DNA of 53,270 nucleotides, the filler included, from Jimgerdemannia flammicorona (Eukaryota), in NCBI GenBank assembly GCA_003990765.1. It is 3 parts of 3 records of this genome, joined end to end, with 100 filler letters (N's around TTAATTAATTAA, not from the genome) between each part and the next. Parts side by side here need not be neighbours in the genome. Positions count along the whole stretch, not along the records: positions 35,584 to 53,270 come from RBNJ01002451.1; 2 more parts are not named here. One strand, written 5' to 3'. This document shows, in pieces, positions 1 through 53,270 of this stretch; the stretch's first letter is position 1, and the number at the start of each line of letters is the position of its first letter. The position numbers were made by a program, and so were the translations under genes. The notes beneath the pieces were generated by a model, which saw only the letters and a list, made by a program, of their open reading frames with translations, did not search any database and was not told where the DNA came from.

Positions 1-10
1 AAAAAAAAAA

Positions 11-960
11 GAGATATAGTTCTCTCCTCATGACATATCTGGTGATCTGCTCTTACTAGTGGTACTAGAGAGGAGCCAGAAGATGTACTATAAGGGATTT
101 TAGTGAGAAGTGGTTGATAGAGCTTAACAAAATTGGTCTCCAGTGATAGGATAATGAGAGGAAGGAGGACTGGAGACCCCAGATATAAAGATGGAACTAT
201 CTTCTATTGGGGGGCACACCAGTGGATAATTTCTATCTAGAGAATAGTATGGAATATCTATGGGAGCATAGGAGAGATTTGTGGCCTAAGACTTAGCAGA
301 GAGTAGAGATCAGTAAGAAGTGGGACTGGAATGGTGTTTGGTCTTAAGGCAAGCAGGTAGTGTGATGAATTCTACCTAAGTTCTGGGTAATGTAGTGGAA
401 GTTCTTATAGTACAATATGATGTTGAACTATAGATCAGGACATTTGGTAGAAGGGAGTGCTCTGGAGTATGAAGAGTACTTTAGTATCAGATAGGAGGGT
501 GGAGTGGTACAGATACCAGAATATTGACTGAGAGAGTACAAGATTATGAAAGACTTTTGAAAGACCATTGAGAATTAGATGGGTGTATATCTATCTGAAA
601 AGATAGTAGGTAAGAGATGGAGTAATCTTCAGAGAAGACTAATAGAAGGGGTTGGAGAGGAGTGATTAACTATAGAGTGAGTTCTGGTTATTTAAATTGG
701 GCTTACTAGACATTAGCTGTATGTGTTTAAGGTCAGCAGTTGGCACTTAGAGTATAAGTTGTGAGTGAGAATGACTATTGTTGGATCTTTTATAGTTAGT
801 AATAGGAGTAGAGACCTGGAGAGGGGCTTTATAGGAAGCTTGTAGAGAAGATTTACAGATAGAGTAGAGAGAGAATTGGATAATAGAGGGAATGGTATAT
901 TTCTAAAGAGATGGGAAGAGGAGGGGAGGGGGGGAGACTCTTTGTGGAATTGGGTGAGGG
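11..960 (-). mobile_element. Highly degenerate LINE ORF1-like remnant
   Basis: CpG-free and stop-riddled. The minus strand near 265-315 reads like a decayed C-x2-C-x4-H-x4-C knuckle (..GHKSLLC..). Boundaries approximate. Confidence 0.35.
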
Positions 961-974
961 GTTTGGATACATAT

Positions 975-3900
975 ATATATATATCTGTATTAATATAACA
1001 TAGATTGAAAGATAATAAAGTAGAAGTCCAAGTGACTATAAAAAATAAAAATAAAAACCCTCCCTAAAGTACATTCTCTAGCTCTCCTTCAGTACTACTA
1101 GAGAGAGCAAATTATCAGAAGTATCTCTAAGAGAGAACCACATCTCCTACACTCTCTATATAAGAGGAACCCATTCTCAATCTCTTAGCTCACTAGCTTG
1201 CTTCAGCTACTATATTCTAAAGTAGTGTAAGTACTTTGTAAAATTTACCAGACTAAGGCTCTCTCAGTCTACTGACAAAGTCAATACCTTCTATCTAATC
1301 TGACTATATTACCCAGCTCAGATCCAGGTCCTAGCTATCTTCAAAAGTCTCTTGACTATCTATACTAGGAAGTCTAGATGATATATATCAGATACTACAA
1401 CTTAGGCAATAAATATATATTCAACATCATTACTCTCTCTACTAGAGATATATATATACTGGTCTCTTCAGCTCAGAAGAGTATTCTCCCACTCTATCAG
1501 TTACTACTCCTACTATATCTGAGATAACAAAGAGCCATATACTGAGAAATAGATTTCTAGATAGTGAACTATCTCTCTTACTGGAACAATTGTTCTGATC
1601 ACATCTCTATTCATAATACTATCTTCTAATATAAGTATCTCATACTTGTACCAGTTAAGTTTTGTCTCTAAACACTCTTTATATTATTCCACTACTCTCT
1701 TCAGCCCTATTATATCCTCTACAGAGCTCAGTCCAATCACTATATCATCAGCAAAGGCTCTAACCTTCCAATTTACTCTAAGAATGTTCAACTCCCCCAC
1801 TCTGTACAGAATTCTGTCCAACAAAGGCTCTAAGGAGAGGATATAAAGGATTAGTAATAGCAGATTACCCTACAGTACTTCTCTATCTAGGAGGAATGAA
1901 ACTCTCTATATCTATTCACCAGAATAGCTATCTGACTCTCCTTCAACAGACTAACTAAGAACTACTGGAATTCTGAGGAAACTCCAATATACTTCAGTAC
2001 TCTCTCTAGCCATACTCACTAGACCCTATTATAAGCCTTTTTCTGGTTCAGAAATATCAGGCAACCATCCACCCCTGTAGCTCATGCTCTCTCAATAACT
2101 TTATATACCCAAGCTGTCCCATCTAGTGCTCTCAAACAAATGATTTGAATCAAATTAATTCAATTTGATTTGAACATTATTTTGATTTCCAAATTAGACT
2201 ATAAATGTTTTTCTCAATAACTTCACGAGATTTTATCTGATTTTGATATAACTAGTGTCATTGGAAAGCTCTCTATAATGGCCTTCCAATGATATCAAAA
2301 GTATCAGAATTGGATAAAATCTCATGAAGTTATTGAGAAATATGTTTATAGTCTAATTTGGAAATCAAAATAATGTTTAAATTGAATTGAATCAATTCAA
2401 TTCAAATACCATATATATCTACTTCAAATTAATTTGAATCATTTGTTTAGAGCACTAGTCTCATATCTGATTAAATAGCTACCAACAAAGTCCCTCTGCT
2501 CTTCCCCCAGTATCTGCTGAGCTACTCTCTACAGCCTGATTACTAATATCTTTATAACCAACTTACAATCCATATCCAGAAGCATGATCAGCCTTCAGTT
2601 CTTCTACTCCTTTCTTCTCTCTTTATCCTTATACAACAGAACCACAAGTCCCAAATACTGTCCCCTAATCCAATCTCTGGAGCTAATAACTTTATTATAC
2701 ATCTATATCATCTTCTCCAATACTATCTCAATCTCTGACATTCTCTTTCAGAAATCTCAAAACAAGTCATCTTTCTCAGAGACTATCTCAGAACTTGTTG
2801 TCACCAATATCTGAAGAATTTCCTCTCCTCAGACTGATACTCCAAGCTTGTCTAGGCCCTTTGCTAGATCTGGATACCAATTCTCCAGATGTCTCTCAAT
2901 GGTCAGTACATCCTATCCACTCTCCTCCTTACTCTATAATAGTCTCCAATACTTGCTCAACTAGTCCAAGATCCTCTGAGTCTCCACTACTATCTCTTCT
3001 GATATATCTAATACTCTATCTTATCACTATCTCATCTTCTTCACCTGAAGGAGTCTTGACAAAAACTTTATAGGCTATTTCTCCTCTTCTAAGCTCTACT
3101 ACTATAGCTGAGTCACTATACCCTTTACCTACAAGTTCTCCTCCTATCTCAGTAGTCTCTGTACTTCTACTATCTCAAGTCTGATATACTGAGCTTTCCA
3201 ATTTTCCCCCTTCTTATCCTTCAGTAATCCAGCTCATTCCATCAATAGCTTCTCTAACTAATAGGAAGCCCACCTCATATAGTACCTCTTCTGAGTACCT
3301 CTCTCTCTCCCAGCCTCTCTCCAGAACTATTAAGTCTCAGACTTTAACCTTTACTATTGATTCTCAATAGCAAGCTCTTCTGCCTACTAACCAAAGACCC
3401 TAAAGTTGATGTCCACTATTTAGATATTCTATAAAGAGGTTGGAAGTATTTAGATACTAATATTCAGGTCTCTCCCCACTTCTTCCAAATCTTTTACCTC
3501 TTAGAAGACCTCAATGATCAGACTATAGATACCATACTGTCTTCAATAATTCCTAGATATTACTTCTCCAAAACTCAGTAGTTAGGATCCAGTCAATTCT
3601 CAAGCTAAACTCAGTTATCTAATAAGTATATATCTAGTGATCTCCCCACTCTTATCAGCCTGTATCTATCAGAGAGCTCAATATTTTAATTTTCTCTCCA
3701 TCTTCTATCCTTTGACTCCTTTCTGATAGCCCTCCCCCATCATCAGTCATGTCTAATCTCTCATCCTAAACTATATTAAAGTCTCCACCCAAGTAGTCAA
3801 TCTCTGCCTCTACTAGAGTATCTAAATCCTACAATTCTCTTATCCACTCTAAGTAGATCTCTCTTTCTGCTGGACAGTAGTAAGATTCAACACTTACTGG

Positions 3901-6130
3901 GCCCCAGCCTGGCCTCTGCTATACTCTCTACACTACTCTATCTTTTCAATGTTCAATGTTCTCAATGTCTCTCTTTTTTTTCTAAACCAAAATATCTACT
4001 TAGTTCCTCTATATAGTTACATTCCCCCATTCTTTTGTCCAGTCTAACATATCTAAGTTTTCCTCATATTTTATATTCTGCAGTAAGAATAAATCAGCAT
4101 TCAGTCTTTTCAGCTAGCAGAAAATATTCTAATATCTCACTATCTCCTATAATTTATTAATATTTAGAGAGAAGATTCTAGTTATACTATTCATATTGAA
4201 TAATGTTTGAAAATAAACTATCTGCTCTACAATTCTATACTCACTATATTACTAGTTATATCTAAGTTTCTTTCAGCCTCAAGTTCTTTCATCTCACTCT
4301 GCTGAGCATCCAGAGCTACTAATATCTCCTAATAGTTCTCTCTATCCTGTACTTCTATAGATGCTATATATTCCTCACATACTACTTACTACTTTACCAG
4401 TCCCTTCCTTGGGCTCTACAGATAAGCTATATGATTATTTACAATTGTCAGAAGTACTACCTCTCTATCATCATTCACTTCATACTCCTCTGTCTCTAGT
4501 AAAGTTACCATCAACTCATTTTAGAGTTTTCACACCACCTCTACTCTAAATTAGATAGTACTCTAGTATATCTTACTAATAATATGAAAATCTACCTCTC
4601 TTAACTCATTAGCTATAATATGTATTTATCAATACCTTCTATAATTATTTCTTATCTCCAATAGTCTCCTCTACTCTCAGAGCCACCTTCTGCCCCTCTA
4701 CTCTCTGACCCCTATCAGTATTTGCCCTTACTGACTCATCCTAATCTTCCTCTAGTATATTCTACAGCTCATCAGCCTCTTTTCTCTCTGTAAGGACTCT
4801 ATACTGAACTAGAACTCTCTCTGCCATCACCACATCTTCTGCTATCTTATTTTGCCCCTAAATCTCACCCTCTCTCAGAGCCTTCTCCTGAGCTATTCTC
4901 TCCTCTCCTGTTTAGATACTAGCTTATGAACTAACTCACTCAGTAGTATCTACCCCCTCTGCACCTCTATCTAAATTTGCTAACAAATCTTTCTATCACT
5001 ACCTTCCTTAAACTCTTTTTCAAGCAGCCCAGTTCAGTTGCACTTTCTTACTATTAACAATCTTCACTATTGTCCTCATCTCAAACTCCTTCTAGGCCAG
5101 TCTCCTTCTCTTAACTATACTAGTCAAATCTTCTAATATCTCTAGCAAGTTTCTCTCCTCTTCAGGTGTCCCCTTCACTCTTGAAATCTTATACTCTACT
5201 AGGCTCCACTTTAGTACCACTGACCAGTCTCTTTCTTTTTCAATATTCTTCTTTTCTATCAGCCTTATCTAGATATTTATATCTTCTATCCTGAACTCCA
5301 TATTCTTTTAGACTCAGAAGCTAATATTTATAATATTTCTATACTCTTTGATAGTATTTACAATTAATCTTCTGACCTCCTCCTTCTTCACTATTAGTTC
5401 ATTAGCTACTATTAGCTGAACTACTTGAGAGTCTTAGTATAAGTATATATCTAGTTATAGAGATCACTACTCTCTTAACTACCATCTCTTTCTTCAATAC
5501 TCTCAGCATCAAATTCTCCTTCTCAAAGCTCATCTTCACTCTTTTCAGCCCCTTCAAGAACTTCACTGAGACCACTCTCTTTATCTCCTGAGCTAGAAGT
5601 CCTAGAACTATTTTTACCATAACTACTAAGCTCCAGAAGTACAAAGTAATAGCAAATTTGAATACTAATTTCTTGAGTAATAGTGCTGCCACCAGTTCTA
5701 TTATACTATCAGCTAAGTTTCTGGACCTCATATTACCCCTCTGCTTAGATCTACCATTAGCTATTATATCTGGATTTTTTTTTCCAGATTAGCAGTCTTC
5801 TCTCTATCAGTAGTCCTCCTCTCTCTTCCAGCTACTACTCTCATCCCTATTACTACTATCACCCAAAACCACTTCTCTAGACTCTATAACTCTCATCTTC
5901 TTCTTATCTTTCTATAGCCATTCATCTAAGCCAGTTGATAGATGGCTAGCCTTGACCTTATTAGTAAAGCTTACTCTCTCAACCTCTTGTCTATTAGTAC
6001 TACTATTTTTACTTCTATATTTATCTAAAAGAGAGTCCAACAGACTCTCTCCCAAGCCATGACTCCTTCCTACATATTATTAGTCAAATATACTAGGGCT
6101 GCTCTGCTCAGTATACCTCTTTGATTACTT
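975..6130 (-). mobile_element. Degenerate L1/Tx1-like LINE (ORF1 + APE endonuclease + partly deleted RT), copy A
   Basis: Minus-strand translation gives an ORF1 segment (5402-5731) homologous to 8230-8412 and 34368-34955. APE motifs: 'LKRLNADLFLLQ' (~4070-4120), 'RIDWILTTE' (~3575-3605), 'SDH' (~3515). RT remnants: 'LENWYP' (~2875-2895), 'QYLGL' (~2650-2665). Many stops; ends approximate. Confidence 0.7.
2124..2457. mobile_element. Palindromic MITE, probably hAT superfamily, inserted in LINE copy A
   Basis: Termini TAGTGCTCTCAAACAAATGATT...AATCATTTGTTTAGAGCACTA are inverted repeats. Flanked by an imperfect 8-bp direct repeat GTCCCATC (2116-2123) / GTCTCATA (2458-2465). The interior is almost entirely self-complementary. 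Confidence 0.75.
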
Positions 6131-6239
6131 ATCAGTTATTATATTACTATTATCTTTTCTCTAAAAACTATACTGTAAATGTTACTAGAAGTTTATATTA
6201 TCTAAATAGTATTAGAGAAAGATCTTTCAAGATCTAAAC

Positions 6240-8890
6240 ATTCAGCCCTCAGCAATCTATCATCAGAATCCAGTCTATCAATATATATAGATTCTTCTAT
6301 CACTTTATACTATTTTGTCAATATCTATCAGAGAACTTAACTACTTTACTTCTTTTTAACTATCTAGACCCCTACTGTGACTAATAATATTCCTCCCTCT
6401 ATCAGTCCTGTCTATCAGTATATTATGTACTCTCTCAGTATATCTATACTAGCTTTAGCTAGGGCTCTATACTCCAGAAACTCATCTAGTTACTCTACTT
6501 AATCACTTTTTACAGTAGAGCAATAGTAAGAGCCTACTACTACTGGATTCTACCCTAGTCTTCACCACTCTCTCTATATTAAGTAGTCTCTCTATCTCCT
6601 AATCTCATACAATTCCTCTTTACCTTTCTATATAAGAATCTCTACCTTATCTCTCTAAACTACCTCACTACTCCATTCTCTTATCTATATCTATATATTT
6701 AATTCCTCCTTATAGTATATATTCTATATCAGAAAAAGATCTGTCTCTAAGTTCTTCAGCTAGATAAAAATATTTTAATATATATCTCACAGAGCCTCTC
6801 AGACTATTCACATTCAGCAAGAAAATATTAATTGTACTATTTATAAAAAAGTAGTAATATCTTATAGTGTTTTATCCTTCTCACAATTCTATACTCATTT
6901 CCTCTCTAGTTATATCTAGATTATATTCTGTATTTACTTCTATATTCTCATTCTTCTTAGTATCTAATTCAGTCAGTATCTCTATAATCTTCTCATTATC
7001 TCTAATCTTTATCAATTCCTTATACTTCTTATATACTATCTGCTAGAGTGTCAATTTATTTCTCTGCCTTTATCAGAAAATAGTATACTCCTCAGTAACT
7101 ACTACCAAATTTATCTCTCTTTCCACATTAACCTCATAGCTCTTAGCCTCCAATATTATAGCTAGAATATCAGACTTCAGTCTCTCTATTACTCTCTCAC
7201 TACTCAATACTCTTTCTCAGGGTTTCTTACTAACAATATGCAGATCTATCTATCTTAGCTCATCTGTACTTTATTACTAAAAACATCCAGTAAGTATCTT
7301 CTAGACTTCATCTACCTGGAGTTACTAGTCTCCTTCTCTTCTCTAAAGCAGCTCTAGTACTAGTACTAGCAGACTTATTCTACTCCTCCTCCAGAATATC
7401 AAGCAACTTACTCTCCTCTATCTTAACTATCTGCTCTCTTTTTTTTATATCTAGTATCCCAAACCTGACTCTATATATGTCTTTTATTACTATATTCTCT
7501 ATAGTACTCTCTTTCTAAATATCTGCCTATACTGAAGGGTCTACCTTTCTTTCCATCTTATCTCTCTCAACTCAGTTTATTTTCACTTCTTTTACTTTCT
7601 CTCTAACTTTACTCTTCAGCCTCTCTTCCAAACTGATCAGTAGATCCTGTTGTCTCTTTCTTCTCTATACTTTCTCCCATACTGTCTTATCTAACTATAC
7701 TCTCTTATCATTTACTACTTCTATATAATATATTACTATTAGAAAGGTCTGCTATATCACTATATAATATTCTATTACTCTACTGAGTTTCTTCAGAGTC
7801 TTCAGCAGATCCTTCTTCTCCTTCTTACTCCTTTTTACCCTTATTATCTTACAAATAAAGAAGTCTTATATTAGTATTAAAGATCAGTCTCTAGTCTTCC
7901 TAGTGGTCTCTTTTCTAGTAAGCTGAAGTCTTATATCTATATTCTCTATTCTAAATAAAGTTCTCTCTTATATTTAGAATTCAATATCTACTATCTTATT
8001 ATACTTCTTTATTATCTTCTCTACTCTCCTTCTTATCTCAATAGTTGTTACTATCAGGACTTCTTTCACTAAGAGCTATATTACTCTCAGATTTTACTTC
8101 AGATATCTTAATATTGATACCATTACCTTGTCCTTATTTCATAGTCTTTTCTAAAGATCTCTCTTTCTTAAATCTCATCTCAACTCTCTCTAGCTTATAT
8201 AGAAACTTCACTGAGACAATACTAGTTAGCTAATTCATCAATAAGCCCAAAATCATCCTGGCAGTTACTATAAGTCTCTGGAAACATAATGTGACTACTA
8301 ATTCTAAAATTGACTTCTTGAGTAATAGAGTTACTACCAGTTCTATCACACTATCAGTTAGGTCTCTCTGCTTCATATATCTTAGCTGCTCAGTTCTATC
8401 ATCATCCATCACATCTGGATTTTTTTTCCAGATCCACTACTATCTTACTATCAGCAGTTATACCCAGATCCCCACTATCACTCCTCTAGCCCCCATATCT
8501 CCTCCACCAGACAGTGCTCCTCTAGTCCTTCCAGTATTCATCTTTCTCTTCTCATTCTTCTGTCCTTCACCAGTGCCCCCAGACCAGTCACCAGCCTTCA
8601 CCTTGTCTGCAAAGCTCATCTGCCCAGACTCTCTGCCAACTGAGCTAGGCTGCTGACTCTCTCCAACTCCCCCCTGACCACCAGCACCACCAAAAAGCCC
8701 ATCCCTATGCTATAGCCTCTCTCTACATACTGCCATCCAAACACCCTAGGTCCACCAGACCCAGTATGCCTATCAGATCTTCTATTCATCAACATATTGA
8801 TGATACCTTTCTCCAATAAACTGCACAAAAATGCATTGTGAGTTTTCATATAACGTGAATGGTAGCGGAGAGAGATGTTGATGCCTGGTG
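6240..8890 (-). mobile_element. Degenerate LINE copy B (5' end, ORF1, start of APE endonuclease; 3' part missing)
   Basis: ORF1 segment 8230-8412 matches 5402-5731 and 34368-34580. APE N-terminal motif 'LLNVNSLRG' at ~6795-6825, followed by 'LKNLETDLFLI'. The 5' end (8760-8890) aligns with 33975-34105 in reverse complement. Confidence 0.65.
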
Positions 8891-9103
8891 CGTACATTAA
8901 TGGTCAGCGGCATTACCGACACTGTGAAAAGACAATACAGACACCATTGCTCTTGTATGTTTCCAGTGAAAGGAATGCACCACAAATGACCACAAAGGAA
9001 ACCAGAGGTCCACGGCGGTCATTGCTTTATTGCTCAATAAACAACAAATAATTTATACAACACAACAAATAACAACCAAATACGCTAGCAAGCACCTAAG
9101 TGT

Positions 9104-10109
9104 TCACGCATGTTCGAACCTTCTAATCATAGATTTCATTGTCCGGATCCCATTCGGTTTTGAACCCCTCAACATACTCCTCCTTATCAGTCTGGCTTTC
9201 ACAAACGACTTGATCGATTCATCGACGAGGACCTTGCGGCAGCGCTTTCCGACATGAAATTTGTGTATATAGCGAATGCTAGTAGCCATCGTGATAAGGA
9301 GATTAAGGCACTGTAGCTTTACATCGGCACCACAGAGGTCCAATGCTTGAATCTGTTCCTCTTCAATTAGGCGCCAAATAGTAAGTTCGTCAACGTACTT
9401 GGCGTTACAAAGTCCAAGAGAAACGAGATTTGGGTATATATTTTTTTGGTGTATTGCAAAAGATCGCACCACGAATCTCCGTTAGCGAAGTCGGGAAAGC
9501 AGAAACCCAGTGTAATTAAGGCGGGTAAAGCGTCAGCGAGCAGACGAATAAATGGGGGTAAGATATTGATGTGCTGTCCAAGTATAATCTTCGTGCACGT
9601 TGTGATGTGCGAGGAACACCCGGAATTCGTCGTAAAGTCGCGAAATTGACATCGCTTTGAAACGGGAAATGAGGAGTCGTATCCGTGAAGAACTGCATGA
9701 GTATCGCCCATTCCTTGCAAACCACTGCAACATGATCATTTCCCCAGTCAAAACGTCAGGAGGAAGGCGACGAATGTAGGGCTGCTGAGGGGGCTCGTAA
9801 TCTTGCTGTAACTGAAACTGCTTGCTGCTTACGGCGTACACTATTTGGCATTACTAATAGATGAGTAGAGAAATGTTACAGCTCCTCAAACCAATCAGAA
9901 TTTATTATGATGTCACAGTTTTTTTTTCTAACCAAGCCAGAAGTATTTCGTACCTTTGCGTCGGAGCAGGGATACCAAATCGCCTTTGGCAATTTCTCGA
10001 ATTGGTCGCTCAATTTTCTCTGCGCGGAATGCAAAAGAGATTCGTGGCTGGGTGAGGACATTGTCTTCAGTGGCGTCAGATGGGTACTGTGATCATTTTG
10101 GAAGTCCAA
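9104..10109 (-). pseudogene. Frameshifted F-box / leucine-rich-repeat (RNI-like) gene
   Basis: F-box-like 'IRRLPPDVL' and 'VCKEWAIL' lie in different frames. LRR-like pieces 'RRLYLDSTSIS', 'LPALITLGF', 'PNLVSLGLCNA', 'IQALDLCG' are spread over further frames. Probable intron ~9842-9952. Confidence 0.6.
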
Positions 10110-10485
10110 CTTTTATAAGGGATCTGGGATGGATGGCATTGTCGCCAAGGAATTATGTGAGTATTGGCCCCATAATACCGCTTTTTTTTTGGTTTTTTTT
10201 TGCTAACCCCGGTCTGGGCTGCCATCAAGCCCAGCCAAAACAGGTTCTCCTTTATGTCATTGTTGCAATTGTTGCGGTCGGTCTTTTAAAATTGCATCAC
10301 TTATTGTCACTGGCGCCAACGTTAGTAAGGCACGTGTTTAATATTACCGACACGCGCCATTTTATTCTAACCTCTTACAATCGGACCCTTCCTTCACCAG
10401 GTCTTGGCCCGCTATTTCGCTGCGAACCATGCACACGTAATCCTCGCGTGCCGCAACCCAAAACCGGGATCTAAAATATGCCTAG

Positions 10486-10834
10486 GTTAGTTCTATAGAT
10501 CTTTTGATGAATTATTCTTATAAACAACAAATGCTAACTGGGATGCATTTTTTACAGGATAAGTACCGCACAGACGTCGAACCCAGCGTTGTCATAGGTG
10601 AGGATTGCCGACCTAACCAACAGGAGTGAGCTTGACATCCCTGACGACTATTTTTATGCTTTGCGGCAAGATTTAGTTTCTCATCTTGACATCAAGCTCT
10701 CACAATCCAGGAGCATGGCAGGGTGGTCGGGTGCGCATACAAATACGGACCGGTGGCCGGGCACGGATCGTGAGATCCTTTTTCCCCCAAACAAACAAGG
10801 ATGCCCTGGTGTGCGTATACGTTCGGGGTTGTAG
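10486..10834 (+). other. Possible spliced gene fragment of unknown product
   Basis: Canonical-looking intron GTTAGT...GCTAAC...TTTTACAG (10486-10557) followed by a short GC-balanced ORF (10598-10834). No family recognised. Confidence 0.25.
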
Positions 10835-11574
10835 AGATGGTGGATCAACCAGCCTCTGAAGAGCTGCGTGTAGAGTGCTATCAGGCTATGATCTGGGGAG
10901 ATGTGCGGGGGGGATGGTGAGGATTGGTTGGTGTGATGACTGAAGCAAAAGTTTTGTGAGGTGTCTTGAAATGATCGTACAAACCCTAGCCAGAAGCACG
11001 CGAAGCGGGCAATGTAGACGTTGGGTTTGCGATGGAATGAAAGAGAGGATCTTCAATGACCGGGATGCGAGACAAGGCAGCCCAATCGATTATGTAGCAG
11101 CGCCATGGCATTACCCATACCTAATGCAGATGCCCTGGGCGGCGAACATAAACACGACTATAACGAAAACGCCTTCAACATATCATGCGTAATAATTGTC
11201 ATAAGTCTTACAACCGGACCCGCCCCGCCGCGCCGATTTAAAACTGATCTATTTGAATTTATTTAAATTGTTAATAAAATTATAATTATAAAGTGATTAT
11301 TAAATTATTGTACTATTAAAATATATTATATCTCTTTTACTATTTTATATCTATTATAAAGATAAGTAAAATAAAATAAAATAAAAAATTATAAACTATA
11401 AACTATATTTATAATAAAAATAAAAAATTATAAACTATAAACTATATTTATAATAAAAATAAATAAATATATATATTTTTTAACTTCTATGGCAGTCAAT
11501 AGGATAAGTGAGTTAGCATCTGTATTGTATTTATGCTATCTTTACATCTGTTCTATATTATATCATATAATCTC

Positions 11575-11942
11575 TAGTACTCTGAAAGGCTGAACGGAAT
11601 GGGACGGAACGAGACGTATCCCGTCTCATTCTGTCCCGTCCCGGGGACACTGCCATCACAAGATTGTGAAAATCGTCCCCTTTTTAAGACGACTGACGAT
11701 CTGCAAGGCGAACGTTGCCATGGGAGACATTCTGCAAGGCAGGTGATCTGCAAACGGCGACGATCAAAAAGGCAATGATTTGCTAAAAGGCGGTGATTGT
11801 GCACAAAAAGGCGATGACTTACATTTGACAGAGGCAATGATGCATAATGCAAGATCACGTGCCAGACCGCACAATCTCACGATTGGGACCGAGAACAGAC
11901 CGGGAGACCAGAGATTGGAACGTCGGAACGCTCAGAACTTTA
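11575..11942. mobile_element. Putative GC-rich MITE-like insertion in AT-rich DNA
   Basis: Abrupt GC/CpG-rich island in very AT-rich flanks; 16-bp hairpin at 11601-11637; degenerate AAGGCG/CTGCAAGGC repeats; only weak terminal complementarity. Confidence 0.35.
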
Positions 11943-14587
11943 AAAAAAAATCAAAACAAAAACACTGCTATCTATAATATTATATTCTCTATGATTTAAA
12001 GTATAAACTAAGGCAAGCAGTCGGAGAGTGATTAGTATTAGTAGTATAAATTTTTAGCGAAATTTGACATACTTTACAAAATAAGTAAGCATGGGAGATC
12101 TAGCTAGATATAATAAATTAATAATTTAAACTATTTTAAATTGAATAATATTTCAAATTAAAACAAAGCATTATCATCATCATCATTAAAAATAAATCAA
12201 AAATATTAGATATTTGTATTTAATAATTATAAGCTTATTAATAAATATGATAATATTAAATTGTAAATATTATAATTTTTAAGATTTATAAAAGAAATCT
12301 TATATTTATAATATATTAATATAATATATAATTTCAATTTTTATATAATGTATGTTTAAATTTAAATTTTATATTTTAAAATTATGTAAGAAAAATATAT
12401 TTAGATAATATTAAAAATAATTCAAACTTCAAGTTTATATTTTTATATGATTTATTTATTATATAATTTAAAAGTTAATTTAATTAAAATACGGAATATA
12501 TATCATTTCTATTTTTAAATCATATAGATGTCTTAAAGAATATATATACTAAAACATATATCATTATTAAACTCTTACCTCAAATATAAAGTAATTTATT
12601 TCAAAAGTTAGACTGTTGAGCTATTGACTCTTGAAAATAATACAGGTAGAATAGTCATAAAAGGTTTGAAATATTTTTACAAACAATTAAAAGAAAAAGA
12701 AAAAAACCTGAAAATTGTTACAGTTGAATACTTATAACTTATCGGAAGGAAAATTTTCCAGGGTTGTATGAAGAACCAGATGACCGGCGCCACCGACATT
12801 GTTTTCTACAATGGAATGGGAGGCGCGCCAAAGGGTGGCGCCGAAAACGCCACCGAAAAGAGCAGACGGCGGAAGCGGGAAACGAAACGGGAGGCGGATT
12901 GGCGACGCAGAAGCGGCAACGAGAAAGGGAATGCGAGCAAAATAGAGTTGGCGGAACCACCCATGTCGCAGCGCGTCGCAGCACGACAGAAGGCGGGCGG
13001 TCGGTTGAAAACGGGGGTGGGTATACCTATCCTGTTGGCAGCAGAATAATCTGCGCTACGGCTGCCGAGGAGGTATATACAAAATTAGCTACGTCACATA
13101 TGCAAGTGTTCCGTAGAAAGTGGAAATTTATCTGTGCGCAAAAGAAGAAAGAAAAACTTCCACGGAAACAAATCACACACCAACGATTTTCATTCCACGT
13201 AACGCACAAGCGTAACGCTCCTTGAAATAAAATATGCGTGACGTCAAATTAGTACGACAAGAATATGGAGAATAAAATTAAAATTAAAAGTAATAGAGAA
13301 ATATCAGATCCGTTGGCTGTGGTCGGAGATTTTTGTGTCTCCCACCTTCAGCCAATTCGGCCGAGAGTCTACTTTTCGGGCTTCCGCGTCCGGGTTACTG
13401 CGGTGTTTATTATAAGTGTTAGTGTTGATTGTTTACATAGAATACGACTGAGTTGGAAATTTTTTTCGCCAAATAGAACATCGGCTCATCCAGCAAACCC
13501 TTATCTTCGACACATCGCATAATGGAAATATTGTGGGGACGCTTCTTCAGAAATATTTATGGCGCAGCAGGCATGTCGCAGCACAGCGCAGCGTTCCCAG
13601 AAGGACGACCTATTTTGACAGGACGCATCGGGCCGAATGTTCCTGAAGGACCTGCGAGCGGCGCAGCGGTGGCAATATTGTGGGGTGTTATCATTCGTCG
13701 TTGGAACAGGCGGTTTCGACCAAAACGGAAATTATTTCTGCACGTGGCGACATTTGCACCTGTTAATAGAAGACAAAGGGCGTACGAGATTTTTTCGCGT
13801 GCGACGGTGTTAACGGGCCGTTTCCGCAGTACGACGGACGGGAAAAATAGTGTGCGGTTTCCATGGTGTTAATTTGAGTCGAACCACTTCCTGATGGGGC
13901 AAATGACGGTCGAAGAAACAGTAGGCCGAAACCGTGTATTCTTTTCCCACCAGGGCAAAACCAGCCACGACCAAAAGGGGTCCGCCAACAAACAGCAGCC
14001 CACGGCTATGTTGACCTCCATTGTGGACACCCCCTGGCTTGAACTTGGGATATCCGGCAGGGCGCTGGGTCAAATGTATTGACGGGCAGCCGGTGTTTAT
14101 CGACACCGGGACCACGATCCAAACCGCGCGGGAACCGCCTTACGCGTCGGTGGGAAATTCTTATCAGGGGCTCAGGATCTGGTGGCTTGGCATGCACAGA
14201 TGGCCAGATGGGCACGCAGAATGGGTTTCCACCCTTTGACGATGAAGTCATAGCTGATGCTTGGATGATGCCCAGCGCCGTTTCGGCGCCTAGAGATTGG
14301 CGATGGCTCGAGATGGCGATTGCGTCGCTAGCCGGATTTGCCCCTTACGGCGCATTGTCCGCGATTTCTGTGCCCGCGATGGGCAAGGCTAGCATTGCGA
14401 TTTTTCAGATTTTTCAGGCACAGATGGTGTCACCGCGGATGTCAGTCACGCATCTGGACTGCGGCGAGGTAAATGCATATAAGAGCCCTTAAACATCCCC
14501 TTCGTCTGTTTTTTCGTTAACGAGTAGAAACCAGGCAACGAGCAATCAAATCAAATCACAAATTCGACCTACAACAATCAACTCGCC

Positions 14588-15253
14588 ATGGAAGATTACA
14601 CCCAGACGCACCTAATGACCCTCCTCTCCATCCAAGAGGAAGACACCACCACCATTGTTCCTACTCTCGCCAAGGAGCACACCAAACCCCGTCACACTTC
14701 ATTCTTCGCTTCCTTCGCATTCCGCCGTTGCAATATGCCCCAGCCCCTGAACATCGTACCGGGCCCGAAATCGACCCCGACCCCGACCCCGACCCGCAGC
14801 CGCTCGACCTTGACCTCTCTGAGCCGTCGCAAATCCCTTCTGGTGCGCAGCCCATCGAGCAGCTCGGACACAACTCCCTGCCTCTCGGCTTCCTCATCCA
14901 TCACCTCGAACGGCAGTTCGTCCTCGCCCTCTTCCTCAACTAGCACGCGCCGCCGCCGCTCGATGGCGGGTGCGCATGTGGAACGGTTCTCGGTGCATCT
15001 TTCTCCAGAGCCCATGCCATCTGCCTCGCGGACTCCTTCACTCACGAGCAACAGCAGTGAGCCCGACTCAACGCCTCAAACACCCACGTATGCGGGCAGC
15101 GAAGGCGAGGCCCCGGTCTCACCCAGCCTGTATAGCGCGAACGGGTACTCTAACTTCTACCTCCGTCTGCCGAACGGGAAGTGGATGCTGAGGTACCGGA
15201 CCGGGGATCGCGAGATCCTCGGCACGGAGGAGGTCGACATGTGCTTGATCTAA
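14588..15253 (+). CDS. Hypothetical Ser/Thr/Pro-rich protein (221 aa, single exon) with a short structured C-terminus
   Basis: Intact ATG-TAA ORF, GC3-rich codon usage like the other genes, GCCATGG start context, TATAAG ~110 bp upstream, A/C-rich 5' leader. Confidence 0.75.
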   Translation: MEDYTQTHLMTLLSIQEEDTTTIVPTLAKEHTKPRHTSFFASFAFRRCNMPQPLNIVPGPKSTPTPTPTRSRSTLTSLSRRKSLLVRSPSSSSDTTPCLSASSSITSNGSSSSPSSSTSTRRRRSMAGAHVERFSVHLSPEPMPSASRTPSLTSNSSEPDSTPQTPTYAGSEGEAPVSPSLYSANGYSNFYLRLPNGKWMLRYRTGDREILGTEEVDMCLI

Positions 15254-16389
15254 ACAGACATTCATTCATTAATCCCTTTTGTGGCCATATACGCGCACAC
15301 CCAAAAAGAAAAAAAATGTTCCGTACCGCCTTCGTGCACATGAGCTCTATTATTACCTCTTGTATAACTATCAACCTGTACATAATCGTCTATGCCAACT
15401 ATGGTTTTTTTTTTTCTTTTTTCTTTCTATCACCCTAGCCACGTCAATCATTGTACAGTATGTTCGAACTCTTCTTTTGCGTTTTTGCATGACGCTACCC
15501 GTGTATATATCAATTAACAAACGAGATAGTAATATACAAATATCCTGTCGTTCCGCAAAAATTGGACCAGGGTCAAGCGATGTTCACACATGGGTTGTGC
15601 ATTTTTGGGGTGTGTTTCCCGAAGAGAACCACACAAATATGGGGGCTGAGGATAGAAAACACACTTATTAGCCCGAAATCCGGGGCGACCCCTGCCCCGT
15701 GCGCGAGGAAGGCGGGGTGTGGCCATCCCATCCAGCTCTATTGGGTGGGTGTTTTACCCGAAACGAAAAGTGATCCGACAAATAATTATCTATCTTTACG
15801 CTGAGCCACCAGTGGGACGGGCCGACTTTATTGGGTGGGAGTGGTTTACCCGGAACGAAACGTGATCCGACGAATAATATCTTTGCCAGTGGGGCGGGCC
15901 GAATGTGGCGGGCCAAGACGATTATTAAGCAGCGCGTGTGGGGTGAACGTTACACCGCCCGTTGATTTCATTTCACACGTCAAAACAAAAGGTTAAAAAA
16001 AAAACTGCCACTGTCATCGGCGGGCCGCGTCATGTTCAGTGACATTCGCCTCTCTTCTATCTTTCTCCAATATTCCATGTGAGCTGTTTCCCAACCGCAA
16101 CCCCTAATGACATCGAACCCCGCCATCCGCACTCCGCTCCCAATCACATGCAAATGACCAGCCATTCATATTGCGCCATCTAGGACCTGAGGGATCGTCT
16201 TGGCCACATTACTTGGGAGAAACGCCCACGACGTCACAATAGTTCGCTAAGTCACAGACCCAGGTGGTTGGTACATATAACTCAAATCGTACTGGCTCAC
16301 GGAACCCAAGCCCGCAAGATACAATAAATGAAAAGAAAGATAATATAATTACAATAATAATAATAATAATAATACAAAAACTCAAGGGT

Positions 16390-17624
16390 GATAGGCATCA
16401 AGAATTGGCTCAATTGATCTGTACATGCTGAAGAAATTCAACTGTCTTTACTCTGCCAAAATGAATCACAAAATCTCTCTGTTATCTCATTCATTTCCAA
16501 CTACAAATTCTCAGCCTCTCTCTGCTCCTTGGTCTCAAATTCATAAATTTCAACTACTTCATGATACTCATATACTGAATATCCAGCCTCAGCAAATATA
16601 TCTTGAAAACCTTGCCAGATATGCTCTGTGAGTAGCTTTGTTGTCCTGTAAAAATGTTCATGAAAAATATATCAACATGGTATCAAATAGTATATATAAA
16701 ATTGACAATATTAATTAATCCTAATGAGGCTTTTTCTTTCTCAATTCTTTTCAGTATAAAGAGGACCTCATCAGCAAGTAGTCATTGAAGGGAATAGGGG
16801 AATTTGTGGATTTCAGCAAGAACAGTATCATTGATAGCAGCAACAGAAAGCTTACAAGTACAAAATTGCAATTCTGCTCATTGTGTATCCTGGCTCTTTT
16901 TATTTATTTTATTTTTTTTATTTTATTTTATAGACCTGAAGTTCTGAGAATTTTATTAGAAGAGAATCTAGACTATATAGACCAAAACTCATCTCTATCA
17001 CCCCCTGAGTACTATACTCTCATTAAACTTAGACTAGCTATTGTCCAGCAGCTTGACCATATTAGATATAGTAGGGTAAAGTTGCCTATATCTCATTCTA
17101 TATACTATACTCTTTCTACCACCAGAGAGAAATAAACATATACTTTAGGCATACACCCAAAACTCCAATATATATATAAGATCATATCTAAGCTGATTCA
17201 TATAGCTCACACTACCCTAAGAAGAGTGATAGATAAAGAAAAAACTCCTCACAAAGTACAGAATAGTGAGTAGAACCTAGTTCTTCCCAATGAGATAAGT
17301 AGAGAACTTATACATGGAGTGAGAGAAGACCCTCAATACCCACTACTCAAGCCTGCAGGCCTCAATCATATTATCATATCAGCTCTCAGTTCTAGTTGAG
17401 TATAGCTAAGATACCTGATCTAGATAACCTTAGACCTTCAACTACTCCTAATAACTAGAGCCCAATCTCATGAATTGTTAAAAGTAGTCAAGAGTAATAC
17501 CTACTATCTAACTACCCCATATTAATCAAAAGACTCTACTGATATAATATCTGCTCTAGTTCTAATAACTGTTCTCAGTCTGGTATCCTACTAGTCTATC
17601 ATAATCACTCTTCCTCCTATCTGT

Positions 17625-17625
<1 letters not shown>
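16390..17625. mobile_element. Degenerate transposon-derived sequence (possibly includes a MULE-like transposase C-terminal fragment on the minus strand)
   Basis: CpG-depleted and stop-rich. Minus strand ~16545-16615 reads 'QGFQDIFAEAGYSVYEYHEVVE'. Family assignment is tentative. Confidence 0.3.
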
Positions 17626-17693
<68 letters not shown>

Positions 17694-17793
17694 NNNNNNN
17701 NNNNNNNNNNNNNNNNNNNNNNNNNNNNNNNNNNNNNTTAATTAATTAANNNNNNNNNNNNNNNNNNNNNNNNNNNNNNNNNNNNNNNNNNNN
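17694..17793. other. Artificial contig-join linker (N44-TTAATTAATTAA-N44)
   Basis: 100-bp spacer with stops in all six frames, flanked by homopolymer contig ends. Confidence 0.97.
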
Positions 17794-17858
<65 letters not shown>

Positions 17859-17859
17859 C

Positions 17860-19386
17860 TTCTGGTTCAAGAGCTGCTTATAATAGTCGTTGGTGAAGAG
17901 CGTTGGCGACGGGGTCCAGGGGCCATCAAAGCCAGAACGGTCGGTATGGCAGCGGCCAAGAGCGTGGGCGCCGGCGAGGGCGACAATTTCTTGGTCATTG
18001 AAACCCTGTTATGTGAAAGAGATAGTGTTTAGAAGGAGGGTGCGAGGATGTCAGTCAAATGGCAGAGATCAAACGAAAGTAATGAGTTTGAGTTGTCAAA
18101 TTTAAGATGGAAAATATATCGTCGGGAAGAGAAATGAAAGGGGGAGGAGTGGGTGGAAGGTTGCTCCCATCTTGGACGTAAAACAACTTATTCCCACGCA
18201 CAGAAACGGACACTCTTCAAGGGAATCGAAGGGGAAGCACATTTGCTTGCGAAAGTCAAAAAGGGAACAAAATATTCAAAAACTTACCATGCGGTAGAAG
18301 ATGTTGCGGATATGGTCTGAGATAGGTAGATAACAAAAAGGAAATGGTCATTTCTCACATTCGCTCGCTCGACAAGAACAACAAAAAAAAAAATACTCGT
18401 GATCTATCGCAACCGTAATGCGACCCGGATTCTCGCATCACATACCCTGGCCCTGAGCGGCATCGGGAAGGCGACCATCGGGAGGGCAGTCGGTACTAGA
18501 TAGTTTGTCAACACGGCCCGCGCGCCACGGGACGGTCGGACCGCCCTGGTTATAGGAAGGGACGAAACATTTATGAGACGGAGAGGTTATGGTGTCGTTT
18601 AAAGAGCGCATCATTGGAAGCCTGTCCAGGCCGTTTGAGCCTTCTGCCGCAATTCCTCGCCAAATGGTAAGGTGCTTTGCCATGCTCGCCATCGTGGCGA
18701 GACGATTCAAATGATTTCATCATTTCCATTCTTTCACATTCATCTAGCTATGTATCCCCTGTTTTTCACGTTATAATAAGTAAGGAAGAGATACTCACAG
18801 CCTCCTGAACGGCGACTACACCAGCAAGAGTCCATAGATCACTGTATGAGATGTCGGGGAAGCGCTTCTTGATCTTTTCCAAAACATCTCTGGCGTGGGC
18901 CAGACCAGCATTGGCGCCGTGCGCTCCTTCGGGGTCGAACCTCATGGTCGCGCCATTGGAGCCGCCGGTGCCGTCCGTCTTGTCGTACGTGCCAGAGGCG
19001 TGCCAAGCGAGACGGATCAAGATGGGACCGTAGGAACCGTCGTCGTAGTCGGAATCCTCGTCGAGGATGTCGGCGATAGCCTTGTAGACCTCGTTGTAGT
19101 CAAGGGGCTTCTTCTCCTCCTTCTTGAGGGCGACGACAGGCTTAGCCGGGGTGGAGGAGCTGTAGAAGTAATAGCCGGCGGAAGCGCCGAGAAGGCCAAC
19201 ACCCCACCACAGGGCAGTGGAAGAGCCAGAGGATTTTACGGGTTCTGTGGAATAGGCGCGGGTGGAATTGAGGAAGTGGGGGGGGACGCGGGCGCGGGCG
19301 GCGGGGACGGCCACGGCGGAAGCCAGCAGGAGGGAACGTGTCTGTACGGCACGCGAAGAGGTAGCGCGGAAGAGGGTCGAGGACAT
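17860..19386 (-). CDS. CCP1: Mitochondrial cytochrome c peroxidase (class I heme peroxidase), 3' end truncated by contig edge
   Basis: Exons 19386-18799, 18545-18446, 18316-18288, 18005-~17860. Arg/Ser/Ala-rich presequence plus hydrophobic segment; '[19 protein letters not shown]' (distal R/W/H), '[13 protein letters not shown]', '[20 protein letters not shown]' (proximal His), 'GPWT'. Confidence 0.95.
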
Positions 19387-20163
19387 GGCTAGGAGTGTGG
19401 AAGAGAGAGACGAGAGGGTGGTGGATATGTCATGCAGGGTATAAAGTTGTCCCCCGGATCCAATCGGGTTACCCAATCAAGGAAATCAAGGAATAGCAGA
19501 ACTCTCTCTCTTGTCATCGCGTTCAACCCTATGCTCTAGCAACACCAGCAGCAACAACACCAGCAGCCAGCAGCCGCAGCAGCAGCAACCCCCCCCCAAC
19601 GCGTTTTGACGCCAACGCGTCTTTGTAGTTATGGTGATATGTTGGTTCGTCCTTGTAAATCATTATTTGTCATCAACGCCGCGGTTCCCACACTAGCACC
19701 GTGACGAACCCATTGACGAACAGTCACACACACAAATAATCCCCCAACTCCTTTGCTTCCATCTTGTCGAACCTGATTTGCTATATTTCAATTAACAATA
19801 AGAAATGTAACACCTGATCTTGCGGTTCGACCAACGAGTACATGAACGAAGCATGACTTAACGCCAGACCGCACCCAATCCTGTGTCTTTTTATAATTCC
19901 TCTTCCATTTCGTTACGGCCTAGTGCGTCCTTGATAACAGCCGAAGCGTTATCTCACCGTAGGTGCTTTTATAGAAATGTGTAAAAATTGCGTTGTTAAG
20001 GAGAAAAATTGCACCGGAACCTACGTGACGCAGTATAAAAGGAACCGACACTAGAGAGAAATATGGGACCTTGGTGTTTTATGAGACGGCGGAAATTTTT
20101 TCAGATGTTGACTGGTCAGATCGTGCTACGTGTTTCCCAATTGCATATTTTATTGTTAAAGTA

Positions 20164-20405
20164 ATGAAAATACCACAACTGATCACAGCTCAGACCATAA
20201 AGGTCCCTGAAGGTGGTGAGTAAGACCGGGCCTTAGGTCAACAGCATCCCGCAGTGCTTCCAGTGGAGGCACGCGGAAGAGTTTTATGAAGGTCATATTC
20301 AAATCATTCATCATCGACTGTTATAGTTGTGGTAAAGGGCTTCCTCCCTGAAAATCTGTGACCCGATGCCATGTTGATGTGGAGCAGCACAACATTGTGG
20401 GAGTG
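20164..20405 (+). pseudogene. Possible 60S ribosomal protein L9 (uL6) N-terminal remnant
   Basis: ATG exon 'MKIPQLITAQTIKVPEG', GTGAGT donor at 20216, TTATAG acceptor ending 20326, then 'VVVKG' and a frameshifted 'VTRCHVDVE'. Resembles the RPL9 N-terminus. RRPE-like AAATTTTTTCA at ~20093-20103. Confidence 0.4.
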
Positions 20406-20464
20406 TGACTGCCATTCCGCGACATTTTTTCTTGTTCAAAGAGTTGGTGGCTTGGATCAACGAG

Positions 20465-21283
20465 ATGGATCATTCCGACTTTGACCTCTTCTCCGACCTC
20501 ACCCCCTCCGAAACAGCTCTCCTCGCCGCCTACTCTGCCCGCATCACCAACCGCCGCGCTGACCTTCTCTCCACCTATCCGTCTACCCCTGCTGCCCGTA
20601 CGACCGCCCAGAACCGTCACGTTTTCTTGACGCAACGAGTCATCGACTCGTCCCTGCAACAGCCCGTTGTGATCCCCTCGGTCTGGTCTCAAGACGAATG
20701 CCGCACCATCCTCTCAGCCATCCTGGAGTACACTAACAGCGCCGGCGCCTGGTCTACTCAACGTCACTCCGCCTTTCCCACCACCGACATCCCCGTACAA
20801 TCGGTTCCCCAAATCTCCGAATTTGTCCATTCCACGCTGCGTACGCGCCTTCTGACCTCCGTCATCTCTCCTCGCTATGGTTTCCACCCATCCGGCCGCG
20901 ACCTCGCGTTCCGCGACCTGTTTTTTGTGCGGTACTCGGCGCTCGACCCTGACTCGCAGCGGTCGTTGGGCGCGCACTCGGACGGGTGCCTGGTGTCGTT
21001 CAATGTGTTGCTAAACGGCGAGAACGAGTTCGAGGGCGGGGGGACGTTGTTCGTGAAGACGGGCCAGACGGTCCGGATTCGAAAGGGGGACGCGGTTGTT
21101 CATGATGCGACGAGTCTGCATGCTGGGGTGGAAATAACGAAGGGGGTGAGGTACATATGCGTGGGGTTTGTGGACACCGTGGATACGGTACGGAATGACG
21201 AGAGAATGAAGAGGGATGCAGGAATCGCCGGTACGAAGGCGCGGGGTGGGAGAGAGATGAGAATGATGCCAGCAGCGAGTTAA
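20465..21283 (+). CDS. 2-oxoglutarate/Fe(II)-dependent oxygenase (PLOD C-terminal / prolyl-4-hydroxylase-like), intronless
   Basis: 'RHSAFPTTDIPV', 'FFVRY..QRSLGAHSD' (HxD), 'NVLLN..EFEGGGTLF', 'HAGVEITKGVRYICVGF' (distal His and 2OG-binding Arg). First in-frame ATG at 20465. Confidence 0.9.
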   Translation: MDHSDFDLFSDLTPSETALLAAYSARITNRRADLLSTYPSTPAARTTAQNRHVFLTQRVIDSSLQQPVVIPSVWSQDECRTILSAILEYTNSAGAWSTQRHSAFPTTDIPVQSVPQISEFVHSTLRTRLLTSVISPRYGFHPSGRDLAFRDLFFVRYSALDPDSQRSLGAHSDGCLVSFNVLLNGENEFEGGGTLFVKTGQTVRIRKGDAVVHDATSLHAGVEITKGVRYICVGFVDTVDTVRNDERMKRDAGIAGTKARGGREMRMMPAAS

Positions 21284-21777
21284 TATGTCCGCAGATAAGT
21301 TTTGGCTTCGATCTCCGGTATCATGAATGGAGAGTTCTTGATTTGAGTGAAGGCCGTAGGGATATTCCGCGCAGAAACTGGATAAGTGATGTGAATTTGT
21401 CGGGATGCTGGATGAGGCACCATTGCTGCGTAGGATGCGGGTGAGCTGGATACGTTCTATACGGGAATAGATGCCATATCAAAAGTACACATGTCACTGA
21501 CTTTTCTTTATTACCAACACTCGGCAAACAGTCATATCATTTACTGCTAAAATAAAGAGGGACTATCCATATTACAACAGCATGTCGCTCATTGCACACA
21601 GGCATTAACGAGATACAGAGGTCAATGTACTCAGAAATGATTAGCATAAGTGGTGACGGTGAATGGGCTCGGCCCAGTGTGTTTTTTGGGGTTTGCGCTT
21701 CCGCGATGACGTCACCAGGCAAACAACCCAGAACAAGGGAGCCACCGTGCCTGATTGCCCCCCAGTTGTTCGAATCC

Positions 21778-23197
21778 ATGGCCGAATTTACCGTCTGTTC
21801 CTCCAACGCACTCGTCATAGACCAGTCCATTCTGTGGGGATGGCTGCTTGGTTTGTCCGTCGACCAGATGGTTGGCTATCGGCAGCCGCGGACGCAAACC
21901 CCCGTTTCGAACAAGGTCCTGAAAAGTTATGTCCTGACGCAATACCGCAACTTTGAGCTCCTCGAGCACTGTCTCCACGAACCTCGCTATTTCTACGAGC
22001 AGCAGTACCTGTTCCCACTGTCCCCGCAAGCCAAGAAGCTGTTAGTCGAGAGGTTGGTCGTTGGTCTGCTATCCGGTTTACAAAAATGACGATGCTAGTC
22101 ACAGAGCGCTCATTATTTGCTCCACCAAGGTACTATGGTTTCGACGAACCCGTGATGCGCGAGCTGCTCGGCAAGAAATTGAGCGCGCGCGCGCGCAAGG
22201 ATCTGGACGAGGTGAGCGAGAAGACCAAAATTCATCTGGGCAGCTGTCGCCGTCAGGTACGACTCTTTTTCCTATCGGGTAGCCTACGGAAAGCTGATTG
22301 ACGACGGAAAAAGGTTTCCGTGGATCTTTTACTCATGTATTCCATAATCACAGTTTGACAACCTGAAATGGATATTGAAGCAAGTAGAAGATTCGGAAAA
22401 TCGTCCCATCATCGAGGAGATTCAAAACTACTTTATGCTTTCCAAAGACCACGCTAGGTAGATGCATTGCCTCTTTGAAGTGGCCGAACTTCATGTCCGT
22501 GAAATGCTCAACCGTTTACAAATGCAACTAACACCCCCTTTTGTGCCTTTTTTTTTTTAGTAAATACGCCCACATCATCTTCATCACCAACAATCGCCTG
22601 GACACCTCCAAACGCAAGCTCGCGCACTTTACCTTCGAGGACTTCGAGTACTGTGGGGCGGTCTTCATGTCTCTCTGGACCTCGAGCACGACGGCAACTC
22701 TCCCCGAGTTCGACACGGCGATGGCATCCGATCTGCGGGACCTGAAGGCAATCCTGCTAAACGAGAAGACGATGTTTGAGTCGTACCGTACGCTGGTGAC
22801 ACAGCAAGCGCAGCGGACGGTGCCCACAGCGACGTTGGAGTGCCTGCAGATGCAATTCAAGACGATTCTGCGTAACGTGCTGACCATCGGGTCGGGTCTG
22901 TCGTCGTCCAAGGAGGTGCGCGATCTCTTCATCGACCTGGTTGAGAAGGTGTGCGAGCCGCTCACAGGAACCGGATGCTCCGCCGCCGAAGTCGGCGTCT
23001 TGTTCGACACCATGATCGAGCAGTTTGCGAACGTGGTTGGTATGACGCAGATGAGACATCTGAAACGGTATGAGGGGTCGCTGGAAAGGCTGTTGAAGGG
23101 GGTCAAATTGGCTGGGATGAAGTTGTATCGTGTTTTCGGCCATACAAGGACGCTTTCCAAGAACCTGGCTATAGTCATTGGGGCGGGTCAATCATGA
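21778..23197 (+). CDS. FIBP: Acidic fibroblast growth factor intracellular-binding protein homolog
   Basis: Exons 21778-22052, 22130-22256, 22354-22457, 22561-23197 with GT-AG introns. Motifs '[43 protein letters not shown]', '[11 protein letters not shown]', '[18 protein letters not shown]'. Confidence 0.9.
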
Positions 23198-23511
23198 TTG
23201 TGTCATCATGATCCATCGTTTTTAGCACACAAAGACAATTCGTTAGTATTTTGAGAGCTTTGGAACGAAGCCAAGTAACTATGTTGACGGGTCGGCGCGG
23301 ACAATTAATAGAATTTTATAAAGGTATAAGTCGTGTTCGGAGCTCGTCGCTTGCTTTTCTATTTTGTTCAAAGATTATGATCGTAAAGATGATGGATGAC
23401 ACCTTGCCATCCCAGATATACAACATTTCTACCAGTTATTCTGCCATCCATGCACGAATATTGTCCTTCGCCATGACTCCCCACGCCGTCTACGACAAAC
23501 ATTCACCTTCT

Positions 23512-24548
23512 TTACATCTTCGCCGAATGGATCCTCAACTGACAATCCTCCCCTCCGCTCAAGATCCTCTCGCCCTCCCAATCCACCGTAAACACCTTCT
23601 TTGTCGCCTCCCCTTTCGCCACTAGCGGCGCTGCAATCGTGTAGACCGGAGCCTTGCTCCTGATGTCCCACAGTTTACACGTCCCGTCATACGAACCGGA
23701 CACGAGCATGTAGGCCGACGTGGGCGACCAGCTCACGGTAGGAACCCACAGCGTGTGGGAGATGAGGGTGAGTTTGACGACAGTGACGTCTGAAATTTGG
23801 GTAAGGAAGGAATGGATGAGATCAAACCGTACAATTGCCAGACATCAGAAAAAGAGAGGAAAAAATAAAATAAAATAAAGCAAGCATGGAAAGCATACCG
23901 TCGGCACGCGGGTCCCACAATCGCACGGTCTTGTCGGCATGCCCCGATGCGAGGAGTTTTGAGTGAGGGGAGTGGGCGATGCCGTAAACCACCTTCTCGC
24001 AGTTCTGGATACGGTTGGTATTCACGTCATGATTTGTCACTATGTTTTGTAAAACATTCAAAAACAATTATCAATCAACGAACCCACAGTAATACTTACC
24101 TTGGTGGACACATTCACTCTCTGTTCCACATCCCATATGCGCACCGAATGGTCCCATCCGCCCGAATACAGCGCGTTCGCGTCCTGGGAATCAAACACGA
24201 CCGATGATACAGGCCCTACGTGGCCCTCCAGCGTCGACGCGGCGGACTTTGACTTGCGGTCGTCGGTCTTGTGTGTCTTGCGCCGTTTGTGGCGGGCGTC
24301 TTCAACGTAGTCAGTTTCGTCTTCCGTGGGAATGCTAGACGTCCATATTTTGATGGTCGAATCCCAGGAAGCTGTGGCGAACTGTTGAAAAAAAGATTAG
24401 TGGGAGATTGCCACGGAGAAAAGGTGTATGGTGGTTGCGATGTGGACTTACGTGCTGCTTGGAGGGGTCGACGGCAACCGACTCGACAGATGCCTTGTGT
24501 CCCTTGCACTCGTAGAGGACGGTCTGATCGTCCGACGAAAAGGAGTAC

Positions 24549-24579
<31 letters not shown>

Positions 24580-25542
24580 CGAATAGACAGGTTAGATTTT
24601 TGATGTGATAGTTTGCAAATGAAATTTCATTATGGCAACAAGCCAAATATGCTTACCTGCCATGCTAGCACACTTTGATCCTGTGATGCGGACAAACAAG
24701 TCGCTTGTGTCTCTATAATTGTATAAACACTGGTGTCAGCACCCCTCATCCATACTCCACGTAGTAGAAAACAATAAAGACCATGACTCCGAAATATAAA
24801 TTCATACCATCAACTTCCAGCCACGCCACATCCTTTACCGGTGCCGTGTGGTCCCTGAAGGTAGAGACGCATTCGCCGGACGTGTTCCATATCCGAACGT
24901 AGTTGTCGTATGACCCGGTGAGAAAGAGACTATGATGTGTTGGTTTGCGAAAGATATATAACTAGCTCACGTTCGATATTTGTTGGCACGCACGGTAAAA
25001 TGAAGTAATGAAAGTATACCTGTGCTGCGAAAATCCTTTGACCGAGCTGATCCAATCGTCGTGCTGGAAAGACGACATGGGCGTCGGGGGGAGCATAGAT
25101 TCCACATACTCAATCGTAATGAGATTTTCCTAGTTGGATTGCAATAAATAAATAAATGTTTCTCATAGTGCCTATGAAATACGATAACCATTGCGTTGAC
25201 GTATCCCGTCGGTGAACCTACCGTCGACAAACCGGCATTCTCCAGGTATTCTGATAGGCTTGTCCGTAGGAACTGACCCTCAATAAGGAAATCAAACGGA
25301 ACGGGGTTTTCTGCAAGATTGGAGGTATGTCAGGATTTAGCTATCATGTCGCGCCAACATATATTACTTGTCAGAGTGCCTGGGGGGGAATACATACCCG
25401 AACCCAACAGGTGGTTCACAATTTCGGACAAGCCATATCGTTTCAACCTGGCGGGAACGAGGATGGCTGAGTCAATGACAGCGTATTTGCGCTGTTGGGT
25501 GACGAAGCGCACCTGCACTTGAGTGACCTCTTCCTGCGACAT
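23512..25542 (-). CDS. YTM1: Ribosome biogenesis protein YTM1/WDR12 (NLE/UBL domain + WD40), multi-exon
   Basis: N-terminus 'QVQVRFVTQ..YAV...ILVPARLKRYGLSEIVNHLL', 'PVPFDFLIEGQFLRTSL'. WD40 repeats 'SGSYDGTCKLWDIRS', 'SGHADKTVRLWDPR'. Several short GT-AG introns. Confidence 0.93.
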
Positions 25543-25713
25543 GGCTCGTGATGGGGTGATGGGTGTAAGATGGAGCAAAGACTTTTTTTTGGTGACTGGC
25601 AGTCGTATCCCGTGATATTAAGGGGGCTTGGTATATATCATGAAATGAAAGATGTCGAAAGTCGAAAACAAAATACATTTTATTGAACAAAAAATCGACT
25701 CCTCGCACTACAT

Positions 25714-27385
25714 CTACTTGTTCGAGTTCGCCCATTCAACCCTCAGGATCAAATTGTCATATCCATATCCGTTAATCGCCTGCAACGCCCGGCCAGCATC
25801 ATCCTTAGTCTGGAATGACACGAACGCGAATCCTTTACACACATTAGTCTCGCGATCACGTGCGAGATAAACGCGGGCGATCTGGCCGAACCGCCGGAAT
25901 AGGTCGTGGATGTCGTTCTCGGTGACGTCCTCGGACAAGTTGGTAACGCGAATGGTGGCCGAGTCGTCGCGCTTCTCGCGGCCCATGGATTCGCCAGTGT
26001 TAGAGCCGCCGGCGCCGGCGCCGCGCATGTGAGGGGCGACGTACTTCTTGGGGCCCGTGACAGTCGAGGGTTCGGGAGAAGCGGCGCGGTCGGGAGTGGC
26101 TGGTGAAAGGCAGTGAGGGTGAGGGTGAGGGTGAGATGGGATTTGTTAACAACAGCTAAAAGCCGCTATGCGTTTCTTGAATGTAATCCAGCATGATACA
26201 CAATGAAACTCGTCGCATTGACAATCTCGATTCCAACTTTCTTGTTTCATTTCTCTCGTCCAAAGCCTTCCTACACACCACTGATACACCCAAGAAAGAA
26301 TAAATATAACCAAAAGACTCACCATCTTTGCCCTCCATAATCTCATCCAGAGGTTGCAGCGAACCCTTGTATGGACACTTGGTTGTAAAATGGTCACCCT
26401 TGCAGATACGGCAGAGAATCTTCTTGTTCTTGAGGATGGCGGCCTTGAGCGCCATATCGGGGTCCTCCTCGGCGGTAGCAGCAGCGATGTCAGCGTGCTA
26501 TAATGGTGGGGAGTTCGGCATAGTTAGTGTTCGAGTAGTATTGAGCAGTTAGTCGGATTTCCAATGTCCTCACAACATGCCTGTTGCGTGGTAATGTTCC
26601 GTTCCAGTGGTTCAATCGTGCATCTTGCCAAATGGCACCATAACAAACATAGTACTCTGGCAAAAGTTCGCGCATATCTCCGACCATCATCCAACGCTCG
26701 TTTGTTAACCAACATAATCCGCAAGCTCTGCTCCAGAATACCAGATCAACGACCCCGATGAATACGACCACCGATCCCTGTGCTCCGCAACCCCAAAAAC
26801 ACACCTTGCCGCCCGTCGATGCCAATTTAAGCCCGACATTCTCGCCCACGGTTGTGGTGCTCATATCCGGCCCAGGCTTTTTGTCACGCTCCTCGCCGAA
26901 TTTGGCCCACTTCTTGCGCTCGGCAACAGCCTTGTTCACGTGTTCTGTGATGAGTTTGGTGCGGATGCGGCGGGTGATCTGAAAGGGATGCGATGGTGAG
27001 TGAAGAAAAAAAAAAAAGGGGGGGGGGAGAGAGCAAAGAGCGGTCGGACGTACCTTAACTTTCTTGCCATCGTCATTGAGGCGATATTCGATGATAGTCT
27101 TGATACCGTTTTCGTCGGTGAAGATTTGCGGGGCGAAAGAATCTGAAGGGATAAATTGTTGTAAATAGAACCGCTCGTACAAAATTGCTCAAGTTCAAGC
27201 GGTAAGACAGTTCACTAAATCTAAATGCATCTACCTTCCTCCTCCTCGACTTCGTCAGCCCAGCTGGCTTTGGGTGGTGCTCTACAATTTATGGATCAAA
27301 AGGGTTCTTAGGCTATAGAGTGACTGATTCTCGGTTCAACAACTGGCTCGACAGTGGGGTGCACGTACATTGCATCGACGGGCAT
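25714..27385 (-). CDS. TIF35: Eukaryotic translation initiation factor 3 subunit G, multi-exon
   Basis: 'SWADEVEE', 'DENGIKTIIEYRLNDDGKKVK', 'VAERKKWAKFG', Zn-binding 'CRICKGDHFTTKCPYK', RRM 'TIRVTNLSED...KGFAFVSF...GYGYDNLILRVEWA'. Confidence 0.95.
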
Positions 27386-27441
27386 GATGTGATCTCTGGC
27401 TGGCTCAAAGGAAGTGACGAATAAAAGAGGTCGCCAGCCAC

Positions 27442-27452
27442 TGAAAATTTTT
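27442..27452. promoter_or_regulatory. RRPE-like motif upstream of eIF3g
   Basis: TGAAAATTTTT matches the fungal RRPE consensus TGAAAAWTTTT, ~60 bp upstream of the eIF3g ATG. Confidence 0.45.
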
Positions 27453-27693
27453 GGATTGCGTCACCCCGTCACTCATTAATTAGCATTTGCTCAAATTGTA
27501 ACATTGCTTGTCGAGAGGTTCATCTCACCAATTTTTATCGAATTTTCATGTCGATTATCGTATTTTGACACTTGTTCACTCTACTTGTTTCGTTTATTGC
27601 ACTTGTCAACATTATACGTCGGATATCAGTTTAAATACTGATGACTGGAACCAATCTCCTCTGAAACGAGTTCGCATGTTACAATGTCGAATT

Positions 27694-29409
27694 CTAGGCG
27701 CGGGCCTTCACCTCGCCCTCGAAAACTTCGCCGAGGTTCCCAGCCGCCTTGGCAGCCTCGAGTTTCTTTCTCAACGCCTCCAACTCCTCCAACGGCTTCA
27801 CTTTCTCCAATAAGCTGTCCAGCTTGTTCAGCTGCGCCTCGACCTGAGCCGCGGACGCTTCGGGCGAACCAGGCGGCAGAGCAAAATTATTATCCTTGAT
27901 AACGGACTTGATAGTTTTCTTCTCCTTCTTGATGACGCGCTTCGCGGCCTCCTTGTCCTTCTTGGCATTCTCCGCCATCGCCTTGGCATCGGCATCAGCC
28001 TTCTCCTTGGCCAAGCGATCCTCCTCGGCTTTGCGCGCAGCCTCCTCGGCAGCTGCCTTCTCGGCCCTCTCCTTCTCGTTCTTTTTGGCGTTGCGGCGAA
28101 GCTTATCTTCCTCTTTGAACTTCCGGATGCGGGGGTCGACGCTTAGGGCAGTGTCGACGAGCTTGATGAGGCGCGCGTTGTCCTCTTTCTTGAGCTTGGC
28201 GCGTTCGGCGCGGTTCTTTTTTTCTTGGAAACGCTTGTTGTCGCGGCTAGATTCGTCAAGGGAACAAGGTACGTATACAATGGGTTTCTCAGAATCGGGG
28301 CGAACCGCTCACGGAAAACGAATAAGCCCAAATTCGCTGAACAGGAAAAACCATGATCACTCACTTGTCACCGTCCACGTCCTCCTTGTCCAGCCATTCG
28401 AAGCTCCTCCACGAATCAAAGTTGTGCCAGAAGGCGTAGAACTCCTCGACCTCATTATGTGGGGTGTTGATATCGCCGAGCTGAGGCACGGGCTGCTTGT
28501 TGGAGAAGCGGGCCTCGCGCTCGAAGACAGGTCTCCAGAGCTTGAAGAAGTCGCCACTAGCCTTAGCGGATGGCACGTTCGTATCCTCGTCTGCCATGCC
28601 GAAGTCGACGGAGTCGTACTGGCGGCGTTTGACGGGGTCCATTAGGGTGTCGAAGGCCCTTTGGATGCACTTGAAGAAAGCGTCATCGTTGAGGCCGCCG
28701 GTGGCGGCCTTCTTATCGGGGTGATGCTTGAGGACCTTGCGGCGATCTAGCGTCACATTTCAACGAGGAGTAATAAGACGACCAATTAAGAGATGAGCGA
28801 TGTGAATCGTTACTTACGAGCAATCTTGATCTGCGCTTCGGTGGCTTTGTACCTCAGCTTGGTGAGGCCCAGGATGGCGTAATGATCCTGGGTCTGTAAA
28901 TCAATGATCGTCATGTTTTGTAAATCAAGATGCCGTATTTGTCTCCATGGTAATAGATCCTTACAGTCCGAAATCCTTACAAATTTGCCGATCGAGCAAA
29001 AAAAAAAAAAAAAAAACTCCCGAAGCTAAACGGTGAGATTCAAGTTACCTTCCAATCCTTGGGATCCCTCTGCAGCTGACTGTAATACTCGGGCTCCTCC
29101 TCGAGCTCGACCTCCTCTTCCATTTCAACCCTGCTCGCCTTCTCCTCGGCAAGGTGGCGCTCATCCTCGGAGAAGGTGCGGTTGTGACGCTTTCTGCGAG
29201 CGTAGGCGTGGAAGTGGGGACCAACGGGCTCAATTATACGAGGAGCAGCGGCTGTAAATGACAGTGTCAGCAGGTGTATGGTGACAGCTCACGATGCTAA
29301 AGTTTGTCAGTAGACACTTGCCAGAAATCGGCTTGTGAACAACCGAGGATGAGGTTTGAGACCAAGTATCGGGAGGGGGAGGCAGCAAGAAGTCCAAGAC
29401 AAGCGTCAT
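27694..29409 (-). CDS. ZUO1: Zuotin (ribosome-associated J-domain chaperone, DNAJC2 family, fungal type without SANT domains)
   Basis: 'EPVGPHFHAYARRKRHNRTFSEDER', 'QDHYAILGL', J-domain 'KHHPDKKA', 'FEREARFS', 'FWHNFDSWRSFEWLD', charged helical region. First intron (29252-29321) has a GC donor. Confidence 0.95.
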
Positions 29410-30342
29410 TTTCGTTTGGGTAGAATGGAGTCGTTCAAACCTCGGTTAGGTATATACACGAAAACGAAATCGGCTGGTCACATGATGTTACGGCTTTTTG
29501 TTATAGTCTCCTTTGTCGTGTGTGAATATTTTCAACCCATCCTCTCGCTATTAGACATCGTTGAGATTCGAGAGTTATTTCCCACAGTTCAAATAGTTTC
29601 CTGTATTGCAAACTCCCCACAATTACCCAATTATAGCACCGGCAAAGAGTTTTCGCGACCCATACGAGCCGGAATAAAATAACTGCTTGGTCTTGAACCA
29701 TCCTCCCTGTTCAATGACACCCGTTGACATTTTGGCAACTGTTGTCTCGTGTGCTCGGCGAAGGCTCTCCATTCATGTCACCAAAGGGGCTGAAGCTCCC
29801 AGCGTAAGTACGATGTCAAAGAGCTAACTCGAAAAGGATAGTTGATTTTTCTGCCTGTGTGTATATAGTAATTACATTGTGTATACCACGATCTAAAAAT
29901 ATTGCAATTTCGCGTGTTCAATACGTAGCAGCATCATAATAATGTCATCGAATGCATCGCGAGAGTAAGAAGCAGCACGATTGCGCTCTTCACAATAACG
30001 TTTTGTTATTTATATATATTATTTAAAAATAACCTTCTGCATGCGATGTCCGTTATCCCCTTCATGAGGAAATTTTAGAACCACTCTGGCAGCCCTTCAC
30101 AAGTCATGCGCGATATCTTCACGCTTGGCGGACTCATTCTTTCACACTTTGATGCCCGTCTGCCCTTTCAATTCACTTCCAATACCACCTCCTCCCTTCA
30201 CAACCAATCCATCTCTGTGCAATGAAGGCAAGCGAAAATATCCACATCAAAAACATCCTGCCCTATCGTTTCGGGCCCTAATGGCATTTTCCGTCATTTC
30301 GCCTCTCCCTAAATAACCTACCTTCCACACACCCTCGCCAAC

Positions 30343-30834
30343 ATAGTTCTCTACTGTCTCCGCCGTCGTTGCTCTTCTTTCCACCTCCGTAGCCGCCGAT
30401 TTTGATGGATCGTCCCGAACAGCACGACGATCTGGAAACTTGGTGAACGCGTCAAACTCTTGTGGAAAGATGATGGCACGAGTCCGCACGTCACGGATAG
30501 GAAGAAGATCGAAGTCTCTCTCGCGAACGGCGGCCATGCCGTCAATTGGAAGTAGGTGGATCCTTTACGCATTTATTCTGGTCCGGCACTCATTTAAATT
30601 TAAATGTGTATTCATCGCGAATTCCTGCCTCGCTTATAGCGACGTTGCCGACATCGCCACATTTAACTTCTCGATTCCATATGTCGAATGGACAGTCGAC
30701 CCCACCCTGCCTCCTGGCCGATACTGGACTGTAAGTATTTGTAAATTAATTGGTATCAATCTTACGATCGTCTGAGACATCCCGACGGCACCGGCAACCA
30801 CTACTGGAGCGATTATTTCAACATCACTGCCTGA
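30343..30834 (+). pseudogene. Disrupted small secreted protein of Kre9/Knh1-N (Ser-Thr-rich GPI-anchored) type
   Basis: Signal-like 'FSTVSAVVALLSTSVAADF' (start codon damaged), frameshift, then 'IVPNSTTIWKLGERVKLLWKDDGTSP', intron, 'YVEWTVDPTLPPGRYWT', GTAAGT intron with damaged acceptor, 'HPDGTGNHYWSDYFNITA*'. Confidence 0.6.
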
Positions 30835-31346
30835 AGATCGTAGCCAGGCTGGGTAGCACCATTTGGTTGAGAATGTATTTATTATCTCTTGCCAAGCATA
30901 TATAGCCAAGCAATTATAACCAGAAATAAAGTATAGGAATTTTGAAAAGCATCACCCCTTGTCCAATAGGAGATTGCGATGACGTCGTCATCTTGAGCTT
31001 CTCTATCTTGAAGTGTGCATCCGATGGTGACCGACATACACGGAATAAAAAGAGCAAGCCTGCAGGTTAACCACAGTGCCCCACGGCTGTGGGAACCACT
31101 CAAACTTCAGCGATCATAAGTCATCTCTAAATGTATCGATGCACCTCACATTATGTCGTGTATGCATATATGCAGAAATGGAAAAGATTAATGGTCAGAT
31201 AATTATGTAGATATGGTTCATTTTATGATATATGCTTTAGTGTAGAACATTGTTATTAACACCATTTATATTGCATGTAAATTTTATATTAACAACTTCA
31301 ACAACCACAGTCAAATATAATTAGGGGAGGCAAAGGTTGATATTTG

Positions 31347-31431
<85 letters not shown>

Positions 31432-31949
31432 TTGACAATTTCTATAAGTGGAGATGCACCAAAATAAAATAAAATAAAAATAAAAACTTGGCTACAGCTA
31501 GCTTCTATATGTAGCTTATTATCAATCGCCTTCCCATCAAATGGCCTGGAGTCGGGAGGATTGCAAGACGGCATGATGTATAAGTAAGTAGAGGCTGACC
31601 AACCCTATTTCCTGGTGGTTTATGGGTAATGCGGTTTTGTATTTAAAAGATTTGTTGAGTCCAACAAATTGCACTGCATACTGTGCGTTTCATTGAATGT
31701 GACCGTCGGTGTGCTAGAATGGTTTCTGCAGGCGGCAAAGATTGAAGACTGGGATGGATGAGCGCATCAAAGGGTTCTCGTGAGCGGTGGATGGCACCCT
31801 TGAGGATTGTGGGCGGGGCGTTTGCCGTGGTGGATGGTGAAACGATTGACTACTTTATTTTTTCAGACAATGGTTCTGACTTTTCAGCACTCTGCCCACA
31901 CCCATTTCGCCGGCATTAACCCCTCTTGCCACTCAAAAAACCATACGTC

Positions 31950-32140
31950 CTACACATCCTCCTCCTCACGGTCCTCGACCTCTGCCTCACGTTCAATTAG
32001 ATATCCTCGATCCCCCACGAACTTGGACAGCACCTCGCACAGTAGCAGACCCTCGTCGCGGAAGGCGAGCGGTTCTGGCGTGACGTACGTTTTCGGGAAA
32101 ATTAGGATATCGGCAAGATTGAGGATGCGTTCGACTTGGC
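31950..32140 (-). other. Possible terminal exon of an unidentified gene or pseudogene
   Basis: Pyrimidine-rich acceptor (..CATCACAG) followed by coding-like 'QVERILNLADILIFPK...EDREEEDV*'. Upstream exons not resolved. Confidence 0.3.
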
Positions 32141-33025
32141 TGTGATGTAAGAATAGGAGGCAGAACAAATCAAAGTCATATATATGTGATCGGAAAAGGA
32201 GGTGTCAAAAACAAACCGCGGTACGGGCTCGTACACGTAGATGTGTGTATGTGAGTTATTAACCGTAACGCATCGCGGATAGGCTGTTCGACCTTTCCTA
32301 CCTGCAATTTTGAACGGCGCTGATATATTACTGATCTGCCAAACAACACAGCACTAGGAAAGATAGCCGGTATAAAATAACTTTTATTTTTCCCTATACG
32401 GGTGAAATCCTACTGAACCGGGTGTGTAAGGCCTTGAACCACCCTCCTGGTTCAACAACACATGCCGTTGCATTTTGGCATTCTATAAACCACACCACGT
32501 GACCAATTTTTGGTGACTGCTACCATAATCCAATCCTCAGCATGGTGACATCATCATGTAAAAATTTGCATCTAAACATCGTCCTCGAATGTTGTCAAAA
32601 TCTTTATGAGTCTTCTGCCTCTCGCCAAGCATATAACTGGACTGTCCCTATTATCTGTTGCAATACCAAAAGTTGACTAGATACATATATATATATGTAT
32701 TGGGCTAGAACCTTAATCTGAAGTCAACCTCTTTGAGTACTATTGATAATAAACTACCATTTGCCCTGTGAGACTGCAAGAAACTCTGCTGCATTTTTTT
32801 TTTTTTTTTTAATACACTTTAATTGGGTTTTGGGTTTAGATAATTTTCATATTTCATGGAGGAAAAGTTTATTTTGCCAGAATTTATATTTTGAAGCTGA
32901 AGTTGATGGTTCTCAAGTTATTATAACTGAGTTAAAAATCCTGAAGGGGAAGCTAACTGGCTTTTTATTTTTTTATTATCTCATTTGAGATATCCTTTAA
33001 AAACTCCCATTTCAATTTCTTCCAT

Positions 33026-33448
33026 CATCTCAATCGTCGGTCGTTCGGCGTTCCATCTCAATCGTCGTTCCGTCATCTCAATCGTCGTTCGGCGTTCCAT
33101 CTCAATCGTCGTTCCGTCATCTCAATTGTCATTCCGTCTCAATCGTCGTCCCGTCTCAATCGTCGATCCGCGTTCCATCTCAATCTTCGTTCGGCGTTCC
33201 ATCTCAACCGTCGTTCGGCGTTCCATCTCAATCGTCGTTCGGCGTTCCATGTCGTTCCGTCATCTCAATCGTCGTTCCGCGTTCCATCTCAATCGTCATT
33301 CCGTCATCTCAATCTTCGTTCGGCGTTCCATCTCAACCGTCGTTCGGCGTTCCATCTCAATTGTCGTTCCGTCATCTCAATCGTCGTTCCGCGTTCCATC
33401 TCAATCGTCGTTCCGCGTTCCATCTCAATCGTCGTTCCGCGTTCATCT
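33026..33448. repeat. CpG-rich minisatellite, ~19 units of CATCTCAATCGTCGTTC(GGCGTTC/CGT)
   Basis: 24-bp units (CATCTCAATCGTCGTTCGGCGTTC) interspersed with 20-bp and 17-bp variants. Confidence 0.95.
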
Positions 33449-33974
33449 ATAATTGGACTCAGAAAAAGGCTGATAATCTCAGAATAAAAAAACTAGTCTA
33501 AAAATACTAGACTTACTAAAAACACAAATATGATAACTCGACTAACTCTTAAAGAAGAAATCTGGTACACAAAGCTAGAACAGTGCTATACCCAAGAGGA
33601 TGCTGTCCTTATAGTATTCCAATATACTGAGCTGAACATCTCAACAAGTGCTACTCTTGTCTCAATGAATTAGTTTAAAGGAGACTAGCCAGAGAGGTGA
33701 AAAAGGCCAAAGAAGTCAAACAGACTTCTGAAACCTCTAAATATATAAAAGATCCAGAGTGGTCAAACTCTGATCTAGAGTCTAACATTATTTGGAATAT
33801 ATAAAACATTATGTCATAAGTTCCAAATAAAATTCAGAATACTTATATTGTAATTTTATTACACCCCAAAGTCACAAGGATGATGTAATAAGAATTACAT
33901 CGCGAATGAACTTTGACGACAAACCGCGATACGGTGATCACGTGAGCCAGTGATGACGTCACGAACAAGCGAGG

Positions 33975-35483
33975 CTATGGCATCAGGCACCTTTCTCTGC
34001 TACCATTCACATTACACAAACAACTCACTACACTTTTCGCGCAGTTTATTGGAGAAAGGCATTAACAGCATATTGAAGAATAAGAGATCTGATAGATGTG
34101 CTAGAGCATTTGACTGACTATAATGAAATTACATTCTAATATCATAAAGGATGATATCATCAAGCTGACATCATCAGATTCATGTCACCAGCAAGGTTAC
34201 ATGCTAGAAAAACCAAGAATATTAGTGAGATCATAATGATTTTGCACTAATTTCAACCCTCTTCAGCTAGTAATATTATAATAGTTATATTAGTCTTTAT
34301 ATTAGTTTATATAAACTCATAAGGATATTATCTTTCTGAGAGTAGAGGGGAAACTGCTGATGGTGATATGACTGGAAATCTGGAAAAAAATCCAGATGTG
34401 ACTGCTGATGGAAGAGCTGGGCAGATGGGCCCAAAGAGGAAGAGGGATTTAGCAGATAGTATGATGGGGCTGGTGATAGCACTATTACTCAAGAAGTCAA
34501 TCTTGGAGTTTGTAGCAACCTTGTGCTTCCAGGGCCTAGCAGTGACAGTGAGGATGGTTCTGGGGATTATCTCAAAGTAAATGATAAGAGTTATCTCTAT
34601 GAAGTTTCTGAAGGGATTAGAGAGAGTAGAGGTGAGTTTTGAGAAGGCAGGTTTACTGGAGGAGGTATTGAAGACTGGAGTAGTTGTAGGAGAGGTGGTA
34701 GTACCTATGGTGCAGTGCTTGAGGTGGGACCCCAGAGTGGTTCAGCTACTGGTGAAGGGGGTGCTAACAGTAATAACTATAGAGATCAGGAGGAGGATTG
34801 AGAAGGTAATAGTAGAATATAGTGATATGGTAGATATTAGATTTCAGATGTGGGAGGGGACTACTTTCAGGACTGAAGATATAGATGTCCAGATTCAGCT
34901 GGCTGAGAAAGAGGCCACTGAGAAGGTGAGCAACTGGCCTTCAGTCATACTGTAGGGAGCTTTCATCTGCAAGGTATTGAGAGTGAAGAGGAGTAAAGAA
35001 GAGGAGGAGGATCCATTGGAGGCTCTAGAAGAGAGGAGTAGAGTAGTCAAGAGAAGAGCTAGTGGGGACTTTTGGATAGCAGTAGGGGACTGGCTGGGTG
35101 TGGTGAGGAGGCCAGATAGAGAGAGAGGTTACTGGGAGAATTTGAAATCTTATTTAGTGGAGAGTATTGGTAATGGTTGGCTCACTGTAGGGTGGGTTTT
35201 AGCAGTGTGGGTAGGGCTGGCTGGACATTGGCTCTTTGTTTTTGAGGAGGGACAACAGATAGATGTCCAGGAGAAGTTGTTAAGGTAGGAGGGGTTGTTG
35301 GGTAATTTGCTGACTAGGTGGTGAATTGGTTGGAGTCCCCAGAGTGGGCAATGTTGCCAACTGATAGAAGGGATCTGTAAACAGAGTGGTGGGCAAGTGG
35401 TGCTTATGTCTGACAAAGTGGTCTTTCATTGCAAGAGAGTGGGGGGGGAAGGAGGTGGTGGTGGGGAGTCCTCTAGGGAGATA
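33975..35483 (+). mobile_element. LINE 5' end and degenerate ORF1 (same family as copies at 975-8890), cut by contig end
   Basis: 5' segment matches the reverse complement of 8760-8890. ORF1-like 34368-34955 'LLLKKSILEFVATL...VEVSFEK...IVEYSDMVDIRFQMWEGTTFRT'. Sequence after ~35050 may belong to another element. Confidence 0.7.
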
Positions 35484-35583
35484 NNNNNNNNNNNNNNNNN
35501 NNNNNNNNNNNNNNNNNNNNNNNNNNNTTAATTAATTAANNNNNNNNNNNNNNNNNNNNNNNNNNNNNNNNNNNNNNNNNNNN
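35484..35583. other. Artificial contig-join linker (N44-TTAATTAATTAA-N44)
   Basis: Identical in structure to 17694-17793. Confidence 0.97.
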
Positions 35584-35589
35584 AAAAAG

Positions 35590-35625
<36 letters not shown>

Positions 35626-35627
<2 letters not shown>

Positions 35628-36981
35628 ATCAATGAAGTAAAGGTGGCATTACACAAGAAGTTCAAGATGACAGATATGGGTGATGCATCTTTCCTTTTGG
35701 GGATATCCATCATACATTACAGGAGTGTGTATACTATATACCTAAGCCAAGAAGTCTACATTCAGACAATACTTGAGCGATTTGGCATGAGCAAGTGCAA
35801 GCCAGTCGGAACACCGATGGAGATGTCTGTGAGGTTAAAGATGTCTGGAACTATGCTCGAAAATAACAACATCTCCTATCAACAAGCTGTGGGATCCCTC
35901 ATGTATCTTATGCTTGGGATAAGACCTGACATATCGTTTGCAGTCAACAAAGTGGCACAATACTCATCATGCTACAATAATTCGCATTGGATGGTAGTTA
36001 AGCACATTCTTTGATACATCAAAGGAACCACAGACTATACGCTCAGTTTGGGTAGTGATAATGGGCAAAGTGGGAGTACTATATGCCTACTCGGTTCTTG
36101 TAACGCCGATTGGGCCGGTGACTTAGATGACAGAAGGTCTACAACTGGATATATCTTTAAAGTAAACAATGGAGCCATTTTATGGCAAACGCATAAGCAA
36201 CCTTCAGTGGTAACATCCTCTACACAAGCAGAATATCAAGCATTGTCAATGGCAACAAAGGAGGCTATCTGGCTTCAAGAACTGTTAAAGGAGCTGGGAT
36301 ACAAGCAATGGCACTCTACGCTACTCCAGTAAGATAACCAATCAATGATTGCTTTGGTGAAGAACCCTATACATTATGCCAGAATGAAACACATTGACAT
36401 ACAGCATTATTTCATATATAAATGTGTGGAAAACAGCACTATACACCTTGAATACACCCCAACAGAATATATGACAGCAGATTCATTGACTAAAGCCCTT
36501 CCAAAGACAAAGTTTGACTTCTATATGCAAGGAATGGGTATTACAGGACTCTACGCTAATAATTAAGGACAATTCAGGATGAGATAGGATAATAGAGTGA
36601 TAGCAAGCTTCTTTAACATTGATTCCTGCATTGGTGATTTCTACCAACATTACTCATCTACGAATGTTCACATTTCTACTTTTCAACCTATTTTTCGAGC
36701 TTTAAGCAGGCAATTCAGGTATTTTTCGGTTTCTAGATAGTGGTCTGAACATTACAGCGAGATTTGCAGTGGTTATAGCTTAGTATTGCAGTTTGGGAAT
36801 TTGCATATCTCATTGAGTGGGAGTATTGTAATATGTAGGTTACAACTTGATATATGGTGGCGCAGCCCTTCTTGACTACGTCATCATGTAAACATCACTA
36901 ATTGCGATGTATACATAAAAGCACGTAAGAATTAGCAATAAACAGTTAGCTTACTCCCTCCATTCCAAGTATTCCACAACA
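35626..36981 (+). mobile_element. Ty1/Copia retrotransposon 3' part (RT C-terminus, RNase H, PPT, 158-bp 3' LTR 36824-36981)
   Basis: 'FKMTDMG..SFLLGI', 'YQQAVGSLMYL..RPDISFAV', 'ADWAGDLDDRRSTTGY', 'SSTQAEY', 'KHIDI..', 'ADSLTK'. PPT GAGTGGGAG, then T(A)TTG...CAACA. Premature stops. Confidence 0.93.
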
Positions 36982-39900
36982 GATAGGCAGCCCTTGCCAA
37001 ATATTCAAGAAATCCTTACCACCCTTGGAAGTGAAGTCAAATACTATACCACATTAGATCTGTTCTCAGGCTTCCATCAGATTGGTCTCACTCAAGATGC
37101 CAGGGAGAAATCAGCCTTCATCACACCTTATGCTACCTATATCTACTCACAAATGCCATTTGGAACATGTAATGCCCCAGCAAGTTTCTAGCAAATGATA
37201 AACAGAGTCTTCAGCAATGAGATTGGAAAATGGCTCTTTGTCTATGTTGATGATGTGATGATCTTCAGCAACACTGCATGGAAACATGTCAATCACATAC
37301 AGCTAGCCCTCAAGAAGCTCAAGGAGTATGGCCTCTACATCAAGCCCAAGAAATGCAAGTTTGTAGCTCAGGAAATCACCTATCTAGGACACCTCATCAA
37401 CCAGACCAGAATCCACACAGACCCTATGAAGATTGAGGCTGTTGCAGCCTACCCAAGACCCAGAATAACTACAGAAGTCCATGCCTTTCTTGGACTGGCC
37501 AGCTACTACAGAAGGTTCATCAAAGGATACTCCAACATTGCAGCACCTATTTACAAGTTACTGAAGAAGGAAACCAAATTCAAATAGACCAAGGAGTGCC
37601 AAGAAATCTTCAATGAACTCAAGACCAGGTTGACCCAAGCACCTATCCTCAGAAGACCAGACTGGAATCTAGAATTCAACCTGCAGACAGATGTAAGTGC
37701 TATAGAACTTGGAGTAGTCCTAGCTCAGAAGAAAGATGGACATAAATATGTCATCTCCTATACAAGCTGAGGTACCCATAGAGCAGAACAGAACTACAAG
37801 TCATGTAAGCTTAAATGCTTAGCAGTAGTTTGGGCAGTAGACAAGTTCCACTACTACCTAGCCAAGAAATACTTCACCATTTAAACAGACCATTCTGCTC
37901 TTGCCTGGCTATTCCACACACTGAACCCCAAAGGAATATATACCAGATGGATCTACAGGCTGCAAGAGTATAACTGTACTGTCAAGCACCACTCAGGAAA
38001 GACCAACACCAATGCCAATGCACTCTCAAGGACACCCTGAAACACCCCCATCAAGACTATTTAATATAAATAAGGAGCTATACTATAAATTAATCAGCTA
38101 TCTTGGGCAGTGAAAGATACCCAACTACCTCGAACCCTGGACAATCACCATCATCAACCAGACTTAGAAACAGTTTGAACTAGACAATACTATACTCAGA
38201 AAAGAAGGAAAGCTAGTAAATACCTGAATACAAGAAGTATCAAGTAATGAAGGAAGTACATGAGCAAGAATACTTAGGAGAAACCAACATATATAACAAG
38301 GCAAGAAGAACCATGTGGTGGCCCAAGATGGAAGAAGACCTGTGCCAATTTGTCAAAGGGTGTGATAAGTGCCAAAAACAGAAACAAGATCAGTAAGACC
38401 AGGTATCCAGATCATCAAGAATTGAGCCTATCCTCTTCCACCACATCACAATAGATATCATTGGACCATAACCAGTAACACTATCAGGAAACCACTATAT
38501 TATAGTTATTGTAGACCTCTTCACCAAATGGATAGAGGCAGGAGCATTACAAGAAGCCAATGCCCTCTCTATAGCTGACTTCCTGCACTGAGAAATCATC
38601 TGCCACTACAAGACACCAAAGCAAATCACAACAGACCACAGAATGGAATTTGTCAATGGATTCTACAAGATAATGTATCAGAAATACAAGATCCAGTACA
38701 TCAAGACCACTACATACCACCCTCAAGGAAATGGACAGACAGAGAGAACCAACAAGACCCTCAAGAACATCCTAGCAAAGATCTCAGAGATATATGAGAA
38801 TTGGGATAACTATCTCCCAACAGCCCTCTCTGTCCTATGAGACATATGGTCACAGAGCACACACTTTACCCCAAGAGAGCTGCTCTTTGGAGAAGAAGAT
38901 TCTGATGGAACCTCAGCTATAAATCTAGACCTAACTTAGAGATGAGTTGATGCAGAAATCTGGAGACTACACCAAATCAGGAAGAAGGCTGAAGATTACA
39001 TTACCAAGTCATAAGCACTAATAAGGAAGCCCTAGAACCCATCTGAATTGGAGAAAAGGTTCTACTGTATCGAAATATAGTAGAAGCCTCATGGTCATGA
39101 AAACTGGAGCTCAAATGGGAAGGACACTTCTATATGCAAGATATATGAGAACTACCTTCTGGCTTAAAAAAATCTCAGGGACCATACTGCCTACTACAGT
39201 ACATAGGAATAGACTCAAGAAGTACCATGAACCTATACAAGAGAAGCAAAATGTGATGACCGCCTGTAAGGTTCTAGTCCACAAATCATAACAGCATATT
39301 CCATGACCAGCAGGCTATCTGTCTGGACTATTCTCTAAGAGATATAGCACTGGCAACTACTCATCATGAGATTTTCAAAGTCAGAGGAGTTTGAACTGTC
39401 AACTGATTGGTCAAGATCAGAATCAGGCTCTTGCTCTATATGAAGGGAGTGACCCTTCACCATCACACCAAAATATAAAGAGAAGACACTAGCCCATAAA
39501 TACTACTTTTTGACCCCTTGCCAGAGGTTATGGGATCAGCAAATTTTTCAGGACTGGACCAATGAATAAGAATGCTCGAGAAGATCCTTATTTAGGAGGA
39601 AGATGTAATGGTGACCCCAGAATAATGACATCAGCACAGGAGACAGCCTTTCCTTGTAAGCCACTAGATCAGAGCACAAGAAGATCATATGGTATATGAG
39701 ATGAGCAATGATGACCAACTGTGAGTCATTGTGACCACAGTACAAACATCCTGAGGAATATAAAAGAAGGATCAAGGAACTACAGTAGCAGCAACCAATA
39801 ACAACCAACAATCCCAAAATAGCTCAAAGACTTACCACAAATGAAATGCCTGCTGCCCACCAAATGTCAAGGTCAAGGAATCACCAAGGTATCTCAGTCA

Positions 39901-41103
39901 AGGAAAAGATATTCCAAGACATCAGAAGAGCCATGAGGACCTGCTCAAGAAGGACTCCTAGTATCAACCTAGGTACTGCAGATCTCTATCACTTTATCCT
40001 CTACTACTGTGAAATGGAAACAAGGATCACTATTGCTACCAAATGCCTCCAAATGTGGCAGGAGTACAAAATAGGAAACCTCCTCTGCCGGGAGTTCCCA
40101 CAGGCCAGCACTCAAGAGCTACAAGATGCCACTCCTATGGATATATGTGAAACAAGGATAGCTAAGAAGATCCATCAGATCTTTAGGCATGCACTATAGT
40201 TGATTCCCAACTTGGAGTATGTTAGAGTCTCAGATTTCAGAGACCTGTCATCTCACCATATCAATGTACTAAAAGCCAGGGTGGCTACAGAAGCCCAGTC
40301 CACTATCACCCTCAATAGTGATAAAGTAGAAGACTTCTGACACCCCATCCTCCAAGACAACTCAGACCAATTCCAGCAAGGATTGATCTCAGTATTCCAA
40401 GGCCCAAGTATCAGGGTTAGATCTCCCCAAGACCCTACATTTGTCCCCTGTTTTGTGGAAGAGAAACTTATAGACTGGAGAGCTCCAGACCTCCTTCTTA
40501 CTGCCGAACATGATGATATCATCAGCGATGACACTATCCTGCATGATATCGAAGCATATGAAAATGATGAATTCATAGACCTCATCTCCTTCGAAGATAT
40601 CCTGACCTCTGATGATGAGGATGAAGCTGCCATGATCCTGAACTTTCTGCTCTAAGTTCTTTGTTACACTGGATAATACCAGCACTGGTATTTGATGTAA
40701 TACTAAATAATGCCAGAACTGGTATTCTGATATGACACTGAATTATACTAGCATCCTGAACCTGTACAACCATCAGTGCCAACCCTGGAACTTAGTAGTT
40801 TTAGCTATTGGAATTTATATTTAGCTTAATATTATAGCAACCATTTGAATTATATTTTATATAAATACCCTCTTATTTCCTCTGAAATAAAGTCAGTTCC
40901 TCTTAGTGCAATATACACACTTCCTTATAAGCAATCTAAGAGATAACAAGACAGTTTAAAGATAAGAAGTTTGAGGACTATAAGACCTTGGGAAGGCACT
41001 CCAATAAGAACTTGCTTATAACAAACTTGAGTTAGTCTAAGAGATATACATATCTTGAAGAGAATCTGGCATATTTAAAGAACTCAGCGACCACTATGTG
41101 ACA
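36982..41103 (+). mobile_element. Ty3/Gypsy element copy 1, 3' part (RT-RNase H-integrase + 3' LTR), interrupted by the Copia insertion
   Basis: 'LDLFSGFHQI', 'MPFG', 'YVDDV', '[16 protein letters not shown]', 'HPQGNGQTERTNKTLK'. Colinear with 46926-51194. PPT AGGAGGAAGA at 39594-39603. Confidence 0.93.
39604..41103 (+). repeat. 3' LTR of Gypsy copy 1 (1500 bp), containing decayed LTR-ORF 39846-40655
   Basis: TGTAATGG...GTGACA termini, directly after the PPT; aligns with the other three LTRs. Confidence 0.92.
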
Positions 41104-41700
41104 CTATCTATATAATATTAGTATAATTCACACTAGCAGTCTATATATTTCTTACTTTATCAAGTAGCTTAAGTATATCTATTTGTAGTACTAGTGTAAA
41201 ATTCTGAGTAAGTATCTGATCTCTACTAATTAACTATTAATAGTAAATCATTATGATAAATTGGTATAAAAATCTGGCAAGCATAGCCAACTCTCTATAA
41301 TATATCTTTACAAACTTAGCTATAAACATATAGAACAAGAAACAATACTAATAGAGAAAATACAAATATTCAAAATAGATTTATTATTACTATAAAAGCT
41401 AATAAAGAAGAAGATTCTAGAGATGAAAATTTCAGACCAAAAAGGACTTGATCTGCCCAACATGAAGATGGGTATAATAATCTATCTTTTATATAAAATT
41501 GTCAAAAGCAGACTCTTAATATACCAATCCTTAATATGATGACTAATTCTCAATACAAATACTCTCTATATATATACTGACTCTTATAATAGATTGAAAA
41601 AATGATGAAACAGACTACAGAGACTAGGATAAAGATAATAGTAAAGGTGATGATTATATATATATAACTGTAATAATATTATTAGATATATTTTCTAAAT
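41104..41700 (+). mobile_element. Possible hAT transposase C-terminal remnant (AT-rich, very decayed)
   Basis: ~41170-41215 reads 'SICSTSV..SE*V', similar to the hAT dimerisation motif (ipatSa.sErvfS). Confidence 0.3.
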
Positions 41701-42259
41701 AATATCTTTATATTATCAAAATATTATACCTATTGTAGTTACAGAAACTCAGATGATATACTGCTCATCTAGTTATAAAAAGTAAATATATATATACATA
41801 TATATATTAGTTATTAGTATAAATTTATTTATCTTCTTATACTATTCTAATAATATATAGATTTTTATATATCATTATTTATTAATTATTTAAGTCCACA
41901 ATGACCTTTTCTCAGTTATCTCTGATAGTATCTATAAAACCTTACTATATGAGATTATGAGAGATATAAATAATTGTGATAATATTATTTTTTACAAGAT
42001 ATTAATTATCAATATTTCTATTATATATATAATATATATTTTTAAGGTTAACTTTAATTCTATTTTCTATAGCTCCATCAAGAGCTTATAAGAAATCAAT
42101 ACTATTTAAAGGAATATTTACATAAAAATATTTCATAATATAATATTTAATATCATAGTATTACTAATTCCTTTAGTTTATAATAAGATAATTAGTAAGA
42201 AGTACTGAAATATAATAAAGAACTTCTATCTCAATATTACTCTTCAATACTATATATAT

Positions 42260-43884
42260 TATAACAGTGACCCCAGAATGATGATATCAGTATAAGAGAC
42301 AGTCTTTCTTTACAAGCCACCAGATCAGAGCACAAGAAGATTATATGGCATATGAGATGAGTAATGATGACCAACTATGAGTCATTGTGACCACAGTACA
42401 AGCATCTTGAGGAATATAAAAGAAGGATCAAGGAACTGCAGTAACAGCAATCAACAAGACACACCAATTCCAAAATAACTCAAAGACTCACTATAAACAA
42501 AATGCCTGCTATCCACCAAACCTCAAGGTCAAGAAACTACCAAGACACCTTGGTAGAAGAAAGGATATTCCAAGACATCAGAAGAGCTATGAGGACCTGC
42601 TCAAGAAGGACTCCTAGTGTCAACCTGGGTACTGGTGACCCTTATCACTATATTCTCTACTACTGTAAAATGGGAACCAGGATCACCATTGCTACTGAAT
42701 GCCTCCAAATATGACAGGAATATGAAATAGAAAACCTCCTCTGCCAGGAGTTCCCACAGCCCAGCACTCAAGAGCTATAAGATACCACTCCTATAGATAT
42801 ATGCAAAACAAGGATAGCTAAGAAGATTCATCAGATCTTCAGGCATGCAACATGGTTGATCCCCAACTTGGAGTATGTTAGAGTCTCAGATTTCAGAGAC
42901 CTGTCATCCCACCATATCAATGCACAAGAAGCCAGGGTGGCTACAGAAGCCCAGTCTACTATCACTCTCAATAGTGATGAAGTAGAAGACTTCTGGCATC
43001 CTATCCTCTAGAACAACCCAGACCAATTTCTACAAGGGGCAATCTCAGTATTCCAAGGCCCAAGCATCTAGGTTAGACCTCCAAAAGACCTCACATTTGT
43101 TCCCTATTGTATGGAAGAGAACCTCATAGACTGGAGAGCTCCAGACCTTCTTTCTACCATCAAATATGATGATGTTATCAGCGATGATGTCATCTCATGT
43201 AATATTGAAGTATGTAAAATGCATGACATATGCGAGATACGTGACCTATGTGATGACAACAACAATGACAAATTCATGGACCTCATCTCCTTTAAAGACA
43301 TCCTGACCTCTGATGATGAAGCTCCCATAGTCTTGAATATTCTGCTCTAAGTCTCTTAGTTACACTGAATAATACCAGCACTGGTATTTGATATAACACT
43401 GAATAATGCCAGCACCAGTATTTGATGTAATACTGAATAATGCTAGCACTGGAATTTGATGTAATACTGAATAATGCCAGCACTGGTTTTCTGATGTGAT
43501 ACTAAATTATACCAGCATCCTGAACCTGTACAACCATCAGTACTGACCCTGGAACTTAGCAGTTTTTTCTGACTTGGCATTTTATTTTAGTTATTGGAAT
43601 TTATATTTAGCTTTATATCTTAGCAACCATTGAATTACATTTTGTATAAATACCCCTCTTATTTCCTCTAGAATAAAGTCAGTTCCTCTCAGTGCAATAC
43701 ACACACTTCTTTGCAAGCAATCTAAGAGATAACAAGACAGTTAAAGATAAGAAGTTTGAGGACTATAAGACCTTGGGAAGGTACTTCAATAAGAACTTGC
43801 TTATAACAAACTTGAGTTAGTCTAAGAGATACACCTTGAAGAGAATCTGGTATATTTGAAGGACTCAGCAACTACTACATAACA
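42260..43884 (+). repeat. 5' LTR of copy 2 (1625 bp), decayed LTR-ORF 42502-43350
   Basis: T(A)TAAC...ATAACA termini; followed by PBS; colinear with 49562-51194. Confidence 0.93.
43361..43520 (+). repeat. 34-bp tandem array inside the LTR (also ~40665-40760, ~50668-50830, ~53121-53250)
   Basis: Unit ACACTGAATAATGCCAGCACTGGTATTTGATGTA, ~3-5 copies, with internal inverted core ATGCCAG-CA-CTGGTAT. Confidence 0.9.
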
Positions 43885-44010
43885 ACTTGGTACCCATTGG
43901 CTGGTGATTCAAGATGAATCCCTCACTTTCAAGCTGAAAAATAAACAACCCTAACAATAACTACCCTTACTACAAGAGTCACCCCTATAAGAATTCTAGA
44001 CAAGATAGAA

Positions 44011-47000
44011 ATGTGCCCTCCCACATTCTATGGATATACTACTGAAGAGTCAATTCTGATCTTCATTGAAGACTTTGAACAATTCACTGCCATTCTTGCC
44101 CTTGGTGTAGATACACAATTAGCCCTTCTACCAATCAGCCTCAGAGAACCTACCAGAGACAAGTTTAATACAGTCACTATTACTGATGCTGGTGCAGCCA
44201 AACTTGCCAAAATGAAGGCCTTCCTCAGAACAACATACTATACTGAAGAGATCAAGCAAGCTCTTAAGGATCAACTCAATACTATCTGCCAGAGACTTAG
44301 TAAAGATCCCAACTCATTCTATACCCGAATCTGCCACCAGATTGTCTTGGTTGGCTATAATGACCACCTTAAGGAACAAATAGCAGATTCAACCTTTCTT
44401 AAAGAAGTTTACTCTGAAATTGCCCTAACAATCCAGTCTACCCCAGCTGTACTGACCCTTGATCAGAAAGTGGTCTTTGTACAGAGATATTGGACTGCCA
44501 GACACCCTGCGAAAATAACTGGCATCAAGATGGAGCCATCAAAGCCAACTAGTATCATACTTACTACAGTTGTAAACAGACAACCATCCCCACCTACTCC
44601 CAAGATAACCAAAGCTGACCCAGTGGAGGAACTCAGCAAGTAGTTCACCAAGATGACTACACACCTTAGTGATATTGTTAGAGAAGTCCAAAGTGCCAAC
44701 AGAAGACCAGTGCAGAGATTTGCAGCCGCTACAGAAGAACATAATATCACATACTTCAGATAGGGAGAAGAAGGCCACTATTCAAAGAATTGCATGACTA
44801 AAACAAGATGCAAAACCCAACCAAGCAATGCTAGCAGAACTAGAGAACAAATCAATACAGTAGTCATCAAGGAGATTGGTGACACTGATGATGAAGAATA
44901 CTATGAGGAGCTTAAATTCTACCCTATTACTAAAGGTACTAGAACCTGGTCCAAGCCCTATGACAAGAAGAGCAACAGCAAGCCAGTTGGAAGACCAAAG
45001 AAGACCCCAGCTATTACTATTCAAAGCAAGACTCAACCTGAGGAGATTCATCAAGATATGGAGTTAGATGAAGCTACCCACCAAATCATTGAAGGCACTA
45101 CTCCAGTCTCAGGAGAAAGTGAAAGCAAGAAGGAACAGAAGCTGTACAAGACCAAGATCCATCAGTATGATATTTATAAGGACCTCAAGGAACAGAAGGT
45201 CAATGCCACTTTTGGACAACTAGCTGAAGTCCCTGCCTTCAGACGGCAGTTGAGAGTAGGACTTGCAACTACTGCCAAGAATCAAGAGTACAAGATTATA
45301 GAAGCTCATAATGCACAGAAAGAATCTGAAAACTCAGATATAGAATCCAAAGACCAGCACAAGACATCAGCTTATACCCCATGTCAGATTGAAGACTGTA
45401 TCTTTGATGCCATCATTGATACCAGTGCTAGAGGATGCCTCATGAGCAAGAAGACAATTGACTGCCTAGGTTGGGACATTGAAGAGTCCACCAAGATGGT
45501 CTATGTTATAGCAGATGGTACATGAGCTACCCTCCTTGGCAAAATCCAAGAGGTCCCCATCAAGAAAGGAGGAGCTACCATCTCAGTAGATGTGATTGTT
45601 ACAAGTGCCACCAACTATGACATCCTCATTGGCAACCAATGGCTTTACAAGGCCAAGGCCATCATTGACCTCAATGCCCAGAAGATGCAGATCAACTACA
45701 GAGGAAGAAAAGTACAAGTCTCTATCAATGTCTATAAAGGAGTTCTACCAGACATGGAGGAAGGAGATGAAGAGGACACAGAGGTCTTCATGTACTCAGT
45801 GAACAAGAACAAGAACAAGACACCCAAGGTCACAGATGAACAGTGATACAACAAGATCATTGATGGCTATGCCCCTCAGGGAAGATGCCCCCATGATACT
45901 AGGATGTATGTACTGCTCTAAACATCTGAATGACTACTGGTCCTGTATCAGTGAAGTCAGGAAAATCTGCTAACAGAAACACAAGCAAGAAGCTGCTGAA
46001 GCAAAAAGGAAAGCCAAAGAAGATGACCAGCCCTGAGAGCTTCAGGCTGATAGTGACAATGAGGTGGAACAAGAATCAGATATCACTCTCAAGGTCAAGA
46101 AGTTTCATCCTGAAGCCAAAATCCCAGAATATAAGACTGAAGGAGCCATAGGAATAGACCTTGCCAGCATTCAAGATGCTACCCTCAAACTACAGACCAC
46201 CACTCTACTTGGCACTAGAATTGGAGTGAAGCTGCCAGAAAACCATACTGGAATTATCAAGACCAGGAGCAGTCTGGCCAAAAGCAAAATCTCAGTTGAA
46301 GGAGGAGTAATTAACTCTGATTACACTGGTGAGATCTTCCTCATAGTCAGGAATCACAACCCCACCACTCCATTCAAAGTCAAGAAGCATGACAGAATTG
46401 GCCAGATGCTGATCCATGAAATCAAACCTAAGATCACTGAAGCCATCAAACTCATTAAGACCAAGAGAGGAGAACAAGGCTTTGGATCTACTGGAAGAGG
46501 AGCCTATGCCACTACTAAGATTACTGAACTTAAGCACCAGAAAGATAAGGACCAGAATAAGCACACATATACCATTAGAGAAAAATTTTCCCTGGAAGAA
46601 CAACTTATCAAGATTCTGTACCCGAACAAAGAAGTACTTGCTACAGACTTTAGGGATATCTACAATCAAGAACCCAAGTACTACCATAAAGTTGAAACTA
46701 GTGATACCAAGCCCATCTATCAGATAGCCAGACCCATACCACCTGCCTACAGAGAATGGCTGCAAGCAGAGCTCAAGGAAATGGAAGAAGCTGGAATCAT
46801 CAAGCAAGCTATCAGCCCCTGGGCTTCACTCATTGTCCTTGCCCCAAAGAAAGGAAGCAAGCCTGGAGAGTTTGCACTAAGACTCTGCATTGACTACAGG
46901 AAGCTCAATGCTATCACCAAGAAGGATAGACAGCCCTTGCCAAATATTCAAGAAATCCTTACCACTCTTGGAAGCAAAGCCAAATACTACACCACCTTGG

Positions 47001-49258
47001 ATCTGTTCTCAGGCTTCCATCAGATTGGTCTCACTCAAGATACCAGTGAGAAATCAGCCTTCATCACACCTGATGCCACCTATATCTATCTGTGAATGCC
47101 ATTTGGAATGTGCAATACCCCAGCAAGTTTCCAGTGAATGATGAACAGAGTCTTCAGCAATGAGATTGGAAAATGGCTCTTTGTCTATGTTGATGATATA
47201 ATCATCTTCAGTAATATGGCACAGGAATATATCAATCACATACAGCTAGTTCTCAAGAAGCTTAAGGAGCATGGCCTCTACATCAAGCCCAAGAAATGCA
47301 AGTTTGCAGCTCAAGAAATCACCTATCTAGAACACCTCATCAATTAGACCAGAATCCACACAGACCCCATAAAGATCAAGGCTATTGCAGTCTACCCAAG
47401 ACCCAGAACAACCACAGAAGTCCATGCCTTCCTTGGACTGGCCAGCTACTACAGAAGATTCATCAAAGGATACTCCAACATTGCAGTATCTATCTATGAG
47501 CTACTGAAGAAGGAAACCAAATTTAAATAGACCAAGGAGCATCAAGAAATCTTCAATGAACTCAAGACCAGGTTGACCCAAGCACCTATCCTCAGAAGAC
47601 CAGATTGGAACCTAGAATTCATCTTGCAGACAGATACAAATACTATAGGACTTGGAGCAGTCCTAGCTCAGAAGAAAGATGGACATGAATATATCATCTC
47701 CTATACAAGCCAAGATACCCATGGAGCAGAACAGAACTATGAGTCATGCAAGCTTGAATGCTTAGCAGTAGTCTGGGCAGTAGACAAGTTCCACTACTAA
47801 CTAGCCAGGAAATACTTCACCATTCAAACAGACCATTCTGCTCTTGCCTGGCTATTCCACACTTTGAACCCCAAAGGAATATATGCCAGATGGATCTACA
47901 GACTGCAAGAGTATGACTGTACTGTCAAGCACTGCTCAGGAATAATCAATACCAATGCTGATGCACTCTCAAGGACACCCTGAAACACTCCCATCAAGAT
48001 TACTCAATATGAATAAGGAGCTATACTATGGATTATTCAGCTATCTTAGGCAGTGGAAGATGCCCAACCACCTTGAACTCTGGACAATCATGATCATCAA
48101 CTGGACTTGGAAACAGTTTGAACTAGACAACACTATACTCAGAAAAGGAGGAAAACTAGTAATATCCAAACATAAGAAGTATCAAGTAATGAAGGAAGTA
48201 CATGAGCAAGGATACTTAGGAAGAACTAACACATACATATGTCAAGGCAAGAAGAACCATGTGGTGGCCCAAGATGGAAGAAGACCTGTACCAATTTGTG
48301 AAAGGGTGTGACAAGTGCCAAAAACAGAAACAAGATCAGCAAGACCAGGAACCCAGGTCATCAAGAATTGAGTCTATCTCCTTCTGCTACATTGCAATGG
48401 ATATCATTGGGCCACTACCAGTAACACTATCAGGAAACTGCTATATTATATTTATTGTAGACCTCTTTACCAAATAGATAGAAGCAGGAGCATTACAAGA
48501 AGCCAATGCCCTCTCTATAGCTGACTTCCTATACCGAGAAATTATCTGCCACTACAAGACACCAAAGCAAATCACAACAGACCATGGCACAGAATTTGTC
48601 AATAGATTCTATGAGATAATGTATCAGAAATACAAGATCCAGCACATCAAGACCACTGTGTACCACCCTCAAGGAAATGGACAGATAGAGAGAACCAACA
48701 AGACCCTCAAAAACATCCTGGCAAAAATCTCAGAGACATATGAGAATTGGGATAATTATCTCCCAACTGCCCTCTCTGTTCTACGAGACATACAGTTACA
48801 GAGCACACACTTTACCAAGGGAACTGCTCTTCGGAGAAGAAGATTCTGATAGAACCTCAGCTACAAACCTAGACCTAACTTGGAGACAGGTTGATGCAGA
48901 AATCCAGAGACTACACCAAATCAGGAAGAAGGCTGAAGATTACATTATCAAGTCACAAGTGCTGATAAGGAAGAATGTAGAAAAGAATCACAAGACCCTA
49001 GAACCCATCCAAATCAGAGAAAAAGTTCTACGGTATTGAAATATGGTAAAAGCCTCATGGTCACAAAAACTGGAGCCCAAATGGGAAGGACCCTTCTATG
49101 TGCAAGATATCAAGGGAACTACCTTCTGGCTTAGAAAAATCTCAGGGACCATACTGCCTACCATGGTACATAGGAACAGACTCAAGAAATATCATGAACC
49201 TATATAAGAGAAGTAAAACATAATGACCACCCATGAGGTTCTAGTCCACAAATTGTAA
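44011..49258 (+). pseudogene. gag-pol polyprotein of Gypsy copy 2 (multiple stops and frameshifts)
   Basis: Gag from 44011; knuckle 'ITYFR*GEEGHYSKNC' (~44745-44793); protease 'AIIDTSA'; RT 'LCIDYRKLN', 'YVDDI'; RNase H 'LQTD..IGLGAVL'; integrase 'WWPKM..C..CQ', 'MDIIGPLP', 'TDHGTEF', 'GNGQIERTN', GPF motif 'KLEPKWEGPFYV'. Confidence 0.93.
46088..46495 (+). CDS. dut: Trimeric dUTPase domain inside Gypsy pol, between protease and RT
   Basis: All five motifs recognisable: 'AIGIDL', 'RSSLA', 'GVINSDYTGEI', 'DRIGQML', 'RGEQGFGSTG'. Continues in frame into RT. Confidence 0.95.
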
Positions 49259-49561
49259 CAGCATGTCCCATGACCAGCAGACTATCTGTCTGGACCATTC
49301 TCTAAGAGATATGGTACCAGCAACAACTTATCTATAAGACTTTCAAAGCCAGAGGAGTTCAAACCATCAACTGATTAGTCAAAATCAGAATCAGGCCCTT
49401 GCTCTATATGAAGAGAGCAACCCTTCACCATCATGCCAAAATATAAAGGGAAGACACCAGCCCATAAACACCACTTTTCAACCCCTTGCCAGAGGTTATG
49501 GGATAAGCAAATTTTTCAGGACTGGACAGATGCTTAAGAAGATCCTTATTCAGGAGGAAGA

Positions 49562-51194
49562 TATAATGGTGACCCCAGAATGATGACATCAGTATAGAAG
49601 ACAGTCTTTCTTTACAAGCCACCAGATCGGAGCACAAGAAGATCATATGGCATATGAGATGAGCAATGATGACCAACTATGAGTCATTGTGACCATAGTA
49701 AAAGCATCTTGAGGAATATAAAAGAAGGATCAAGGAACTACAGTAACAGCAATCAACAAGACCCACTAATCCCAAAATATATAGCTCAAAGACTTACTAC
49801 AAATGAAATGCCTGCTGCCTGCCAAACCTCAAGGTCAAGGAACTACCAAGGCACCTCAGTTGAAGAAAGGATGTTCCAAGACATCAGAAGAGCTATAAGG
49901 ACCTGCTCAAGAAGGACTCCTAGTGTCAACCTGGGTATTGGTGACCCTTATCACTATATCCTCTACTGCCGTAAAATGGGAATCAGGATCACCATTGCTA
50001 TCAAATGCCTCCAAATGTGACAAGAATACGAAATAGAAAACCTCCTCTGCCAAGAGTTCCCACAGGCCAGCACTCAAGAGCTACAAGATGCCACTCTCAT
50101 GAATATTTGCAAAACAAGGATAGCTAAGAAGATCCATCAGATCTTCAGGCATGCACCATAGTCAATTCCCAACTTAGAGTATGTTAGAGTCTCAGATTTC
50201 AGAGACCTGTCATCCTGCTGTATCAATGTACTAGAAGCCAGGGTGGCTACAGAAGTCCAGTCCACTATCACCCTCAATAGTGATGAAGTAGAAGACTTCT
50301 GGCATCCTATTCACCAGGACAACTCAGACCAATTTCTGTAAGAGTTGATCTCAGTATTCTAAGGCCCAAGCATCCAGGTTAGACCTCCCCAAGACTCTAC
50401 ATTTGTTCCCTATTTTGTGGAAGAGATCCTCATAGACTGGAGAGCTCCAGACCTCCTTTCCGCCATCGAACATGATGATGTCATCAGCAATGATATCATT
50501 CTACATGACATTGAAGCATATAAAATACATGACATATGCGAGATACATGACCTACACAATGACAATGAAAATGATGAATTCATGGACCTCAACTTCTTTG
50601 AAGATATCCTGACTGCTAATGATGAAGCCTCCATGGTCCTGAACATTCTGCTCTAAGTCTCTTGGTTATATTGAATAATGCCAGCACTGGCATTTGATAT
50701 AATACTGAATAATACCAGCACCAGTATTTGATATACATAACACTGAATAATACCAGCACCAGCATTTGATATAACACTGAATAATGCCAGCACTGACATT
50801 CTGATGTAACATTGAATTATACCAGCATCCTGAACCTGTACAACCATCAGTACCGACCCTGGAACTTAGCAGTTTTTTCTGACCTGGCATTTTATTTTAG
50901 TTATTGGAATTTATATTTAGCTTTATATCTTAGCAACTATTGAATTACATTTTGTATAAATACCCCTCTTATTTCCTCTGGAATAAAGTTAGTTCCTCTC
51001 AGTGCAATATACACATTTTCTGGCAAGTAATCTAAGAGATAATAAGATAGTTAAAGATAAGAAGTTTGAGGACTATAAGACCTTGGGAAGGTACTCAAAT
51101 AAGAACTTGCTTATAACAAACTTGAGTTAGTCTAAGAGATATACTTTGAAGAGAATCTGACATATTTGAAGGACTCAGCAACTACTATATGACA
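49562..51194 (+). repeat. 3' LTR of copy 2 (1633 bp), decayed LTR-ORF 49808-50656
   Basis: Directly after PPT AGGAGGAAGA; ends ATGACA; colinear with the 5' LTR. Confidence 0.93.
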
Positions 51195-51894
51195 ATATAT
51201 AATAATTGACTTAAAGTTATATCCATTTTCCAATTATTATATATAACTATTAGCTTCTAATTTCTTTATTTACTATAGTATATATATTTGTAATAATTTT
51301 TTATTTTATTTTTTACAGTATTATTAAGAACTAATTAATTAAATATTTGTATATTTCTGTCAGCTTCATTATCTGGTTATAAAATATAGCAAATACTGAA
51401 AATGGATAAAATATATATAAGAGACCCATTATGATAAAAAAATCAACTAATCTTGCCTTCTCAATAATTCTTTAAATATAGTTCCAAATGAAGCTCTAGA
51501 CCAAGATAAAGATTCCAATGAAACCTTAGATAATATTAAAGATTTGTCTAATAAGATTAACTTTGTAATAATAAATAAGTAATATTTGCTATCTCTTTCA
51601 GAATTATATAGTTTTTCATAGAGATCTTAAATATTATAAGGAATTTGATATATATATAAATAGAGTCATTTTCTTAATAACTTCATATACAAATTGTACT
51701 GTAATCACTTTGTGAACTTAATGAATTTAGTATGGATTATAAACTTAATAATTAGATTTCAGTACTATTATTACTTTATATATATAATAAATTGTGAACT
51801 TGATAATTTTGCTATTATTCTCTTCTTTTATTTTTTACTATATAATTATTTATCTATACAAAAACCTACTAAGATTATTACTTCTCACTAATAT

Positions 51895-52028
51895 ATATGA
51901 AATCTCTCTACAAATATATAAAACCTCTCTACTGATATATATAAAATCTCCCTATTGATATATATGTATAAAATCTCTCTACTGATATACATAAACCTCT
52001 CCACTAATATATATATATATAACCTTCT
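51895..52028. repeat. Degenerate AT-rich tandem repeat (~23-28 bp unit, ~5 copies)
   Basis: Recurring ATAAAATCTCTCTACTGATATAT-like units. Confidence 0.7.
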
Positions 52029-52031
52029 TAT

Positions 52032-53270
52032 TGTAACGGTGACCCCAGAATGATGACATCAGCACAGGAGATAGCCTTTCTTTACAAGCCACCAGATCAG
52101 AGTACAAGAAGATCATACGGCATGCGAGATGAGCAACGATGACCAACTGTGAGTCATTGTGACCACAGCACAAGCATCCTGAAGAATATAAAAGAAGGAT
52201 CAAGGAACCGCAGTAGCAGCAGCCAACAAGAACCCCAATCCCAAAATAGCTCAAAGACTTATCACAAATAAAATGCCTGCTGCCTGCCAAACCTCAAGGT
52301 CAAGGAATCATCAAGGTATCTCAGTTGAGGAAAGGATGTTTCAAGACATCAGAAGAGCCATGAGGACCCACTCAAGAAGGACTCCTAGTATCCATCTGGG
52401 TACTGCAGACCCCTATCACTTCATCCTCTACCGCCGTGAAATGGAAACAAGGATCACCATCGCCACCGAATGCCTCCAAATGTGGCAGGAATGCGAAATA
52501 GGAAATCTCCTCTGCCGGGAGTTCCCACAGGCCAGCCCTCAAGAGCTACAAGATGCCACCCCCATAGACCTACATGAGGCAAGGACAGCAAAGAAGATCC
52601 ATCAGATCTTCAGACATGCACCATGGTCGATCCCCAACTTGGAGTATGTTAGAGTCTCAGACTTCAGAGACCTGTCATCCCACCGCATCAATGCACTAGA
52701 AGCCAGGGTAGCTACAGAAGCCCAGTCCACTATCACCCTCAACAGCAAAGAAGTAGAAGACTTCTGGCACCCTATCCTTCAGGACAACCCAGACCAGTTC
52801 CTGCAAGGGTTGATCTCAGTATTCCAAGGCCCAAGCATCCAGGTCAGACCTCCCCAGGACCCCACATTTGTCCCTTACTTTGTGGAAGAGAACCTCATAG
52901 ACTGGAGAGCTCCAGATCTTGTTCCCGATTTCCCCGCCGAACGTGATGACGTCATCGGCGATGACGTCATCCCGCACGACATACCCTAAGCACACGAACC
53001 GCGTGACGAAGTACGCGAAACGCGCGACCTGCATGAAGAGTTCGCGGATCTCATCTCCTTCAGTGATGATGATGATGAAGCTCCCATGATCCTGAACTTT
53101 CTGCTCTAAAAGTTCTTTGTTACACTGGATAATGCTAGCACCAGTATTCTCATGTAACACTGGATAATGCCAGCACCGGTATTCTGAGGTGACGCGAAAT
53201 TGTTCCAGCACTGGTATTTTGATGTGGTACTAAATAATGCCAGCCCTGGAACTCAGTAGTTTTAGTTATT
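52032..53270 (+). repeat. LTR of a third, less decayed copy (5' or solo LTR; runs off the window end)
   Basis: Starts TGTAACGGTGACCCCAG with no PPT upstream. Retains CpGs lost in the other LTRs. Confidence 0.92.
52273..53109 (+). CDS. LTR-encoded protein of unknown function (~278 aa; one in-frame TAA at 52987-52989 in this copy)
   Basis: 238-aa open frame; after one TAA the same frame continues 'AHEPRDEVRETRDLHEEFADLISFSDDDDEAPMILNFLL*', the same C-terminus as in the other three LTRs. TATAAAAG at 52187-52194 and TGAGTCA at 52150-52156 upstream. Confidence 0.8.

Follow-up and report, generated by a model that had tools for sequence, protein, structure and literature searches.

Decayed copies of a probable protein-coding gene inside the long terminal repeats of a Ty3/Gypsy element from Jimgerdemannia flammicorona

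LTR copies and the element between them

The stretch of Jimgerdemannia flammicorona DNA that was analysed, hereafter the window, is 53,270 nt long. Four copies of one long terminal repeat (LTR) were found in it by repeat search and four-way alignment, at the coordinates given by an earlier sequence-only reading. The copies, and the internal region lying between two of them, are as follows.

39604..41103, + strand: LTR A, 3' LTR of a family member that is truncated at its 5' end (repeat search and alignment)
42260..43884, + strand: LTR B, the 5' LTR of a full-length but decayed element (repeat search and alignment)
43885..49561, + strand: internal region of the B-C element, with gag, aspartic protease (PR), dUTPase, reverse transcriptase (RT), RNase H and integrase (IN) (Pfam, read-through frames)
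49562..51194, + strand: LTR C, the 3' LTR of the B-C element, 88.6% identical to B
52032..53270, + strand: LTR D, cut by the window end; either solo or the 5' LTR of an element (no polypurine tract upstream)

The LTRs are 82-90% alike in the repeat search of the window (300-nt direct-repeat families), and the alignment of A-D has a mean column identity of 83%. Similarity is limited on the left by T(G/A)TAA(C/T)(G/A)GTGACCCC and on the right by ...(T/A)(G/A)ACA; the first letters of the LTR are TGTAA (TATAA in the decayed B and C) and the last are ACA. The polypurine tract (PPT) AGGAGGAAGA lies directly 5' of LTR A (39594-39603) and of LTR C (49552-49561). LTR B is followed by ACT and then, 3 nt past its end, by the primer binding site (PBS)-like TGGTACCCATTGG from 43888; no tRNA genes were found within the window. 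ATATAT flanks the B-C element on either side, but has little weight as a target-site duplication because the flanks are AT-rich low-complexity DNA.

The internal region ends at the PPT and carries numerous stops and one or more frame changes. In its read-through translation, the aspartic protease occupies residues 499-595 of frame 1, followed in frame 2 by dUTPase (743-870), RVT_1 (995-1148) and RNase H (1216-1343), and again in frame 1 by Integrase_H2C2 and rve (1449-1595). The dUTPase between PR and RT is PF00692, with E=9.9e-26 and 8.9e-27 in two Pfam searches. For gag there was no Pfam match, and a CCHC-type zinc-knuckle remnant was seen by eye in the read-through. No chromodomain was matched in any frame of 43885-49561, of which the part after IN is heavily decayed. 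The domain order PR-RT-RNase H-IN, the direct TG...CA LTRs, the PBS-like site and the PPT are those of a Ty3/Gypsy element. RT, RNase H and IN of the element to which LTR A belongs were located by Pfam search at ~36.9-38.7 kb.

An open reading frame in every LTR copy and its decay

Each LTR carries one open reading frame (ORF), found in the window at these four places only.

39846..40655, + strand: ORF copy A, 810 nt, 269 codons, 2 internal stops, pseudogene
42502..43350, + strand: ORF copy B, 849 nt, 282 codons, 4 internal stops, pseudogene
49808..50656, + strand: ORF copy C, 849 nt, 282 codons, 4 internal stops, pseudogene
52273..53109, + strand: ORF copy D, 837 nt, 278 codons, 1 internal stop, pseudogene

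The ORF begins 242 nt into the LTR and, in the full-length copies, ends ~530 nt before the LTR end (~450 nt in A). With B and C bracketing PR, dUTPase, RT, RNase H and IN, it is fully contained in a Ty3/Gypsy LTR, as had been proposed. Frame +1 contains 0-4 stops, against 8-30 in each of the other five frames over the same stretches. The earlier claim that the four LTRs hold the same frame is correct as to the single frame, its spans and the lack of any frameshift, but every copy is interrupted: all four are dead, with 1-4 nonsense codons each, and no insertion among them still supplies a complete gene. The stop in copy D is the TAA at 52987-52989, the first codon of a 21-nt tandem duplication, and costs this copy its acidic tail.

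Decay of copies A-D consists mostly of C>T/G>A changes with near-total loss of CpG; it is transition-dominated. LTR D is the least decayed, with a GC content of 48.8%, 37 CpG and a CpG o/e of 0.51. Private C>T changes fall mainly at CpA, on which an initial reading of the decay as RIP was based. This cause was rejected on the classical indices, which do not indicate RIP in the LTRs (TpA/ApT 0.78-0.86; (CpA+TpG)/(ApC+GpT) 1.40-1.53).

Signals around the ORF

The following signals surround the ORF.

42378..42422, + strand: upstream promoter-like block of LTR B, with TGAGTCA at 42378-42384 and TATAAAAG at 42415-42422, ~80 nt 5' of the ATG
52150-52194: the same block in LTR D, with TGAGTCA at 52150-52156 and TATAAAAG at 52187-52194
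43364..43517, + strand: tandem array of LTR B, 3' of the ORF stop and 5' of the second TATA, 4.5 units of 34 nt
50668-50827: tandem array of LTR C, 4.6 copies of a 34-35-nt unit
53118-53244: tandem array of LTR D, 3.6 copies of a 34-35-nt unit
43645-43652 and 43672-43677, + strand: second TATA (TATAAATA) and AATAAA of LTR B, by sequence

In the alignment, TGAGTCA and TATAAAAG are invariant in 4/4 LTR copies, and the tandem array, the second TATA and AATAAA are present where the sequence-only reading had placed them. Each 34-nt unit carries an imperfect palindrome, seen by eye, centred on CCAGCACTGG. The second TATA and AATAAA are presumed to be the promoter of the genomic RNA and a shared poly(A) signal.

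Relatives of the ORF and conservation of the layout

Seven metagenome proteins among 194 candidates are related to the LTR ORF at E<=0.001, one of them a full-length intact form of 271 residues with 80% identity. Residues 1-238 of copy D are 91% identical to metagenome protein P0001. An intact ORF of 323 codons with ~59% protein identity is encoded on a 1345-bp metagenome contig, L001, the one locus given by a scan of metagenome DNA with 380 pattern matches. A profile search of 1.84 billion protein representatives gave five proteins, among them a form of 342 residues that starts with MPP and has an LNF motif towards the end of its aligned part. The intact metagenome forms of 271, 323 and 342 residues have a common start, core motifs and end, at identities down to ~35%. 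A divergent relative, P0010, is encoded on a 4848-bp contig.

The layout of TATA, ORF, TATA and AATAAA recurs on L001, which retains GAATATAAAAG (part of the upstream block), the A-rich ATG context, the ORF core, TGTATAAATACCCCTC and AATAAA. Comparison of L001 with the window LTRs showed no conservation of the ORF tail or of the 34-bp repeat array. Judging from the common landmarks, the relatives outside the window would also lie in LTRs, L001 itself stopping short of both LTR ends. The ORF was found in 0/65 candidates from viral contigs and 0/22 from contigs of prokaryote genomes. Fused or longer forms of the protein numbered 0 among 2424 candidates, which is weak evidence.

Evidence for coding selection

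Gap runs in multiples of three make up 7/7 of those inside the ORF, against 2/16 elsewhere in the LTR (Fisher p=1.5e-4). Differences at codon positions 1/2/3 number 101/66/141 between D and L001 (p=3e-10) and 30/22/60 between A and D (p=4e-6), while the post-insertion pair B and C is nearly flat at 38/30/40 (p=0.41). By the Nei-Gojobori method, dN/dS on the window copies and L001 was 0.16 (D vs L001), 0.25 (A vs D) and 0.48 (B vs C, the neutral pair); the first ratio is an upper-bound style estimate only, because dS is saturated at ~2.2. Within the window, an MK-like comparison of private with shared substitutions gave no significant difference (N:S 49:23 vs 18:14, p=0.27); it is confounded because recurrent or parallel CpG hits turn the C/G retained in D into apparent private T>C and A>G changes.

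The indels, the codon-position differences and the intact relatives show that the LTR frame is the remnant of a genuine protein-coding gene and no chance frame, with purifying selection during divergence of the element lineages and neutral decay after insertion. That it is instead an accidental or relic ORF without use to the element, such as a captured host fragment drifting neutrally, is highly improbable. Such an ORF would fit the stops in 4/4 window copies, the lack of any domain, fold or annotated relative among the matches found, and the non-significant N:S test. It sits poorly with indels in multiples of three inside the ORF only, with between-lineage divergence ordered position 3 > 1 > 2 where the post-insertion LTR pair is flat, and with intact forms of three lengths that agree in start, core motifs and end. 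The indel and codon-position tests have largely refuted it already.

An orphan protein

The protein has ~270-340 residues, starts with MPA or MPP, and consists of a helical core and a strongly acidic tail with an LNF end. The conserved motifs of the core are HQ(I/V)FRHAPW, WNP(I/L)LxDNPDQ(F/W), F(Q/E)GPP and PYF. The N-terminus is basic in metagenome protein P0002 (net +8) and not in the divergent P0010 (net +1). No hydrophobic segment was seen by eye in the acidic protein.

No Pfam family was matched by the ORF at E<=0.01, and nothing relevant at E<=5 by 11 family members; a profile search of PDB sequences gave 0 matches at E<=10. AlphaFold2 models were poor, with a mean pLDDT of 40.3 from 8 sequences and 52.6 from 11 sequences. 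With these low-confidence models, Foldseek against PDB returned nothing at E<=0.001, and the best Z of a wide VIA-align search was 3.4, which from such models is no demonstration of a new fold. The best Atlas feature score was 0.83, under the lead level of 0.9. By these searches the protein is an orphan with no Pfam, PDB or fold match, which agrees with the earlier statement that no domain was recognised. Tentatively, its likely role is that of a regulator or adaptor in the nucleus, aiding expression of the element itself. A Tas/Tax-like activator acting through the palindrome-bearing 34-bp repeats 5' of the second TATA is the favoured, though rather doubtful, form of this role.

Proposed organisation of the LTR

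The LTR of this dUTPase-bearing Ty3/Gypsy family very probably carries a lineage-specific accessory gene, lying entirely between the LTR start, just past the PPT, and the presumed main promoter, a part that would be U3. The label U3 for the ORF-bearing part hinges on the start of transcription, which we infer from sequence signals. The mRNA of the gene would start ~30-40 nt past the upstream TATAAAAG, with TGAGTCA 30 nt further upstream of that motif. It would then run through an 86-nt leader, free of ATG in B, D and L001, and would end at the poly(A) signal AATAAA, common to the genomic RNA. The genomic RNA would start after the second TATA, which places AATAAA just upstream of or at the start and makes R very short. 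Replication places U3 at both ends, so the gene would be present in full in each new insertion and in each solo LTR. The TATA boxes, the ATG context and AATAAA, conserved in a family of ~59% identity, fit such a two-promoter expression cassette.

A stronger version, which we consider rather unlikely, is an autonomous cassette whose TGAGTCA and TATA promoter is driven by host factors, and whose acidic product, made from full elements and solo LTRs, activates the main promoter, or shields it from silencing, through the palindromic 34-bp repeats. This would be a Tas/Tax-like circuit that evolved independently in a fungal Ty3/Gypsy element and was spread genome-wide by solo LTRs.

About equally unlikely is a real gene that lacks a separate promoter and is translated off the 3' portion of element transcripts, e.g. 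from a spliced subgenomic RNA driven by the 5' LTR, the usual mode for 3' accessory genes of retroviruses. The main promoter would in that case use TATAAAAG and TGAGTCA as enhancer or U3 elements. By the established replication scheme of LTR retroelements, every genomic RNA has U3 in its 3' end, so the ORF would be transcribed in any case. Against this, TATAAAAG does not vary among the four decayed copies and is retained in the family of ~59% protein identity; it stands 86 nt 5' of the ATG, ahead of the ATG-free leader, and the second TATA is ~1.2 kb away, a long distance for one of its core-promoter elements.

It has also to be considered that transcription of the genomic RNA begins at the first TATA. 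In that case R would be very long, ~1.3 kb, with the ORF as a leader ORF before gag, like Ogre ORF1 or L1 ORF0. The first TATA and TGAGTCA do resemble a normal U3 promoter, and the ORF has the first ATG downstream of them. This arrangement would leave the second conserved TATA, 20 nt 5' of the conserved AATAAA, without a role, and the poly(A) signal of the 5' LTR, ~1.4 kb from the cap, would need to be ignored. To our knowledge, LTR retrotransposons do not as a rule have R regions this long, and we regard such a start as quite improbable.

Should the accessory gene be placed in U3 as proposed, an element would hold two copies of a selected gene. The gene would outlast LTR-LTR recombination, persisting in solo LTRs, and might be expressed independently of gag-pol. 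Solo LTRs would then be potential trans-acting loci, beyond cis-regulatory relics, and the orphan family would offer a tractable system for how fungal transposons cope with host silencing. Pipelines that mask LTRs ahead of gene calling would miss LTR-resident genes. Accessory genes set the 'complex' retroviruses apart from simple retroelements; in LTR retrotransposons those known to us are rare and described between the LTRs.

Comparison with known systems

By position, the closest analogue is sag of MMTV, whose product is a membrane glycoprotein superantigen. In foamy viruses a second, internal promoter drives a regulatory gene, and the U3 of HTLV contains tandem Tax-responsive repeats; the two TATA boxes and the repeat array of the window LTR resemble these features. 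Lentiviral nef, foamy-virus tas/bet and HTLV tax/rex are likewise 3'-terminal accessory genes in or next to U3, but they overlap U3 or lie upstream of the PPT, whereas the window ORF starts 242 nt inside the LTR. MMTV sag is an ORF of ~300 codons in the U3 of a long LTR and so is present in both LTRs, like the window ORF. It differs in belonging to a vertebrate retrovirus and encoding a membrane glycoprotein, where the window ORF has a non-vertebrate host and an acidic product in which no hydrophobic segment was apparent by eye. No homology to the Sag, Nef, Tas or Tax families was found in Pfam (E<=0.01, and E<=5 for 11 members) or PDB (E<=10). In the open-access literature searched, the term 'LTR ORF' belongs almost exclusively to MMTV.

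Passages on extra ORFs (aORFs) in plant Ty3/Gypsy elements, bdelloid elements and Cer1 CERV (PMC7264820, PMC5408684, PMC10309623) describe lineage-specific extra genes of regulatory or unknown function in gag-pol elements, and the window gene is alike in this. The aORFs in these passages lie between the LTRs, 5' of gag or 3' of pol, unlike the window gene, which lies outside the internal region and inside the repeat itself. In the review PMC7264820, the phrases 'within the LTR', 'in the LTR' and 'inside the LTR' are all absent. In the open-access literature searched, no report was found of an LTR retrotransposon with a protein-coding ORF in its LTR.

Cassandra, Helenus and Ajax have, in the passages concerned (10.1101/2023.07.14.548913, PMC10886601), a gene-like unit with its own promoter inside the LTRs, multiplied at each insertion. 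Those units are small-RNA genes (5S etc.) with internal Pol III promoters, in plant TRIM-type elements that have no gag-pol; the window unit is protein-coding, with a TATA-preceded ORF in an element of autonomous type. It is not of the Cassandra type because its ORF of 270-340 codons appears to have been under coding selection.

The dUTPase of the window element has the same position in pol as that of PosPlaTy3-5 from Postia placenta, a Gypsy element with dUTPase between PR and RT (PMC2864245). According to the same source, dUTPase also occurs in elements of Phanerochaete chrysosporium and in Tmt1 of Tuber melanosporum. An LTR ORF is not mentioned in the passages of PMC2864245 on these elements; its Figure 3 marks an 'add. 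ORF'.

The LTRs and the element that carries them

A direct repeat of 1.5-1.6 kb occurs four times in the final 14 kb of the window, with a mean column identity of 83% in a four-way alignment. Repeat detection and this alignment recovered the four LTR copies of one Ty3/Gypsy family with the edges given in the sequence-only reading, each copy holding a candidate ORF on the plus strand:

39604-41103, LTR A, ends a 5'-truncated element of the same family; ORF 39846-40655, +
42260-43884, LTR B, flanks with LTR C the 5.7-kb interior of one element; ORF 42502-43350, +
49562-51194, LTR C; ORF 49808-50656, +
52032-53270, LTR D, runs to the window end with no PPT 5' of it; ORF 52273-53109, +

Since no PPT lies upstream, LTR D is a solo LTR or a 5' LTR. 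AGGAGGAAGA directly adjoins the starts of LTRs A and C, the LTR similarity starts at TGTAACGGTGACCCC or decayed variants and finishes at ...ACA, and LTR B is followed by ACT and then TGGTACCCATTGG. Inspection of the sequence also located, at the positions first read, TGAGTCA, the upstream TATA (TATAAAAG), a 34-35-nt tandem array, the second TATA (TATAAATA) and AATAAA.

The B-C interior was translated by reading through its many stops as X, and Pfam matches gave the order aspartic protease (PR), dUTPase, RT, RNase H and integrase. The dUTPase (PF00692, E = 1e-25 to ~1e-26; window 46037-47095, within 43885-49561) lies between PR and RT. The gag region gave no Pfam match, and a CCHC knuckle remnant was spotted by eye in its read-through. 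This is the layout of a Ty3/Gypsy element with a dUTPase between PR and RT, already described in a few fungal Gypsy families (PMC2864245).

The tandem array occupies 43364-43517 in B, 50668-50827 in C and 53118-53244 in D, with about 2 units in A, 3.6 in D and 4.5-4.6 in B and C. Each unit holds an imperfect 16-nt palindrome around CCAGCACTGG, and from its sequence the array looks like an array of dimeric transcription-factor sites.

State of the reading frame

All four ORF spans translate in one shared frame with no frameshift, as first described, but the frame is not open: internal stops (2 in A, 4 in B, 4 in C and 1 in D) had been overlooked. The sole stop in D, a TAA at 52987-52989, coincides with the beginning of a 21-nt tandem duplication and removes the acidic tail of the protein; D also has the longest stop-free run of all the LTRs, 265 codons. 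All four copies in the window are dead, so the earlier proposal of a complete gene at each insertion does not hold for them.

Private changes are C>T or G>A in 30 of 43 cases in A, 39 of 55 in B and 28 of 38 in C. CpG observed/expected is 0.05-0.11 in LTRs A-C, 0.04 in the interior, 0.51 in LTR D and 1.08 in neighbouring host genes, which argues that CpG decay is restricted to repeats. The decay is of a CpG-loss, deamination type; RIP was considered as its cause and is not proven, since the LTRs fall short of the classical RIP indices. CpG decay is very uneven between copies of this one family, with 37 CpGs and 48.8% GC in LTR D and 3-7 CpGs and 39-40% GC in LTRs A-C.

Evidence for coding selection

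Four independent lines, namely in-frame indels, codon-position bias, intact relatives and conserved layout, support the LTR frame as a real gene resident in the LTR, in agreement with the sequence-only reading. In an alignment built without codon knowledge, every gap run within the ORF (7 of 7) has a length divisible by 3 (6, 3, 48, 3, 15, 9, 6), versus 2 of 16 in the remaining LTR (Fisher p=1.5e-4). LTRs B and C were identical at insertion of their element, so their differences arose afterwards and are expected to be neutral; as a neutral control, they are spread flatly over codon positions 1/2/3 (38/30/40, p=0.41). Unlike these, the comparisons spanning the time of active lineages are uneven: 30/22/60 for A vs D (p=4e-6) and 101/66/141 (p=3e-10) for D vs L001, a 1345-bp metagenome contig with a related ORF. 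The dN/dS comparison proposed earlier agrees: against a mutation-bias baseline of 0.48 for the paired LTRs B and C, the Nei-Gojobori method gives 0.25 (A vs D) and 0.16 (D vs L001, with saturated dS). Over the ORF stretches, frame +1 holds 0-4 stops and each of the other five frames 8-30. Private changes in B and C had an N:S ratio not significantly different from that of subfamily-shared changes (p=0.27), a weaker test that parallel CpG hits blur.

Relatives and conserved layout

Among 194 candidates from a word-indexed search over 5.8 billion clusters, 7 proteins passed E<=0.001. All come from metagenome contigs (jgi or ena) 778-1625 bp long, and one is a complete 271-residue relative with 80% identity across 98% of the query. 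None of these contigs exceeds the LTR in length (1625-1633 bp), the outcome expected of assemblies in which repeats have collapsed. Searching 1.84 billion representatives with a profile yielded 5 proteins, of which 3 (214, 342 and 200 residues) were new and more divergent; the 342-residue one, ~35% identical to D, likewise has the MPP start and the core motifs, with LNF towards the end of its aligned portion.

L001, the one relative compared at the DNA level, holds an intact 323-codon ORF, which over its first 239 residues matches copy D at 59% identity (tblastn); with the intact relative P0002 as query, identity is 62% in the best segment. The contig starts at GAATATAAAAG and retains the A-rich ATG context, and 3' of the ORF come TGTATAAATACCCCTC, AATAAA and a U5-like stretch. 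Neither the ORF tail nor the repeat array is conserved between L001 and the window LTRs.

The protein

By sequence comparison, the LTR ORF protein is an orphan. Neither the ORF nor, with the threshold relaxed to E<=5, any of 11 family members matched a Pfam family; PDB sequences gave no match to the family at E<=10, and the Atlas gave no lead of at least 0.9. Two AlphaFold2 models had mean pLDDT of 40.3 and 52.6; Foldseek, suggested along with the initial remark that no domain was recognisable, found nothing at E<=0.001 with these low-pLDDT models, and the best VIA-align Z was 3.4. Such blanks, coming from predicted models, do not establish a new fold.

In the alignments the N-terminal two-thirds is helical, with conserved motifs HQ(I/V)FRHAPW, WNP(I/L)LxDNPDQ(F/W), F(Q/E)GPP and PYF(V)EEN(L)IDWR. 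The N-terminus is basic in close members (+8, +5) and not in P0010, a metagenome relative (+1). The tail is strongly acidic (net -14 to -25) and variable in length, carries the hydrophobic-acidic motifs DLISF, DLINF and DLITF, and terminates in (I/V)LNF. No longer fused forms were found, which is weak evidence.

Proposed expression and function

The analysis established that the ORF lies inside the LTR, that it has been under coding selection, and that the two TATA boxes, the context of the ATG and AATAAA are conserved. The second TATA is at 43645 and AATAAA at 43672, 20 nt downstream. If genomic RNA starts ~30 nt after this TATA, AATAAA would fall just outside its 5' end yet keep working at the 3' end; this would leave a very short R and a U5 of ~180 nt, and all upstream LTR sequence, the ORF included, would be U3. 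A genomic RNA beginning at the first TATA would instead have a very long R, and is considered highly improbable.

The first TATA lies 86 nt 5' of the ATG, with TGAGTCA further upstream, and the leader is ATG-free in B, D and L001. It may direct a separate mRNA for the ORF, terminating at the poly(A) signal shared with genomic RNA. Expression of the ORF solely from genomic or spliced RNAs would leave the first TATA without this role, and seems unlikely. A two-promoter expression cassette, as proposed from the sequence at the outset, is plausible, and with two active TATA boxes each LTR, solo LTRs too, would be a complete transcription unit. The acidic tail with its hydrophobic motifs, together with palindrome-bearing tandem repeats a short way 5' of the main TATA, prompts a guess at function by analogy, a tentative and rather doubtful one, that the protein acts in a retroviral-type transactivator circuit.

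Comparison with known LTR-borne units

The closest system in position is MMTV sag, a ~300-codon ORF in U3; a Pfam search of the ORF showed no sequence relation to it. Open-access papers that speak of an 'LTR ORF' concern MMTV almost entirely. Extra ORFs of LTR retrotransposons are known and are described in the internal region, whereas here the ORF is inside the LTR, and the phrases 'within/in/inside the LTR' are absent from the plant review PMC7264820. The closest retrotransposon precedent for an LTR-borne transcription unit is that of Cassandra, Helenus and Ajax, whose LTRs carry small-RNA genes; those units are non-coding and Pol III-driven, whereas a protein ORF is found here. The open-access literature searched yielded no description of a protein gene maintained by selection within the LTRs of an LTR retrotransposon.

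Surroundings in the window

A Ty1/Copia fragment (35600-36400), with RVT_2 at ~35613-35823 and a weak RNase H-like match at ~36126-36372, lies directly upstream of the truncated Gypsy copy ending in LTR A; the two form a nested or juxtaposed TE cluster. The host genes next to it, which confirm that the host is a eukaryote, include:

21556-22089, +, FIBP-family gene (PF05427, E=1.8e-13)
26490-27188, -, eIF3g gene (PF12353, E=1.6e-26)

The 6 kb at 2000-8000 have 34% GC, a GC skew of -0.43 to -0.49 that marks a very strong asymmetry between the strands, CpG observed/expected of 0.01, TpA/ApT of 1.23, (CpA+TpG)/(ApC+GpT) of 0.98 and no ORF of at least 150 aa. This region looks like an older repeat whose decay has gone much further than that of the LTRs and is more RIP-like. 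The read-through translations at ~34900-35100, which separates the host genes from the TE cluster, contain extended stretches of stop-type triplets and of AAG/AAA codons, a pattern suggestive of simple repeats of a microsatellite or poly-A-like kind.
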